Shown here one piece after another: positions 1-64,000 of a stretch of DNA of 64,000 nucleotides (positions are counted from its first letter, which is position 1; each line of letters begins with the position of its first letter). The notes below the pieces were generated by a model. It did no database searches, had not been told where the DNA came from, and worked only from the letters and a program-made list of their open reading frames with translations. The DNA comes from Candidatus Latescibacterota bacterium (lineage in GTDB: Bacteria > Latescibacterota > UBA2968 > GCA-2709665). The stretch covers positions 1,632,001-1,696,000 of the forward strand of contig OZ252100.1 in NCBI GenBank assembly GCA_965248435.1, read 5' to 3'. The translations under genes were made by a program, and so were the position numbers.

Positions 1-921
1 AGCGCCCACCTCTCTGTCCATACCGGAATCTTCCCACTCGACCGAAAGCGGACCTCGATAACCGATCTCGTTCAGGGCACGGATCACTTCCTCGAAATCG
101 ATGCTGCCCCGACCCAGAGATCGGAAGTCCCACGAGCGATCCGGGTCCCCGAAGGACGTGTGCCCGCCGAACACCCCCGCGCGCGTCGGAACAGGTGAGG
201 AATACGCATCCTTCATGTGGACGTGATAGATTCGGCTCTTGAACTCTCGTATGAATCCGACGTAATCTACGTTTTGATAGACCAGGTGACTCGGATCATA
301 GTTGAATCCGAACTCTTTCCTATTTTTCAGGGCTTTCAGTGCCCGAGCGGCGGAACTGATGTCGAAGGCGATTTCGGTCGGGTGGACCTCCAGGGCGAAC
401 CGCACCCTGTTCTCTTTGAAAACATCCAGAATCGGGTTCCAGCGATCCGCGAACTCTTCGAACCCAGCGTCGATCGCCGAGGCGTCCGTGGGCGGAAACG
501 AGTAGAGCAGATGCCAGATCGAAGACCCGGTGAAGCCGTTGACCACCTTCACGCCCAGCGCCGCAGCCGCCTCGGCCGTCACGGTCATCTCTTTCGCAGC
601 CCTGCGGTTCACGCCATCCGGCTTTCCGTTCCCCCAGACGTGGGCGGGAACGATCGCTTCGTGGCGGGCGTCGATCCGGTCGCACACCGCCTGCCCCACG
701 AGGTGATTGCTGATCGACCACAACTGGAGCCCGTGAGATTCCAGAATCTCGTGGCGGCTTCTGCAATAACGGTCACTCGCGGCCGCCTTGCGAACATCCA
801 TATGGTCGCCCCAGCAGGCCAACTCCAGACCGTCGTAGCCCCACGCGCTCGCCTTCTCTGCGAGCAACTCGAGTGGGAGGTCGGCCCACTGTCCAGTGAA
901 CAGCGTGCAGGGTCTGGGCAT
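1..921 (-). CDS. Sugar phosphate isomerase/epimerase (xylose-isomerase-like TIM barrel, IolE-like); 3' end outside the window
   Basis: Not in the ORF track because it is open at the window edge. Hand translation from ATG at 921 gives [40 protein letters not shown]..., later IYHVHMKD and WDFRSLGRG; it follows the Gfo/Idh/MocA gene. Confidence 0.85.
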
Positions 922-942
922 CTTTCCCTCCTTTGGACCGTT

Positions 943-2118
943 TCAGATTCTCGGAACCTTCACCCACTTCTTCGATTTCGCGGACAAACTCACCGCCTCC
1001 AACACCGCCTGCACCCGGGTCCCCTCTTCGAAGTCGGGCGAGGCCTTTCGGTTCGCGGCAATCGCCTCCAGGAAATCCTTGATCTCGTGGATGAACGTGT
1101 GTTCCCATCCGATGATGTGACCCGGGGGCCACCAAGCCGAAATGTAGGGATGCACACCCTCGTTCACGATAATCTCCCGGAACCCCTGGACGTGGCCCTC
1201 GTCTTCTCGAGAGAAATACTGGAGTTCATTCATCTTCTCTAGGTTGAAGGCGATGCTCCCTTTGCTGCCGTTGATCTCGAACCGGTTGTGATTCCGCCGT
1301 CCCGCCGCGAATCGCGTGCCCTCGAACGACCCGATCGCCCCGTTCTTGAATCGGGCGAGGAAGAGCGTCGCGTCATCCACGGTCACCTTCCCCTTTCGCC
1401 TCCCGCTACCGCTGCTGGCCCGGAGTGAAGCACCAACCGAATCAACGAGCGGACGCTCCTTGATAAACGTCGTCTCTGCTCCGACCACGGAGTCGATCTC
1501 CCCCACGAGATGGTAAGCCAGGTCGACGATATGTGCATTCAGGTCCCCGTGTGGGCCCGACCCTGCCTTAGACTTCTGGAGACGCCAGACCAACGGGAAG
1601 TCCGGGTCGAGGATCCAGTCCTGGAGGTAGACGGCCCGCCAGTGGTAGATCTGCCCGATCTTCCCTTCCCTGATCAGTTCCCTGGCTAGCGCGATCGCGG
1701 GTACCCTGCGATAATTGAAGGCCACCATCGTCTTCTTTCTGGAGCGCTTCGCGGCCTTCAGCATCTCCCTGGCCTCTTTCAGGTTGTTGGCCAGAGGTTT
1801 CTCGCAGATGAGGTGCTTTCCGGCATTCAGCGCGGCGATCGCCATCCGGACGTGCTCATTTCCGGGCGTGCAGATATCGACCACATCGATATCATCGCGC
1901 GCGACGACCCGGCGCCACGAAGTGTCGCATTCTTGCCAGCCGAACTCTGTCGCCGCCTGACGGACAGCCGCCTCGTCACGGCCGCAGATCACCTTCATCG
2001 CAGGTTCCGTCCCGGTATCGGGAAAGAACATCGAAACGTCGCGATAGGCATGGCTGTGGGCCTTCCCCATAAAAGAATACCCGATCAGTGCGATGTTCAG
2101 CCGTTTCGGTTTCGCCAT
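943..2118 (-). CDS. Gfo/Idh/MocA family oxidoreductase (levoglucosan dehydrogenase-like)
   Basis: IGYSFMGKAH Rossmann start, CEKPLA, FNYRR, YLQDW and GSGxxGDLNAH motifs. Confidence 0.9.
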   Translation of the reverse strand: MAKPKRLNIALIGYSFMGKAHSHAYRDVSMFFPDTGTEPAMKVICGRDEAAVRQAATEFGWQECDTSWRRVVARDDIDVVDICTPGNEHVRMAIAALNAGKHLICEKPLANNLKEAREMLKAAKRSRKKTMVAFNYRRVPAIALARELIREGKIGQIYHWRAVYLQDWILDPDFPLVWRLQKSKAGSGPHGDLNAHIVDLAYHLVGEIDSVVGAETTFIKERPLVDSVGASLRASSGSGRRKGKVTVDDATLFLARFKNGAIGSFEGTRFAAGRRNHNRFEINGSKGSIAFNLEKMNELQYFSREDEGHVQGFREIIVNEGVHPYISAWWPPGHIIGWEHTFIHEIKDFLEAIAANRKASPDFEEGTRVQAVLEAVSLSAKSKKWVKVPRI

Positions 2119-2157
2119 GCGCGTACCTTTAGCCTGTTTCTCAGACGATCGACTGAA

Positions 2158-3090
2158 TCAACCTTCAAACGCGCCCTGAATCCCGCGTCCCTTCTTGACG
2201 ACCTTCGTAGCCAGACGGATGGCAAACTCGACGGCCTCGCTCAATGCCTGATCCGAGCAAAGGCCGTGGAGCAACGCCGCGTTGAACGTGTCGCCCGCCC
2301 CTGTCGTGTTGGCCCCGTGCACCGGCTCCGTCGGAAGGCTAAGAACAGCTTCCCCCGCCCCTCCGAACGCCGCACCCTCTGCACCGCGTTTTACTACAAC
2401 ACGGTCGGGCCCCAGGTCCAGCAACCGCTCCACAAGCTCGCCCTCCTTTGCGTCGGACGCCCAGACGGAGAGTTCTGACTCGGTCCCGAGCAAGCAGTCC
2501 ACATCCTGCCACAACGCGTACATGTTCTCCGGGGTCACCATTCCGCCGAACCAGGGTCCAATGTCGAACGCGACCTCTGTCCCCCGCGCTCGGAATGCCT
2601 TGAAGCAGTCGCCCAGCCGCTCGATGTCCTCAGGAACCATCCCTCCGTGGCCCCCGACGAAAAACCATTTGCTGCTCGTCTGGTCCCGCGAGAACAAAAA
2701 GTCGACGCGTTCTCCCCTGAAATAAAAAGACCGCCGAAGCCCCTCGGCGTCCAGAAGAATCACGTTCACCGCCGTAGATGGGCTCGGTGGACTGATGACG
2801 TCGACGTTCGCCTCGTCGAGTCGAGATCGCAGAACGGATCCGAATGCATCGTTCCCGATCTGCGTGTTCAATGTCACACGACGGTTCAGCCTGCCGAGTG
2901 CAAGGGCCGTTCCACCCCCCTGTCCGCCTAGCACAGATTCAACGGGGCCGTCCAGAAAGTGCGTGTTGCCCGCACCAAAATCGTCTATCGCAGCGCCCAT
3001 TTCGGAAGGCACATCTCGAACCAGCAGGTCGAGCGCCGTGTTTCCTGCGATGTGAACATCAGGTGATTCTAAACCGTTCTCTTGACCCAT
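2158..3090 (-). CDS. PfkB/ribokinase family carbohydrate kinase
   Basis: GG..G.TA..L.RL, IGNDAFG, VVKRGAEG and NTTGAGDTFNAALL signature. Confidence 0.9.
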   Translation of the reverse strand: MGQENGLESPDVHIAGNTALDLLVRDVPSEMGAAIDDFGAGNTHFLDGPVESVLGGQGGGTALALGRLNRRVTLNTQIGNDAFGSVLRSRLDEANVDVISPPSPSTAVNVILLDAEGLRRSFYFRGERVDFLFSRDQTSSKWFFVGGHGGMVPEDIERLGDCFKAFRARGTEVAFDIGPWFGGMVTPENMYALWQDVDCLLGTESELSVWASDAKEGELVERLLDLGPDRVVVKRGAEGAAFGGAGEAVLSLPTEPVHGANTTGAGDTFNAALLHGLCSDQALSEAVEFAIRLATKVVKKGRGIQGAFEG

Positions 3091-3154
3091 CGCGATCTAC
3101 ACCGTTTCACCAGGACAGACCAGGCCTGCTGTTGACTTTCTCTGACGGGATATC

Positions 3155-4477
3155 CTATGCGATGGACTCGAGTCCCGACCGGATCGCATTCATGATTCGA
3201 TCCGCCTCTCTCTCGGTCAAGATCAGGGGCGGAGCCAGAAACAGCGTGCTCTCGGGTCCCGCCATCACGTGACTCATCTTTCCGACGATCACGCCCTCCT
3301 CGAGTATTCGAGCCTGCACCCGAGACGTGCGACCGGCATCCAGCATCTCCCCATCCTCACCCACCAGTTCTATGGCGAGCATCAGGCCCTTGCCTCTCAC
3401 CTCACCCACGAATCGAGACGCGAGGTTTTTAAGACCCTCCAGGAGATGGCGTCCGACGCGATCGGCATTTTCCCAAAGGCGTTCTTTCAGCAGAATCTCG
3501 ATGTTCGCGAGGGCGGCGGCACAGCACGCGGGGTGGCCGCCGTAGGTGCTGATCGATGAGTACTCGCGATCCTCCTCCGGTTCGCCCAGGAAGGCCTCGA
3601 AGACGCCCTTAGTAACGGCACACGCGCCTAAAGGCAGGTACCCGCTTGAAATTCCCTTCGCCATCGTCATCACATCGGGCACCACACCCCAATGCTCGGA
3701 GGCGAACAGCTTTCCTGTTCGGCCAAATCCGGTAATCACCTCATCCAGGATGAGCAGCAGTCCGTACCTGTTGCAGATGTCTCGCAGGCCGGGGATATAG
3801 TCGTCCGGGGGAACGAGCACCCCACCTCCTCCGATGATCGGCTCCGCGATCACGGCAACGACCGTTTCAGGACCTTCGCGTTGAATGGCCTTTTCGATCG
3901 CCCCCAGACCGTCCACGCCGGGCAGCGGCGGCTCCACGTGGACAAACCCCGGCGCCAGCGGCTCGAATTTCTCCCTGCGCTTCACCTGGCCCGTCGCCGA
4001 CATGGCGCCATAAGTGAACCCGTGATACCCCTGGTAGCGCGCGATGATCTTGTGGCGGTTTTCTCCGGGAAACTTCTGAAGACCGTACTGCCTCGCAACC
4101 TTGATCGCGGTTTCGTTCGCCTCCGATCCGCTGTTGCTGAAGAAGACGTGGTCGAGATCGCCTGGCAGGATCTCGCCTAAAAGCGCTGCCAGCCTTGCCG
4201 CCGGTACGTTGATCTGTGTTTGAGGATAGTAGGCCAGCTGCTTCATCTGCTCGTAGACCGCTTCGACGATCTCTTCCCTCCCGTATCCCACGTTCACATT
4301 CCAGATTCCCGCCATGGCGTCGATATAGTGCACCCCCTCGGAATCCACGACTTCAGTCCCTCTCGAATCCTGAAACACCAGGAGGTCTTTCTTGTCAAGA
4401 GACCGATGTTGAAGCATGGGGTGCCATACGTGTGCGCGGTCTTGTTTTCGAATCTCTTCCAGGTTGATTTCAGACAT
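3155..4477 (-). CDS. Class III PLP-dependent aminotransferase
   Basis: SGSEANE, YHGFT, EPIIGGGG, DEVITGFGRTG and MAKGISSGYLP (PLP lysine). Confidence 0.93.
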   Translation of the reverse strand: MSEINLEEIRKQDRAHVWHPMLQHRSLDKKDLLVFQDSRGTEVVDSEGVHYIDAMAGIWNVNVGYGREEIVEAVYEQMKQLAYYPQTQINVPAARLAALLGEILPGDLDHVFFSNSGSEANETAIKVARQYGLQKFPGENRHKIIARYQGYHGFTYGAMSATGQVKRREKFEPLAPGFVHVEPPLPGVDGLGAIEKAIQREGPETVVAVIAEPIIGGGGVLVPPDDYIPGLRDICNRYGLLLILDEVITGFGRTGKLFASEHWGVVPDVMTMAKGISSGYLPLGACAVTKGVFEAFLGEPEEDREYSSISTYGGHPACCAAALANIEILLKERLWENADRVGRHLLEGLKNLASRFVGEVRGKGLMLAIELVGEDGEMLDAGRTSRVQARILEEGVIVGKMSHVMAGPESTLFLAPPLILTEREADRIMNAIRSGLESIA

Positions 4478-4554
4478 CTCGACCTCCGGGCATCTCGAGT
4501 TGCGTTCGACTTGACTTTTCAGTGGGGCAGTGCGAACTTTCAGATTCGCGGCGC

Positions 4555-4583
4555 ATCATAGCGCATTCAAATTCCAAAGTCAA
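4555..4583 (-). promoter_or_regulatory. sigma70-type promoter for the aminotransferase-PfkB-oxidoreductase operon
   Basis: Minus strand TTGACT-N17-TATGAT. Confidence 0.6.
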
Positions 4584-4600
4584 GGGTTAGTGCTTCAAAT

Positions 4601-6091
4601 ATGCCTGTAGAAACAAAATCATTGCAGACCTCGGACCGCCCGGACGGATCAAGACCGCTCGCGGCGTTCCCCTCTTCACAGCCGAGGCAAACCGAATCGG
4701 ACCGCCCAAACATCCTGCTCATCATGTCAGATGAGCACGCGCCGATGTTCAGCGGGCCTTATGGACATCCTCTCGTTCAAACCCCGAACATGGACCGGCT
4801 GGCCCGCGAAGGCGTCACCTTCGAAAACGCCTACTGCAATTCACCCCTCTGCATGCCCTCGCGGATGTCGTTTATGACGGGGCGCTACATCAGCAACATC
4901 GCGACCTGGGATAACAGCACACCGCTCGCCTCGGACGTCGTGACCTGGGCCCACATCCTGGGCGCCGAGGGATACGACGCGGTCCTCTCAGGGAAGCAGC
5001 ACTTCTGCGGCCCGGACCGGCTCCACGGATTCAGGGCCCAGCTTGCCAGGGACCTCCACGCCGAATGGTCTCACGCCGTCTTCGACTGGGACGAGGGCAC
5101 GCCTCGGGCGAACGAACCGTGGCTGGGTCTCGACGAAGCCGGTCCAGGCACGACCGAAGAGATCGAGGTCGACGATCTAGCTGAGGTTCAAGCGATCGAC
5201 TACTTGAAGGATCCGTCACGTCAGGACCAGCCCTGGATCCTGAATGTCTCTTTCATCGCACCGCACTTTCCGCTCGTTGTACCCGAGCGCTTCTTCAATC
5301 TCTACCCCACCGATCGCATCGATCTTCCGGAGATCCCTCCGGGACACCTCGAGAACCAGCACGCGGTCTACAAACGCATGCGCAGCATGTTCGGACTCAT
5401 CGATTTCCCTGAAGCCCACGTGCGCAGGGGTCGCGCCGGCTACTATGGCCTCATCACCTATCTCGACGAAAAGATCGGCCGGTTCCTCAGCGTCCTGGAG
5501 GAGACCGACCAGATCGACAATACGGTCGTCATCTACACGAGTGACCACGGCGAAATGAACGGTGAGCACGGGATGTGGCGTAAATCCAATTTCTATGAGG
5601 CCTCTGCTCGCGTGCCGCTTCAGGTTGTCTGGCCGGGACACCTGCCGGGCAATCGCCGCATCACCGGGGTCGTCTCTCTTGTCGATCTCGTGGCCACGCT
5701 CGTCGACATCGCGGGCGCCTCCTCTGGTGTGCCTTTGGACGGAGACAGCCTCCTGCCCCTCATGCTCGGCAAGGCGAGCGATTGGAAGGATACGGCCTTC
5801 TCGGAATACTTCGCACACGGCGTCGACAGGCCGATGGCCATGCTCCGAAGGGGCCGATACAAGCTCAATTACAGCCTGGGCGATCCCCCTGAACTCTACG
5901 ACCTCGCCGAAGACCCCAACGAATTTCGCGACCTCGCCCGGGACCCGAAATTTGAATCCCTGGTTGAACAGATGCAGTCGGAGCTCCTGTCCGACTGGGA
6001 CCCGGTCGAGCTCGACCGGCAGGTGCGGCAAAGTCAGAAGGATCGGCGCCTGCTCGATCAGGCGACTCAAGGCGCCTGGCGATTCCCGTAA
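4601..6091 (+). CDS. Formylglycine-dependent sulfatase (choline-sulfatase-like)
   Basis: RPNILLIMSDEH, CMPSR (CxPxR), GKQH, SDHGEM, KSNFYE and ELYDL..DP.E. Confidence 0.92.
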   Translation: MPVETKSLQTSDRPDGSRPLAAFPSSQPRQTESDRPNILLIMSDEHAPMFSGPYGHPLVQTPNMDRLAREGVTFENAYCNSPLCMPSRMSFMTGRYISNIATWDNSTPLASDVVTWAHILGAEGYDAVLSGKQHFCGPDRLHGFRAQLARDLHAEWSHAVFDWDEGTPRANEPWLGLDEAGPGTTEEIEVDDLAEVQAIDYLKDPSRQDQPWILNVSFIAPHFPLVVPERFFNLYPTDRIDLPEIPPGHLENQHAVYKRMRSMFGLIDFPEAHVRRGRAGYYGLITYLDEKIGRFLSVLEETDQIDNTVVIYTSDHGEMNGEHGMWRKSNFYEASARVPLQVVWPGHLPGNRRITGVVSLVDLVATLVDIAGASSGVPLDGDSLLPLMLGKASDWKDTAFSEYFAHGVDRPMAMLRRGRYKLNYSLGDPPELYDLAEDPNEFRDLARDPKFESLVEQMQSELLSDWDPVELDRQVRQSQKDRRLLDQATQGAWRFP

Positions 6092-6120
6092 AAAAAAACG
6101 GCCCTTCTCGGGCCGTCGCT
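6090..6120. terminator. Intrinsic terminator between the convergent sulfatase and radical SAM genes
   Basis: ACGGCCC-ttctc-GGGCCGT stem preceded by an A-tract (U-tract on the minus strand). Confidence 0.65.
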
Positions 6121-6148
6121 TTCTTCTTCCACGCAAAAAAACTCCGAT

Positions 6149-6913
6149 TCACTTCATCAATCCCACCTCACGGAATCGGTCCTCCAGTTCCCGCATCAGC
6201 GCCTCGTATGTCTGGCTTCTGACGAACTGGGCGGCCCGGCCCACCTCCTTGAATCTTGTCTGATCCACCCACCCCATCCTACCGACCCAGGCAAACTCTG
6301 CGACCTCGGAGAGCAGCGCAGCGAACCGTTCCGGGCAGCAATAGACCACCGGCGCAACCGAGGCCCACACCTTGATGCCAGCCTGCCGCAGCCTCCTCAT
6401 CGTCTTCAGCCGCAAACCGATCGTCGGGGCGTTGGGTTCCAGACGCTGTCGCACCCGGTCGTCGTCCGTGGGCACTGAAAACCCGACCTCGACTCTTTTA
6501 CCGAACGACTTCAGCAGATCCAGATCTTCCAGAATGAGTTGACTACGTGTATGCACCGTCAGACGCGCGAGGTTGCATTCCAGGAGGACCTTGAGACAGT
6601 CCCGTGTCAGCCGATACTTTCGCTCGACGTACTGGTATGGGTCTGTGGCCGATGACATAAAGACCCGTTTGCCCCAGACCTTCGCACGCGCCTTACCAAG
6701 GAGGAAGGCGGCGTTCACCTTGGGCCTCACCCATTCACCCCAGGCGGACGGATGCGCCTCCGCGAACGGATAACTCATCACATAGCAGTAGGCGCAGCCC
6801 ATGCCGCACCCCTGGTAAGGATTGAGTGAGAAGTCATAGCTCGGGTAAAGCGTAGAAACCTCGTCCTGCGGGGTAAGAATTGAGCGCGCGGCGGCTTCCT
6901 CGACTTGAAGCAA
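6149..6913 (-). CDS. SplB-like (spore photoproduct lyase-related) radical SAM protein
   Basis: LNPYQGCGMGCAYCY (CxxxCxxC), SSATDPYQ..E, LEPNAP...RL. Confidence 0.85.
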   Translation of the reverse strand: MLQVEEAAARSILTPQDEVSTLYPSYDFSLNPYQGCGMGCAYCYVMSYPFAEAHPSAWGEWVRPKVNAAFLLGKARAKVWGKRVFMSSATDPYQYVERKYRLTRDCLKVLLECNLARLTVHTRSQLILEDLDLLKSFGKRVEVGFSVPTDDDRVRQRLEPNAPTIGLRLKTMRRLRQAGIKVWASVAPVVYCCPERFAALLSEVAEFAWVGRMGWVDQTRFKEVGRAAQFVRSQTYEALMRELEDRFREVGLMK

Positions 6914-6970
6914 CGTCTTTCCACCCTTCTTCTTCGAGCACGGTTTGACAAACCCGAAAACGGGTGTAAA

Positions 6971-6999
6971 ATTATACTGAACATCTGTTCACCTGTCAA
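6971..6999 (-). promoter_or_regulatory. Consensus sigma70 promoter with a LexA-type (Cheo box) operator in the spacer
   Basis: Minus strand TTGACA-ggtGAACagatGTTCag-TATAAT (17-nt spacer); palindrome TGAAC-N4-GTTCA at 6978-6991. Confidence 0.8.
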
Positions 7000-9103
7000 G
7001 GCCCAATGAGCTGAGCCTCCGCTTCGCTGCCCTTCCGAACTCCTTGTTTCCCGTCCATCGCTCCAGGAAGGCCTCGAAAGCCTCTCCCGCCGCCTCGCGA
7101 TTCCCGAGCTGTTGTTCGATCGAGCCGACCTTGTAGAGGGAAAAGGCCCCCATTTCGTCCGTGGATTCCGAAGCCAGAGCATAGGCCTCTATGGCTTCGT
7201 TCAGGCCGCCCGCCTTTTCGAGCGTCACGCCAAGGTTGTAGGCCACCTGGTAAGCATCCGGCCGCACCTTCAGGTGACGGCGGTAGACCGCGATGGCCTC
7301 GGCCCGATACCCGTTCTCCGAGTAAAGTGAGCCCAGATTTACGGCTGCGTCAGTATAACCCGGGTCCGCATCAAGCACCTTGAGATAGGCCTCCATCGCC
7401 TCCTGGTTTCGACCGAGCTCCTGACTGGCAAGGGCAAAATTGTATCGCGCCAAGAGGTGGTCTGGATCCAGTCTGAGGGCCCTCTCGAAAACGTCTACAG
7501 CTTCCTCAAACCGCTTCAAACGACCGAGCTGAGTACCGGTGTTGACCCAGGAAGCAACGTGAAGGGAATCGGTGAACAGCGCCTGCGTGTAGGCCGTGAG
7601 CGCCTGCTTTGCCTCACCGCGTTTCTGATGGATTACGCCGATATTATAATGGACTTCCGTATAGTAGGGGTGAATCAGGAGTGCTTCCTGGTACTCTCGA
7701 TAGGCCCCGTTCAGATCGCCACGCATTCTGAGTGCGCCGCCGAGGTTGAAATGAACCTTCGCGCTGCGCGGGGCGGTCGCCACGGCACTCGCGAAAAGCG
7801 AATGGTTGTCCTTCCAGTCCGCGTTTCTTAGCATCGTTCTCGCACCGTAGCCTAACAACAGCAAGGCCGCGAGGCCTGCAGCAGCCCAATCCGATCGGGT
7901 GCGGGTCAGCACCCGAAACCCTGTCCCGATCCAGAGCGCAAACCCGAGGCAAGGAAGGTAGAGCAGTCGCTCACCCATAATCGTACCGATCGAGAAGAAC
8001 AGGTTGGATACGGGCAGCAGGGTGACGACTGGGATCAGGGCGCCCAATCCCCACCCGGAGTCTATCCTGCTGCGAAGCCCCTGGACCGCAGCCCACGCTA
8101 CGCCGACAACCACAGCCACACCGAACCAGAATCTGAAGTCGAACGCCGTCCCCACTACGGGGATCTGGTCGTAGGAATAGTCTGCGGAAAGGCTAAGGGG
8201 GAGCAGCAGCTTAACGAAGTAAGTCCCCAGAACGGCGATGGCCGTCGACACGCGCTCCAGGGTCGATGCGTACGCGAGAGGATTATCCAGGAAGAGCGGC
8301 CGCTTTGGGAGTAGGACGGATCCCACGACGGCACTTCGCCACACAAGAAAGAGGAGGAGAATCGCGACGTAGGGCCCGTACCGCCTCAGACTTTCGCGGT
8401 CGATCCAACGGCCATTGCCGCGACCGAACAAACAGTCGTATCCGGCCAGGAGACCGACGAGGACCGCGGCTTGCTCTTTGCAGAGACACGCTGCCAGACT
8501 TGCGACGACCGACGCTGCGAGGAGCGAACGTCTTTTCATCTCTATCGCGCTGATGTAGAGCAGCCAGGCGAGCACGAGCCAGAACCCGCAGAGAAGCTCC
8601 GAGCGCCCGACGATTCCGTTGACCGCTTCTGTCTGAACGGGGTGGAGGACGAACACGAGCGCGCTGAGCCCTGCCGAAGCGACATCCCCCAAAACGCGCC
8701 ACGCGATCCAGAACACAAGCATTCCGTTCAGGAGATGCAAGACGACGTTGAACAGGTGGTATCCAAAGGGATCCAACCCGTGGATCTGGTAGTTCAGTGC
8801 AAAAGTTAGAGTCGTGATCGGCCTGAAGAGCCCGAGTTCCGCTCGCCCGGGCCAGTATGGCTCCGAGAAGATTCGACCTAGATCGATCGCCTTCACGGTC
8901 GGATTTTCGACGACGATCGCCTCGTCATCGAACGTAAACCCGTTCTGCAGGCTGTTCGAGAACGCGACCGTGCCGAAGACTACGACAAGCAACGGAAAGA
9001 AGAGATCGGGTCTTCTCGTTTGTCTAATCCAACCCAACATCGGCGATTCGAGCTCCCGGTTAAGAATAGGCGAGAACTTCGACAATGAACCAGGCAGATC
9101 CAT
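6989..9103 (-). CDS. TMTC-like GT-C membrane glycosyltransferase (DUF1736) with C-terminal TPR repeats
   Basis: FTFDD, FRPITTLTF, HPVQTEAVNGIVGRSELL, LSADY, ERLLYLP and RNADWKD motifs; many TM segments followed by TPRs. Confidence 0.88.
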   Translation of the reverse strand: MDLPGSLSKFSPILNRELESPMLGWIRQTRRPDLFFPLLVVVFGTVAFSNSLQNGFTFDDEAIVVENPTVKAIDLGRIFSEPYWPGRAELGLFRPITTLTFALNYQIHGLDPFGYHLFNVVLHLLNGMLVFWIAWRVLGDVASAGLSALVFVLHPVQTEAVNGIVGRSELLCGFWLVLAWLLYISAIEMKRRSLLAASVVASLAACLCKEQAAVLVGLLAGYDCLFGRGNGRWIDRESLRRYGPYVAILLLFLVWRSAVVGSVLLPKRPLFLDNPLAYASTLERVSTAIAVLGTYFVKLLLPLSLSADYSYDQIPVVGTAFDFRFWFGVAVVVGVAWAAVQGLRSRIDSGWGLGALIPVVTLLPVSNLFFSIGTIMGERLLYLPCLGFALWIGTGFRVLTRTRSDWAAAGLAALLLLGYGARTMLRNADWKDNHSLFASAVATAPRSAKVHFNLGGALRMRGDLNGAYREYQEALLIHPYYTEVHYNIGVIHQKRGEAKQALTAYTQALFTDSLHVASWVNTGTQLGRLKRFEEAVDVFERALRLDPDHLLARYNFALASQELGRNQEAMEAYLKVLDADPGYTDAAVNLGSLYSENGYRAEAIAVYRRHLKVRPDAYQVAYNLGVTLEKAGGLNEAIEAYALASESTDEMGAFSLYKVGSIEQQLGNREAAGEAFEAFLERWTGNKEFGRAAKRRLSSLGLDR

Positions 9104-9130
9104 ACCCGTTGAAGCGCCATCGATCTCAAT

Positions 9131-9159
9131 ACTATAGGTCTGTGTTACAACCTTGTCAA
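9131..9159 (-). promoter_or_regulatory. sigma70-type promoter of the TMTC-like gene
   Basis: Minus strand TTGACA-N17-TATAGT. Confidence 0.7.
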
Positions 9160-9233
9160 CGTGACAACCCCCGTTGCGCGTTTCGCCTGGGAGTGTCTCG
9201 GTTCATATCGAACAATGAAACACCGGACGCATT

Positions 9234-9272
9234 CAAGAGAAAGGGCCGGCAGCTTTGAGCTGCCGGCCCTTT
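9234..9272 (-). terminator. Intrinsic terminator
   Basis: Perfect 13-bp stem AAGGGCCGGCAGC/GCTGCCGGCCCTT, running into UUUCUCUU on the minus strand. Confidence 0.75.
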
Positions 9273-9441
9273 GCACTTGTATGTTCGGCTCCAGACCGGT
9301 CGAGTCTGGCCAGCTCGCCTCCCTGCTTTGCCAGGACCTCCCTGTGTGACATACAAGCGGCATAGACAGACCCGGCAGTCAGACCCCATGCTGACCGCCG
9401 GGACTCATTTCAGGATAGATCGGAGGTTGAAGAATCCCTTA
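9234..9441 (-). ncRNA. Candidate structured small RNA, family not recognised
   Basis: Three stacked structures: a hairpin at 9371-9402 with a G-U pair only on the minus strand; a multi-branch element closed by CTTGTATGT/ACATACAAG; and a terminator. Upstream is a sigma28-like promoter, TCAA-N16-GTCGATAA. Confidence 0.4.
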
Positions 9442-9511
9442 AGAAAATTATCGACATTTCGACCCTGCGTCTTGAGCCCGGATCTCTCCAAAGCTCCCCG
9501 GCGACGCAGGT

Positions 9512-10288
9512 TTATCCAACCGATCCCACGGATCGTCTGTAGGAAGTCGCCAGACCCAGCAGGACGAGATCCGGCTCGATCCGGTGCGGGTGCTGCAAGA
9601 ATGGCGACAGGAATTCGGCGTCCCCCCCGGTGAGACAAACCTGAGTAGCGGCGTCCACTGCGCTCACCATCTCCTGGATTACTCGATCTACTCCGCCCGC
9701 CGTCGCGTGAACCACTCCCGCCAGGATACACTCTCGGGTGTCCTGGCCGAGGACGGTTTCGGGTTCCACAAGCTCCACCTCTGGAAGGAGGCTCGTCTTC
9801 GCAGAAAGTCCAGAGATTGCGGTACGGAGCCCGGCCGTGATCGCGCCCCCCAGAAAACGTCCGTCTGCGGAAACCATATCTATAGTCACGGCAGAACCGA
9901 AGTCGACGACAATCACCGACCCTTTAGAAAAGCGATAGGCCTCGCCCGCAGCCAGCAGTCTATCTATTCCGACCGCTTCTGGATGCGGGACAGCCACGTC
10001 CATACCCAGATCCATGGACGGGTCTGCGGTCACGAAGGGGGTTGTGCAGACGGCCTGAATACCGGTCCTCAGTCTATCCGTCATCCCACGTACGACGGAA
10101 GAGCAAACAACAGCCTCTAGGTCGTCTGGACAGATGCCTCGGCCTTCGAGCGCCTGTCTCAGATCTTCCGCGTAGGATTCGGCCGAACGGTCGAGCGCCG
10201 TTGGCCAGGACCAGCGGTGCGCGATGCCTTCACCCTCGGAGAGCCCACAGCCGATTCGGGTATTGCCGACATCAAGAAGAAGAAGCAT
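9512..10288 (-). CDS. coaX: Type III pantothenate kinase
   Basis: LLDVGNT, CSSVV, GIDRL, VDFGSAVTID, GGAITAG and TGGDA; start reassigned to ATG 10288, overlapping the birA end. Confidence 0.93.
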   Translation of the reverse strand: MLLLLDVGNTRIGCGLSEGEGIAHRWSWPTALDRSAESYAEDLRQALEGRGICPDDLEAVVCSSVVRGMTDRLRTGIQAVCTTPFVTADPSMDLGMDVAVPHPEAVGIDRLLAAGEAYRFSKGSVIVVDFGSAVTIDMVSADGRFLGGAITAGLRTAISGLSAKTSLLPEVELVEPETVLGQDTRECILAGVVHATAGGVDRVIQEMVSAVDAATQVCLTGGDAEFLSPFLQHPHRIEPDLVLLGLATSYRRSVGSVG

Positions 10289-11321
10289 CGTCACCCCGCT
10301 CATTCGATTCACGGATTTCGTCGACCTCACCAAACTGAACGGACGCCAACCCGCCCTCGTCAACCCTGACACTCAGGGCGCCGCCCGGAGTGAGGTCCTC
10401 GGCGATCCCCTCTACTTGCCCATCTGCCGAGCGCGCGCTGATGCGCCGCCCCAGGATGGCACTCCGCGCCTTCCAGAGGGCTCGGATTCTCTCGGGCGTC
10501 ATCGAGCGAGTGATCGATTCCAATCTCTCAAGAATCCTGCTCAGGAGGACCGTTCGCTCCGGAGGATGCCCAAAGACGATGTTGAGAGATGTGGCGCTCC
10601 CACGGAGGTCCAGAGGAAAGTCAGTGACATCCTGCGCGACGTTGATCCCTATTCCGACCACCGCGAACGAAACGTCTGGTCCATCCAAACGAGTCTCTGT
10701 GAGGATACCGGCCAGCTTCCGACCTTCCAGCAAGACGTCGTTCGGCCACATCAGGTCGGGATGAAGCCCTGTCATCGCTTCCACGGCTTCTGCTACCGCC
10801 ACCCCGGCCCCAAGGGTCAGCATCCACGCCCCATCTGCCGACAAACTGGGCCTGAGCAGAATCGAGAACCAGAGCCCGACCGCGACCGGCGAATACCAAT
10901 CCCTGCCGCACCGACCCCGGCCAGCGGTCTGATGCTCGGCCAGGATCAAACTTCCGTGCGGTGCACCCCCCAACCCGGCCTCCATCGCAAGATCGTTCGT
11001 GGATCCGACCTCCAGGTGGCACGCGAAGTGATGCCCGAGGGCCTCGGTCGACAGGCCCTCGTGAAACCTCCTTCGATTCACGACGTCCACTGCTGCTCGA
11101 AGCTGGACGGATCGGGCGCCATCTATATGTATAGGATACCCCAGCCGTCGAATGGCTTGGATCGCACCCTCCAGGTCCGCTTCGCTCCCTCGAATCGTCT
11201 CCCGCAGGTCCGCCTGGCTGCAGACACCCTGGTTTTCAGCCAGGACCTCGAGCACCTTGTAGGAATGGGATGTGTTCAGCTGAGAGATCGCAGAATTCTC
11301 TACCCGGGCTGAGGGGTTCAC
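10272..11321 (-). CDS. birA: Biotin--[acetyl-CoA-carboxylase] ligase with N-terminal HTH
   Basis: STND, AEHQTAGRGR.GR.W, WPNDV and KLAGIL; GTG at 11321 overlaps the nadC stop (GTGA). Confidence 0.92.
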   Translation of the reverse strand: MNPSARVENSAISQLNTSHSYKVLEVLAENQGVCSQADLRETIRGSEADLEGAIQAIRRLGYPIHIDGARSVQLRAAVDVVNRRRFHEGLSTEALGHHFACHLEVGSTNDLAMEAGLGGAPHGSLILAEHQTAGRGRCGRDWYSPVAVGLWFSILLRPSLSADGAWMLTLGAGVAVAEAVEAMTGLHPDLMWPNDVLLEGRKLAGILTETRLDGPDVSFAVVGIGINVAQDVTDFPLDLRGSATSLNIVFGHPPERTVLLSRILERLESITRSMTPERIRALWKARSAILGRRISARSADGQVEGIAEDLTPGGALSVRVDEGGLASVQFGEVDEIRESNERGDDASSS

Positions 11322-12214
11322 GATGACCTCGACGCCTTTCCACGGCCTCCAAACCGGAGGCTGATATCCAGTGCGTCCACCGAGTGAGTCAACGCGCCGA
11401 TGGAGATCACGTCTACCCCGGTCTCCGCCACGTCTCGAACGTTGTCCAGGGTAACATTCCCGGAGGCTTCGAGCAGCGGTCTGATCGGAGGAAGCTTCTG
11501 GACGGTCTCGACAGCCCGGCACATCTGCTCCAGGTCCATGTTGTCCAGCATGATCCAATCGACGCCCACGGCGATCGCATCCTCCAGTTCCGCCAGGGTT
11601 TCCACCTCTACCTCGATCTTGACCGCGCGGCCCTCTTTTTCCATGGCGTTTCGAACCGCGAAGACGGCAGGGCCGATTCCGTCCGCGGCCTCGATATGGT
11701 TCTCCTTGAGCAGAACCATGTCGTAGAGCCCCATTCGGTGATTCTCACCGCCGCCCACCCTCACGGCGTACTTGTCCAGCATACGGAGACCTGGCACTGT
11801 CTTTCTCGTGTCAAGGATCCGCGCCCCCGTCCCTGCGACCACTCGGACGAAACGCGCCGTAGAGGTCGCGATCCCGGACATCCGTTGAAGAAAATTGAGA
11901 GCGGTCCGCTCTGCCGTCAGGATCCCTCTCGCCGGCCCTGAAACTTCCGCAATGATCTGCTCCGGACCGACAGCATCGCCGTCCTGCAACATCCTCTCGA
12001 AGTGGATTCTGGAATCCAGCTCCTCGAACGTCCCAGCGGCGACATCCAGACCGGCCACGATGCCTTCTGCGCTCGAGATCAGGTGCGCTTTACCGCTTGC
12101 GGTGGCCTGGGTCGTCCAGAGTGTGGACAGGTCCCCCGACCCCACATCCTCCTCGATGGCCCGATGGATCACCTTGCCTACCGTCTTTAAATCCAGAGAT
12201 GGAATCCTGCCCAT
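11318..12214 (-). CDS. nadC: Nicotinate-nucleotide pyrophosphorylase (quinolinate phosphoribosyltransferase)
   Basis: ERTALNFLQRMSGIAT, DTRKTVPGLR, NHRMGLYD, IMLDN, EASG and SIGALTHS. Confidence 0.95.
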   Translation of the reverse strand: MGRIPSLDLKTVGKVIHRAIEEDVGSGDLSTLWTTQATASGKAHLISSAEGIVAGLDVAAGTFEELDSRIHFERMLQDGDAVGPEQIIAEVSGPARGILTAERTALNFLQRMSGIATSTARFVRVVAGTGARILDTRKTVPGLRMLDKYAVRVGGGENHRMGLYDMVLLKENHIEAADGIGPAVFAVRNAMEKEGRAVKIEVEVETLAELEDAIAVGVDWIMLDNMDLEQMCRAVETVQKLPPIRPLLEASGNVTLDNVRDVAETGVDVISIGALTHSVDALDISLRFGGRGKASRSS

Positions 12215-12245
12215 TCGGCTCCACTCCACGAGGCTCGGCCTACAA

Positions 12246-14258
12246 TCAGGTCCCACCCGTCGTTTCCGTGCCCTCACGCATTTCTGCCTTGACCCGTGCG
12301 ATCTCATCACGAACCTCGGCTGCTTTTTCGAATTCAAGATTTGCCGCAGCCTCTGCCATCTTCTTCTCCAGATCGGCGAGGAGATCCACCAGGTTCGTCC
12401 CCACATCATACACTGATGCCTCTTCAGCCACCTCCAAGACGTCCTTCTTGACGTCTGCAACGGCCGTGGACTGAAGAATCTCCTCCCTGGACTTGTAGAT
12501 CGTCGTCGGGGTAATCCCGTGTTCCTCGTTATGTGCCTCCTGCAGTGCGCGCCGCCGAGCGGTCTCTTCGATCGCCCGGCGCATCGAGTTCGTCACCTTA
12601 TCCGCATACAGAATCACTTCGCCCGCCTGGTTTCGTGCGGCGCGGCCCGATGTCTGAATCAAAGAGCGCTCAGACCGAAGAAACCCCTCCTTGTCGGCGT
12701 CAAGGACCGCCACAAGGGAGACCTCGGGCAGGTCGAGGCCCTCACGAAGGAGGTTGACGCCAACAAGCACGTCGAACTCGCCGAGCCTCAAGCCTCGGAT
12801 GATCTCCACGCGATCCAGCGAGTCGATCTCCGAATGCATATAGCGCGCACGCAAGCCGAGGTCACGCATGTAGCTGGTCAGGTCCTCGGCCATCCGTTTC
12901 GTGAGCGTGGTAACCAGAACACGCTCCCCCTTTTCGATCCGCGTGCGCGACTCGTTAATGAGATCGTCCACCTGGCCGCGAACAGGGCGCACGACCATCT
13001 GTGGATCCAGAAGCCCGGTCGGACGAATAATCTGCTCCACCACAACACCCTTGCACTGCTCCAGCTCATAGTCGGCCGGGGTTGCAGACATGAAGATGAC
13101 TTGATCGATCTTCTTTTCAAACTCCTCGAAATCCAGCGGCCGATTGTCGAGCGCGGCGGGCAAACGAAAGCCGTGCTCGACGAGTGTCGTCTTGCGAGAC
13201 CGGTCTCCGCTCCACATGGCGCGAACCTGAGGAATCGTCACGTGAGACTCATCGATGACCGTCAAGAAATCATCGGGGAAGTAGTCGATCAGCACATAGG
13301 GCGCTTCGCCCGGCGCGCGACCGTCGATGTATCGAGAATAGTTTTCTATCCCCTGGCAGACGCCGATTTCTCGCATCATCTCGATATCGTATCGCGTCCG
13401 AGTCTCAAGCCGCTGAGCCTCCAGGAGTTTTCCCTGATTTCGAAACTTCTCGAGCTGCTTCGCCAGGTCGATTTCGATCTGCTCGATCGACCGCTCGATC
13501 CGGTCAGCTGTGGTCACATAGTGTTTGGCTGGATAGATCGAGACCCGATCCGGTTCATCCACAACCTCACCTGTCACCGTGTCGACCATCGAAAGCGTTT
13601 CGACCTCATCCCCCCAGAACTCTATTCGGACGGCAACCTCCTTGTCAGGCGGGAAGACTTCCACAACATCCCCCCTTACCCTGAACGTGCCGGGACCAAA
13701 CTCGATATCGTTACGCGAATAGTAGATGTTGACCAGCCCCCTGAGCAGCACGTCCCGGTCGATTCGCTGACCACGCTCCAGGTCGGCGTGCAGCGCCTTA
13801 TACTCTTCAGGACTCCCGATTCCGTAGATGCAGGAGACGCTCGCGACGATAACGACATCCTGCCGCTCCATCAGGGCGCTCGTCGCACGAAGCCTGAGCC
13901 GGCTGATCTGCTCGTTGATATCGACTTCTTTCTCGATATAGGTATCCGTAACCGGCTTGTATGCCTCCGGTTGATAATAATCATAGTAGGAGATGAAGTA
14001 CTCTACCGCGTTGTTCGGGAAGAAACTTTTTAACTCGCCATAGAGCTGGGCCGCAAGTGTCTTGTTGTGAGAAATCACCAGGGTCGGCCTCTGGATGGTT
14101 TCGATCACCTTGGACATCGTGAATGTCTTACCCGTACCCGTAGCCCCCAGGAGCGTCTGATGCCGAAAACCCTGTCTAATGCCCTCAGACAGTTCGGCAA
14201 TCGCGTGGGGCTGATCCCCTGCCGGTTCAAAAGGTGAAATCACTTCAAATTGCGGCAC
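12246..14258 (-). CDS. uvrB: Excinuclease ABC subunit B
   Basis: [43 protein letters not shown] and C-terminal UVR domain. Confidence 0.98.
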
Positions 14259-14494
14259 GTGACGCCCTCGTTCGAAGGCCCATCGGCGGATAAGCGCTGG
14301 GATCCGGACGGGCTAAGTTAAGTCGATAACCTAGTTTAATTTAGAGAGAGCAGGACTCAGAATCAAGGTGCATCCTCCGGAGATCGAGGGTCGGATCAGA
14401 ACCGGTCCGATGTCCCCACCTGAGGTTCAACCCTCATGGACTCGATAGATTTATTGAGGTCCTATCTTGCATCGGGTATCCGTTTCAATAGATA

Positions 14495-14564
14495 TAACCC
14501 ATTGTTAAAACAATAGATACGGGATTTCATTCCAAATGCGCGCTCGCCCGGCACGCGGCTTGCA
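14495..14564 (+). promoter_or_regulatory. sigma54 (-24/-12) promoter with upstream IHF-like site
   Basis: CGGCACGCGGCTTGCA (GG-N10-GC) at 14549-14564; TAACAATGGGTTA (1 mismatch to WATCAANNNNTTR) on the minus strand at 14495-14507. Confidence 0.65.
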
Positions 14565-14697
14565 AATGCTCTACATATCCTGCACACTAAGTGCGGGAAA
14601 AGGCGGGAGTGCGGTCTACCCGGCTGACCGGCTCCCGCCCCCTTTAAACCGAAAGCGGAATGATATCCCTGAGCAGGACACTTTGGGGGGACTTGAT

Positions 14698-15612
14698 TTG
14701 AAACGGTTCGTGATTCTGCCATTACTTTGGGCGGGCTTCCTGTCGCCCGGGGAGCTGGCTGCAGGGTCGTGGACGCTGCCAAAGGGCGACTTTTGGAGTA
14801 AGGTCACCTATCTGAAGCAGTCCACGAATCAAGAGTACGTCAGCTCGGGCGGGCAGGGCCGACCACCTGACCCGGCCGTCCAGTACTTTCCCGGAGACCG
14901 TGCCCGCTATCGCTTCGACGGACAGTACAGCTCCTGGGCGGTCTTTCTAGATCTCTTTTATGGAATTACAGATCGATTCGACGTGGGGATTCAGGTCCCC
15001 TTCTTTCGACAGGAATTCGTCGACGACGCCCTCCTGACCGGGTTCGGGGAGCCCAGAAGGGCAACCGGTTTCAGCGATGTGAGGGGGATTTTGAAGTTTC
15101 GTGCGATTAGAGAGCCTTTTATAGGCACCCTTAAACTAGGTGTGAAGGCACCCACCGGCCAGTTCCTGAATGAGGATGGCATCATCCCTGTCGGGGAGGG
15201 ACAGTGGGACTTCGATTTCATCCTCCAGGCCGGGCGGTCGTTCTGGCCCATTCCAGCTTACGCCAACGCCGAAATCGGCTATCGACTCCGACTGAAGAAT
15301 GACGAAATCGACCGGGACCCTGGAGATGAGTGGATCTTCCTCGGAGAAGTCGGTGCCAACCCGGCGAAAAGGATTCTGGTCGCCCTCAAGCTGGAGGGAA
15401 TACGCGGGAAAAGGGCCACCGTCATTGGACTGAGCAACCCCTCTACGATCAAACGTGTCACCTACCTGTCACCAACCGTGGCGCTGGGACCCTTTGGAAA
15501 CACGAGCGTAGAGTTTGCTCTGCGGATCTCTCTGAATGGTCACAACTTCCCCGCCGGCCAAATGCTCATCGCAGGTGTCTCTTATTCAGGCAATCCCTTC
15601 CGAAGACGCTGA
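14698..15612 (+). CDS. Secreted/outer-membrane beta-barrel-like protein (transporter family)
   Basis: Signal peptide from TTG 14698 (KRFVILPLLWAG...LAA); alternating hydrophobic strands; GFSD.R..K and KAPTG motifs. Confidence 0.6.
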   Translation: MKRFVILPLLWAGFLSPGELAAGSWTLPKGDFWSKVTYLKQSTNQEYVSSGGQGRPPDPAVQYFPGDRARYRFDGQYSSWAVFLDLFYGITDRFDVGIQVPFFRQEFVDDALLTGFGEPRRATGFSDVRGILKFRAIREPFIGTLKLGVKAPTGQFLNEDGIIPVGEGQWDFDFILQAGRSFWPIPAYANAEIGYRLRLKNDEIDRDPGDEWIFLGEVGANPAKRILVALKLEGIRGKRATVIGLSNPSTIKRVTYLSPTVALGPFGNTSVEFALRISLNGHNFPAGQMLIAGVSYSGNPFRRR

Positions 15613-15618
15613 TTCCCT

Positions 15619-17058
15619 TCAGGCCTGTAGCTCTGCTTCGACGTGCTGAAATTCGCGGTCTGCCTTCAGAACCGGATCCACTTCCTCGGCCACAAACGCC
15701 GTCACCTGCTCGGGTGCGCGGCCGATGAACGCCTTCAAATCCAGAACCGAATCCAGCTCTCCGCGATTCATCCCAAACGCGTCGTCTCCCGCAATCCGGT
15801 CCAGCAGGTCATTCGCCTCCCCTTCCTCTTTGACCAGACGCCCGGCCTCCATGGCGTGAATTCGCAGACGCTCGTGAAGCGCCTGGCGGTCACCCCCTCG
15901 CTTCACTGCCTCCATCAGGATGTTCTCGGTCGCCAGGAAGGGAAGCTCCTGATCGATATGGCGCCGAATCATCTTTGGATAGACGACAAGACCGCGCACG
16001 ATATTGATGTAGAGGATCAGGATCCCGTCAATGGCAAGGAACATCTGGGGGAGGGACAGTCGTTTGTTGGCCGAATCGTCCAGCGAGCGCTCGAACCATT
16101 GCGTCGCGGCGGTGAAAGCCGGGCTCTGTGCGCTCGTTATCACATAGCGTGAGAGCGCGCAAATCCGTTCGGAGCGCATCGGATTCCGCTTGTAGGCCAT
16201 CGCAGAAGAACCGACCTGATCCTTTTCGAACGGTTCCTCGATCTCCTTCAGAAATTGGAGCAGCCGAAGATCGCTCCCGAACTTGTGCGCAGATTGGCCG
16301 ATTCGGGAGAGCAGGTCCCCGACCTGAGAATCCACTTTGCGTGGATAGGTCTGGCCCGTCACTGGATAGGTCGTTTCAAAACCCATCTTTTCGGCCACCC
16401 GCCGATCCAGGGACACCACTTTTTCCGAATCCCCGTCAAAAAGCTCCAGGAAACTGGCCTGAGTGCCGGTGGTCCCTTTGGCACCACGGAAACGAAGGGC
16501 CGACAGATGATGGCAGAGGTCGTGATAGTCCAGGATCGCGTCCTGAAGCCAAAGGGTCGCTCGCTTGCCCACGGTGGTCAACTGCCCCGGCTGAAAATGA
16601 GTGAACCCGAGCGTCGGCAGATCCCGATACTCCAGCGCAAACGATTTGAGATCCTCGATCAGATTTAGCAGCTTCGTCCTGACGTTTTGAAGGGCCGCTC
16701 TGATCTGGATCAGCTCCGTATTGTCCCTAACATATTCACTCGTGGCGCCCAGGTGAATGATCGGCTTGGCCTCTGGACACTGGATCCCATACGCGTAGAT
16801 CTGGGACATCACATCGTGTCTGATTTGTCGCTCGCGCGCCCGGGCCACATCCAGGTTCAGTTCATCCACGAAACGGCGGAGCTCGTCCAGCTGTGAGTCG
16901 GTGATGGGCAGTCCCAGCTCCTGCTCGGCCTCGGCCAGCGCGACCCATAGTCTGCGCCAGGTCGTAAACTTTTTCACGGTGGAAAAGGTTTCCGCCATCT
17001 CCTTACCGGCGTATCGCTCCACGAGTGGGTTCTCGTACTTCTCTTCAGGCCCTGACAT
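15619..17058 (-). CDS. purB: Adenylosuccinate lyase
   Basis: RHDVM, IHLGATS, GFTHFQPGQ and GSSAMAYKRNP signature. Confidence 0.96.
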   Translation of the reverse strand: MSGPEEKYENPLVERYAGKEMAETFSTVKKFTTWRRLWVALAEAEQELGLPITDSQLDELRRFVDELNLDVARARERQIRHDVMSQIYAYGIQCPEAKPIIHLGATSEYVRDNTELIQIRAALQNVRTKLLNLIEDLKSFALEYRDLPTLGFTHFQPGQLTTVGKRATLWLQDAILDYHDLCHHLSALRFRGAKGTTGTQASFLELFDGDSEKVVSLDRRVAEKMGFETTYPVTGQTYPRKVDSQVGDLLSRIGQSAHKFGSDLRLLQFLKEIEEPFEKDQVGSSAMAYKRNPMRSERICALSRYVITSAQSPAFTAATQWFERSLDDSANKRLSLPQMFLAIDGILILYINIVRGLVVYPKMIRRHIDQELPFLATENILMEAVKRGGDRQALHERLRIHAMEAGRLVKEEGEANDLLDRIAGDDAFGMNRGELDSVLDLKAFIGRAPEQVTAFVAEEVDPVLKADREFQHVEAELQA

Positions 17059-17073
17059 ACTCTGATCCTCGGT

Positions 17074-17535
17074 CTAAGCGGGGGCGGGTGAGCTACCATG
17101 AATCGGATCATCCGGATCGATCGGAGGGATGCTGGGTCCGTCTGGATGGGCCTCCGAAAGCGGCGAACCTTCCCCAGTCCCTTCTTCAGCCTGTCGCTGC
17201 CGTTCGGCCTCCTTGCGTGCCCGATCGATCTGCTTCTGAATCACGAGGGCCTGCCGAAGCACTCTCACAATATCCTTGCATCTGTAGGTCTGAAAGACCG
17301 AAAAGAAGATCGCGACCAGGGGGATCGTGATGACCCACAAGTTGACAACGGTAAAGAGACCAAAAACGATAAAAATGGCCATCAGGCACAGGGAAGAGAT
17401 CACGCTGTAGCCCCACCTCTTCTGTTGTCGCTGATAATCTTGATAGAGCTCTCTTAAAGCCTCCGTCGGGTCGTCAGATCGAGCGGGTTGGGTGCGCCTT
17501 CGCCACGGGGGCCGCAATCGTTTCAGCCATCGCAT
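17074..17535 (-). CDS. Hypothetical membrane protein (2 TM segments plus coiled-coil tail)
   Basis: ORF fills the gap between co-oriented genes; hydrophobic hairpin. Confidence 0.6.
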   Translation of the reverse strand: MRWLKRLRPPWRRRTQPARSDDPTEALRELYQDYQRQQKRWGYSVISSLCLMAIFIVFGLFTVVNLWVITIPLVAIFFSVFQTYRCKDIVRVLRQALVIQKQIDRARKEAERQRQAEEGTGEGSPLSEAHPDGPSIPPIDPDDPIHGSSPAPA

Positions 17536-17547
17536 AGAAGACTGTCC

Positions 17548-18207
17548 TTACCCGGATGGCGGAACGCCGACCACTAGGCTGAAAATCAGCCAGGTCAGGC
17601 AAACGGAAAGCGCCCCGCCTGCGGATACTTGTGAAAAGGTATGGGAACCCAGTTCAACTCGGGCCCAGGAGACGACGATCGGCACAGGAATCAGGAACAG
17701 GGCCTGAGGCCCCACAAGAAAACAGAGCGCCGCCAGGGGGCCCCACGCCCCGACGGCGTGCAGGCTGATCTTCCAACGGAACGAAATGCCAGCAAGCAGC
17801 AAGCCGTTTGCTGCGTAACAGAACATCAAAGCCAGGAGCGCCGGTGGCGCTGAGGCCCACGTGAGGGCGGCCGTCCCGAGCAGAAAACTAAGGCTCCCGA
17901 ACAGGAGCGGACCTCTCCGATCCCGTGTCACCGGGATGAACAGATCCTCGATCTGACCCCGGATCTTCAGCATCCAGACATAGCCCGTGGGCAGCACAAC
18001 CCCGAAGAAAAGGCAAATCGCAACCAGGAGGCCATAACGCTCAGCGCGGCCCTCAAGCCCGACGGTAACCGCGACGAACACCACCGCGGCAACAACGGGC
18101 GGATTGATCAGAAAAGAGATCCCTCTCGCCAGCAGGTGGCGCGTGCTGGGTCGGCCCAAAGTTCCTGCGCGGCTCAAGCCGCTGGCGAAAGTGCTCGAAC
18201 GGCCCAC
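17548..18207 (-). CDS. PAP2-like polytopic membrane protein
   Basis: WKISLH and WARV.LGSHT..QV..G motifs; about 6 TM segments; start uncertain. Confidence 0.7.
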   Translation of the reverse strand: MGRSSTFASGLSRAGTLGRPSTRHLLARGISFLINPPVVAAVVFVAVTVGLEGRAERYGLLVAICLFFGVVLPTGYVWMLKIRGQIEDLFIPVTRDRRGPLLFGSLSFLLGTAALTWASAPPALLALMFCYAANGLLLAGISFRWKISLHAVGAWGPLAALCFLVGPQALFLIPVPIVVSWARVELGSHTFSQVSAGGALSVCLTWLIFSLVVGVPPSG

Positions 18208-18315
18208 CCCAGTCCCCTACATATATAATGAAACACGGGCAACGCGTTAAGGGCCCCCCAGCGAGGCTGGATTACAGGCGAATGCAGCATCCCGGGCATA
18301 TGCCACAAAAAGAAC

Positions 18316-18342
18316 TAAAGCAGATCCTATATCCGCCGATAT
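18316..18342 (+). promoter_or_regulatory. sigma28 (FliA/SigD) promoter of flagellin
   Basis: TAAA-N15-GCCGATAT, matching the consensus. Confidence 0.85.
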
Positions 18343-18551
18343 TCATACAGAACAATACAACTCAGTATCAAGAAGTTCTATACCCTTTCAAGTCGGCCAA
18401 AGGTCCTACCTTTGGTCCCAAGGCGCCGCCCGGACGGTCTTTCCGGGCCCGTCTCAGGACGGAGACGGAAAGCTCCTGAATCAGTCCGTGTTCTGAAAGG
18501 GAACACAGCTAAGGACGGATAAAGGGAGTCTCGAAACAAGGAGGTTTTCAA

Positions 18552-19742
18552 ATGGCACTTCGGGTAAACAACAACATCATCGCAATCAACACCCGGCGAC
18601 AGCTCTTGATCAACAACAGAGAGCTGGCGACGAGGATCGAACGCCTCTCCTCCGGGTTGCGAATCAACCGGGCAGCCGATGATGCAGCAGGCCTTTCAGT
18701 TTCAGAAGGGATGCGCGCGCAAATCGGCGGATTCCGACAGGCCACCCGGAACGCTGAACAGGGCACCAACCTGATTCAAACAGCTGAGGGCGCCCTCAAC
18801 GAGGTCAGCGACATCCTCATCAGGATGAGAGAACTGGCGGTGCAGTCTGCCTCATCTACGCTGAATGACGGCAACAGGACGGCACTCAACGCCGAAGCCG
18901 TACAGCTCACGACCGAGATCGACCGAATCGCGAACGCGACGAGCTACAACAACATCACGCTCTTGAACGGATTCGGGAATACGGTAAACAAGACCGTTTC
19001 CACGGCCCTTGCGTCGAACACGACGGGCGTGGTCGACACCTCAATCACGGGTGCGGCCGCGGGAACCTACACGTTCATCGATACCGACAATACGGACAAC
19101 CAGATCACCCTCGGAAACGGTATCGCCTCACAGACCATAGACATCGGTCCGGCGCTGGACACCGACGGAGCCGCAGGCGCGGTCGTGGCCTCTGGAAGCG
19201 CCATCGTGGCCAACTTCGACCGCCTCGGAATCCAGCTGACCCTGACTGGCCAGCGTGCGGCATCACTCGCCACTCCGGCCAGCGACGGATATCGGGATGG
19301 AGAACTGGATGGACTGATCCTCCAGGTCGATTCGGGTACGGGTGGGTCCTTCCAGATCGGCCCGGACAACACGGCCGTCCATCGTTTTGAGGTCAACATC
19401 GGGGACATGCGAGCCACTGGGGCACAGCTGAACCTTTCCGGGGTCTCACTCAGCACCCTGGAGAGCGCCCGATCCGTCATCTCAACCATAGACCTTGCAA
19501 TAGACACTGTGGCTGGACAGCGCGGAGATCTGGGGGCCATCCAGAACCGACTGGGCTTTACCATCCGGTCACTCGAAAATGCCATCGAGAACCTCCAGGC
19601 ATCCGAGTCCTCGATCCGAGACGCGGATATCGCCGAGGAAGTCTCCAAATTTACGAGAGCGCAGATTCTGGTCCAGTCGAGCACGGCCCTCCTCGCCCAG
19701 GCGAACGCCGTGCCGCAAAACGCGCTCACACTTCTCCAATAG
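18552..19742 (+). CDS. fliC: Flagellin
   Basis: MALRVNNN...ERLSSGLRINRAADDAAGL, QTAEGAL, RGDLGAIQNRL, SSIRDADIAEE and LAQAN..PQ..L.LL; strong AGGAGG RBS. Confidence 0.97.
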   Translation: MALRVNNNIIAINTRRQLLINNRELATRIERLSSGLRINRAADDAAGLSVSEGMRAQIGGFRQATRNAEQGTNLIQTAEGALNEVSDILIRMRELAVQSASSTLNDGNRTALNAEAVQLTTEIDRIANATSYNNITLLNGFGNTVNKTVSTALASNTTGVVDTSITGAAAGTYTFIDTDNTDNQITLGNGIASQTIDIGPALDTDGAAGAVVASGSAIVANFDRLGIQLTLTGQRAASLATPASDGYRDGELDGLILQVDSGTGGSFQIGPDNTAVHRFEVNIGDMRATGAQLNLSGVSLSTLESARSVISTIDLAIDTVAGQRGDLGAIQNRLGFTIRSLENAIENLQASESSIRDADIAEEVSKFTRAQILVQSSTALLAQANAVPQNALTLLQ

Positions 19743-19858
19743 ACATCGCCTGAGCCAGGTTCCAGGCTCACCTGGGAAAGAAGCAAGGCGCAGCGGCCCC
19801 CCGCCACCGCTACCGCCTTAGGACCCGGCGGGATCGAGCAGTCTGTTGTTACCCGAAT

Positions 19859-19895
19859 GGGCCGCAGGTACCGTCACCTGCGGCCCCGTTTTTTT
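19859..19895 (+). terminator. Intrinsic terminator of flagellin
   Basis: GGGCCGCAGGT-accgtc-ACCTGCGGCCC followed by T7. Confidence 0.85.
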
Positions 19896-19963
19896 GTAAC
19901 TCACGAAAAAATATGAAGCCTGGTGAACGACGTGTCAACCCTTTGCTCTCCATTCCTTCCGGC

Positions 19964-19992
19964 TTGACAATGACTTTTGATTGCTCTATACT
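19964..19992 (+). promoter_or_regulatory. sigma70 promoter of the fliL operon
   Basis: TTGACA-N17-TATACT. Confidence 0.75.
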
Positions 19993-20067
19993 TTGGGGCG
20001 CAGCAACCAGGTTATCCACAAGTGACACAAATAGTTGTGCGAATAGCCACCTGCGAGGACTTACCCT

Positions 20068-20535
20068 TTGAATCGCTACATGCCTATGGTGATGCTCGTG
20101 GTCTTCGGTCAGGCGATCATCGCCTATCTCCTCGTGGACCAGGTCGTGCTTCGTAGGCTGTATGGCCTGCCGACTGAAGAGATTCGGGAAACGCAAGCCG
20201 ACATCCCGATCGGTGACGAGCCGGAGGCCATCTACCGGGGGCTGGGCGAATTTTTGTTGACCCCCTCCGATACTGCCGGTACGCAGGGCCTGCGCCATCT
20301 TAGGGCCACGATTTCCCTGGGCGTCTCGCCCGCAAAGGCTGAAGAGCAGCTCCAAGCCCAGAATCCTCGTCTCAGAGACGCGATCATTCGTATCCTGACG
20401 GCCAAGGCGGTCGAAAAACTGGACGACCCTGAGGACAGAGAGTTTATCAAAGACGAGATCCGCTTCACGCTGAACAGACTGCTCAAGCAGGGTGAAATCC
20501 TGGAGGTTTATTTTACGGACTTCATCGTCCAGTAG
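20068..20535 (+). CDS. fliL: Flagellar basal body-associated FliL family protein
   Basis: N-terminal TM; PRLRDAIIRIL..K, IKDEI...LN.LL..G.I.EVYFTDFIVQ. Confidence 0.88.
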   Translation: MNRYMPMVMLVVFGQAIIAYLLVDQVVLRRLYGLPTEEIRETQADIPIGDEPEAIYRGLGEFLLTPSDTAGTQGLRHLRATISLGVSPAKAEEQLQAQNPRLRDAIIRILTAKAVEKLDDPEDREFIKDEIRFTLNRLLKQGEILEVYFTDFIVQ

Positions 20536-20537
20536 AG

Positions 20538-21971
20538 GTGCGCGTGTCTGGTCCAAGGCAAAACATCCGCCCCTCTGCCGTTGCCGGTCAGTTCTACCCA
20601 AAACGGGCTTCCGAGTTGAGGCTTCAGGTCGAAGACATGCTGGCCCGAGCCTGCGATGCGGAGATCGAGGGTGAGATCCGAGGGCTGATCGCGCCTCACG
20701 CCGGCTACGCCTTTTCAGGTCAAACGGCAGCTGCGGCCTACAGACAAGTCAGGGGGAGGACCTACGACACGGCAGTCGTTATGGCGCCCAGCCACCGGGA
20801 TGTCTGCGACGGCGTCTCGATCTTCCCTGGCGACGGATACGAAACCCCGCTCGGGGTCGTCCCCGTAGACGTAGAGATGATCGACAGGCTACTCGAAGAA
20901 GACGCTTCCCTAAAAAAATCCAGTGCAGGACATGCAGTAGGCGCTTCCCAGAGTCCCTCCTGTGGCCACTCGGGCGAACACGCCGTTGAAGTTCAGATCC
21001 CTTTTCTCCAGATCGTCCTGCCGCGGGGCCTGCGTTTACTGCCGATCGTCATGGACTGCCGGTCCTTCGAAACCTGTAGGCGCCTGGCAGATGCGCTTGT
21101 GCGGGCATCTGAGGGAAGGCGGATACTCATCGTGGCGAGTTCGGATCTCTACCACGGTTACAGCCGGGAAGCGTGTGTCAAGAGTGATGACCACACGCTG
21201 GAGAAATTGGAATCGGCGGATCCTCAGAGGTTCTCAGATGCGCTGGAGAAGGAAACGGCCCTGGCCTGTGGTGGGGGGCCAATCGTTACAATGATGGAAG
21301 CGGCTCGCCAGCTGGGCGCTTCTCAAGCGCTGGTCGTTGCTCGGACAAATTCGGGTGAAGTGACAGGAGAACGAGCAGGATACGTCGTGGGCTACGGTGC
21401 CGCCCTCCTATACGGCCCTGAGCGTGCCGCCGGGTTGGTGGATTCAGACCGCGCTCAGCTCGGAATGATCGCGCGTCGAAGCGTAGAAGACACGGCCTGC
21501 GGAAGGGTTTCGGAAGATCCGGTTCTAAACTCGCCTGGACTTGGAAGAGAACTGGGGGCCTTCGTCACGCTTCGAAACTGCGGAAGGCTTCGCGGCTGTA
21601 TCGGAGACATCGATGCACACGACCCGCTTGCTCAGACAGTGCAAAAAATGGCTTCCGCTGCAGCCTCACGGGACCCCCGCTTTCCACCCATTTCCAAAGA
21701 CGAGCTCGGCGTGATAGAAATTGAAATATCTGTGCTCGGTCCGGTTCAGCGCGTGATGTCAGCCGCTGACATCACGGTCGGAAAACACGGACTTTGTGTA
21801 CGGAAGGGAACGAATCAAGGTGTCCTGCTGCCACAGGTGGCTGTGGAGCAGGGCTGGGACGGAACCGAATTCCTCAATCAGGCCACGCTTAAGGCGAACC
21901 TTCCCCAAGCGGCCTGGCAGGAACCAGATGCAGAGATCTGGACCTTCACGGCCGAAGTCATCTCGGTATAG
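20538..21971 (+). CDS. AmmeMemoRadiSam protein B (MEMO1) - protein A (AMMECR1) fusion
   Basis: IRPSAVAGQFYP, APHAGYAFSG, EHAVEVQIPF, SSDLYH and CGGGP, then GAFVTL...LRGCIG, DPRF and GVLLPQV. Confidence 0.92.
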   Translation: MRVSGPRQNIRPSAVAGQFYPKRASELRLQVEDMLARACDAEIEGEIRGLIAPHAGYAFSGQTAAAAYRQVRGRTYDTAVVMAPSHRDVCDGVSIFPGDGYETPLGVVPVDVEMIDRLLEEDASLKKSSAGHAVGASQSPSCGHSGEHAVEVQIPFLQIVLPRGLRLLPIVMDCRSFETCRRLADALVRASEGRRILIVASSDLYHGYSREACVKSDDHTLEKLESADPQRFSDALEKETALACGGGPIVTMMEAARQLGASQALVVARTNSGEVTGERAGYVVGYGAALLYGPERAAGLVDSDRAQLGMIARRSVEDTACGRVSEDPVLNSPGLGRELGAFVTLRNCGRLRGCIGDIDAHDPLAQTVQKMASAAASRDPRFPPISKDELGVIEIEISVLGPVQRVMSAADITVGKHGLCVRKGTNQGVLLPQVAVEQGWDGTEFLNQATLKANLPQAAWQEPDAEIWTFTAEVISV

Positions 21972-22016
21972 CCATTCTATTTCAGCGACAACTACACCCT
22001 CCGTCTCCGGATTGAA

Positions 22017-24605
22017 ATGAAACTCCGATCCACGCTTAGCCTACAATCTACGAGCGATCTACGACAGATCGCTACAAACACTGGCCTTTCCGCCGATTCT
22101 GTGCGAAACAAATCGGAGTTGGTGGACCTCTGCTGTCGCCACCTCTCAAAACCGGCGCAAGTCCGTGACAGAATGAAAGCGCTGAACTCGGCCCAGACAG
22201 ACTTTATTACCACACTGGCTGCCGAGGGAGGAGAATTGCTGGAGGCGGAGGCGATTGAAGAGCTATGCGGGGGTTTGGTTCATCGATTTCACGGCATCCT
22301 GATCTCCCTCTCGGGTGTCGGCCTCGTCTTCCAGGACCGTGAATCACTGGGGCCAGACTACAATCTCGTGGGAATCCCAGAGCCGCTGCTGAAAACGATT
22401 CCAGTTCCACCTGGCCATCAGAAGCGGTTGAGGACCGTAATGAAGCCGCTCTCGATCGGTCACCTCCGTGCTTTCGCAAGTCAGGCAGGCACGCGTTTGC
22501 TCGATCACCGCAGACCTTTCGTCATCCAGGCCATTCGGGACCACCTCCTGGATCCAGACAGATTGAGAGACTATGTCAACAGCCTGTCAGATGAGAAGCG
22601 GGTCATCCTGGACGAGCTGTTGAAGTCTGGGGAGACGACACAGGAAACCGTCAGGCAGAACCAGGGAGAAGATGCCGTCCGACAGCTCAGTGAAATGATC
22701 CGGAAGACGCCGATCTTCTTGGCGCAGGAAACGGATTCGGCGCGAGACCGGTCGCCCATCCGCCTCGCCTCAGACCTCTCCAGCGCACTGCAATCGCTCG
22801 CAGATTCCCACGGAGGCAGCCTGGAAAGTCGTCCTGAGGAATTCCTGGGGGAGGGGGTTCAGGCACCGAAGAAAGTCAAAGAAAACGCGAGCAGCCTCTT
22901 TCGGGATCTGGCCAATCTGCTGGGTCTCCTCGCGCGACGTCGTCCTTCTGCACTCAAGACCGGAGGAATCGCAAAACCCGTTCTGAGGGAGGCAAGGAGG
23001 AACTGTAAGGAGGAGGAGGATCCAGGCTACACCGAATACCTGATGCTGTTCATTGAGGAAGCAGGGATGGCCCGGCCCGAAGCGGGGATATGGCGACCTG
23101 AGCCAGATGCCGGAGAAAAACTCGAAGGCGAGGCGGACATCCAGAAAGCCATGTTTGCCTTTTGGCAGGAGACAGATCGCTGGAACGAGTGGAGTGCCGA
23201 AGCCAGCAAGCGCAAAAGTCAGCGCAGTCGAATGATGGCCCTCAAGGACTTTCGGCAGGAGATCCTTCAGGGATTGCGCAAATGTCCGGTGGACCGCTGG
23301 ATCTCATATCCCAAGTTCTATAGCCTTCTACTAAAATCCTCCGAACCTTTTCGAAGCCACGTGCAACATCCGAACTCTGGGCGAACCTTGGCAGCAGGTG
23401 GAACGACAGCAGAAGAACTGCTTCGCCGTACGCTGAGTGGCGTCCTAGCGTGGATAGGGCTGATTGAGCTAGGAAATCCGGAACTTTACGAACTCCCATT
23501 GCATCGCAACGCATGCCCCCTCTTTCGAATCACCAGGGCGGGAGACGCACTCTTACGGGGTGCGTTTTCAGAGCGGCCAATCCAGCGCTTCCAACCCACG
23601 AACCCTGAAGCCAGAATCGTGCTGCAGCCGAACCTCGAGGTGCTCTCGCCGCCCGACCTTCCACACACGGCCTATATCAAGCTATGGACCCTCGCCGACC
23701 TGAAGTCCGTCGACATCGTTACACATTTCCAGATCACCCGAGACTCGCTACGTGAAGGCATGAACGCTTGGACTTCCGGGGACGCCATCCGGCAGTTCCT
23801 GGTGAATTGCAGCTCAACGGGAATCCCGGAGGTCTTGGAGAAGCTCATCCAGGAATGCGAGAGCCGACACGGTGAGATCGAAATAGGGCGGGCATCGGGG
23901 TATCTGGCTGTGGGCAGCGAGGACCTGCTCGATGAGCTTTACGCCCAGAAATCTGTCGCCGCCCTGATGGGAGTCCGAACCTCTCCCCGATCCGGCATAT
24001 TGAAAGCGCACGCGAGACCCGAGGCCCTCGTCCAGATGCTCCAGAAAGAGGGCTACATGCCCAAACTGATCGATGACTCGATAAATACGCACGACGGACA
24101 TCTGCAACTAGCCTTGAAGGGGTCCGATCTGTCAGAGCTCGTTGCATTCTTGGAAACCGCCACAAAGATGCTCAGAGACCACGCGTCGGATCCGCCTAGA
24201 GAGCTGGACCATCTCCTGAGCCGGCTCAGAAGAGGACTCAGGCAGCTTCCGGATCAGCAGCGGCTGGATGCGCGGTCCCGGTACGAACGGGCGTTCGAGA
24301 AACTGCTCCGGCCCGCTTCAGGCGACACCGGGGTTCATGACCTGCTTCGCTACGCGGGAAAAAACCCGTCGAGCGACCCCGAAGAAATTCGATCTATGTT
24401 CAGGTATGCGATCGACCACCATCTATGCCTGGAGATCCACTACCCCTCGATCGATGCCCGCCGCGTGATCGAACCCGCGGCAGAAGATCCGTCGATGCTC
24501 TACGCGTTTTGCCGCGAACGGAACGGAGACCGGGTCTTCCGAATAGAAAAAGTCGGCCTGGCGCGGCTAACGGGGGACAGGTTTGAATCTAAGCATCGCG
24601 CTTGA
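22017..24605 (+). CDS. XPB/Ssl2-helicase-associated domain protein with C-terminal WYL domain
   Basis: IVLQPNLEVL, FQITRDSLREG and FL...S.TGIP (Helicase_C_3-like); C-terminal LEIHY...RRVIEP...LYAFC.ER...RVFRIEKV (WYL). Confidence 0.75.
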   Translation: MKLRSTLSLQSTSDLRQIATNTGLSADSVRNKSELVDLCCRHLSKPAQVRDRMKALNSAQTDFITTLAAEGGELLEAEAIEELCGGLVHRFHGILISLSGVGLVFQDRESLGPDYNLVGIPEPLLKTIPVPPGHQKRLRTVMKPLSIGHLRAFASQAGTRLLDHRRPFVIQAIRDHLLDPDRLRDYVNSLSDEKRVILDELLKSGETTQETVRQNQGEDAVRQLSEMIRKTPIFLAQETDSARDRSPIRLASDLSSALQSLADSHGGSLESRPEEFLGEGVQAPKKVKENASSLFRDLANLLGLLARRRPSALKTGGIAKPVLREARRNCKEEEDPGYTEYLMLFIEEAGMARPEAGIWRPEPDAGEKLEGEADIQKAMFAFWQETDRWNEWSAEASKRKSQRSRMMALKDFRQEILQGLRKCPVDRWISYPKFYSLLLKSSEPFRSHVQHPNSGRTLAAGGTTAEELLRRTLSGVLAWIGLIELGNPELYELPLHRNACPLFRITRAGDALLRGAFSERPIQRFQPTNPEARIVLQPNLEVLSPPDLPHTAYIKLWTLADLKSVDIVTHFQITRDSLREGMNAWTSGDAIRQFLVNCSSTGIPEVLEKLIQECESRHGEIEIGRASGYLAVGSEDLLDELYAQKSVAALMGVRTSPRSGILKAHARPEALVQMLQKEGYMPKLIDDSINTHDGHLQLALKGSDLSELVAFLETATKMLRDHASDPPRELDHLLSRLRRGLRQLPDQQRLDARSRYERAFEKLLRPASGDTGVHDLLRYAGKNPSSDPEEIRSMFRYAIDHHLCLEIHYPSIDARRVIEPAAEDPSMLYAFCRERNGDRVFRIEKVGLARLTGDRFESKHRA

Positions 24606-24630
24606 CTTCTGGTTTTGTGAAGCATATATT
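24602..24630 (+). promoter_or_regulatory. sigma70-type promoter
   Basis: TTGACT-N17-TATATT. Confidence 0.55.
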
Positions 24631-24761
24631 GCCCAGGGTTTCCGGAGCACAGTTTGACCCCCGACAAATCGCTCTGGAGGCCTGCGCGGCCATCAGCGAC
24701 GCTTGGCAGAAACCGCATTGCTGGTGGCCTTTCTTTGCCATCTACGGGAGGTAGAAACGTT

Positions 24762-27683
24762 ATGAAGTGGATGTCTCTCCTGGCGGGGTTGTCCCTCTGC
24801 TGGGCAGGATCGGCTGGTGCTCAAGCCATCGGTGAAGTCACAGACATCCAGCTCCTGGGTGGAACAGCGACAATCACCCTCGACCTTTCGGTGAATGACT
24901 ACGAGTTGATTCTCTATCCAACGATCCAGGATGAGCCGGACACCGCCCGAACTTTCTCTTATACGGTTTCCAGCACGACCCCTTCTTCCAAGATTGCCCT
25001 CACGCGCATGCCTAGCCCCGTCGGCGTGACAGATCGCGATCGCCTCGAGTCAGTGCTCCGCCGACGCGAGCGGGAATTGGCCGACCGACTCGATGGCCAG
25101 AAGCCATCGCCACGGCCCGCGTCTAAAATCGCTGCACAGGTTGGCGATGTTCGGACCTTCACGTTTAGTGCATTCGGGGACGTGACCGAGGACCGCTCCG
25201 TCGAGACCACGCTGGTCGCCACGAGTGATCGCGCAACCGCCTATCTCGATGACGCGCTGCCCGCCGCAGACGAGAACGTGACGATCACGCAGATCGAGGA
25301 TGTGCTCACCACTTTCAGTACAGACACCTACCCGGTCCTCACCACAACGTTTGGGACCGCTTCCGACGTTGATGCGGATGGCAAGGTCGTCTTCTTGTTT
25401 ACGCACCTCGTCGATGATGTCGGCGGCATCGCAGGATTTTATTCCTCCTCCTCCTTGTTTTCAGCTGAGCAGGGCGGCAACGGTAATCTGGCTGACATGA
25501 TGTTCATCAGCCCGACCCGGGCGATCAACTCCTACGAGTCCCTCTTGGCCCACGAATTCCAGCACCTGATCAATTACAACGAACACGTGCTCGTGCACGA
25601 CGGCGATCCAGAAGAGAGCTGGATGAACGAAGCCCTCTCCCACGTCACCGAAGACCTGGTGGGCGGACACGTGGAAGGCGGGAATCCAACCCTCATAGAG
25701 GAATTCATGCGGGACCCGGGGGCCTACCGTTTGAATGGAGACGCGCTCCTCAACTCGGGAATCCGAGGATCGGCTTACTTGTTCTTGCGCGGATTGATCG
25801 AAGACTTCGGTGAAGCCCTTCCAGGTCAGCTCGTTCAGACAGATGTCTCGGGTATCCCAAACGTGGAGGCGACAACAGGTCAAGACTTCGAGACGCTCTA
25901 TCGGACCTTCGTCGCACGGGTCTTTTTGAGTGGGACCGGCCTCAGTGAGGAAACTCAGTCTAACTACACATTTCCCTTCTTTACCGAAACGACAACAGGG
26001 CATCGTTCAATTCCCCCACCGGGCGAGACGGTGATTTCGAATCAGGTGGCCACCGTATCAAGCAGCGTCAAACCACTCGCGCCGGAGTTCATCCGAGTTG
26101 CCGGGACCGGAATCGAGCAGAGCTTTGATATTCAGACAGAGGTTGCCGGGTCGTTTCAGGCCTTGCTCGTCGCCCTGCCCAAAGGCTTCATCCCTTCACT
26201 ATCACTGCCCTCCGGTTTCTTTCCTGGTATCGTTCTGGACGCGCCATTTCAGGGCGGCTACACTGAAGGAGAAGCAGTCACCGTGTCCGGTTCGATCCCG
26301 GATTCGGAGGGAAACGAACTTCTCTTTCAATTTGTCTCATTAGAGGGAGAAGCTGATACCGTAAAATTCATAGCACGTGTGGCAGACGGTCGGTTCGGTC
26401 TTCCCATTCTGTTTTCACAGACAAGGGCGGGGAAATACAACTTCCAGCTCTTTCTAGGTCAGACAGGTGCCACACTTCCGTTCGTCGGGGGCTTTTCTCC
26501 GGTTGTTGTAGATGAACGCTCCGGCCCGATCGACCTGCCGGTGGATTTCTTTGCCGGGATCACGCTCGATTCCACTTTGCCGACCCATTACGAGGCAGGA
26601 ACCGGCATCTCTCTGTCCGGTGTTGTTTCCGATCCCTCGGTGGAAGCGCTTTTGATGACCTTTACCTCCGAGGCCGATGGCCAGGAAATCAGGGTCCAGA
26701 CAGTCACTTCCGGAGGACAGTTCCGGAAGGGATTCCTGTTCACGCCGGACCAGACCGGTACTTATTCCCTTGACCTTTTCGGGGGACTCGAGGGAGAGAG
26801 CCTTTTCCCACTCGGTTCCTTTGACCCCGTTACAATTACGTCGAGTGGAAACGAACGCATCTCCCTGCCCGTAGACTTCTTCGACTCCATCCTCCTCGAT
26901 CTACCCCTGCCCGGGACCTACCTGGGGAACAAGACAGAGGTCCTCTCGGGACGAATAACAGAGTCCTTTGTCGAAGCCCTCATAATGATCTTTAATCCCA
27001 ATGGAGCTGAGCAGGAGATCCGGGTAGATGTTGAAGTCTCCGAAGAGGTTTTCCACCAGGAACTTGCGTTCACGTCAGACAAGGCGGGTAGCTACACGCT
27101 GGACCTATTTGGAGGATCTTTCACGACAGGAGAGTTTCTGTTGTTGGGCTCGTTCCCGCTTGCTGAGATCCTCATACCCCAGCCGGACATCCTCGTCCGC
27201 CAGGCCTCTATCTCCTGGGAGGACGTCCCGATCGGCGAAAGCTCCGGGCTTCAAATAGAGGTCGTCAATGCCGGCAATGAGGACCTCGTCCTCACCGACA
27301 TCGGCCTCGAAGGTGACCTGTTTTCAGTCACCCCGATGGACGCCACGGTTTCCGGCGGAGACAGCATCACCGTTACCGTCACCTTTACGCCCGCTTCCAC
27401 GGGCGCCTTCACGGCCCTACTCGAAATCCTCAGCAACGACCCCGACCAGGCGTCTCTTCAGGTCTCCCTGACCGCATCCGCGATCGAGCCGGAGCCATCC
27501 ACTGGCCCGTCGCCCGATTTCGATGGGGACGGCAAGGTGGGCTTCCTCGATTTCGTTGCGTTCGCGCTCGTCTTCAATTCCGTGGAGGGGGACGGGAATT
27601 ACGATCCCAAATTCGATCTTGACAATGACGAACAGATAGGATTTCTGGATTTCGTGGCCTTCTCCGTTGCCTTTGAAGGGTAA
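24762..27683 (+). CDS. Secreted Zn-metallopeptidase (M30/M6-like) with three 110-aa repeats, an Ig-like (ASPM/choice-of-anchor-D-like) domain and a C-terminal dockerin-like module
   Basis: GGAGG RBS and signal peptide at ATG 24762; DVDADGKV, LAHEFQHLIN and WMNEALS; N.GN.DL...I.SNDPD; PDFDGDGKVGFLDF...DLDNDEQIGFLDF. Confidence 0.8.
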   Translation: MKWMSLLAGLSLCWAGSAGAQAIGEVTDIQLLGGTATITLDLSVNDYELILYPTIQDEPDTARTFSYTVSSTTPSSKIALTRMPSPVGVTDRDRLESVLRRRERELADRLDGQKPSPRPASKIAAQVGDVRTFTFSAFGDVTEDRSVETTLVATSDRATAYLDDALPAADENVTITQIEDVLTTFSTDTYPVLTTTFGTASDVDADGKVVFLFTHLVDDVGGIAGFYSSSSLFSAEQGGNGNLADMMFISPTRAINSYESLLAHEFQHLINYNEHVLVHDGDPEESWMNEALSHVTEDLVGGHVEGGNPTLIEEFMRDPGAYRLNGDALLNSGIRGSAYLFLRGLIEDFGEALPGQLVQTDVSGIPNVEATTGQDFETLYRTFVARVFLSGTGLSEETQSNYTFPFFTETTTGHRSIPPPGETVISNQVATVSSSVKPLAPEFIRVAGTGIEQSFDIQTEVAGSFQALLVALPKGFIPSLSLPSGFFPGIVLDAPFQGGYTEGEAVTVSGSIPDSEGNELLFQFVSLEGEADTVKFIARVADGRFGLPILFSQTRAGKYNFQLFLGQTGATLPFVGGFSPVVVDERSGPIDLPVDFFAGITLDSTLPTHYEAGTGISLSGVVSDPSVEALLMTFTSEADGQEIRVQTVTSGGQFRKGFLFTPDQTGTYSLDLFGGLEGESLFPLGSFDPVTITSSGNERISLPVDFFDSILLDLPLPGTYLGNKTEVLSGRITESFVEALIMIFNPNGAEQEIRVDVEVSEEVFHQELAFTSDKAGSYTLDLFGGSFTTGEFLLLGSFPLAEILIPQPDILVRQASISWEDVPIGESSGLQIEVVNAGNEDLVLTDIGLEGDLFSVTPMDATVSGGDSITVTVTFTPASTGAFTALLEILSNDPDQASLQVSLTASAIEPEPSTGPSPDFDGDGKVGFLDFVAFALVFNSVEGDGNYDPKFDLDNDEQIGFLDFVAFSVAFEG
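26205..27180 (+). repeat. Three tandem 330-nt (110-aa) intragenic repeats
   Basis: LP(S/V)(G/D)FF..I.LD..L...Y..G....(V/L)SG starts at 26205, 26535 and 26865; each unit ends near G.Y.L.LF.G. Confidence 0.8.
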
Positions 27684-27689
27684 GCCGGC

Positions 27690-28364
27690 CTACACTGGCC
27701 AGGTTTCCTCTCGGTAGGCCATGTCCCAGAACATCCACTCATACCGGCTGGTCGTGATGAAATGCTCGACCATGGCCTGTCTTCCCTCCGGTGAAATTGC
27801 CTCAGCAACCCGATTCGTTAGGGCAAGCACGTCCTCCACGATTTTACCGAATTCCTCCCCTCCATAGGTCTCGATCCACTTTCGATAAAGGGCGTTCGGC
27901 GACCCCTTCCGAATCAGAACCTTCCCGACTTCCCAGTAGATCCAGTAGCAGGGCAGGAGCGCTGCCAATCCCTCGGAGAACGGGCGGCCGTAGGCCACCG
28001 CGAGCAAATAGCTCGTGTACGCACGATTCGTCGGCGTCATTGGGGTAGATCGAACCGCTTTTTGAGAAAGGCCGAAATCGCTGAAAAATTCGCCGTGCAA
28101 TGCCCGTTCGACTTCGATGGCACCCGCGGCGTGAGTGTTGAACATGGCAACGTCCTGTTCTTCGGGCGCCTTGGCGGCAGCAAGACTCAGCGCCCTGGCA
28201 TATTCGCTGAGGTAAAGCGAATCCTGCACGATGTAGAATTTGAAGGCCGACAGATCGAGGCTGCCGTCCGTCAGACCCCTGACAAAGGGCTGGTCAAGAA
28301 TCGCGCCGAAAATATCGGCGATCTCAGACCATAGGTCCGATGTGAACTGCCGCACGCGAGGCAA
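27690..28364 (-). CDS. tenA: Thiaminase II / TenA
   Basis: PFV.GL.DGSL, F.FYIVQD.LYL, LLPCYWIY, Y.KWIETY and EWMFWDMAY; TTG start after GGAGG. Confidence 0.9.
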   Translation of the reverse strand: MPRVRQFTSDLWSEIADIFGAILDQPFVRGLTDGSLDLSAFKFYIVQDSLYLSEYARALSLAAAKAPEEQDVAMFNTHAAGAIEVERALHGEFFSDFGLSQKAVRSTPMTPTNRAYTSYLLAVAYGRPFSEGLAALLPCYWIYWEVGKVLIRKGSPNALYRKWIETYGGEEFGKIVEDVLALTNRVAEAISPEGRQAMVEHFITTSRYEWMFWDMAYREETWPV

Positions 28365-28431
28365 TGGGCCACCTCCTCTCCTGAAATCCCCTTCGTTAGA
28401 CTTTGAATTCTGCGCGGGCCAAACGCTCCAT

Positions 28432-28460
28432 ATCATACCAAGACCCGACTCGGCCGTCAA
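28432..28460 (-). promoter_or_regulatory. sigma70-type promoter of tenA
   Basis: Minus strand TTGACG-N17-TATGAT. Confidence 0.55.
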
Positions 28461-28587
28461 GCCTGGCAGCAGTCAATTTTCGTTTGTGTTTAGACACCGT
28501 CTGTCGTATTATTCGTTCGACTGAAAGATAGCCATTCAGCGCAGTTCAAGAAGGAATCGAGCAAAACTCTATCGGGGGTTATACTCT

Positions 28588-28939
28588 GTGCAGATTCCTC
28601 CTCCCAACGTCCAGCAAGGCGTAATGAAACGCCTCAAGGACCACGCAAAGAAGAGGTATGAGGGCAAGCGGGGTGTCACAGAAATACGTGGACACATCAA
28701 GGGCAATCGCCTCTTCCTCGAGGTGGTCAAGGAGGAAGGAAGGCGTAGTTGGAAGAATGTTTAAGATGGGCACGGTCAGAGGCGTTGCGCGTTTGGCCCG
28801 CCTGGATTATCTGGGTCCAAACAAGTGGAAGTTTCTGATCTACAAGTCGGACAAGAAGGTCTACGGACCCTACGGCGCGTTGCAGGAGGGCACGATAGAG
28901 GAGTGCCTGGATGCCGCAGCGGACGTCTATTTGAAATAG
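28588..28939 (+). pseudogene. Small hypothetical protein split by a frameshift at a GGAA tandem
   Basis: GTG 28588 frame (QIPPPNVQ...RLKDHAKKRY..IRGHIKGNRLFLE) stops at 28764. The +1 frame continues LARLDYLG..KWKFLIYK...GTIEECLDAAA.VYL. Removing one GGAA from GGAAGGAAGG fuses the two frames. Confidence 0.6.
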
Positions 28940-29143
28940 CCTGAGGCGCATCGCGTTCATCTCCCTCCCGAAGAAGCCATCCTGCCATAAAAAAACGATC
29001 TCTCGCCAAGACGAAGCCTGGTCTTTGACCTCCGCAGCAACGCCCTCAACCAAAAGGCATTTCCCAGCAGAGACCCTCTCTTCAGAGCGACCACAGCTTC
29101 CAAAATACGGTTCACCCGACCCTCAGCTACTCATGAGGTATCC

Positions 29144-30187
29144 ATGGCTAAGTTGATCGATCTCAGGAGCGACACCGTCACAAAACCGTCTGAAGGCATG
29201 CGCCGGGCGATGGCGGACGCCGAGGTGGATGACGATGTCATTGGCAGGGATCCCACCACGAAAAGGCTTCAGGAAACGGCCTCTGCCATGTTCGGAAAGG
29301 AGCGGGCCTTGTTCGTTCCCTCCGGAACGATGGCGAACCTCATTGCATTGAAGGCCCACGCACAGCCAGGGAACGAGGTCATCAGTTCAGACAGCGCCCA
29401 TATCATCCACGCCGAAGTCGGGGGCCTCGCTGCGGTAGCGATGCTCCAATCTCGACCCATCCCCGCTCCGGAAGGCTACTTCACGGGCGATCAGGTCGAG
29501 GCCTTGATCCGCCCCGGAAGCTTCTGGGCCCCAAAAACCGGCCTGGTTGAAATCGAAAACACGATGAATGCCCCGGGTGGAAGGGTCTTTCCACAGCATC
29601 ACATCGACGACATCTGCCGGCTCGCACACGATCACGACGTCCCCGTCCACATGGATGGTGCGCGGGTGTTCAACGCGGCGATCGCTTCGGAGACCCACGT
29701 CAACAGAATCGCTCAGGGATGTGACTCCGTCTGCTTCTGCCTCTCCAAGGGCCTGGGCACACCGGCCGGCTCCCTTCTCCTCGGCACCTCGGACTTCATC
29801 GAGAAGGCCTTCGGAATCCGTCAGATGCTCGGCGGAGGGATGAGGCAGACCGGCATCCTCGCCGCTGCCGGCCTGTATGCCCTGGAACACAACGTCGAGC
29901 GGCTGGCCGAAGACCACGCGAACGCCCGGCTGCTGGCCGATGGCTTGGCCGAAATCGAAGGCATAGGCGTCGATCCCGAGACCGTGGAGACGAACATGGT
30001 CTCCTTCGATCTGTCGAAGACAGGTTTGACCAGCGCGGAATTTGCCGAGTCTCTGCGAGAACGAGGTGTCCTGACCACCGCGCCTCGGCGGGCTCTCGTC
30101 ACACATCTCGATTTCAACCGGGAGGATATCCTGGAAGCGGTGAGGGCGATCGGGGAGGTCGTCGGGGACGGTCAGAAACAGTCCTGA
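29144..30187 (+). CDS. ltaE: Low-specificity L-threonine aldolase
   Basis: IDLRSDTVTKP, PSGTMAN, ENT.N, HMDGARVFNA, CLSKGLG and GGGMRQ. Confidence 0.92.
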   Translation: MAKLIDLRSDTVTKPSEGMRRAMADAEVDDDVIGRDPTTKRLQETASAMFGKERALFVPSGTMANLIALKAHAQPGNEVISSDSAHIIHAEVGGLAAVAMLQSRPIPAPEGYFTGDQVEALIRPGSFWAPKTGLVEIENTMNAPGGRVFPQHHIDDICRLAHDHDVPVHMDGARVFNAAIASETHVNRIAQGCDSVCFCLSKGLGTPAGSLLLGTSDFIEKAFGIRQMLGGGMRQTGILAAAGLYALEHNVERLAEDHANARLLADGLAEIEGIGVDPETVETNMVSFDLSKTGLTSAEFAESLRERGVLTTAPRRALVTHLDFNREDILEAVRAIGEVVGDGQKQS

Positions 30188-30238
30188 ATCCCCGTCACAG
30201 TCAGGCATCTCTTCGCTCAACTCACCGAAGGGGACGCG

Positions 30239-31135
30239 ATGGCGGCCAAAATCCTGAGTGGAGAAGCGGTATCACAAGCGATGCGCGCCGAGATGGCCGA
30301 AGAGGTGGCACGTCTCAAGGAAAGGAATGTGATTCCGGGGCTTGCAGTCGTCCTGGTGGGCGATGACCCCGCTTCGATCTCTTACATAAAGGGAAAACGC
30401 AGGGCCTGCAAGAAGATCGGCATCCACTCGATCGAGCACAATCTAGATGCAACCGTCTCGGAAGAGGAAGTCGTCGAAGTCGTCAACGGCTTGAACGCCG
30501 ACAAAACAATAAACGGCATCCTCGTTCAACTCCCCCTCCCCGGGCATCTGGACGAACAAAAGATCCTGTCCAGGATTGACCCAGCGAAAGACGTCGACGG
30601 CCTGCACCCCGTCAATCTTGGAAAACTCCTCCGCAGCGATGACGGATTCCTGCCGTGTACGCCACACGGTATCCAGCAGCTCCTGCTGCGCAGCGGAATC
30701 GAGATCGAAGGCAGGCACGTCGTCATCGTGGGGCGAAGCATCCTTGTCGGCAAGTCCCTCGCAAACATCCTCCTTAGAAAGGTCCCGGGGGCGAACGCGA
30801 CGGTCACCGTATGCCACACTGGCACCCAGGACATCGCGCAGTTCACTCGTCAGGCCGACATCGTCGTTGTGGTGGTGGGGCGCCCCAAGACCCTCACCCC
30901 AGACATGATCTCTAAGGGTGCTGTCGTCGTCGACGTCGGGGTCAACAAAGTTTCGGACCCATCCAGAAAACTGGGATACCGCCTGATCGGCGACGTCGAT
31001 TTCGAAGGCCTGTGCGAAAAGGCGAGTGCCATCACACCGGTGCCTGGCGGCGTCGGTCCCATGACCATCACGATGCTGCTGCACAACACCATCCGATCCG
31101 CAAGGAAGGCCCACGGACGCTCCTCCTCACTCTGA
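30239..31135 (+). CDS. folD: Methylenetetrahydrofolate dehydrogenase/cyclohydrolase
   Basis: GILVQLPLP, KDVDGLHP, PCTP.G, GRS.LVGK and ITPVPGGVGPMT. Confidence 0.96.
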   Translation: MAAKILSGEAVSQAMRAEMAEEVARLKERNVIPGLAVVLVGDDPASISYIKGKRRACKKIGIHSIEHNLDATVSEEEVVEVVNGLNADKTINGILVQLPLPGHLDEQKILSRIDPAKDVDGLHPVNLGKLLRSDDGFLPCTPHGIQQLLLRSGIEIEGRHVVIVGRSILVGKSLANILLRKVPGANATVTVCHTGTQDIAQFTRQADIVVVVVGRPKTLTPDMISKGAVVVDVGVNKVSDPSRKLGYRLIGDVDFEGLCEKASAITPVPGGVGPMTITMLLHNTIRSARKAHGRSSSL

Positions 31136-31220
31136 GCCCTTCCCCTGATTTCCTCGTATCTTCGAATACACTCCCCCTGAACTGAATCTTTTCCCGGATC
31201 ATACCCCTGGACATGCCGGA

Positions 31221-31249
31221 TTGACAGAAAGGCTCGGTTCGGGTATCCT
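31221..31249 (+). promoter_or_regulatory. sigma70-type promoter
   Basis: TTGACA-N17-TATCCT. Confidence 0.6.
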
Positions 31250-31293
31250 TTCAGAGTTTCGAATCTCCTTCAAGACCAACCAGGGGGCTTTGT

Positions 31294-32610
31294 ATGAAAA
31301 AGACGACCATCGCTTTTGTCTTGATATTTCTTCTGTCCCAGGGAAATCCCGTGCATTCACAGGAACGCGAGGGCGACTTCGACGGAGACGGCAAGGTCGG
31401 CTTTCTCGACTTCGTCGAATTCGCCGTGGGCTTCGACAAGGCTGAAGGGGATCCGGGCTTCGACGCGCGGCTCGACCTAGACGCGAGCGGAAAAGTCGAC
31501 TTCTTCGATTTCATCAGGTTCACCGAGGCCTTTGCGCAGGACAACCCACCGCCCGAGCCGGACCCGGTTCGCATCCTACTCTATATCGCCGACCTTGTAG
31601 GTAATAAGGTAGATGTACTCGATACGGAGACCAATCTACTCGACCCCGCTCGCCAGATTTTGGTGTCTCAGCCGCGCGGCCTGGCTTTCTCCTCTCAAAA
31701 CGGGCGGGTCTACATCGCGAGTGTGGACACATTTCACGCAGTCTTTCAAAGCGGCTCGATAGATTATTCGATCCCCCTGCTGGATCCTCCCGCCGAGCCC
31801 GGGGGCAACCCCGTGAGCCGGGCTGGTTACAAAGTTGCGCTTTCCCAAGACCACAAATTTGCGTATATCACGGAGGAGGTGGCGGGGCAGGTCGAAGTGA
31901 TCGACCTCACGAGCGCTCAATCCGTTACCCAGATCCCGGTCGGTCCCACACCTGTCGGAATCGTCGCATCCAGCGATGGCCAGGAGATCTATGTAGGGCA
32001 CGCAGGATCTTCGATCTCAGTCATAGACGGCGTGCAACACGTCTTCAAGGACAGCATCGCCGTAGGGGAAGTCGCCACGCGGCGGCTCGCGATCTCCCCC
32101 GACGGAAGTCGAATCTACTCTGCAACCCGGGGAGCTTCGGGCATACAACTCATCGCCGTGGACCCGATAGCTAGAGCGGTTGTGGACTCGCTGATTGTTG
32201 GTGAGCCCACTGATCTGGATGTGAGCGTGAGCGATTTGGCAGTCTCGGAGGAGACCGGGTTCCTCCACGCGACGATCCAACGCCTTGCGCCCCTCCCATC
32301 CGATCTCGTTACATTTCAATTCGTGGGGGAACTGCTTATTGTCGACGGTGAATCATTTCAGGAGATCGGGAACGTGGAAATCGGAGAAATCGTTGCGAAC
32401 TTGGGAGTAACCCCAGATGGGAGGACGGCCTACGTAGGAGCCGTTGAATCAGTTGTTCTGGATCCAATCCAACAAGTATTCATCGTGGACCTCGAAAATC
32501 GTGAGAAAATCGGCTCCCTTAGAGGATTCGAGCTTCCAGCGGACTTGAAGCCTAGGGCAGAAAAACCGGCCTTCCCACTAATGGACTTCCTGGAGATCAT
32601 TCTCTTCTGA
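31294..32610 (+). CDS. Secreted protein with N-terminal dockerin-like module and YVTN-type beta-propeller
   Basis: Signal peptide; GDFDGDGKVGFLDF...DLDASGKVDFFDF; repeats such as IPVGPTPVGIVASSDG..IYV and LAISPDG.RIY. Confidence 0.8.
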   Translation: MKKTTIAFVLIFLLSQGNPVHSQEREGDFDGDGKVGFLDFVEFAVGFDKAEGDPGFDARLDLDASGKVDFFDFIRFTEAFAQDNPPPEPDPVRILLYIADLVGNKVDVLDTETNLLDPARQILVSQPRGLAFSSQNGRVYIASVDTFHAVFQSGSIDYSIPLLDPPAEPGGNPVSRAGYKVALSQDHKFAYITEEVAGQVEVIDLTSAQSVTQIPVGPTPVGIVASSDGQEIYVGHAGSSISVIDGVQHVFKDSIAVGEVATRRLAISPDGSRIYSATRGASGIQLIAVDPIARAVVDSLIVGEPTDLDVSVSDLAVSEETGFLHATIQRLAPLPSDLVTFQFVGELLIVDGESFQEIGNVEIGEIVANLGVTPDGRTAYVGAVESVVLDPIQQVFIVDLENREKIGSLRGFELPADLKPRAEKPAFPLMDFLEIILF

Positions 32611-32732
32611 CAAGAGAATTTACGAGGCGACCAAGCCGAAATTGGGGTTGACCGACCCATTCCAAAGCATTAAATTCTCATAAGACCTAAGTGTCTGCCC
32701 AAACGAATCCCACTACCAGATGTTGAGGCCAC

Positions 32733-33782
32733 ATGCTTGCATCACTTCTGCTGGAACCGGGTCGCCTCGAGCTTCGAGACATCGAGACACCGAAGGCGGG
32801 GCCTGGAGAAGTCGTGGTCAGGGTCCGAACGGCCCTGACCTGCGGAACCGACCTGAAAACCTTCCGGCGGGGTCACCCCAAGATCCCGATGCCGGGACCT
32901 TTCGGTCACGAATTCGCCGGAGACGTCTGTGAAGTCGGCGAAGGCGTCAAGGAATTCAAAGTTGGCGATCAGGTCATGGCAGCCCCGACCGCCCCCTGCG
33001 GAGAGTGCTTTTACTGTAAGAAGGGCCAGGAGAACCTCTGTAGCCTGGTCATGGACGCGATGATCTTTGGCGCCTACGCTGAGTACGTGAGGGTGCCCGA
33101 ACATGTCGTGAAAAACAACATGTTCAAGAAGCCGGCCCACCTCTCCTACGGTGAGGCGGCCATGCTGGAACCCCTTTCTTGCGTCGTTTATGGTATGGAC
33201 CAGTTGAATGTCACTCCTGAAGACACAGTCTTGGTCATCGGGGCGGGCGCTATCGGACTGATGCACATCATGGTTGCTCGCATTCTCGGGGCCAAGCAAA
33301 TCATCGTGGCCGGCCATCGTGACCACAGGCTGAAGCTCGCCCTCGCGCTGGGTGCCGATGCCGCCATAGATGCCGAGTCCGAAGGCACCTTCGACCGTGT
33401 CAAGGAACTGACCGGCGGGATAGGCGCGGACATCGTCATCGAATGCACCGGGCAGCTCGCGGTGTGGGAAGACGCCCCCGACCTCGTTCGAAAAGGTGGG
33501 ACAGTCGTCCTTTTTGGAGGTCTTCCGTCAGGGACGCGTGCCACCTTTGACACAACACGCCTCCACTATGATCAGATCACCCTCAAGGGCGTCTTCCACT
33601 ACAGCAGAAGCGCTGTAAAGAAGGCATACCAGCTCCTTGCCGAAAAGAAGATACAGGTCCGCAGTCTCATCTCCGGCACTTACCCCCTCTCCGAGCTCAA
33701 ACAGGTCTTTGACCTCCTGATGGCGAAGGGCAGCGACATCAAGTTCGCGGTGGAACCGCCCGAGCCCAGCGAGGCAGGATAG
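32733..33782 (+). CDS. Zn-dependent (MDR) alcohol/sugar dehydrogenase
   Basis: CGTD, GHEFAG, CGECFYC...C, EPLSC and GAGAIG. Confidence 0.9.
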   Translation: MLASLLLEPGRLELRDIETPKAGPGEVVVRVRTALTCGTDLKTFRRGHPKIPMPGPFGHEFAGDVCEVGEGVKEFKVGDQVMAAPTAPCGECFYCKKGQENLCSLVMDAMIFGAYAEYVRVPEHVVKNNMFKKPAHLSYGEAAMLEPLSCVVYGMDQLNVTPEDTVLVIGAGAIGLMHIMVARILGAKQIIVAGHRDHRLKLALALGADAAIDAESEGTFDRVKELTGGIGADIVIECTGQLAVWEDAPDLVRKGGTVVLFGGLPSGTRATFDTTRLHYDQITLKGVFHYSRSAVKKAYQLLAEKKIQVRSLISGTYPLSELKQVFDLLMAKGSDIKFAVEPPEPSEAG

Positions 33783-33792
33783 GCATCACCCG

Positions 33793-34863
33793 ATGCGCGT
33801 GGCTCGCCTCTACGACTTCGGAGATATCCGAATCGAGGAGCAGCCGGTTCCCCGTATCGGTCCGCACGAAGCCCTGGTGAAGATGGCGGTCTGCGGCATC
33901 TGCACCAGTGACACCCTTCCCTGGTATGTGCGCCGCAAAGCCCCTATCGTCCTCGGGCACGAACCTTCCGGCACGCTCATAGAAGTCGGTCAGGAAGTCG
34001 ACGGGTTTTCAGCCGGTCAAAGAGTCTTTGTTCATCATCACGCCCCCTGTCTGGTCTGTCGATTCTGCCGGCGGGGGCGTTATTCTATGTGCCCAACCTG
34101 GAAGGCATCCGCTCTCGACCCGGGTGGCCTGGCCGAATACGTTCGTATACCAGCCATCAATCTCCGTAACGATACCCTCCTGCTTCCAGAGTCCCTCACC
34201 TTTGAAGATGGCGCTCTCGTAGAACCAACGGCCTGTGCGGTCCAGGCGCTGAAGCGGCGAGCTCGGATGCAGAGCGGTGATCGCGTTCTCATCATAGGCA
34301 TGGGGGTGATGGGACAGATCCTTGCCCTCGTCGCCAAGCATTATGGTGCCAGCCAGGTTATCGCCGCGGACAGGATCCCCTACCGGCTGCAAAAGGCCCT
34401 CGCGCTCGGAGCCGATCTGGCCGTGGACGTCTCGAAGGAAGACCTTGAAAATCGAGTCCGTGTTGCCACGGCAGGTGAAATGACCGACCTCGTCGTTGTG
34501 GGTCCAGGAACGATTCCCGCTATGCAGTCCGGCCTGGCCTGCCTCGGCGTCGGTTCAACCCTCCTCCTTTTTACACCGACTGAGCCGGGCCAGATGCTTC
34601 CGGTCAGCCCCTACGATCTTTACTCCAAAGACAACGCGATAGTCACCAGCTATTCCTGTGGACCGCCGGACACGCGGGAGGCACTCGACCTGATTGCCTC
34701 CGGGGCGCTCTCTGCCCAAATGCTGGTCACACACCGCTTTCCACTCGATCGGGCAGCGGACGCCTTCTCCACTGTTGCCGAGGCGAAGGCGTCGATCAAG
34801 ACCCTCGTCGTCATCGATGAAAGTGTGCCCCAAGAAGGGGGTGGCCAGTCCAATTCGGGGTAG
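33793..34863 (+). CDS. Zn-dependent (MDR) alcohol/sugar dehydrogenase
   Basis: GICTSD, GHEPSG, HHAPCLVC.FC...C, EPTAC and GMGVMG. Confidence 0.9.
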   Translation: MRVARLYDFGDIRIEEQPVPRIGPHEALVKMAVCGICTSDTLPWYVRRKAPIVLGHEPSGTLIEVGQEVDGFSAGQRVFVHHHAPCLVCRFCRRGRYSMCPTWKASALDPGGLAEYVRIPAINLRNDTLLLPESLTFEDGALVEPTACAVQALKRRARMQSGDRVLIIGMGVMGQILALVAKHYGASQVIAADRIPYRLQKALALGADLAVDVSKEDLENRVRVATAGEMTDLVVVGPGTIPAMQSGLACLGVGSTLLLFTPTEPGQMLPVSPYDLYSKDNAIVTSYSCGPPDTREALDLIASGALSAQMLVTHRFPLDRAADAFSTVAEAKASIKTLVVIDESVPQEGGGQSNSG

Positions 34864-34970
34864 CGGGCCAGGTTACAGGCCCGACGACAAAAAGCGACCA
34901 CATCGTCGTGGCTTGCAACTTGACGGAACCGACTGAGCAGCAAAGGGTCCAAGTATGGCCAGGTTGAACC

Positions 34971-34999
34971 TTGACAGGCGCGGCGCGGCAAGCTATATT
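34971..34999 (+). promoter_or_regulatory. sigma70 promoter of the TPR-mdh operon
   Basis: TTGACA-N17-TATATT. Confidence 0.7.
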
Positions 35000-35073
35000 G
35001 CGAAACTTCTTCGAGCGCTTCGGTTACCATTTCACCAATTCAAGGTTCGAGGCGGAGGGAAGGAGCGAGAAAA

Positions 35074-36318
35074 ATGAAGACACTCATGAAATATCGATAC
35101 CGCAATCGGCTCCTGATAGTCCTGTCCGTTCTGTTCTGCCTATCGGCCGTTAACACCACGGCCGTTCGGGCACAGAAACAGATCAATGTGGGCGTCGCAA
35201 AGCGATCGGCGAAACTCTACATGTCCCAGAGGCTGCGTGATAAGGCCATCGAGAGGCTTCAAGAATGCGCGGAAGCCAAGCCCGACGACGCAGAAGTACA
35301 TTTCATGTTGGGGGCGCTCTATGCGGAGAAGGGCATGATAGAGGAGATGAACCGGTCTTTTGCCACCTGTCTGGACCTCAAAAAAGGCAAAAAGTATCTA
35401 AAGAAGGGGGTCAAGATAGGCAACGCTTCGGCCTTCGTTCGTCAGGGGATCAACTACTCGAAGCAAGAAATGTGGTGGCGATTCATGGATCGTGGTGCGG
35501 CGGCCTTCAATGCGGAGGATCACAAGACCTCCACTCGCTATTTTCAATTGGCAATCTCGATCATACCGGACAGCTCTATCACATACAAGAACCTTTCGGA
35601 CACCTACATCCAGATGGAGGACTACGAGGGCGCAATAGGGGCACTTCGAAGCGCGATCCAGTATGACAGCACCAGTGCCATGGTATACATGAATCTGGGC
35701 ATCGCGATCATCAATCACGGGGAACCCGCAGAAGCCCTTCCTTACATCGAAAAGGCCGACCAACTTCAGCCGGGCAACCTTTCCGTCCTGAAGAACTTGG
35801 CGATTGCTTACCAGCGTTCCGGAGACCGTGAAGGTGCGCTCGAGACCGCCGAGAAGGCACTCGAGATAGACCCCGAAGACGCAGGTGTGGCCAACATGGC
35901 GGGCGAGATTTACCTGCGACAGGGAAACTACGAAAAGGCCGTCGGGTTCCTAGAAATGGTCACTGAACGGAAGCCGGAGCTTATTGACGCAGTGTTCAAT
36001 CTTGCTGCGGCCTACAAGGGGATGGGACAAGAAGCAAAGGCGGAAGGTCTGTTCACGCGGAACGTGGAGGCCAATCCTGAAGACTCGGAAGCATGGTACC
36101 AACTCGGGCTTATTTACAACCGAGATAAATCTTTCGACAAAGCCATCTCTGCTTTTCAGAAGGTCGTCGACCTGCAACCGAAGGATGTCCAGGCATGGAA
36201 GGCGCTCTACAAGGTCTATGCGCGAAAATCGAACATGGTTGAGGGGGAAGAAGCAGCCAAGTATGTACGCAGAGCCGAAGAGGCGCTTAGCATGGTAGAG
36301 ACCCTAGAGGGCCAATAA
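35074..36318 (+). CDS. Exported tetratricopeptide-repeat protein
   Basis: Signal peptide followed by multiple TPRs (e.g. AWYQLGLIY.....DKAI.AF.K...L.P). Confidence 0.85.
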   Translation: MKTLMKYRYRNRLLIVLSVLFCLSAVNTTAVRAQKQINVGVAKRSAKLYMSQRLRDKAIERLQECAEAKPDDAEVHFMLGALYAEKGMIEEMNRSFATCLDLKKGKKYLKKGVKIGNASAFVRQGINYSKQEMWWRFMDRGAAAFNAEDHKTSTRYFQLAISIIPDSSITYKNLSDTYIQMEDYEGAIGALRSAIQYDSTSAMVYMNLGIAIINHGEPAEALPYIEKADQLQPGNLSVLKNLAIAYQRSGDREGALETAEKALEIDPEDAGVANMAGEIYLRQGNYEKAVGFLEMVTERKPELIDAVFNLAAAYKGMGQEAKAEGLFTRNVEANPEDSEAWYQLGLIYNRDKSFDKAISAFQKVVDLQPKDVQAWKALYKVYARKSNMVEGEEAAKYVRRAEEALSMVETLEGQ

Positions 36319-36326
36319 GGAGAGAG

Positions 36327-37337
36327 ATGTACCTGACGAATGAGAAGGTGGCCGTCTTGGGGGCGGCCGGGGCGATCGGATCCAACCTGGCACAAACCCT
36401 GCTCTCTTCGCGAACGGCAAGCCGGGTGGCCATGTATGATCCGTTCGAGAAGGGCCTGCAAGGGGCCGCCGAAGAGCTCTATCACTGTGCGTTTCCCGAG
36501 TCGGAAGTCACCTGGACAACAGACGTAGGCGAGGCCCTCACCGACACATCCTACATCATCACCTCAGGCGGCGCACCCCGAAAAGAAGGTATGACCCGGG
36601 AGGATCTAACACGGGACAATGCCAAAATCGCACAGCAACTGGGAATGGACATTGCGAAATTCTGCCCGAATTGCAAACTCGCAATCGTCATCTTCAACCC
36701 TGCGGACATCACGGGGTTGACGGCCCTGGTATACTCCGGACTGCCTCCGACCCGGGTCAGCACGCTCGCGGCGCTCGACAGCACACGCCTGCAAACCGCC
36801 CTCTCCCAGCACTTCGGCCTGCGTCAGGACCGCGTAACAGGCTGCAGGACCTACGGCGGGCACGGAGAGCAGATGGCCGTCTTCAAGGGAGGCGTCCGAA
36901 TCGACGGAATCTCAATGGAAGAGATCCTGGACGGCGCGCAGGTAAACGGAATCGGCTTGAGCGCGGAAGACTGGAAGCAGATTCAAGAACACGTCAAGGG
37001 GGGAGGGGCCAAGATCATTGAGTTGAGGGGTCGCTCCTCCTTCCAATCCCCCTCACAGCAGAGCGTCGACATGCTTAGAGGCGTCCTCGGTCAGCCCTAT
37101 GAGTGGCCCTGCGGAGCCTATGTCAGCTCTGAGGAGTTCAACCACATTATGATGGGCATGCCTGCGACGCTCTCCTCCGAAGGCGTGACCTGGAGCATGC
37201 CCGAAGGAACGGACGAGGACCTGGCCACACTCCGTGAGTCCTACAACCACGTGGTCAGCCTTCGCGACCAGATCATCGCCGATGGCATTCTTCCTCCGCT
37301 CTCCGAGTGGAAGGAGACGAATCCGAACCTCAGTTGA
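36327..37337 (+). CDS. mdh: Malate dehydrogenase
   Basis: GAAGAIG, GAPRKEGMTREDL, NPAD, LDSTR, GGHGE and GGA.II.LRGRSS. Confidence 0.9.
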   Translation: MYLTNEKVAVLGAAGAIGSNLAQTLLSSRTASRVAMYDPFEKGLQGAAEELYHCAFPESEVTWTTDVGEALTDTSYIITSGGAPRKEGMTREDLTRDNAKIAQQLGMDIAKFCPNCKLAIVIFNPADITGLTALVYSGLPPTRVSTLAALDSTRLQTALSQHFGLRQDRVTGCRTYGGHGEQMAVFKGGVRIDGISMEEILDGAQVNGIGLSAEDWKQIQEHVKGGGAKIIELRGRSSFQSPSQQSVDMLRGVLGQPYEWPCGAYVSSEEFNHIMMGMPATLSSEGVTWSMPEGTDEDLATLRESYNHVVSLRDQIIADGILPPLSEWKETNPNLS

Positions 37338-37361
37338 ATGGTCTGATAGTCTTGGCTTTAA

Positions 37362-37403
37362 GGGGCGGTTGCGGCCTGATGCAATCGTCCCGATTCTGTT
37401 TTA
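37362..37403 (+). terminator. Possible terminator after mdh
   Basis: GGGCGGTTGC/GCAATCGTCC stem with G-U pairs, followed by TTCTGTTTT. Confidence 0.4.
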
Positions 37404-37416
37404 GGCAGCGCCTGTG

Positions 37417-38571
37417 ATGGAAACGAAACCCAAATACGATCTGCTCCTACGCGGAGGTACAGTCATCGATCCGGCACAGGGGCTGCACGAGGTCCGCGAC
37501 GTTGGCATCTCCGGTGGTAGAATCGCCGAAATCTCGGACGAGATATTCGAGGAAGAGGCAGAGAACGTGATCGATGTCTCCGGTAAACTCGTCACACCGG
37601 GGCTGATAGACCTGCACGTCCATATCTGGTGGGGTGTTTCCCACTACGGGATAGAGCCCGATCCCTATTGTGTGGCCCGCGGGGTCACGACCGCATTCGA
37701 CGCCGGCTCCGCAGGGGCAGATACCTTCCCAGGGCTCAAGAAATACGTCATCGATGTAAGCGTGACCGAGATCAAGGCGTTTTTGCATATTTCGTCGCAG
37801 GGCATGCTGTCTCAAGAGATCGGGGAATTGACAGACCTCCGCTACGCCGATGTAAAGCGGGCGATCGCGATGTGTGAGGCCAACCGGAAAGACATCGTCG
37901 GCGTAAAGATCAGAATGACCACGAATCTGGTTGGGGAAAACGGTAAAGAAGGGCTGAAACGGGCCCGTGAAGTCTCTGAGGCAACCGGTCTGCCCCTGAT
38001 GATTCACCCCAACGCAAGCCCCTTGACCTTTTCGGACATGCTCAACGAGTTGCGCTCAGGAGACATCGTTACACATTGCTTCCACCGAAGCGATACTGGT
38101 ATCCTGGACAGCGAAGGCAGTCTTCGGAAGGAGGCCAGGAAGGCGGCCGAGGATGGGATCCTGTTCGACGTCGGTCACGGGAAGGGGAGCTTCGACTTCA
38201 AAGTGGCCGAGGCCGCTATAGCACAGAATTTCAAACCGGGAACGATCTCAAGCGATCTACACAAATATAATGTCGATGGCCCGGTCTATGACCTCGTCAC
38301 AACCGTCTCCAAGTTCCACCACCTCGGTCTCTCCCTGGACGAATGTTTAGAAAGAGTCACGGCCGCGCCCGCACGCGCGATGGGCATGCTGGGTGAGATC
38401 GGAACTCTCCAGCCCGGGGCCCGGGCAGACATCGCCGTCCTTGAACTCAAACAGGGTCGATTTGAAATGACCGACACCCACAACGTAACCCGAACTGTCG
38501 ACACCGAGTTAGCGACCGTTTCCACCATCAAGGGCGGTCGACTCTACGCCCCCTCAGCCTTCGATCACTAG
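37417..38571 (+). CDS. Amidohydrolase/deacetylase family metallohydrolase (dihydroorotase-like)
   Basis: PGLIDLHVH, DAGSAG, GVKIR, THCFH, DVGHG.GSF and ISSDLH. Confidence 0.88.
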   Translation: METKPKYDLLLRGGTVIDPAQGLHEVRDVGISGGRIAEISDEIFEEEAENVIDVSGKLVTPGLIDLHVHIWWGVSHYGIEPDPYCVARGVTTAFDAGSAGADTFPGLKKYVIDVSVTEIKAFLHISSQGMLSQEIGELTDLRYADVKRAIAMCEANRKDIVGVKIRMTTNLVGENGKEGLKRAREVSEATGLPLMIHPNASPLTFSDMLNELRSGDIVTHCFHRSDTGILDSEGSLRKEARKAAEDGILFDVGHGKGSFDFKVAEAAIAQNFKPGTISSDLHKYNVDGPVYDLVTTVSKFHHLGLSLDECLERVTAAPARAMGMLGEIGTLQPGARADIAVLELKQGRFEMTDTHNVTRTVDTELATVSTIKGGRLYAPSAFDH

Positions 38572-38689
38572 GGCTGACTTCGCTTCTTCTGCAAGTTAGT
38601 TTCCACTCGATTCTTCCTCCCACCCCTCCTGAACTCGGCAAATTGTTCCAGGTGTCGGCTCCAACTTCCGCTGTTCCCCTCCTTTGTAT

Positions 38690-38763
38690 ATATCTTACTT
38701 CTTTGTTTATAATATGTTTACGCGTAATGTATTTCCTACAGGTCGCGTGGCATGTCCCTTGCT
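38690..38763 (+). promoter_or_regulatory. sigma54 promoter with upstream AT-rich IHF-like tract
   Basis: TGGCATGTCCCTTGCT (GG-N10-GC) at 38748-38763; AT-rich tract at 38685-38735. Confidence 0.7.
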
Positions 38764-38821
38764 CGAAACGTTTTGTCGTGATCGACTGAACCCCACCTAT
38801 ATCGAGCCGATATAAAGAGGG

Positions 38822-39103
38822 ATGGCCATTCCAATGGACTTCGTTCTGTTTTTGCTGATCTCCGCTTCTGTGCTCGGCCTGCTCTGCCTGGTCGTTCTGG
38901 AATACCAGAACAGCCGTACGCGAAAAATGATGCGCCTCTGGCCGGAGCAGCAACCCCCCTCATCGGCCGACCGCGCCCGGCCCGCCGAACCCCCGCCGGA
39001 GATCCAGATTCAATTCCCGCCACCGGAAAAAGGCTTGACCCCGGGTCCGACCCATCCTAGATTAACGCAGAAGCCCCCAAAACGACAAGCCGTTGCAAAA
39101 TAA
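38822..39103 (+). CDS. Small single-TM protein with Pro-rich tail
   Basis: AGAGG RBS, N-terminal hydrophobic helix, directly downstream of the sigma54 promoter. Confidence 0.55.
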   Translation: MAIPMDFVLFLLISASVLGLLCLVVLEYQNSRTRKMMRLWPEQQPPSSADRARPAEPPPEIQIQFPPPEKGLTPGPTHPRLTQKPPKRQAVAK

Positions 39104-39172
39104 TGTGTTATTGACGAATTTGCGCGGGCATCTCGCCTGCCCGTGTCATCAGCCTGAAGGAGCGAATACTCC

Positions 39173-40108
39173 ATGAAGTGTCTCGTGACAGGCGGAGCAG
39201 GATTCATCGGCTCTAATCTCATCAAGGCCCTCCTCGACCGAGGTGACGAAGTTTCCGTCCTCGACAATTTCTCGACCGGCAAGCGGGAAAACTTGGGCCC
39301 TTTTCAGAACAGGGTTAACGTCATCGAGGGTGATCTGCGAAGTTACCACATCGTCCTGGAAGCTGCCAGGGGAGTCGAGGTGATCTTCCACCAGGGCGCG
39401 CTCCCTTCGGTTCCTCGCTCCATCAATGACCCAATCACGACCAACCAGGTGAGCGTTGAAGGCACCCTCAACATTCTGGACGCGGCCAAAGACACTGGGG
39501 TAAGACGTGTGGTCTATGCGTCTTCCTCATCCATCTACGGACAGAACGCACGCCTGCCAAAACGAGAAGACATGACACCGGCGCCGATTTCACCTTATGC
39601 CGTCGCAAAGCTGGCAGGTGAGAACTATTGCCAGGTCTTCACACGAACCTACGGACTTGAAACCGTCTGCCTCCGCTACTTCAACGTTTTTGGACCCAGG
39701 CAAGACCCCAGATCTGAATACTCTGCCGTCATTCCCCTGTTCGTCACCGCTTTCCTCGACGGAGGCCGGATTACGGTCTACGGAGACGGGGAACAGTCCC
39801 GTGACTTCACCCACGTGGACAACGTCGTCCAGGCCAACCTTCTTGCCGCTGAAGCAGCCGATGCCGCAGGCGAAGTCCTTAACGTCGCCTGTGGCGAACA
39901 GACGAGCCTGAATCAGATGCTGGATGCCCTCCGCCGTCTTTCCAAGGTAGACGTAGAGGTCGTCTATAAACAGCAGCGTGCGGGAGACGTCAAACATTCT
40001 CTCGCAGACATCGAAAGAGCCCGGAAGGTCCTGGGCTATACCCCGAAGGTCTTCGCCGAAGAAGGGCTTGAAAAGAGCCTGGAGTGGTATCGAACCGCAC
40101 GGAAGTGA
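39173..40108 (+). CDS. NAD-dependent UDP-sugar 4-epimerase (WbpP-like)
   Basis: TGGAGFIG, SVPRS, ASSSS.YG, YAVAK, RYFNVFGP and RDFTHV. Confidence 0.92.
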   Translation: MKCLVTGGAGFIGSNLIKALLDRGDEVSVLDNFSTGKRENLGPFQNRVNVIEGDLRSYHIVLEAARGVEVIFHQGALPSVPRSINDPITTNQVSVEGTLNILDAAKDTGVRRVVYASSSSIYGQNARLPKREDMTPAPISPYAVAKLAGENYCQVFTRTYGLETVCLRYFNVFGPRQDPRSEYSAVIPLFVTAFLDGGRITVYGDGEQSRDFTHVDNVVQANLLAAEAADAAGEVLNVACGEQTSLNQMLDALRRLSKVDVEVVYKQQRAGDVKHSLADIERARKVLGYTPKVFAEEGLEKSLEWYRTARK

Positions 40109-40147
40109 CAATGCGGGCGCAACTCGGTCCCAAAAGGTGAACCAGCC

Positions 40148-41644
40148 TTGAGCCGAAAGGTCCTCCTCATCGGTCTCGACTCGGCCCCCCCCGAGCTCCT
40201 CTTCGACCGATTCCTGAACGATCTTCCCAACATTCGCTCCCTGATTCAATCAGGCGTCTACGGCGACCTGAACAGCACGGTTCCTCCCATCACTGTCCCG
40301 GCCTGGATGAGTATGATGACCGGGAAAGACCCCGGCACGCTCGGATTCTACGGCCTCCGAAACCGGGCGGACCGTTCTTACTCCAGGATGACGATCGCCA
40401 ATTCCCAACTCGTGAAAGAAGATACCCTCTGGGATATTCTTGGCGCCGCTGGCAAAAAGGTAATCCTGGTCGGCGTCCCCCAAACCTACCCACCCAGGTC
40501 CGTGAATGGCTGTCTCATTTCTTCCTTCCTCACGCCAGGTACCAGTTCCCAGTACACATACCCATCGGACCTCAAGTCAGAGGTCGAACGGGTCTCAGGA
40601 GGGTATATCCTGGACGTGCCAAACTTCCGCACGGAAGACAAGGCCGTTCTGCTGCAGCAGATGTATGAAATGACCGAAAAGCGGTTTCGAGTCACTGAAC
40701 ATCTGATGCAGACACGCCCGTGGGACTTTATCGCACACGTCGAAATCGGAACGGACCGCATTAACCACGCGTTCTGGCGGTTCCTGGATGAAACCCACAG
40801 GCGCTACGAGCCGGATTCCATCCACAAAAGCGTCATCCTTGATTACTACCGGTTCATCGATCGAGAGATCGGAAAATTCGTCGAACTTGCTGGAGACGAC
40901 ACAGCGATTTTGCTCGTGTCGGATCACGGGGCCAAACGGATCGATGGCGGAATCTGCGTGAACGAATGGCTTGCGAGGGAGGGGTATCTCGCCCTCGAAT
41001 CTTCGCCGTCCGGGCCTGCCCTGCTAGAGGAAGTGGGCGTCGACTGGGACCGGACGACCGCCTGGGGCGAGGGCGGATACTACGCCCGAATCTTCTTGAA
41101 CGTGAAGGGTCGGGAGCCGCGGGGCACGGTCAGCCCGGAGGCCTTCGAGTCCCTCCGGGACGAGTTAGCGACGAGGCTGGCGGCCATCCCGGACGAATCG
41201 GGGGCTGAGATCGGCACGCAGGTCTTCAAGCCGCAGGACGTCTACCAGACGTGCAACGGCGTTCCTCCGGACCTGATCGTGTATTTCGGGAACCTGCTCT
41301 GGCGATCTGTCGGGACGGTCGGCACTGGAGAGATCCACGCACGCGAGAACGACACAGGTCCTGACGATGCGAACCACGCTGAGAAGGGTGTGTTCATCGC
41401 CCGCGCGAAGGGTTTCGAATCAGGCCGGAAACTCGAAGGTCTGGACATCCTCGACATCGCTCCGACCGTGCTGTCGATTATGGACGTTCCCGTGCCCCAG
41501 GATATACGACATCACAGCATTCTGGAAACAACGGAAAAGGAAAGAGGCCCAAAGCAGAGGAGAGGGTCTGGAACCGAGGAAGTCTATTCAGCAGAGGAGA
41601 GGGCCGCAATAGAAGACAGACTGAGGGCCTTGGGTTACCTTTAG
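40148..41644 (+). CDS. AlkP-superfamily (type I phosphodiesterase/nucleotide pyrophosphatase-like) protein
   Basis: IGLDSA, S.VPPITVPAW, DRINH, VSDHG, DANH and C-terminal RLRALGYL. Confidence 0.85.
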   Translation: MSRKVLLIGLDSAPPELLFDRFLNDLPNIRSLIQSGVYGDLNSTVPPITVPAWMSMMTGKDPGTLGFYGLRNRADRSYSRMTIANSQLVKEDTLWDILGAAGKKVILVGVPQTYPPRSVNGCLISSFLTPGTSSQYTYPSDLKSEVERVSGGYILDVPNFRTEDKAVLLQQMYEMTEKRFRVTEHLMQTRPWDFIAHVEIGTDRINHAFWRFLDETHRRYEPDSIHKSVILDYYRFIDREIGKFVELAGDDTAILLVSDHGAKRIDGGICVNEWLAREGYLALESSPSGPALLEEVGVDWDRTTAWGEGGYYARIFLNVKGREPRGTVSPEAFESLRDELATRLAAIPDESGAEIGTQVFKPQDVYQTCNGVPPDLIVYFGNLLWRSVGTVGTGEIHARENDTGPDDANHAEKGVFIARAKGFESGRKLEGLDILDIAPTVLSIMDVPVPQDIRHHSILETTEKERGPKQRRGSGTEEVYSAEERAAIEDRLRALGYL

Positions 41645-41655
41645 GGGGAAGAGGA

Positions 41656-42399
41656 ATGACGAGCGCGATTTCTGAATCGGCTGTTTTGGGAACGGGCACC
41701 CTGGTCGGCGAATATACGGTGATCATGGAGAACGTCCGAATCGGCGTCCACTGCCAGGTCGGTCACCACGTCGTCATCCATCCTGATACGGTCATCGGCG
41801 ATAACGCGCGAATCGATGATCACGCTGTACTCGGCAAGCCGCCGCTGCGATCACCAGCGATGGCGACGCCCCAAGGTGGGAACCTTCCTCCTCTGGAACT
41901 GGCGGAGGGCGTTCTGGTTGGTACTGGTGCGATTCTGTTCAGGGGCGCGAGAATCGAATCCGGCGTCCTCATCGGAGACGGCGCTTCCGTCCGGGAAGAG
42001 AGCTCGGTGGGGGTGGGCTCGATCGTCGGGCGGTCCGTCGTGATCGAGGACAAAGTGGCGGTTGGAAACGGGTGCAAAATCGAGACAGGTGCGTTCATCG
42101 CCGCGATGTCTCAGATCGGCAATGGGTGCTTTGTTGCGCCAGAAGTCACCGTGACCAATGACAACTACCTCGGCCGGACAGAGGAGCGGAAGAGGCACTT
42201 CAAGGGAATCACGATAAGAGATGGCGGGCGAATCGGGGCCAATGCGACGATTTTGCCCGGAATCACCATCCATCAGGATGGCGTCGCAGCCGCAGGAGCC
42301 GTGGTTACGAGAGATGTTCCAGCCTGTCAGGTCGTCGTTGGCGTTCCGGCGAAATTCCTCCGTGAAGTCCCGCAAGATCAGCTTTTGGAAAATCGGTAA
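41656..42399 (+). CDS. Hexapeptide-repeat sugar N-acyltransferase (WbpD-like)
   Basis: Left-handed beta-helix repeats; TND; IGANATILPG; GAVVTRDVP...VGVPAK. Confidence 0.88.
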   Translation: MTSAISESAVLGTGTLVGEYTVIMENVRIGVHCQVGHHVVIHPDTVIGDNARIDDHAVLGKPPLRSPAMATPQGGNLPPLELAEGVLVGTGAILFRGARIESGVLIGDGASVREESSVGVGSIVGRSVVIEDKVAVGNGCKIETGAFIAAMSQIGNGCFVAPEVTVTNDNYLGRTEERKRHFKGITIRDGGRIGANATILPGITIHQDGVAAAGAVVTRDVPACQVVVGVPAKFLREVPQDQLLENR

Positions 42400-42582
42400 T
42401 CAATCCCTCCTCTTCAGCCAGAAAAACCAAATGCCTTTCTCAGCTCGCTCTTTCTGAGCTGTTTAGGACCTTCCTCGCCTATCCTGCTCCTCTCGATGAA
42501 ATTTCCCGTATAACGGAATAAATTTCCCTTCCGAGTTTTGATTCCTAGTGGTTGCGACCCTGCAATTCTCCCACGTGAGTTC

Positions 42583-42676
42583 CTATAACATACTAAAAAT
42601 AATAAAATTAACTAAGACTCTGCGATCGATTCCGTGGTGCATTTCTAGAGTGATCAGAAAGGGCATAGGAATTGCG
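42583..42676 (+). promoter_or_regulatory. sigma54-like promoter with upstream AT-rich tract, heading the glycan island
   Basis: GGGCATAGGAATTGCG (GG-N10-GC) at 42661-42676; AT-rich 42583-42615; IHF-like GATCAAGTAGTTG near 42747. Confidence 0.5.
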
Positions 42677-42899
42677 TCTAGAGTCCAAAGATGCTGACGG
42701 GAACGGGCTAATCCTCACGCGAGAATTGCCGATTAAATAAGTAAAAGATCAAGTAGTTGCCTCATCCCCCTCTGCCCCGCCGCAATTCTCTCCACTTGTG
42801 CCATCCCCTTATGACCCCGGAGACTCTCGGGCGATCAGATAGAACAGCAGCTAACCTCAGCTTATCTGAAAACCTCCATTAAACTATCGCTAGTAGGAG

Positions 42900-44753
42900 A
42901 TGGGTCCTGCAATGCGGCCTCAGGGATTTCAAGAATTGATTCGGATCTTGGGAACACACGCAAAGCCGTATCGGGTTCAGATTGGCCTATCTCTGATGCT
43001 GGGGGTCTTGCTGGCTTTGCTGGAAGGAGTCGGACTGGGGCTTTTGGTACCCATTCTTCAAGGGTTAACCGACAATGCATCCGTCATATCTGGCAATCCA
43101 GTAATAGACTGGATCAGCCGTCCATTTGCTGATGTTCCTACGCAAGCGCGTCTCCAGATCTTGATGGCCGTTCTACTTGGCGTAACTGTGTTGAAAAACG
43201 GAGCGGCCTATGGTCATACGGTCTTAAACGAGTGGCTCCGCCTGAACCTGATGCGTCGCCTCAGATGCAAGATCTTCGATCAGTTACTCCACGTAGGTTG
43301 CGAGTTTTTGGCCGAACGACGAAGTGGAGATCTATGGAACGAGTTGACAACTGAGACGAATCGGACCGCCCAGTTGGCGGTTACATTGGTTCAGCAGGCG
43401 GCCATTCTTTTTGTTACCGCAGTGTGTGTGGGGCTTTTGTTCTTGATCTCGTGGCCACTAACGCTCCTAGCTGGGATGACATTAGGCATTCTTTCTCTCC
43501 TTCTACGCACCTTTATCAAGAGATCTCGCGAAGCAGGCAAACGAATCAGCAGAGCCTATGCGGACAGCTCCTCCGTTGGAGTAGAAGCCCTGGGTGCCAT
43601 GAAGGTGATTCGTCTTTTTGGGCGAGAGAAATTTGAGAGAGACCGCTTTGACGCGATGGTAATGCACGCAAACCAGGCCGACATGTATTCGGCTAAGATC
43701 AGAGCCCTTGTAACCCCGATTTCAGAACTTTTTACAATGGGCATGTTCGCTCTCACGGTTGTATTGGCTGCAGGGCACTTTGTACAACCCGTCGATGCCT
43801 TTCTCCCCCTTCTTCTCACTTTTCTCTTTATCCTTTATCGACTCATGCCGCGCGTGACACGATTTAACAGTAACAGGACGATCATCGCGAACAATACACC
43901 GGCGCTCGCCGCTGTTGCCAATGCCCTTTCTTCTGCGGACAAACCATTCGTGAAAACCGGTACTCAACCGTTTGTTCGACTGTGTAAGGCAATTCAATTT
44001 GAGCATGTTTCGTTTTCGTACAATGGCAGGGCTCTACCAGCGCTGAACAACGTAAATCTCGAGATTCCATACGGCAAAACCACAGCGATCGTTGGGGCCT
44101 CGGGCGCGGGAAAATCCACGCTTGCAGATCTGATCCCCCGTCTCTACGATCCGGGTGACGGCCGCATCATGGCCGATGAGATCGATATTCGCGACCTGGA
44201 CCTCACTGACTGGCGCTCCGCCATCGGCGTCGTTAGCCAGGAAACTTTTGTGTTTCACGCCTCTATTAGAGACAACATTCGATATGGGAGGTTGGATGCT
44301 ACCGAGGTGGAAATCGAAGACTCAAGCCGCCGTGCAAATGCCTATGAGTTTATTTCACAGATGCCTAAAGGATTTGATACCGTGGTGGGTGACCGGGGGA
44401 TGAGGCTTTCAGGCGGGCAGAGACAGCGGATAGCAATAGCCAGGGCTATCCTGAGGAATCCTCAAATATTGATCCTTGATGAAGCCACGAGTGCTTTGGA
44501 TACGGCCTCTGAGAGACTCGTACAAGAGGCCCTTGAGGACCTGAGCGAGAACCGAACGGTAGTCATAGTTGCCCACCGTCTTTCGACGATATCGAAAGCT
44601 GATCAAGTAATCGTTCTACAGGATGGTACGGTCGCTGAAATAGGGACGCACGAGGAACTCATGGGTAAGAAGGGAGTATACTGGCGATATCATTCCCTGC
44701 AATTCGATTCCTCTGTCGCATACTCTGGAGAACTACAAAATGCCTATCAATGA
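42900..44753 (+). CDS. ABC exporter/flippase (MsbA/PglK/HepA-like)
   Basis: TMD followed by GASGAGKST, LSGGQRQRIAIARA, ILDEATSALD and AHRLST. Confidence 0.92.
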   Translation: MGPAMRPQGFQELIRILGTHAKPYRVQIGLSLMLGVLLALLEGVGLGLLVPILQGLTDNASVISGNPVIDWISRPFADVPTQARLQILMAVLLGVTVLKNGAAYGHTVLNEWLRLNLMRRLRCKIFDQLLHVGCEFLAERRSGDLWNELTTETNRTAQLAVTLVQQAAILFVTAVCVGLLFLISWPLTLLAGMTLGILSLLLRTFIKRSREAGKRISRAYADSSSVGVEALGAMKVIRLFGREKFERDRFDAMVMHANQADMYSAKIRALVTPISELFTMGMFALTVVLAAGHFVQPVDAFLPLLLTFLFILYRLMPRVTRFNSNRTIIANNTPALAAVANALSSADKPFVKTGTQPFVRLCKAIQFEHVSFSYNGRALPALNNVNLEIPYGKTTAIVGASGAGKSTLADLIPRLYDPGDGRIMADEIDIRDLDLTDWRSAIGVVSQETFVFHASIRDNIRYGRLDATEVEIEDSSRRANAYEFISQMPKGFDTVVGDRGMRLSGGQRQRIAIARAILRNPQILILDEATSALDTASERLVQEALEDLSENRTVVIVAHRLSTISKADQVIVLQDGTVAEIGTHEELMGKKGVYWRYHSLQFDSSVAYSGELQNAYQ

Positions 44754-45714
44754 CAAAGTCATCTTCCTTACCGGAGGAACAGGGTCCTTCGGAAGAAAGT
44801 TTGTCCAAATCGCTCTCCGCGATTTCAACCCGAGCAAAGTGATCGTCTTCAGTCGAGACGAACTGAAGCAGCACGAGATGCGGGAAGAGCTTTCGGACCG
44901 GCGCCTGCGGTTCTTCCTTGGAGATATCCGTGATCGGGAGCGACTCCAACGGGCGATGAAAGGCGTCGATATCGTGATTCACGCGGCTGCATTAAAGCAG
45001 GTACCCGCGTGCGAATACAATCCGATGGAGGCGATCCTGACAAACGTCATGGGAACCCGAAATGTCATCGAGGCGGCCCTGGATACCGGCGTCAAGAAGG
45101 CAGTTGCTTTGAGCACTGACAAAGCCGTGAACCCGGTAAATCTGTATGGCGCCACGAAGCTCTGTGCTGAAAAGCTGTTTATCCAAAGTAATTCTTATTC
45201 GGGCGACTACGGAACTCGTTTCTGCTGCGTTCGATACGGCAACGTTGTTGGCAGTCGTGGGAGCGTGATCCCACTGTTCTTGAACCAGAGAAAGAATGGG
45301 CGAGTGACCGTAACTGACAGGCGTATGACACGGTTCTGGATCACACTCGAACAGGGCGTCAAGTTCGTGATCCGATGTCTGGGCCAGATGCACGGAGGCG
45401 AGGTCTTCGTGCCCAAGATCCCGAGCACCAACATGATCAATCTCACAAAGGCAGTGGTGCCCGAATGTGCAATCGAAGAGATCGGGATTCGCCCCGGCGA
45501 AAAGCTTCATGAGGTACTTATCTCGGAAGACGAGGCCAGAAACGCCTTGGATCTCGACGACATGTTCATCGTTCAGCCTGTCTATCCGTGGTGGTTCAAA
45601 GGGAACTGGGGAAACGGCAGGCCCTTGAAGGACGGATACAAATACGACAGTGACACGAACGAAAAGTCCCTCTCCGCGGATGAAATCCGCGACATCGTTG
45701 AGGAGATCGTTTGA
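44740..45714 (+). CDS. pseB: UDP-GlcNAc 4,6-dehydratase (inverting)
   Basis: TGGTGSFG, SRDELKQ, AALKQVP.CEYNP, STDKA, YGATK, RYGNVVGSRGSV and GIRPGEKLHE. Confidence 0.95.
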   Translation: MPINDKVIFLTGGTGSFGRKFVQIALRDFNPSKVIVFSRDELKQHEMREELSDRRLRFFLGDIRDRERLQRAMKGVDIVIHAAALKQVPACEYNPMEAILTNVMGTRNVIEAALDTGVKKAVALSTDKAVNPVNLYGATKLCAEKLFIQSNSYSGDYGTRFCCVRYGNVVGSRGSVIPLFLNQRKNGRVTVTDRRMTRFWITLEQGVKFVIRCLGQMHGGEVFVPKIPSTNMINLTKAVVPECAIEEIGIRPGEKLHEVLISEDEARNALDLDDMFIVQPVYPWWFKGNWGNGRPLKDGYKYDSDTNEKSLSADEIRDIVEEIV

Positions 45715-46897
45715 AAACGATCACAGAAGCTCCGTCGACAGCACCGGACCCTACGGGTATGCTTCCTTACGGTCGTCAGTGGGTGGACGAAGAGGATATC
45801 CAGGCCGTGGTCGACGTTCTCCGGTCCGACTGGCTCACGACAGGGCCAAATGTAGAAAGATTTGAAAGGGCTTTCGCCGAGTTTGTTGGAGTCCGCGAAG
45901 CGGTTGCGGTCTCGAGCGGAACGGCCGCATTACACGCGGCTGTCTACGCCGCTGGAATCGGACCTGATGATGAAGTAATCGTCCCTGCCCTGACTTTTGC
46001 TGCGTCTGCCAACTGTGTCGTCTTCCAGGGAGGTACGCCCGTTTTTGCCGACGTATGCCGAGACACGCTTTTGGTGGACCCAGAAAACGTCAAGGCCCTG
46101 ATCACCCCGCGGACAAAGGCCATAATTGCAGTCGACTATGCCGGCCATCCAAGCGACTACGATGATCTATCTGAGTTGTGTGAACAATACGGCTTAGCGT
46201 TGATCGCTGACGGATGCCACTCCCTTGGGGCAACTTATCGAAACCGTCCGATAGGAAGCATTGCCGACTTAAGTGCGTTCAGTTTCCATCCTGTAAAACA
46301 TATTGCGACGGGTGAGGGAGGTATGGTTACCACAGACGATACCAACTTTGCGAGAAGGATTAGAAGGTTCCGCAACCACGGAGTTGATTCCGATTCGAGA
46401 GAGAGGGCAAAGAACGGCCAGTTCTACTATGAAATGGTCGACTTGGGCTACAATTACAGACTCAGCGACCTACAGTGCGCGCTGGGCCTCAGTCAACTCC
46501 GAAAATTGCCAAAGTTTCTTTCCAGGCGCAGGAGCATGCAGGCCGGTACGACGAAGCACTCTCTGAGTTTCCGTTTGTGTCCCCCCTAAGTGTGCGAAGT
46601 GACGTCTCTCACGCATATCACCTCTATCCCGTGCTATTCAATCCTGAATTTCTTGGGAAGCCTAGGGAGTGGGTCTTCTCGGAACTTCGCCGCCAGAACA
46701 TCGGTGTGAACGTCCACTATCTTCCGGTCTATATGCACCCCTACTATGAGAACCTCCTCGGCGACCTGCGCGGACAATGTCCCGTCGCAGAGTCTGCCTA
46801 CAAGAATCTGATCAGCCTTCCGCTCTTTCCACAGATGACACCTTCGGACTTGGAGACTGTTTTGGAGGCGATTCGAAACCTCAGGGGGCGAGCATGA
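45711..46897 (+). pseudogene. pseC: PseC-type DegT/DnrJ aminotransferase with a 1-nt frameshift near 46537
   Basis: PYGRQ, LTTGP, SGTAALH, SFHPVKHIATGEGG and LGYNYRLSD in the first frame; YDEAL...HAYHLY...VHYLPVY.HP...ISLPLFP in the next frame. Confidence 0.85.
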
Positions 46898-47631
46898 GGA
46901 CTATATGCATCATTCAGGCACGAACCAATTCCCGAAGGTTTCCGGGAAAAGTATTGATGGATCTCTGCGGTAAACCAATGCTGATCCAGCAAATCCGTCG
47001 GTTGAAGCGCTGTACACAGCTTGATGAGATCGTCATCGCAACCACACGACACTCGACAGACGAACCGCTCGTCCATCTGGCAGATGAAGAACACGTCGGG
47101 TGGTTTCGAGGAAGCGAGCAAGACGTCTTGAGCCGTTTTGTTGGGGCGGCGAAAGAATTCAATGCTGAAGTCATTGTGCGAATAACAGCGGACTGTCCAT
47201 TGATCGATCCAGATGTTACGGATCTGGTCATTCAAGAATTGGTCAGCAAACCAAACGAGTTTGACTATGGAAGCAATGTTCAGGAGCGTACCTATCCTCG
47301 CGGTCTGGATACAGAAGTCTTCTTCCTCGATACCCTACTCCGCATGGGTAGACTCGCTGACTCAGAATGTGCACGCGAACACGTCACGATCCTCCCACGA
47401 TCAGAACGTCCAGATCTGTTTCTCTGCAAATCAGTGACTGATGACGAAGACAACTCTGACCTGAGGTGGACGGTCGACACGGTCGCCGATCTGGAGTTGA
47501 TTCGCCAGCTTTATCGCCGCCTGTCACTTGACTCTAAACACGTGCCATATCGGGAGATACTTTCGCACATCCGTCTTAACACCGATCTGGTCGGCTTGAA
47601 CACAGGTATTGAAACTTGGACACCAGCCTGA
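46894..47631 (+). CDS. SpsF-type acylneuraminate cytidylyltransferase (PseF-like) 1
   Basis: IIQAR..S.RFPGKVL, FRGSEQDVL.R, TADCPLID, REHVT and RWTVDT..D. Confidence 0.88.
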   Translation: MRTICIIQARTNSRRFPGKVLMDLCGKPMLIQQIRRLKRCTQLDEIVIATTRHSTDEPLVHLADEEHVGWFRGSEQDVLSRFVGAAKEFNAEVIVRITADCPLIDPDVTDLVIQELVSKPNEFDYGSNVQERTYPRGLDTEVFFLDTLLRMGRLADSECAREHVTILPRSERPDLFLCKSVTDDEDNSDLRWTVDTVADLELIRQLYRRLSLDSKHVPYREILSHIRLNTDLVGLNTGIETWTPA

Positions 47632-49160
47632 TCCCTCCAGCAGTCTTTCGGGTGGACAGCTCCCCGGCAATCGGCAGCGGCCACCTGATGCGATGCCTGG
47701 CACTCGCTCAAAACTGGCAGGCAAGGGGAGGTCACGTGACCTTCCTGAGCGCCTGCCGGAACAAGGAGCTCGAATCACGGCTCACTCGCTGCGGCGTGAC
47801 ATTCAAACGCCTCAAATCTGGTCTGCCACTCATCGATGACCTACAGCGGACCCTGGAGTTCCTCGGGCGCAGCGCGCCTGATGCTCGTGTTATTTTAGAT
47901 GGGTACCACTTCGATTCAGATTACCAAAGGGCACTGCGGAGACACGGGTTCCAAACACTGGTCATTGAAGACACGGTTCGCTTTCCGCACTACTATGCCG
48001 ATCTTCTGCTGAATCAGAACGACACCTCGGGGGAACGTGGATTTGTCTGTGACACTGACACCACCATCCTTTGCGGGTCTCGCTTTTCCCTGCTGCGGTC
48101 TGAATTTCTAAACGCGAAGCTTTCGACGAAAGAGATCCCATCTCGAGCCAAGAGACTCCTGGTAACTTTCGGCGGAAGTGATCCCGGAAACATTACGCTA
48201 GAGGTCATCAAATCCTTGGGGACGAGCGGGCTGTCGGACCTTGACATCAAGGTCCTAGTCGGAGCCGCGAATCAGAATCGGGAAAGCCTAAAAAAAGTAG
48301 CTGGCAGCCTGGGCATGGAAATACACCTGTTGACTCACGTGGCGGATATGGTGGGCCTCCTATCCTGGGCTGACTTGGCTGTGACTGCAGGAGGGACAAC
48401 GTGCTGGGAGTTGGCCCTTATGGGCGTCCCTGCACTTGTTCTCCAAACCGCAGAAAATCAGTCGGGAGTAATTGACACGCTCTCCCAGTTTGGAATATCT
48501 GTCAATATGGGATCCGCCGACAGCCTAAATCGGGAGAGATTGAAGAAAGAGATCGTCCAGCTCAGCGCCGATCAAGAGTGCCGCTTGCGAATGAGCAAGC
48601 TTGGCCGCTTGCTCATTGACGGAAATGGCGCGGATCGAGTCGTTGAGGCTTTCTTGGACGAGCACAGATCATCGCGCACCGACATCAGACCAGCTACGCT
48701 AGGGGATGCGCGAATCATCTGGAATTGGAGAAACGATCCGTTGGTTCGACAAAGCGCATTCAATTCAGACTCTATTTCATGGGAGAATCATCTTGCCTGG
48801 TATGTTGACAAGCTGAACTCCTCGGATACCAAAATCTGGATGCTTGATTACGGAAATTGCCCAGTGGGATGCATCCGCTACGATCGCGATGATACTGATT
48901 CTGCACAAATCAGCTTTGTTGTGGACCCAGAGCATCGAGGCAAAGGTTTCGGGACGATGCTTATCGAGAAGACGATACAACGGGCTTTCGTGGCGTTCAG
49001 TGTTCCCAGAGTAAAAGGTATCTCCTTTGTAAGCAACTTGGCTTCCTCAAAGGTATTCGCAAAAGCCGGCTTCATTAAGTCCTGCGAACGGGTCATCGCC
49101 GGTACGCAGTGCACAGTATTCGAACGAGACCGCGAAGATGGTCATGGAGCGCTTAATTGA
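47616..49160 (+). CDS. pseG: PseG UDP-sugar hydrolase fused to a PseH-like GNAT acetyltransferase
   Basis: FRVD...IG.GHLMRCLALA, LDGY.F, FGGSD, AGGTT.WE, AENQ and DGNGA.R; C-terminal WRND..VR, H..W, G.IR.D and RGKGFG. Confidence 0.88.
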   Translation: MDTSLIPPAVFRVDSSPAIGSGHLMRCLALAQNWQARGGHVTFLSACRNKELESRLTRCGVTFKRLKSGLPLIDDLQRTLEFLGRSAPDARVILDGYHFDSDYQRALRRHGFQTLVIEDTVRFPHYYADLLLNQNDTSGERGFVCDTDTTILCGSRFSLLRSEFLNAKLSTKEIPSRAKRLLVTFGGSDPGNITLEVIKSLGTSGLSDLDIKVLVGAANQNRESLKKVAGSLGMEIHLLTHVADMVGLLSWADLAVTAGGTTCWELALMGVPALVLQTAENQSGVIDTLSQFGISVNMGSADSLNRERLKKEIVQLSADQECRLRMSKLGRLLIDGNGADRVVEAFLDEHRSSRTDIRPATLGDARIIWNWRNDPLVRQSAFNSDSISWENHLAWYVDKLNSSDTKIWMLDYGNCPVGCIRYDRDDTDSAQISFVVDPEHRGKGFGTMLIEKTIQRAFVAFSVPRVKGISFVSNLASSKVFAKAGFIKSCERVIAGTQCTVFERDREDGHGALN

Positions 49161-50209
49161 CTAACCTGGAAGTAAACGGACGTAAGATCGGAGTCGGTAA
49201 GAGAGTTTATATAATCGCCGAGATGTCCGCCAACCACAATCAGGACCTAGACAATGCCATCCGGATTCTCAATGCTGCCAAAGAAGCCGGCGCCGACGCA
49301 GTCAAGCTTCAAACTTACACTCCTGACACACTCACGTTGAACTGCCGAAATCACTATTTCCGGATCCGTGATACACTCTGGCACGACCGGTTTCTGTACG
49401 ATCTTTACAGCGAAGCGTGCACACCTTGGGAATGGCAGCCAAAGCTCAAAGAGATCGCTGACGATGTCGGCCTGGACCTGTTCTCTACCCCTTTCGATTC
49501 GTCTGCAGTTGACTTCCTTGAAAGCATCGACGTTCCCGCTTACAAGATTGCGTCATTCGAAAATGTGGATCTCCCTTTACTACGGAAAGTCGCCCGAACT
49601 GGAAAGCCGATCATCGTGTCAACCGGCATGGCGACGCTTGCAGAGGTGGACGAAGCCGTACAGACGCTCAGGAGGGCAGGCTGCCAACAATTGTGCCTCC
49701 TTAAGTGCACGAGCTCCTACCCTGCGGATCCGAAGGAGATCAACCTTCGGACAATCCCCCACCTTTCGGAGGCCTTTCGGGTGCCGGTAGGACTGTCTGA
49801 TCACACGGTAGGGATCGCGGTTCCCGTAGCCGCGGTCTCACTTGGCGCGTGTGTAATTGAGAAGCATTTTACGCTGTCACGGAGTGATGGGGGACCGGAC
49901 AGCGCTTTCTCCTTGGAACCACACGAGTTCGAAGCCCTTGTCAAGGCAGTTCGCGTGGCCGAAGATGCTTTGGGTGAAGTTCGATATGGCGTCACCGAGG
50001 AAGAGAAGAAGAGTCGGGTATTTCGACGGTCGCTCTTTGCCGCAGACTCCATCAAATCCGGAGAGGCTTTTACTGCCGATAACCTCCGATCTGTTAGACC
50101 GGGACACGGCCTCCATCCGCGATTTATGGACGCTATTATAGGACGGCGTGCGAGGCAAGATATTGAATTCGGAACTCCTCTAGATTGGGCAATGGTCTCC
50201 GACGAATGA
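49157..50209 (+). CDS. pseI: Pseudaminic acid synthase
   Basis: IAEMSANHN, KLQTYT, TPWEW, KIASFE, STGMA, KCTSSYP, GLSDHT, IEKHF and RRSL plus SAF domain. Confidence 0.94.
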   Translation: MTNLEVNGRKIGVGKRVYIIAEMSANHNQDLDNAIRILNAAKEAGADAVKLQTYTPDTLTLNCRNHYFRIRDTLWHDRFLYDLYSEACTPWEWQPKLKEIADDVGLDLFSTPFDSSAVDFLESIDVPAYKIASFENVDLPLLRKVARTGKPIIVSTGMATLAEVDEAVQTLRRAGCQQLCLLKCTSSYPADPKEINLRTIPHLSEAFRVPVGLSDHTVGIAVPVAAVSLGACVIEKHFTLSRSDGGPDSAFSLEPHEFEALVKAVRVAEDALGEVRYGVTEEEKKSRVFRRSLFAADSIKSGEAFTADNLRSVRPGHGLHPRFMDAIIGRRARQDIEFGTPLDWAMVSDE

Positions 50210-50251
50210 AGACAAAAACAGGAAATTTCCGAATCTCAAGGAGCAACAACC

Positions 50252-51001
50252 GTGAAAGTTGTATGCACCATTGAGGCAAGGATGACTTCATCGAGGCTTC
50301 CAGGGAAAGTGCTGGCTCCGATCATGGGTCGACCAATGCTCGACCTAATGATCGAGCGACTGCATCGGTCTAGAACTGTCGATGAGATCGTCGTTGCCAC
50401 GACTGTGAATTCGGCCGATCAGCCGATTGCGGATCTGGCTGATGATTTAGGAGTATCCTGCTTTCGAGGAAGCGAGGAGGATGTCCTTGATCGCGTCTTA
50501 GAGGCAGCAAGACAAGCAGGTGCCGACGTCATTGTGGAAACGACCGGCGACTGTCCTCTCATCGACCCAAAAATTGTCGATCGGGTCGTAGAAACCTTGT
50601 TGAGAAATAGTGTCGACTACTGCTCTAATGCAGTTCGAAGAACCTATCCACGAGGAATGGATGTGGAGGTCTTCTGGTTCCACCACCTTGAGGAAATCGC
50701 TCAACTTACGAACGATCCGGTCGACCGAGAGCACGTGTCTACTTTCTTCCATCGATTCCCTGATCGGTATCGCTTGCTGAACGTGACAAGCTCTTTGCCC
50801 TCTCACACTCTCAGCCTTAGGCTAACCGTTGATACACAGGAAGACCTGGATATGGTTTCAAGCATTTTTGAATCTCTCTATATGCGGAATCCAGAGTTCG
50901 AACTAGAGGATATCCTGGATCTGCTTGCTGAAAATCCATCTCTTGCAGGGACAAACCGTCACGTCAAACATAAAACGGTGTTCAGCAAGATCTCTCTTTG
51001 A
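50252..51001 (+). CDS. SpsF-type cytidylyltransferase 2
   Basis: IEARMTSSRLPGKVL, FRGSEEDVL.R, TGDCPLID, REHV and RLTVDT.ED. Confidence 0.88.
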   Translation: MKVVCTIEARMTSSRLPGKVLAPIMGRPMLDLMIERLHRSRTVDEIVVATTVNSADQPIADLADDLGVSCFRGSEEDVLDRVLEAARQAGADVIVETTGDCPLIDPKIVDRVVETLLRNSVDYCSNAVRRTYPRGMDVEVFWFHHLEEIAQLTNDPVDREHVSTFFHRFPDRYRLLNVTSSLPSHTLSLRLTVDTQEDLDMVSSIFESLYMRNPEFELEDILDLLAENPSLAGTNRHVKHKTVFSKISL

Positions 51002-51041
51002 CCGCGCAATCGGTCTCGTACTAGCTTCGAGGAGGATTGGT

Positions 51042-52256
51042 ATGGAGTATTGCAGTAAGTGTGTGTATCCCTCGAATTCAGCAGTCAACCTGAATTTCGA
51101 CGAAGATGGAGTTTGCTCAGGCTGCTCGTACTTCGAAGAGATAGACAACATCGACTGGAAGGAGCGGGAAAAGACACTTGGTGATCTGCTCCAGAAATAT
51201 CGAAACCCTGAAGCACCTTATGATTGCATTATTCCTGTTAGTGGTGGAAAAGATAGCCATTTTCAAACATATCTCATCAAAGAGGTCTTTGGTCTGAAGC
51301 CGCTCCTCGTGACCTTTAACCATATCTGCAGTCCCTTGATTGGCCTGAAGAATATGGCCAATATTGTAGAGAGATTTGGTGTCGACCACGTACGGTTCAG
51401 CCCGAACCCCGTTCTAATCCGAAAGCTGATGAAATACACCCTTGAGAAGAGAGGAGATGCTTGCTGGTTCTGCCAGGGTGGCGTCGTCACAGTACCTATC
51501 CAGGTAGCTATCCAGTACAAAATTCCCTTGATTATCTGGGGTGAACACGGCTGGTCGCATTTGGCAGGGAAAAACAGCCTGGATGACATGGTCGAGTTCA
51601 GTGTAGAAGAGCGTTCAGAACTTTTCATGCGCGGATTATCCATCGAAAAGGTTCTAAAGGACAACCCAGACTTGGAGCGCCGGGATCTAAGCTGGTTGGA
51701 ATATCCCAGCACTGAGGAAATCGAGAGCGTAGGCGTTCGAGGAATCTATTTGGGCAACTACTATAAGTGGAACCAGAAGGCCCTAACGGAATTCGTAATT
51801 GACAAGTTTGGCTTTACCACAAGACCCAAAGCCAGGACCTACAACACGTATGCCGATGTCGACTGTCAGCTTTGCTCCGGCACAAATGACTACCTCAAGT
51901 ATCTGAAGTTTGGTTACGGTCGTACCACCGACCACGCAAGCCAGGACATCAGAGAAGGTCGAATCACGCGCGAAGAAGGCATTAAGCTTGTGAAAAATTA
52001 CGACCACAGGAAACCTGAAGACTTAGACACCTTTCTAGAAGAATTGGACCTGGACGAGGAGGAGTTTTACAAGATCGTTGATAGGTTCAGAGATCCTGAT
52101 GTTTGGGAACGGAATAACGATGGCGAGTGGGTCCGGAAGCCTTCCGCCGACATCGACCCTATCATCGACTCCTCCGGAGCCGACGAGATCGAAGATCGGA
52201 TGGCCTTTGTCAAGAATTGGACTGAAGACGAGGTCGATGGTCGCTGGTACTTCTAA
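51042..52256 (+). CDS. N-acetyl sugar amidotransferase (PseA/WbuX family) 1
   Basis: YC.KC, CSGC, YDCIIPVSGGKDS (PP-loop), GDACW, WGE and KFGYGR.TD. Confidence 0.88.
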   Translation: MEYCSKCVYPSNSAVNLNFDEDGVCSGCSYFEEIDNIDWKEREKTLGDLLQKYRNPEAPYDCIIPVSGGKDSHFQTYLIKEVFGLKPLLVTFNHICSPLIGLKNMANIVERFGVDHVRFSPNPVLIRKLMKYTLEKRGDACWFCQGGVVTVPIQVAIQYKIPLIIWGEHGWSHLAGKNSLDDMVEFSVEERSELFMRGLSIEKVLKDNPDLERRDLSWLEYPSTEEIESVGVRGIYLGNYYKWNQKALTEFVIDKFGFTTRPKARTYNTYADVDCQLCSGTNDYLKYLKFGYGRTTDHASQDIREGRITREEGIKLVKNYDHRKPEDLDTFLEELDLDEEEFYKIVDRFRDPDVWERNNDGEWVRKPSADIDPIIDSSGADEIEDRMAFVKNWTEDEVDGRWYF

Positions 52257-52262
52257 TCTTCT

Positions 52263-53057
52263 ATGGATCAAAAACGCCTTATGGCCCAAGCATCGCGAAA
52301 GATCGTCTCTCAGAGTTTGAGCTCGAAAACGAACACGACTTCGGATTTCAATTACTTAGACCAGCTCGAGGACTATTTCTTCCAAACTGATGGCACTTAC
52401 GCCGAGAAGATTGCAGCGTTCCCAAAATATGTTCCCCGCCAGAGACTGACCGACTTCCTTTCCCTTTACGAAATCTTTAAAAGGGTCCTCTCGGTCCAGG
52501 GTTCGGTGATAGACTGCGGGGTTTACCGCGGCAGATCGTTGATGACCTACGCCCAGCTTAGTGCTATTCTCGAACCCATGAACTATCAGCGACAAATCGT
52601 GGGATTCGACACTTTCAGGGGATTCCTTAGCTTATCGGAAGAGGATAGCTTGGGAACACACGATCAAACAAAAGCTGGTGGCTTCAAGGCGGATTCCTAC
52701 AATGAGCTTCTTGAGTGCATTCGACTATATGACGCGAACCGGTTTCTGAATCACATGCCGAAAGTGATTCTCGTAAAGGGAGACATCGTAGAAACAGCAC
52801 CTGCGTTTCTACAAAAGAACCCACACACCGTCGTAAGTCTCCTTTCTCTGGACCTTAGCCTATACGAGCCAACCAAAGCGGCGTTAAAAGCTTTCCTGCC
52901 TCGAATGCCGAAGGGCGCGGTCATCACTTTCTCGGAAATGAACTGTACAGACTTCAGCGGCGAGGTGCCGGCGGTAATCGAAGAGCTGGGCATCCGCAAC
53001 CTCCGGATCGAGCGGAATCCCTTTGACACCGTAGCTTCATTTGCAGTTCTGGAGTAG
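52263..53057 (+). CDS. TylF/MycF-like SAM-dependent methyltransferase
   Basis: GSVIDCGVYRG, GFDTF.GF, KGD..ET, LD..LYEPT and RMPKG. Confidence 0.75.
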   Translation: MDQKRLMAQASRKIVSQSLSSKTNTTSDFNYLDQLEDYFFQTDGTYAEKIAAFPKYVPRQRLTDFLSLYEIFKRVLSVQGSVIDCGVYRGRSLMTYAQLSAILEPMNYQRQIVGFDTFRGFLSLSEEDSLGTHDQTKAGGFKADSYNELLECIRLYDANRFLNHMPKVILVKGDIVETAPAFLQKNPHTVVSLLSLDLSLYEPTKAALKAFLPRMPKGAVITFSEMNCTDFSGEVPAVIEELGIRNLRIERNPFDTVASFAVLE

Positions 53058-54398
53058 TTGAAAGGTTTTTTGTCTATGCGCGCATTCCACGTTGAAGATC
53101 ACAATGTCCGCACCATGTGGACCCTTGCCGAAGAGCTTGTCCCGATCTATCGGACGCTGGTTTCACCTGGATTTGAGGAATCCCTTGGCCTGGTACAGAA
53201 TCGGCTACCCCTCAACATCAAGCGGTACCCTTCGGGAGGAAAGGTTTTCGACTGGACCATCCCACAGTCCTGGACCGTTCGTGAGGCCTATCTGGCGGAC
53301 ACGCAAGGCCGCAGGATCATCGAATACGCCAATGAACCTCTGTTCGTAGGGCCTTACAGCCAGCCGTTTTCAGGTGTCGTGGAAAAACAGGACCTCATGC
53401 CCCACCTTAACTCCCTATCTCACCTTCCTGATGCGATTCCGCTATGCCCTTCCTACTATGCGAAAGATTGGAAACTTGGGATTCCAGATGCGCTGAAGAA
53501 GCGGCTCAACGAAGACCGCTATAGGGTGCACATAGACTCGAGACTCGAGGACGGGAACCTTTGCATTGGGGAAGCATATCTACCCGGAAGGTCTGAGAAG
53601 GAGATAATCCTGACGACCTATATGTGTCATCCCGTGATGGCGAACGACAATATCTCCGGAGTTGCTGTGGCGTCGGAGCTTTTTCGGATTCTGTCGAGTT
53701 TTCCCGAAAGGAACTTCTCATACCGGCTCATCATCATCCCTGAGACAATCGGATCGATCACATTCCTTTACCACCATCAGCCCGAACTCAAAAACGTCAT
53801 CGGCGGCTACAATCTGACCTGCTGTGGAGATCCGGGAAAAATCCACTTCAAGCAATCCTGGTCCGGCGATTCACTACTCGACCGAGCCGCCCGGAAAGTC
53901 CTGATGGATAGAGAGCAGGATCATCGTATTCTGCCATACTACTTGAGTGGTTCTGACGAGCGGCAATTTAACGCCCCAGGCTTCCGCATTCCCATGCCGA
54001 CCATCATGAGAACGCCGCCTGCTCAGTTCCCGGAGTATCATTCCTCCTTTGACAACCTGAAGTTCATAACCCCGGACGCACTTCGAGACACACTACAGTT
54101 CGTTTTGGACACCCTATTCGTCGTGGATAACAACAGGACATACAAAAACATCTATCGGGCTGAGCCCTTTCTCTCGGATAAAGGAATCTTCACCCAGGTC
54201 CACGTGGGTCCGTACGGAGTCTTTAACAAGGGAAAGGCGGGCGTGGATCCGGGATATCTGAACCAGATTGTCATCCACGAAACAGATGGCCGCCAAGACC
54301 TTCTTTCTATAGCAGAGAAGTGGTCTTGTCCATTTCCAGAACTCCTGCACGCCTCCGAGAAGTTCAAGCGGGTCGATCTTGTCAACCTAGTAGAATAG
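53058..54398 (+). CDS. DUF4910 aminopeptidase-like (M28-related) protein, Cj1295-like
   Basis: PI.R.L...G, FDWTIP..W, TY.CHP.MANDN.SG, PETIGSI, GSDERQF, FPEYHSS.D and C-terminal HTH; start may be ATG 53076. Confidence 0.85.
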   Translation: MKGFLSMRAFHVEDHNVRTMWTLAEELVPIYRTLVSPGFEESLGLVQNRLPLNIKRYPSGGKVFDWTIPQSWTVREAYLADTQGRRIIEYANEPLFVGPYSQPFSGVVEKQDLMPHLNSLSHLPDAIPLCPSYYAKDWKLGIPDALKKRLNEDRYRVHIDSRLEDGNLCIGEAYLPGRSEKEIILTTYMCHPVMANDNISGVAVASELFRILSSFPERNFSYRLIIIPETIGSITFLYHHQPELKNVIGGYNLTCCGDPGKIHFKQSWSGDSLLDRAARKVLMDREQDHRILPYYLSGSDERQFNAPGFRIPMPTIMRTPPAQFPEYHSSFDNLKFITPDALRDTLQFVLDTLFVVDNNRTYKNIYRAEPFLSDKGIFTQVHVGPYGVFNKGKAGVDPGYLNQIVIHETDGRQDLLSIAEKWSCPFPELLHASEKFKRVDLVNLVE

Positions 54399-56714
54399 AC
54401 CTATAATCAATCATCTATAATGTATCCTTTCGATGCCTCCGAAGTAGAGGCGGCCATCGCGGCGCTTCTCGATGAAAATCACGATACTATCGTGATCCAT
54501 TCGAACATCTGCTCATTTGGGTACATTGAGAATCCTCTGAAGACAATAGCTGAATCCGTCTGCAAGGCAGCCTCTCCCGATCGGACTGTGCTTTTACCTA
54601 CCTTTACTCCCTCCTTCTGCCGCACCGGATGGTTCGACAGGGAAGAGACCCCATCCGAAACGGGAGCCCTGAGCGAACATTTCAGGAATCTGCCGAATGC
54701 CGTTCGAACTCCCTGCCCAATCAATTCCTTCGCTGTGTTCGGCCCCGATGCGGGCGCATTTATGGAGTACGAGGCCTCCGCGACATGCTGGGGGCCCGGA
54801 TCGATCTATGAAGAGATCTACAATAAGAACGCACTCATTGTCGGTCTGGGCGAGCCTCTTGCCCTCACTGCTTCCATCTTTCACCACGCCGAGGAACTCG
54901 TCGGTGTTCCCTATCGGTTCTTCAAAACGTTTTCGGGTCACGTCAACGCCGACGAATTGGTCACCAGTGTCTCAAAACGGCTGTATGTAAGGCGACTCGA
55001 CCTACCGGTCGAATACAGCTATCGCGTAGCCACCGATCGCCTTAAAGAGGCTGGGAAACTTTGCCGAGTTCCGCTTGGGACTTCTTTCGTGGAAGCCTTT
55101 TCAGCGAAGGAGGGCGTCGATACTCTGATGGAAATCCTTCACAACGACCCTCTCGCCACACTCACAAACCGGGAAATCTATCTGACTGCCAATGCGCAGC
55201 GCTCCAGCGTTTTTCTAGGAAGCACCAACCTCGAATTGACCGGGAAGACGTTCGCACGAGAATTCGAGCGGTTGACTGGCGAAGACTGCAGATTCGTAAA
55301 AACGGAATTTGGCAGATTTCGACAGGAGATCTTGGACCCAGAAAGTCAGCTTCGAACTGCCAATCCGGACTATGTGGTGTTTCTTGAGCGGGCTGAAGAG
55401 GTCCTTGGGAGCCAGATGGAAGGTTCGTTCAACGGAGATGGAGAACTCAGGGCCGAAATTGAAAGCCGAGTCAAACACTATCTACAAACGATTCGCGAGG
55501 CACGTTCGGCACTGTCAGGAACCTTCTTTGTTGCCAACCTGCAGTTCCTCACGTCCTCACCGTTCGGAAACGCCGATGCCACATTTGCTGCCGGCGACGC
55601 ATCCGTACTAGACATCGCAAATTCGATTTTGCGGGAAGCAGTGCAGGAGCTTGAGGATACATATATCCTCGATTTTTGTCAGGTCGCCAGGCGCTTTGGT
55701 ACAGAAAGAGTCCACCCAGGAAAGTACTGGTACGTCGGCAGAATTCCCTTTTGCAAGGAGTTCACAATCGAGCTCGCCGAAGTCCTTACAGGGATGGCGC
55801 TCGCCGCAGAAGAGAAGACAATACGTCTGATCGTGGTAGACCTCGATCAGACACTCTGGGGCGGAGTGGTAGGCGAGGATGGTGTCGAGGGAATAGCTCT
55901 CGGTGGAGATTTTCCTGGTAATGTCTATTCCGATATTCAGCGCTACCTAAAGGCGCTCACAAAACGCGGCATTGCTCTGGCCGTTTGCAGCAAAAACACT
56001 GAGGAAATTGCTCTCAAGACGATTCGCACTCACCCCGAAATGATCCTCGACGAAAGCGACTTCGTGGAGATGCGGATCAACTGGAAGGATAAAGCCACCA
56101 ACATCCGGTCCATCTCCCAGGCACTATCGCTGCGGCCGGCCTCGGTGATGTTTATCGATGACAACCCGATCGAGCGAGAGTGGGTCCGTAGGAACATTTC
56201 TGAATGCACCGTCCCGGAACTGCCCAAGGATCCTGCTGAATGGGTCGGATTTCTCTCCAAATTACCTTGTCTACAGACCGTCCGGATAACATCCGAAGAC
56301 CTCGGACGGACGAAGCAGTACGTGGGTCGGAAGAAGGCGAAGGACTTTGAAATGACGTGTGAGTCCATCGATGAATTCCTCTCGGAACTCAAAATGTGCG
56401 TCTACCTGGAGAAACTCAACGAGTTCAACGTCTCCCGAGTATGTCAACTGTTGACCAAGACCAACCAGTTCAACACGACCACCAAGCGTTATCGCAAATC
56501 TAACCTACGCTTGCTCATCGAGTCGCAGGATGCGGAGGTTTTCGCTGTTGGCCTGGAGGACGGGTTTACAGAGCGTGAAATCATAGGAGTTTTCATCCTG
56601 GTACCAACCGAAGAGACCCTGTTGATCGATTCGTTCTTGCTCAGCTGTCGCGTTTTGGGAAGAAATGTGGAGTCCGCTCTGCTCGGTTGGATTTCCACCC
56701 ACGCAATCAACAAG

Positions 56715-57768
56715 CTGGATTCAATGACTAAGTGCAACACTTGGACTTGAAGACTTCAGCTGGTGTTTTGAAGTTAAGACATTTTCTTGGTCGGTTGTTG
56801 ATCCGGTTCTGAATTTTCTTTAACTCGTGTTTGCTGACCTTTGAGAAGTCTGTCTTCTTGGGGAGGTATCTGCGGACCAGACCGATAGCGTTTTCCACAG
56901 CGCCTCGCTCCCAGCTGTGGAACGGTTTGCAGAAATAGGATTTGGTGCCAAGCACCTCGTTGACCCGTTGATGTTGGCCGTTTTCGGATCCGTTGTCATA
57001 TGTGATGCTCTTCCTCATGTGGGGAGGATGTCGCCCAAGGCGTCGATTAATCGCTTCGGCGACCTCCGAGGGTCCGTTCTTTGCCAGCTTAGCCAGGTGT
57101 AGGTATCTCGACGATCGCTCAAGACAAGCGCCAACGGCCTGTTTGCTCTCACGAGAGATGATGGTGTCGGATTCCCAGTGGCCAGGTTGTTTCCGTTTTT
57201 CGATGTAACGGGGACGTCGATCGATCGAAATACGGCCTGGAATGTGGCTTTCCCGGTGTTTTCGGGTATGCCACCGCGGCTTTCGTTTTTTGTGAGCTCG
57301 GGATAAGCAAGCAACCAGATCCCGCTGCTTGTGCACCTTTGGATCGTAGATATACTGGTAGATGGCTTCGTGGCTGATACCCGCGCTCGGACGCTCCTCG
57401 GGAAGCCTCCCAGCGATCAACTCGGGAGACCATCCTTGCTTGAGTTTGGTCTCGACATATCGCCGGATAACCGGATTCTTCAGCCGTTTCCGCTTGCCGG
57501 CCTCCCGCTTACGTTTCTCAGCCCTTCTGTGAGCCTGGAGGCCCGAGTAACTCTCAGCTATCGGGGACGGATTACGTTTCAACTCTCTTGAAATCGTGCT
57601 GGCGCTCCGGTCAAGGGCCTTGGCAATATCTCTAAGGCTTGCACCAGTGGCTCGACAAAGCGCAATCTGCTCGCGTTCGTCTATCGTAAGATGCTTGTAA
57701 TTGTTTCCCATACACTTAGGATAGGACAGTTGCTACCCTAAGTGTTGCACTTCCTTATTGAACTCGGG
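56715..57768 (-). mobile_element. IS30-family insertion sequence
   Basis: Imperfect terminal IRs TTCAATgActAAGTGCAACACTT / AAGTGTTGCACTTccTtATTGAA; CAAG direct repeat at 56711-56714 and 57769-57772; exact ends uncertain by 1-2 nt. Confidence 0.92.
56728..57711 (-). CDS. IS30 transposase
   Basis: YKHLT..ER, STISREL.RN, WSPE.I, S.E.IY.YI, GHWE.D, ITYDNG.E, WERG..EN..G..R and N.RPRK.L. Confidence 0.95.
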   Translation of the reverse strand: MGNNYKHLTIDEREQIALCRATGASLRDIAKALDRSASTISRELKRNPSPIAESYSGLQAHRRAEKRKREAGKRKRLKNPVIRRYVETKLKQGWSPELIAGRLPEERPSAGISHEAIYQYIYDPKVHKQRDLVACLSRAHKKRKPRWHTRKHRESHIPGRISIDRRPRYIEKRKQPGHWESDTIISRESKQAVGACLERSSRYLHLAKLAKNGPSEVAEAINRRLGRHPPHMRKSITYDNGSENGQHQRVNEVLGTKSYFCKPFHSWERGAVENAIGLVRRYLPKKTDFSKVSKHELKKIQNRINNRPRKCLNFKTPAEVFKSKCCT

Positions 57769-57956
57769 CAAGGGATTTCGACAACTTGTCGGATTGTTCG
57801 AGGCCACCCCGAGAAACGAACCGGTCGCCTCGCTCTATTCTCGACACGGATTCAGGCCGGTGACTGATCGCGAGTTCCGTCTCGACCTTGACAGCGTCCG
57901 CGTTGAGATTCCTGATTACTTCACGGTTTCCGAAAGCGGAGTGGATGAGGACCACG

Positions 57957-58433
57957 ATGAATCTGAAAAAGAGCGCAGAAGTTTCCACGTATACACTTGA
58001 TGAACTCACCGAGGGAATGTCGGCGCACTACACTGTGATGCTGGGCGGGCGGGAAGTGGGTCAGTTTGCCGGCACCTCTGGGGACTTGAGTCCCCTCCAC
58101 GTGGATGAGGAGTTTGGCAAGAATTCAGAATTCGGCTCTAATCTGGTCCACGGCATGTTGATCGCTTCACACTTCTCTACGCTCATCGGCGTCCATCTAC
58201 CAGGCCGAAATGCCCTACTTGCTGGAATAGATTTCGCCTTCGAGAAGCCCGTTCCCGTTGGCTCTGAAGTAACGGTTTCAGCCTCCATACTGGCGGTGCA
58301 GAAAGCCAACAGGATGGTTAAGCTGAACCTTTTGGCTTACTGGAATCGAGAGATTTGCGTTAGGGGTACGGCCAGCGTAAAGATCCAAAACGATCTGTCT
58401 AATCGCCCAGCGCAATCGGAGTCTTCCACATGA
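57957..58433 (+). CDS. MaoC/hot-dog family dehydratase
   Basis: FA..SGD..PLH.D, VHGML, G..LPG and F.KPV..G. Confidence 0.88.
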   Translation: MNLKKSAEVSTYTLDELTEGMSAHYTVMLGGREVGQFAGTSGDLSPLHVDEEFGKNSEFGSNLVHGMLIASHFSTLIGVHLPGRNALLAGIDFAFEKPVPVGSEVTVSASILAVQKANRMVKLNLLAYWNREICVRGTASVKIQNDLSNRPAQSESST

Positions 58434-59548
58434 CTCAAACAACAATCCACGACCCGTCAAAGCCTGGTGTCGCACTTGTGTCGGGTGGAACCGGCAGCCT
58501 TGGACAGGAAGTCGTGCGTGCACTGGCTGCGGCGGGATGGACTGTAGCATTTCAGTACAATAGGTCCGAAAAAACAGCCCGGAATTTGACGGAGGAAGTG
58601 CACAGGGCCCGTGGAACCGCCCATCCATTCCAGTTCGCCTTCGAATCAGGTTTGAGATCCCCAGAGGCCTTTATAAAGGAGATCTCCGATCAACTAGGAT
58701 TCATCCGCGCGTTTATCCACTGCTGCACACCCGTGTTCAGGCTATCGGATTATCGATCCAACTGGATGGATGTATTCAATGATATGGTGTCCCTCAACCT
58801 CGAAATGTTCCTAGGAATGGCCAATGCCTGCTTGCCACCGATGATGTTTCGGCAAGACGGAACCGTGGTTACAATTTTGTCCGATGCAGTAAGGCCTGAC
58901 AGGATCCCGCAGTTTTCCGCTTACGCTGCGGCAAAATTGGCGCAAGCCTCCCTTGTCAAAGATTTGTCTGAATCCGTCGAGGGTGCCGGAGTTCGGGTCG
59001 CCGGTTTGCTGCCAGGCGCGTTCGTCCAAGATCAAGGCAAGGAGAAGAATGAATTACCAGGCCCTGTAATCAATGCAATACGATCCCGCTGGCCAGTCGG
59101 CCTACCCCCGGTCAGATTGGCGCACGTCATCGAGAAAGCGATTCGACCCGATTCAGATCTTCAAAACGGACAGTTCCTTTCCATCGACGCGATGGGTGGG
59201 AAACTTGATGTGACACTCAGCGGATTCTTTGCTGGAGAGGCAAAGGATCCATCGCCATCCGTATCCCCAGAGCAAGCCCATGCCCTGGCCCCAGATACAG
59301 AATCCAATGATGCGTTGCGTTCGGATCTCAAGGAAGTCTTTCAAGAGGCCCTGGAACTCAACGGGAAAGAGGATCTGGAGGATGTCAGACTCGGCATAGG
59401 AGCGTGGGATTCCCTTCAGCATCTGGATCTCTTGATGTCGATCGAACACAAACTGAACGTAGATTTTGGAGACATATCGGGAGATTCGTTGACCAGCTTC
59501 CTGGACATCCTGGCGGCGGTTCGTCGCCTCAAAGCAGAGAGTCGATGA
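58430..59548 (+). CDS. SDR/ketoreductase fused to a C-terminal acyl carrier protein
   Basis: VSGGTGSLG and YAAAK; linker; C-terminal WDSLQHL.L...IE (phosphopantetheine serine). Confidence 0.8.
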   Translation: MTQTTIHDPSKPGVALVSGGTGSLGQEVVRALAAAGWTVAFQYNRSEKTARNLTEEVHRARGTAHPFQFAFESGLRSPEAFIKEISDQLGFIRAFIHCCTPVFRLSDYRSNWMDVFNDMVSLNLEMFLGMANACLPPMMFRQDGTVVTILSDAVRPDRIPQFSAYAAAKLAQASLVKDLSESVEGAGVRVAGLLPGAFVQDQGKEKNELPGPVINAIRSRWPVGLPPVRLAHVIEKAIRPDSDLQNGQFLSIDAMGGKLDVTLSGFFAGEAKDPSPSVSPEQAHALAPDTESNDALRSDLKEVFQEALELNGKEDLEDVRLGIGAWDSLQHLDLLMSIEHKLNVDFGDISGDSLTSFLDILAAVRRLKAESR

Positions 59549-60774
59549 CCATGATCTCCGATAACACCGAGGGTCACTTTGATTCGCTCGCGTTCGAGCG
59601 GTTTCCTTTCATCACTGGGATGCGAACGGACCCGGAGCCGCTGAAGGGAATTCCCTCATTTCTTCCATTCCACCTCAACTACGAACCGCGTGGGGGTTTT
59701 GCGGCCCAAAAGGCAGGTCCCGGTGTGCGCGCGGCCCTTCTGATGGCTTACAAGACAGGATCCATGTTGTCGACGCCCCTCGGCGAAGGGAGTTTAAACG
59801 ACGCGCTCTCTCGTGAAATCCTAGCGCTCATTGCCGAAGCCTGTGGCGGGATCGGTGGGCGCAGGTTCTTTGAGCCGGGCTGTGGGAGAGGGGCGTTGCT
59901 CAAATCACTTCTGGACGAGGGTGCTTCTGCGGCTGACGGCTGCGAGCCAGGCCTTCAGGCGAAGGAGATCACGCAGCGAGAAAGTATGCGTGTCCAGCGG
60001 GAGTTCTTCGGAGAATCCGTCTACAAATCGGATTACGACTGTATATTTCACTATGGCGTGCTTGAGCACGTGGAAGAGCCGGCGGATTTCCTCTACGCGA
60101 ACGCACAGCTTCTAAAGACCGGTGGAACGGTCTTTGTGGCCGTCCCAGGATGCGAGCTGGACTTCGCACTGGGGAATTTCATGGTATTGGCTCACGAACA
60201 CTTGTCATATTTCACTGAATATTCCCTTCGTAGGATGATGTCGGCCGTCGGACTGCAGAACATCAGAACATGCACACTTTCATACAGTCACGGCATACTA
60301 TGTGCGTGGGGAGTACACGGGGATGATCCACGCCCTTCTCGGATCCTTACTTCCATGAACCACGAAGATTCCAGCCTCTTCCAAACATTCGTTCAGAAAA
60401 GCAAGACCCTTCTTGAAAAGCTTCAGAGTCGAGCAAACGCGCTTGCCGCCCGGGGCAAAACACTTGGCCTCTACGGCGTACCTCGCGCTCTACCGGGTCT
60501 ATTGGAGACCGGTGTTCCGCCAAGAATCTTCGACGGTGACTCTGCTAAACACGGAGCCTACTTCAGTGGCTCGCCAAACCCAGTAGAACCGCCCGATGAG
60601 TTGATACAGAACCCTGTCGATGAGCTCTGGATCCTGCCGATCCATCACGATCGAGCAATCCGCGACTACCTGGACGATGAGATTCTCCCCAATGCCAAAA
60701 TAAGTGTATTGTCCGTAATGGACTTCGCCAAAATGATCCGAGATAATCGACTTCCGGAGAGCACCTATGTCTGA
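59545..60774 (+). CDS. Class I SAM-dependent methyltransferase (sugar C/O-methyltransferase-like)
   Basis: EPGCG.G, G.EP, VLEHV..P and HEH..YF; C-terminal ..YG/D...K.G segment. Confidence 0.8.
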   Translation: MTMISDNTEGHFDSLAFERFPFITGMRTDPEPLKGIPSFLPFHLNYEPRGGFAAQKAGPGVRAALLMAYKTGSMLSTPLGEGSLNDALSREILALIAEACGGIGGRRFFEPGCGRGALLKSLLDEGASAADGCEPGLQAKEITQRESMRVQREFFGESVYKSDYDCIFHYGVLEHVEEPADFLYANAQLLKTGGTVFVAVPGCELDFALGNFMVLAHEHLSYFTEYSLRRMMSAVGLQNIRTCTLSYSHGILCAWGVHGDDPRPSRILTSMNHEDSSLFQTFVQKSKTLLEKLQSRANALAARGKTLGLYGVPRALPGLLETGVPPRIFDGDSAKHGAYFSGSPNPVEPPDELIQNPVDELWILPIHHDRAIRDYLDDEILPNAKISVLSVMDFAKMIRDNRLPESTYV

Positions 60775-61870
60775 CTACGGAAAACCTCTGTATGTGGATA
60801 GGCTGAATTACTGCAAGCGCTGCTGCCTTCCTGAGACGGTCGAGGGCATCAAGTTCGATGAGATGGGCTTCTGTCAGGCCTGCCAGTCCTCCGAGCACAA
60901 GATGCACATGGACTGGACTGAAAGGGAGAAAGCTTTGCGGGAAATTCTGGAGTTCCACAAATCGCGGAGCGGAACCAACTACGATTGCATTGTCCCCGTT
61001 AGTGGCGGAAAGGACAGCGCTTTCCAACTTCACGTAATCGTTAAGGTCTACGGAATGAAACCGCTGGCCGTCACCCACAACCAGGGCCACGGGTGGCAGT
61101 CGGAAATCGGTAAGTTCAATCTCGAAAACATCCTCACAAAACTCAATGTCGATCACATTATGTTTACTCCTAGCTCGGACCTGGTTCGAAGAATCTCGCG
61201 AAGATCACTGGACACGATCGGCGATGCATGCTGGCATTGTCACGCAGGGATCGGAGCCTTCCCCTTACAGATCGCGGTCAAGTTCAACATCCCACTCATC
61301 ATCTGGGGGGAATCGGTCGCCGAGACGTCAGGGCGGGCGACCCATCTCGATCCGATCAAGTTCGACAGAGACTATTTGATGCGAGAGTCAATCAAGGTTG
61401 TGCCCAAGAAGATGGCTTGCGCGGACCTGTCTGAACGCGACCTGTCGCCCTACAACCTTCCATCGGCTGAAGAACTGGAAAGGGTCGGCGTCACTGGAAT
61501 CTATCTGGGCAATTACATCTTTTGGGACGAGGAGAGGCAGATGGAATTCCTGCAGGCCGAGTACGGCTGGCGGGACGGCTACGTCGAGGGCGCCTACAAA
61601 AGGTACAAGAGTGTGGAATGCCGGATGGCGGGCATCCACGACTATACGAAATTTCTGAAGCGCGGCTTCGGTCGCGGCACTGACCAGGCGAGTCTAGATG
61701 TGAGGAATGGACTTCTGACACAGGAAGAAGGTTTCGAGCTGGCCAAGAAGGTCGACGCAGAAAAACCTGGGATGCTTAAAGAATATCTGAAGATCGTGGA
61801 TCTCGAAGAGAGAGAGCTAGAGCACATCATCAAGAGCCAGAGAACCGGTAAAGCGAAACTCCTGCCTTGA
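60767..61870 (+). CDS. N-acetyl sugar amidotransferase (PseA/WbuX family) 2
   Basis: YCKRC, C.AC, YDCIVPVSGGKDS, GDACWHCH, WGE and KRGFGRGTD. Confidence 0.88.
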   Translation: MSDYGKPLYVDRLNYCKRCCLPETVEGIKFDEMGFCQACQSSEHKMHMDWTEREKALREILEFHKSRSGTNYDCIVPVSGGKDSAFQLHVIVKVYGMKPLAVTHNQGHGWQSEIGKFNLENILTKLNVDHIMFTPSSDLVRRISRRSLDTIGDACWHCHAGIGAFPLQIAVKFNIPLIIWGESVAETSGRATHLDPIKFDRDYLMRESIKVVPKKMACADLSERDLSPYNLPSAEELERVGVTGIYLGNYIFWDEERQMEFLQAEYGWRDGYVEGAYKRYKSVECRMAGIHDYTKFLKRGFGRGTDQASLDVRNGLLTQEEGFELAKKVDAEKPGMLKEYLKIVDLEERELEHIIKSQRTGKAKLLP

Positions 61871-61879
61871 GATATCCGA

Positions 61880-63241
61880 ATGTCTGAACCCTGCCTCCAA
61901 TCGGCAAAGGATCTGATCGACCAGGTCTGTTCCCACAGGATGAGCGTTCGAGAAGTGGTCGAATCCCATCTTGATCGGATATCGCTGCTTGACGAGTCTG
62001 TCGAGGCCTGGGCGTGGTTGGATACGAACAGAGCCCTGGTCAACGCCGATAGAATTGACAGAGAAATCGCTGACGGATCCTTTCGAGGTGACCTCTTCGG
62101 AGTTCCTGTTGGGATCAAAGATATCTTCAATACTGAGGATATGCCGACCGGGATGGGAAGTCCCATTTGGGAGGGATTTACTGCTGGTAACGATGCCAGA
62201 GTGGTGTTCTACCTTCGGCGTCAAGGAGGCATCTTTCCTGGAAAGACGGTAACGGCAGAGTTTGCCGTTCAAGCCCCCGGAAAGACGAGGAATCCACATA
62301 ATTCTGAATATTCACCGGGCACCTCGTCGAGCGGCTCTGCCGCAGCCGTAGCAAGCTGCATGGTCCCGTTGGCTATCGGCACCCAGACCGCCGGATCTAT
62401 CTGCCGTCCCGCCAGCTATTGTGGCGTCTATGGATTCAAGCCTTCCTTCGGTCTGGTTCCGCGAACCGGTGTCCTGAAGACAACCGACACAATGGATACC
62501 GTCGGGGGCTTCGCTAGAACGCCCGAGGACCTTCGCATCCTGTTTGATGTCATTCGGGTGCACGGGGCAAACTTCCCCATCGGCTTCGAGGCCTTATCCG
62601 ATCCATCACGCCAGGAAAGAGGAGATCGTCCGTGGCGGATTGCCGTCGATTCACACTTGAATGAGCGTTTCAGCCTTCCTTACGCTTACGAAGCCCTCCT
62701 ATTGCTGCTGGACGAAATCGAAGGCCACCCGGAAGTCGAACTCTACGAAAGGCCTCTGCCGGAGCTGTTCAATCATGCCCACGAAATCCATACAACCATC
62801 TACGAAAAGTGCCTCTCCTACTACTTCAAGAAGGAGTTTGGCGACACAGAATTCATAAGCCCCATTATCCACGAGATGATCGATCGCGGAAGCTGCGTGT
62901 CCGTGGAAGACTATGAACGGGCGCTGTCACGTCAGATCGAAATGTCGCGAATGCTGGACGAGTATTTCTCAGACATCGACGCGATTCTCACGCTTACGAC
63001 TCAGGGCATCGCTCCAAAGTACTCGGAGCCGGACCTCCCTGATACCTGTTTGACGTGGACGCTGTGCGGTGCGCCGGTCGCAAGCATTCCGATCTTTCGG
63101 GGCCCCGACTCCATGCCATTTGGCCTTCAAGCCGTCGGCAGGAAGTATAACGACTACCTGCTGCTCAAGTTCGCTGAGTTTGCATCCACAATCAGGCCTG
63201 CGCTGGAGCCAATCATTGCGAACACGACGGCGGCTGCATAA
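61880..63241 (+). CDS. Amidase signature family enzyme (GatA-like)
   Basis: GVPVGIKD, GKT.T.EFA, PG.SSSGSAAAVA and GTQT.GSI.RPASYCG. Confidence 0.9.
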   Translation: MSEPCLQSAKDLIDQVCSHRMSVREVVESHLDRISLLDESVEAWAWLDTNRALVNADRIDREIADGSFRGDLFGVPVGIKDIFNTEDMPTGMGSPIWEGFTAGNDARVVFYLRRQGGIFPGKTVTAEFAVQAPGKTRNPHNSEYSPGTSSSGSAAAVASCMVPLAIGTQTAGSICRPASYCGVYGFKPSFGLVPRTGVLKTTDTMDTVGGFARTPEDLRILFDVIRVHGANFPIGFEALSDPSRQERGDRPWRIAVDSHLNERFSLPYAYEALLLLLDEIEGHPEVELYERPLPELFNHAHEIHTTIYEKCLSYYFKKEFGDTEFISPIIHEMIDRGSCVSVEDYERALSRQIEMSRMLDEYFSDIDAILTLTTQGIAPKYSEPDLPDTCLTWTLCGAPVASIPIFRGPDSMPFGLQAVGRKYNDYLLLKFAEFASTIRPALEPIIANTTAAA

Positions 63242-63262
63242 ACCGCTGTAGAAGAGGAGCCG

Positions 63263-63814
63263 ATGGATTTAAAGTTCCTGGAGACCCAACGTCTGATTCT
63301 ACGGGGCCTTTGTTCTACCGATGCAAATCAGGAGTACCTTGCCTGGTTGAACGACCCCGACGTCCTGAGGTTCCGTGGGCCAAAGGCCTATCCAAGTGAC
63401 ATCGATGGACTCAAAGCATACATCGAGGGTATATCAGGCCGCGGCGATCTGGTGCTTGCCATCTGTCTCAAGAGCGGCGGAAGACACATCGGGAATATCG
63501 CTCTGAATACGATTCAGTGGATTCACCGATCGGCAGAATTGTCTATGATGATCGGTGCGAAAGATGTATGGGGTCAGGGTTATGCAAAGGAGGCGATTCA
63601 CGCAGTGTGTGGTCACGCGATCTTGTCAATGGGACTGTGTCGGGTTTGGGCGGAATCACCGAATCCAGCGTTCAATCGAGCCGTTGAATCCCTAGGCTGG
63701 AAGCACGAAGGAACGAAGCGAGACGCCTTCCTTCTGGACGGCAAGCTTATCAATATCAAGTGCTACAGTATCCTGAAGCGGGAGTTTGCTCCTCGGCCTG
63801 AGTTCGCTCCATGA
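63263..63814 (+). CDS. RimL-type GNAT N-acetyltransferase
   Basis: LET.RL.LR, WLND, HIGNI.L, WGQGYA.EA and G...EG. Confidence 0.85.
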   Translation: MDLKFLETQRLILRGLCSTDANQEYLAWLNDPDVLRFRGPKAYPSDIDGLKAYIEGISGRGDLVLAICLKSGGRHIGNIALNTIQWIHRSAELSMMIGAKDVWGQGYAKEAIHAVCGHAILSMGLCRVWAESPNPAFNRAVESLGWKHEGTKRDAFLLDGKLINIKCYSILKREFAPRPEFAP

Positions 63815-64000
63815 TTACGACCACGATCGATGGCGGCTGTTTCGCTGGTCACGATACAGAAACGGGATTCACCTACCCGGTAGATGCCCTGCTGAGGGAC
63901 TTCGACCGCATTGGAATTTCCAGCGGGCTAGTCTCATCTTATCGAAGCATTTATTACGACATTTGGGAGGGGAATCGCGAAGCTGCGCGATGGGCGGACA
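63811..64000 (+). CDS. Probable amidohydrolase (5' part only; runs out of the window)
   Basis: ATGA overlap with the GNAT stop; MITTTIDGGCFAG...LL.DFDRIGIS.GLV...GN.E resembles Amidohydro_2 N-termini. Confidence 0.5.
   Translation, partial: MITTTIDGGCFAGHDTETGFTYPVDALLRDFDRIGISSGLVSSYRSIYYDIWEGNREAARWAD

Follow-up and report, generated by a model that had tools for sequence, protein, structure and literature searches.

Stand-alone FkbH and OzmB proteins are glyceryl-ACP loaders, and He et al. in 2014 reportedly found that a set of FkbH, DH, KR and ACP makes lactyl-ACP in polyketide loading modules; the other primary papers on FkbH-type loaders and loading modules are said to be those of Dorrestein in 2006 and Zhang in 2011. 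By established pathway logic, the N5 acetyl group that nonulosonic acids inherit from UDP-GlcNAc needs prior removal if another acyl group is to occupy this position. The Cj1295 region of Campylobacter jejuni presumably includes the ACP genes acpP2 and acpP3, and we know of no MaoC/SDR pair at that locus. The N5 glycerate-derived acyl group of C. jejuni depends genetically on Cj1295 (PMC3068675, PMC7099621), a protein needed for 5-(2,3-di-O-methylglyceroyl)-Pse whose proposed role is cleavage of the 5-acetamido group (PMC3068675); cj1302 carries an FkbH domain (PMC7099621). In strain NCTC 11168, both variants have Cj1296/7 out of frame, even the one that makes the modified sugar (PMC3068675, Table 1), and another paper describes it as 'consistently OFF' (PMC13130089). 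The related protein CA_C2195 of Clostridium acetobutylicum (PDB 3k9t; Das et al. 2014, PMC4000134) binds one zinc, as opposed to the two of M28 peptidases, and the authors of its structure were sceptical of any peptidase activity. Table 2 of that paper places it near NeuB, an aminosugar N-acetyltransferase, an ACP and an 'aminosugar N-acetyltransferase + HAD phosphatase' gene, and on mechanism the paper goes no further than 'modified carbohydrate biosynthesis'. This neighbourhood of DUF4910, N-acetyltransferase, ACP and 'N-acetyltransferase + HAD phosphatase' was tabulated as early as 2014 and is not new.

The window analysed here, a 64,000-nucleotide stretch of contig OZ252100.1 from a Candidatus Latescibacterota bacterium, carries directly downstream of a pseB/C/G-H/I set the genes for a DUF4910 protein, an AAC(3)-like/FkbH fusion, a MaoC dehydratase, an SDR ending in an ACP, and a methyltransferase, in that order (Table 1). 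Domain profile searches located every gene that the original prediction had named inside the pse cluster, each where it had been placed, identifying DUF4910, Antibiotic_NAT, FkbH, MaoC and adh_short followed by an ACP tail, and found no ketosynthase or other PKS domain in the ORFs scanned between 42900 and 63814. Because the identical gene order was seen again in unrelated phyla among the genome loci compared, the arrangement, judged on this comparative basis, is not due to chance. The cassette is probably a carrier-protein enzyme set that adds a lactate- or glycerate-type group to a sialic-acid-like surface sugar. Just downstream comes a second nonulosonic-acid gene set, of Leg/Neu type and with its own NeuB, which means that pseudaminic acid need not be the target. 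On balance we lean toward the view that the cassette exchanges an acyl group on a nonulosonic acid, be it pseudaminic acid or the adjacent Leg/Neu-type sugar.

Table 1. Features of the nonulosonic-acid region of the window
Feature	Position	Strand	Evidence
pseB	44740-45714	+	NCBIfam PseB 485 bits, cut-off 408
pseC, two frames	45711-46589 and 46475-46897	+	NCBIfam PseC 353 and 94 bits as fragments
Cytidylyltransferase	46777-47631	+	Pfam
pseG-pseH fusion	47616-49160	+	PseG 203 bits (cut-off 154); PseH domain 53, under cut-off 93
pseI	49157-50209	+	NCBIfam PseI 511 bits, cut-off 340
Second cytidylyltransferase	50252-51001	+	CTP_transf_3 109.5 bits
WbuX/PseA-type amidotransferase	50925-52256	+	TIGR03573 355 bits
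TylF-like O-methyltransferase	52263-53057	+	PF05711 31 bits, cut-off 23
DUF4910 protein (Cj1295 / CA_C2195 type)	53058-54398	+	PF16254 276.7 bits; also DUF2172, M28-like region, HTH_47
AAC(3)-FkbH fusion ORF	54420-56750	+	Antibiotic_NAT, then FkbH_N, then FkbH domain
AAC(3)-like (Antibiotic_NAT fold) domain, residues 1-262	54420-55205	+	PF02522 90.1 bits, residues 26-240
FkbH part, residues 263-765	55206-56713	+	FkbH_N + HAD-IIIC; frame enters IS, stop at 56750
Left target-site duplication CAA	56711-56713		3-bp direct repeat
IS30-family element, 1,055 bp	56714-57768	-	Transposase + inverted repeats; ends from flank comparison
IS30-family transposase ORF	56728-57711	-	HTH_38 69.5 bits; rve 26.6 bits, under cut-off 32.6
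Right target-site duplication CAA	57769-57771		3-bp direct repeat
Displaced 3' remnant of fusion gene (last 75 codons of FkbH C-terminal domain + stop)	57770-58000	+	Within open frame 57725-58000
MaoC-type (hot-dog) dehydratase, 159 aa	57954-58433	+	PF01575 57 bits
SDR-ACP protein	58430-59548	+	adh_short 86 bits, then ACP tail
SAM methyltransferase	59545-60774	+	Methyltransf_23 and Methyltransf_14 (C-methyltransferase-type C-terminal domain)
Second WbuX-type amidotransferase	60767-61870	+	TIGR03573 346 bits
Amidase	61880-63241	+	Amidase 244 bits
GNAT	63263-63814	+	Acetyltransf_3 75 bits

The cassette proteins retain catalytic motifs. The DUF4910 protein, encoded once in the genome, matches 3k9t_A (E 1.3e-89) and keeps the positions aligned with its zinc ligands (His, Asp, His; ligand identity from PMC4000134), and we propose that it is an N-deacetylase with a mono-zinc M28-like fold. 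Its removal of an N-acetyl group, as originally predicted, is not a new idea, having been published as the working hypothesis for Cj1295 (Hitchen 2010; PMC3068675), while the single zinc and the doubt cast on peptidase activity (PMC4000134) count against the acyl exchange. The AAC(3)-like domain, a proposed N-acyltransferase, matches 17 AAC(3)/FrbF structures (best 7lap_A, 2.1e-9; FrbF 3sma_A, 3.5e-7), and its HHAE motif aligns with a solved AAC(3). Identity with a resistance AAC(3) was rejected because the domain scores 48 bits against the NCBIfam AAC_3 cut-off of 270 and falls far under every NCBIfam AAC(3) cut-off. The FkbH domain (TIGR01686 240 bits, cut-off 146.65, residues 468-763; TIGR01681 72.6 bits) carries the HAD-IIIC motif DLDQT, SCRVLGR is a second conserved motif, and the FkbH part, which has invariant columns in the alignment, matches 3slr_A (1.6e-39). 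The MaoC protein, whose likely start is ATG 57954 and not 57888, contains the hydratase motif GDLSPLH. In the SDR-ACP protein, a ketoreductase (residues 14-260) with invariant G19/G22/G25 (GxxGxxG) and Y165/K169 (YxxxK) is followed by a disordered linker (~262-292) and the tail (~295-372; 59312-59548). By profile comparison this tail is an ACP domain: at E<=1 it matched 114 PDB sequences, of which the 60 listed are all ACPs (best 2lml_A, 3.9e-11), although its Pfam PP-binding score of 13.8 bits, under the cut-off of 20.8, counts against the proposed acyl exchange. Ser328 (codon 59411-59413), the predicted phosphopantetheine serine, belongs to a W326-D327-S328 (WDS) motif invariant in 23/23 relatives and is predicted to lie where a helix begins in an AlphaFold2 model (mean pLDDT 86.4) of which the four top Foldseek matches are all FabG chains.

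We infer the route as follows, as regards each chemical step as well as the acyl group, the acylated position and the stage of acylation. The FkbH part would take a glyceryl unit from 1,3-bisphosphoglycerate, dephosphorylate it and load it onto the Ser328-phosphopantetheine of the SDR-tethered ACP; the MaoC dehydratase would remove the 3-OH to give (enol)pyruvoyl-ACP. The SDR would reduce this product and so form lactyl-ACP, in the manner of the lactate-starter loading modules found in trans-AT polyketide synthases. The DUF4910 zinc protein would remove an N-acetyl group, most likely the one at N5, which stems from UDP-GlcNAc and which an alternative PseH could not replace, and the AAC(3)-like domain would transfer the ACP-bound acyl group to the amine exposed in this way. 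The TylF-like methyltransferase may afterwards O-methylate the new hydroxyl; it is a member of the conserved set, yet falls outside the range of the original prediction (53058-60774), and its homologues, which occur in 3/7 loci with the AAC(3)-FkbH fusion, adjoin DUF4910 in loci L012, L014 and L016, the last of these from a Bradyrhizobium jicamae strain with the cassette intact. The SAM methyltransferase, with its likely start at ATG 59545, overlapping the SDR-ACP stop, in place of 59404 (ORF 59404-60774), is not a conserved cassette member, a homologue having been found in only 1/80 loci. In the open-access literature we found no biochemical assay of any cassette enzyme from any organism and, going by the titles listed, no report of an N-lactyl nonulosonic acid, both of which count against the route.

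Both fusions, originally called unusual, proved to be families and not singletons in sequence comparisons. AAC(3)-FkbH occurs near full-length in 12 protein clusters (738-837 aa, 32-51% identity) among 49 matches, and in 7 of the 80 FkbH genome loci kept for a neighbourhood survey, always as an open frame (819-958 aa). SDR-ACP and MaoC-SDR-ACP proteins form dozens of protein clusters; the best 150 of 3,919 matches to the SDR-ACP protein include at least 24 SDR-ACP proteins (351-392 aa) and at least 16 forms of 474-523 aa aligned through the tail, which contained adh_short and MaoC in 10/10 tested. A single MaoC-SDR-ACP protein is encoded by the gene following the fusion in 5/7 fusion loci, and in the remaining two (L014, L018) AAC(3)-FkbH carries the ACP at its end, as one protein. 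We take these recurrent fusions as Rosetta stones that would support the proposed acyl exchange. Together with the catalytic motifs and the synteny of the cassette set with NeuB/Pse genes in other phyla, they argue for the domain logic first proposed, in which an FkbH loader, dehydratase, ketoreductase, ACP and AAC(3)-fold transferase act beside DUF4910; the rarity of the fusions did not survive, the deacetylase idea is not new, and the role of the acyltransferase is weakened by the situation in C. jejuni. There the glyceroyl sugar is made with cj1296 off (PMC3068675, PMC13130089), so that the AAC(3)-like protein may be dispensable and not the essential transferase.

The transferred group might instead be the glyceroyl or O-methyl-glyceroyl known from C. 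jejuni and Tannerella, with MaoC and SDR otherwise employed, for example in C2 inversion or a side product, which we consider unlikely. In the cited literature, the only chemically established C3 N-acyls on such sugars are glyceroyl (PMC5378307) and 2,3-di-O-methylglyceroyl (PMC3068675). The conserved TylF-like O-methyltransferase also fits glyceroyl, as do loci L014 and L018, where AAC(3)-FkbH-ACP is present and neither MaoC nor SDR was found, indicating that a glyceroyl-only version of the cassette exists. However, MaoC and SDR both keep their catalytic motifs and are covalently joined, in the five other fusion loci, to the ACP that FkbH would have to load, and the FkbH/DH/KR/ACP set reportedly yields lactyl-ACP in polyketide loading modules. 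A table of PMC7901079 gives lactate-ACP as the FkbH module product.

It is about equally doubtful that a biosynthetic amine, such as PseC's UDP-4-amino sugar, is the direct substrate of the AAC(3)-like domain, acting there in place of PseH, with no deacetylation and with DUF4910 doing another job. A free amine is naturally present after PseC, two of the seven fusion loci have no DUF4910 within the available flanking DNA, and DUF4910 is described as lacking the classical two-zinc peptidase site (PMC4000134). Against this, DUF4910 lies beside the fusion in 5/7 loci but in only 2/73 other FkbH loci, the three zinc-binding positions are conserved in the window protein, the window retains a PseG-PseH fusion for ordinary N-acetylation, and the unusual acyl group of C. 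jejuni is reported on N5 (PMC3068675), whose UDP-GlcNAc-derived acetyl must go first.

That the cassette serves no nonulosonic acid, but decorates another polysaccharide amino sugar or makes a small secondary metabolite and adjoins pse genes through island packing, is quite improbable: 70/80 FkbH loci show no NeuB-like gene and in the Streptomyces locus (L013) the fusion and MaoC-SDR-ACP are accompanied by no NeuB/Pse/DUF4910 match within 10 kb on either side, but the module of the window lies between pseI and a second NeuB set, NeuB/PseI-like genes stand beside the fusion in 3/7 loci (L012, L016, L022), and the genetics of Cj1295 link DUF4910 with a derivative of pseudaminic acid (PMC3068675). 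Because L013 and L018 show no nonulosonic-acid genes within the available flanking DNA (tblastn, E<=1e-5; the L018 sequence ends ~5 kb downstream), the module is nevertheless not exclusive to such loci.

Whichever sugar the acyl exchange would modify, the route is dead in the genome studied and the strain cannot make the product, because an IS30-family element splits the fusion gene after residue 765, removing the last 75 residues of the protein, and pseC is frameshifted. Immediately past the break point, the displaced 3' remnant can be aligned with the C-terminal ends of 10 intact relatives. The ends of the element and its 3-bp duplication were set by comparing the flanks of 7 copies, all of them bordered by a 3-bp direct repeat of their own. 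The element has recently expanded in this genome, which contains 36 matches, 22 of them, including the window copy, at 100% identity over 1,043 nt. Like known members of the IS30 family, it has one transposase with HTH_38 and an integrase core, terminal inverted repeats and a 3-bp duplication; nothing about the window copy of this high-copy, near-identical family is unusual. Neither the inactivation of the module by the insertion nor the second Leg/Neu-type gene set had figured in the original prediction.

A close counterpart of the locus is the flagellin glycosylation region of C. jejuni NCTC 11168, in which the DUF4910-type Cj1295, an adjoining N-acetyltransferase gene and an FkbH-domain gene likewise lie inside a pse locus. 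In C. jejuni these genes are separate and phase-variable, with cj1296 usually off, whereas the window joins the acyltransferase with FkbH and the reductase with the ACP in fusion proteins, its dehydratase/reductase pair predicts lactyl in place of glyceroyl, and its AAC(3)-FkbH gene is broken by an IS. C. acetobutylicum CA_C2195 is likewise a DUF4910/DUF2172/HTH_47 protein, but the tabulated part of its neighbourhood lists no MaoC or SDR, unlike the cassette of the window (PMC4000134). With the FkbH-DH-KR-ACP lactate-starter modules of trans-AT PKSs (FR901464/spliceostatin type) the cassette shares loader, dehydratase, ketoreductase and ACP activities and, in its relatives, the presence of dehydratase, reductase and ACP on one polypeptide; it differs in that the dehydratase is a single MaoC hot-dog, the reductase is a FabG-like SDR, and the acyl group is predicted to reach an amine through an AAC(3)-fold domain. 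That domain belongs with the AAC(3) aminoglycoside N-acetyltransferases and FrbF in the Antibiotic_NAT fold family (PF02522), from which it is set apart by its fusion to FkbH and by its predicted donor, acyl-ACP and not acetyl-CoA.

From 42.9 kb up to its last base, the window carries on its plus strand a single long glycan gene cluster, in which the G+C content is 0.51–0.54 versus 0.57–0.60 in the remainder of the window. HMM domain mapping of this cluster bore out the genes and coordinates listed in the original prediction, and the AAC(3)-FkbH fusion, FkbH and DUF4910 are each present in single copy in the genome. The two frames of pseC cover positions 1–269 and 264–378 of the PseC model, indicative of a single frameshift near 46.5 kb, which is either real decay or an assembly error. 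Both cytidylyltransferases score ~30 bits against a PseF cut-off of 206 (NCBIfam). Neither resembles canonical PseF, and in L022, an FkbH locus of another genome, a homologue directly follows DUF4910; one of the two enzymes may be specific for the modified sugar. The amidase-signature enzyme might serve as an ammonia source for acetamidino formation.

Features of the glycan cluster (window positions, plus strand) and of three further loci (L014 and L018, FkbH loci of other genomes, in locus positions; L093, the 18 kb downstream of the window, in positions of the same genome, G000)
Feature	Position	Observation
ABC exporter		Start of the glycan cluster, ahead of pseB
pseB		NCBIfam PseB, 485 bits vs cut-off 408
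pseC	45711-46589 + 46475-46897	Two overlapping frames; 353 and 94 bits (NCBIfam)
Cytidylyltransferase, CTP_transf_3	46777-47631	Between pseC and pseG-pseH fusion
pseG-pseH fusion		PseG 203 bits vs cut-off 154; PseH domain 53 vs 93
pseI		511 bits vs cut-off 340 (NCBIfam)
Second cytidylyltransferase, CTP_transf_3	50252-51001	After pseI
WbuX/PseA-type N-acetyl sugar amidotransferase	50925-52256	355 bits
TylF-like O-methyltransferase	52263-53057	
DUF4910	53058-54398	
AAC(3)-like/FkbH fusion	from 54420	
MaoC	57954-58433	
SDR-ACP	58430-59548	
Methyltransferase	59545-60774	
Second WbuX/PseA-type amidotransferase	60767-61870	346 bits
Amidase-signature enzyme	61880-63241	Adjoins second WbuX/PseA-type amidotransferase
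L014, single polypeptide	9971-12847	AAC(3)-like + FkbH + C-terminal ACP, GWDSM motif; no MaoC/SDR found nearby
L018, single polypeptide	9758-12571	AAC(3)-like + FkbH + C-terminal ACP, GWDSM motif; no MaoC/SDR found nearby
L093	G000:C1:1696001-1714000 (18 kb)	Formyltransferase, PseC/LegC-like aminotransferase, NeuB (451 bits, NeuB model)
L093, further genes		NeuC-like hydrolysing epimerase, NeuD-type acetyltransferase, nucleotidyltransferase, LegB-like dehydratase

The FkbH part of the fusion protein exceeds the curated cut-offs of TIGR01686 (240 bits vs 146.65) and TIGR01681 (72.6 vs 35.75), possesses the HAD nucleophile motif DxDxT (D474-L-D476-Q-T478, with D474, D476 and T478 invariant in A2, our alignment of AAC(3)-FkbH relatives) and retains, upstream of the point at which an insertion sequence (IS) breaks the gene, the conserved SCRVLGR motif, to which we presume a catalytic role; the one relative with a solved structure, 3slr_A, is an uncharacterised protein from Bacteroides. 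The AAC(3)-like domain scores 90.1 bits against PF02522 (Antibiotic_NAT; gathering score 25) and matches 17 solved Antibiotic_NAT proteins, FrbF among them, four designed repeat proteins among the structure matches having been disregarded. It shares an aligned HHAE motif with 7lap_A, and H155 and E158, which we take to be the catalytic residues, are invariant in A2. Against the NCBIfam AAC_3 equivalog the domain scores 48.4 bits vs 270, and the subtype models likewise fall far under their cut-offs. Because the Pfam model is passed and every curated AAC(3) model fails, the domain has the fold family but no resistance-enzyme identity, and its assignment as a drug-resistance gene was rejected.

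The SDR contains GxxGxxG and YxxxK motifs, in which G19, G22, G25, Y165 and K169 are invariant, and its model is nearest to FabG 3-oxoacyl-ACP reductases, the best four Foldseek matches being FabG chains (TM 0.85–0.89 on target). Its C-terminal tail lies under the PF00550 gathering score (13.4–13.8 bits vs 20.8), and nine of 13 family tails match PF00550 at E ≤ 1 (best 4e-5). A profile of these 13 tails yielded 114 matches in the PDB at E ≤ 1, and all 60 of those listed are ACPs, with 2lml_A the best (3.9e-11), E. coli ACP at 3.9e-6 and the tail serine aligned to the DSL serine. In addition, all 23 SDR-ACP relatives compared retain the W-D-S motif, and the AlphaFold2 model of the SDR-ACP protein (mean pLDDT 86.4) has a disordered linker (262–292) followed by a small helical bundle with predicted helices at 295–308, 328–342 and 357–371, the second of which begins at Ser328. 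The sequence and model comparisons support identification of the tail as an ACP, with Ser328 as the predicted phosphopantetheine site. MaoC scores 57 bits (Pfam cut-off 27) and has GDLSPLH where its relatives have GD.N.LH, presumably the Asp/His hydratase motif of the MaoC/(R)-hydratase hot-dog. The DUF4910 protein has the DUF4910, DUF2172 and HTH_47 architecture, aligns over its full length with the structure 3k9t_A of C. acetobutylicum (E 1.3e-89) and retains in this alignment the three zinc-ligand positions of 3k9t (His, Asp, His) named in the structure report (PMC4000134).

The copy of the fusion gene in the window is interrupted. Between it and MaoC lies, on the minus strand, a transposase with HTH_38 and integrase-core domains, which belongs to the IS30 family (HTH_38 69.5 bits; rve 26.6 bits, under its cut-off of 32.6) and is flanked by inverted repeats of 23 nt that are 87% complementary. 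Comparison of this copy with six others in the genome set the ends of the element at 56714 and 57768 (1,055 bp), and each of the seven has its own 3-bp target duplication, which in the window is CAA (56711–13 and 57769–71). The element has 36 matches in the genome, 32 of them near full length; 22, including the window copy, show 100% identity across the 1,043 nt that were searched, which indicates that the family expanded recently in a burst of transposition. The native part of the fusion reading frame stops after residue 765 and is followed by 11 codons inside the IS. The displaced last 75 codons, found 1,058 bp downstream (57770–58000), align directly after the break with the C-termini of ten intact relatives, and the two parts stand in the phase that a simple insertion would give; joined, they come to ~840 residues, compared with 819–958 in intact relatives. 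The IS thereby leaves the C-terminal FkbH transferase domain incomplete, and since the end that it removes holds nearly invariant columns, the gene is regarded, on its sequence, as an inactive pseudogene.

The original prediction considered both fusions unusual; instead, AAC(3)-FkbH and SDR-ACP are families, because they recur in the searched proteins and loci. In a 5.8-billion-protein collection, 49 proteins match the fusion protein at E ≤ 1e-3: 12 are near full-length AAC(3)-FkbH proteins (738–837 aa, 32–51% identity, coverage of 88% or more), a further one, of 438 aa, is a fragment with an AAC(3)-like domain and the remainder match in the FkbH part only. Species-representative genomes yielded 587 FkbH relatives, and seven of the best 80 loci, which were analysed, carry the fusion, all with an open frame. 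Their hosts are three Alphaproteobacteria MAGs/SAGs, Bradyrhizobium jicamae, a Streptomyces, a Riflebacteria MAG and a Planctomycetota MAG. For the SDR-ACP protein, a word-index search returned two relatives only and was followed by an exhaustive search, which gave 3,919 matches at E ≤ 1e-3. Among the best 150 of these are at least 24 two-domain SDR-ACP proteins (351–392 aa), at least 16 proteins of 474–523 aa that align through the tail and two stand-alone ACPs with 46–49% identity to the tail. All ten of the longer proteins tested combine adh_short and MaoC (MaoC above cut-off in nine), and in five of the seven fusion loci the next gene encodes a single MaoC-SDR-ACP protein of 482–526 aa ending in G/TWDSL. 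The separate MaoC and SDR-ACP of the window are one among several arrangements. The polypeptides of L014 and L018 (958 and 937 aa; PP-binding 13.6 and 34.5 bits), in whose loci no MaoC or SDR homologue was found, look from their sequences like a version of the cassette that consists of one protein and makes glyceroyl only.

Among 40 relatives from the same genus, family and order, no full-length counterpart of the fusion was found. The best other match is to the FkbH part (38% identity, query residues 387–755) and lies in G005, the only same-family relative with a good FkbH match, where it begins at base 7, right at the contig edge (G005:C74:7-1113).

The neighbourhood of FkbH was surveyed by tblastn searches of the 80 loci with the window's proteins and, because related genomes are not independent, is reported as counts, with no test. 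The fusion has DUF4910 beside it in five of its seven loci; among the 73 other FkbH loci, DUF4910 occurs in two, in one of which (L017) an AAC(3)-like gene is present separately. Homologues of MaoC occur in 16 of the 80 loci, NeuB/PseI-like genes in ten and TylF-like genes in six, with three of the NeuB/PseI-like and three of the TylF-like occurrences falling among the seven fusion loci. In Bradyrhizobium (locus L016), pseI (55% identity) and pseG-H are directly upstream of the fusion, and the locus also contains MaoC-SDR-ACP, DUF4910 and a TylF-like gene. Searches of the locus DNA by tblastn found no sugar genes in the Streptomyces or Planctomycetota fusion loci. The Streptomyces locus (L013) encodes AAC(3)-FkbH and MaoC-SDR-ACP proteins, with no nonulosonic-acid or DUF4910 gene detected within 10 kb, and its cassette may act on another amine, e.g. 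that of a natural product. Six loci of ammonia-oxidising archaea (Nitrosopumilales/Nitrososphaerales; L028, L032, L044, L055, L059 and L073) have stand-alone FkbH with MaoC homologues nearby, and two of them, L028 and L073, also have NeuB-like genes; a C3-acyl carrier route may decorate archaeal sugars too.

The genome contains four strong NeuB genes, one of which lies ~6.5 kb past the end of the window. In L093, the NeuC-like UDP-GlcNAc 2-epimerase gene (L093 7588–9821) is split by another copy (about L093 7736–8790) of the IS that interrupts the fusion gene. The cassette is located between the Pse set and this Leg/Neu-type set, both of which are damaged, and its sugar could be of either type. 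Two more strong NeuB-family genes, 5 kb apart at G000:C1:4298068-4303748, make up a third nonulosonic-acid locus.

In polyketide pathways, FkbH-type enzymes reportedly move glyceryl from 1,3-bisphosphoglycerate onto an ACP (Dorrestein et al. 2006), and the dehydratase and ketoreductase of lactate-starter modules are reported to convert glyceryl-ACP via pyruvoyl-ACP to lactyl-ACP (Zhang et al. 2011; He et al. 2014). In a table of PMC7901079, the FkbH module is listed with lactate-ACP as its product. From the sequences we infer a pathway in which FkbH would load a glyceryl unit from 1,3-bisphosphoglycerate onto the ACP, and MaoC and the SDR would convert the resulting glyceryl-ACP via pyruvoyl-ACP to lactyl-ACP. 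The covalent MaoC-SDR-ACP proteins fit such a lactyl route by analogy, and AAC(3)-FkbH-ACP proteins lacking the dehydratase and reductase would stop at glyceroyl. A methoxymalonyl-ACP route, which needs FkbK/FkbI-type dehydrogenases, was rejected, as the cassette lacks these and has MaoC and an SDR in their place. In pseudaminic acid, the N5 acetyl derives from UDP-GlcNAc itself and must therefore come off before another acyl group can be placed. DUF4910 would remove it, as Hitchen et al. proposed for the C. jejuni DUF4910 protein Cj1295 (PMC3068675). The AAC(3)-fold domain, the obvious candidate for transfer because of its physical link to the loader and, in two of the loci, to the carrier too, would transfer the acyl group to the freed amine, and the conserved TylF-like enzyme might then methylate the new hydroxyl.

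We tentatively suggest, while considering it somewhat doubtful, that the AAC(3)-fold domain acts on the amines of (CMP-)nonulosonic acids as an N-acyltransferase that depends on acyl-ACP; together with FkbH, the dehydratase, the reductase and the tethered ACP, it would form a two- or three-protein line installing N-lactyl or 2-O-methyl-lactyl groups. If true, these groups would be a chemically undescribed decoration of sialic-acid-like sugars, and unfused versions free of dehydratase and reductase would account for the sugars with N-glyceroyl in Campylobacter and Tannerella. A search judged by open-access titles found no report of an N-lactyl nonulosonic acid. In C. jejuni, Cj1295 was needed for 5-(2,3-di-O-methylglyceroyl)-Pse, according to the 2010 study (PMC3068675), in Table 1 of which the adjoining AAC(3)-like gene, Cj1296/7, is out of frame in both NCTC 11168 variants studied, the producer included; a passage of a 2026 study describes cj1296 as 'consistently OFF' (PMC13130089). 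That this gene is off counts against assigning the acyltransferase step to the AAC(3)-like protein. A complex prediction that paired the AAC(3)-like domain and the ACP tail scored 0.01 and weighs neither for nor against this step. As to the deacetylase step, the DUF4910 crystallographers, in a part of PMC4000134, doubted a peptidase-type activity on account of the single zinc site. The acyl swap put forward in the original prediction, in which an N-acetyl group gives way to one channelled from FkbH and the ACP, is supported in part, by the domains, the fusions and the DUF4910/NeuB neighbourhood, but weakened in the role that it gave to the AAC(3)-like domain.

The central ideas behind this model are already in print: the genetic link of DUF4910 to a glycerate-derived N-acyl group dates from 2010, and Table 2 of the 2014 report (PMC4000134) lists, as neighbours of DUF4910, genes for an N-acetyltransferase and an ACP and one described as 'N-acetyltransferase + HAD phosphatase'. 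As late as 2017, the genetic basis of N-glyceroyl in Tannerella counted as a major, open challenge (PMC5378307). In the open-access literature, no enzymology of the cassette, cj1296–cj1304 included, was found, and this kind of cassette is genetically known and biochemically unsolved. We know of no route by which acyl groups beyond acetyl, acetimidoyl and hydroxybutyryl are installed on nonulosonic acids and, for C. jejuni, of no experimental handle on this step other than the Cj1295 knockout. The nonulosonic acids of flagella, S-layers, capsules and lipopolysaccharide differ mainly in their N-acyl groups, and these set recognition by antibodies, phages and host lectins. To the question of how such groups are installed, the cassette brings a sharp, testable model. 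The window adds fused architectures as physical links between steps, a dehydratase/reductase branch in one cassette with DUF4910 and an AAC(3)-like domain, and a clear case of cassette inactivation by an IS. The fusions physically join four activities (a loader, a carrier, a dehydratase/reductase pair and an AAC(3)-fold transferase), and this linkage gives a concrete hypothesis that is testable in vitro with the intact genes and cultured organisms named here. Because the window copy is a pseudogene, it is useful as a pointer and not as an experimental system.

No ketosynthase family was found among the Pfam matches of the 18 ORFs scanned (42900–63814), and the cassette is not a member of the trans-AT PKS loading modules; by analogy, it would work like their lactate-starter type. 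The likeness to such a module lies in the FkbH, DH, KR and ACP activities brought together in the cassette and, in five related loci, in the placement of DH, KR and ACP on one polypeptide.
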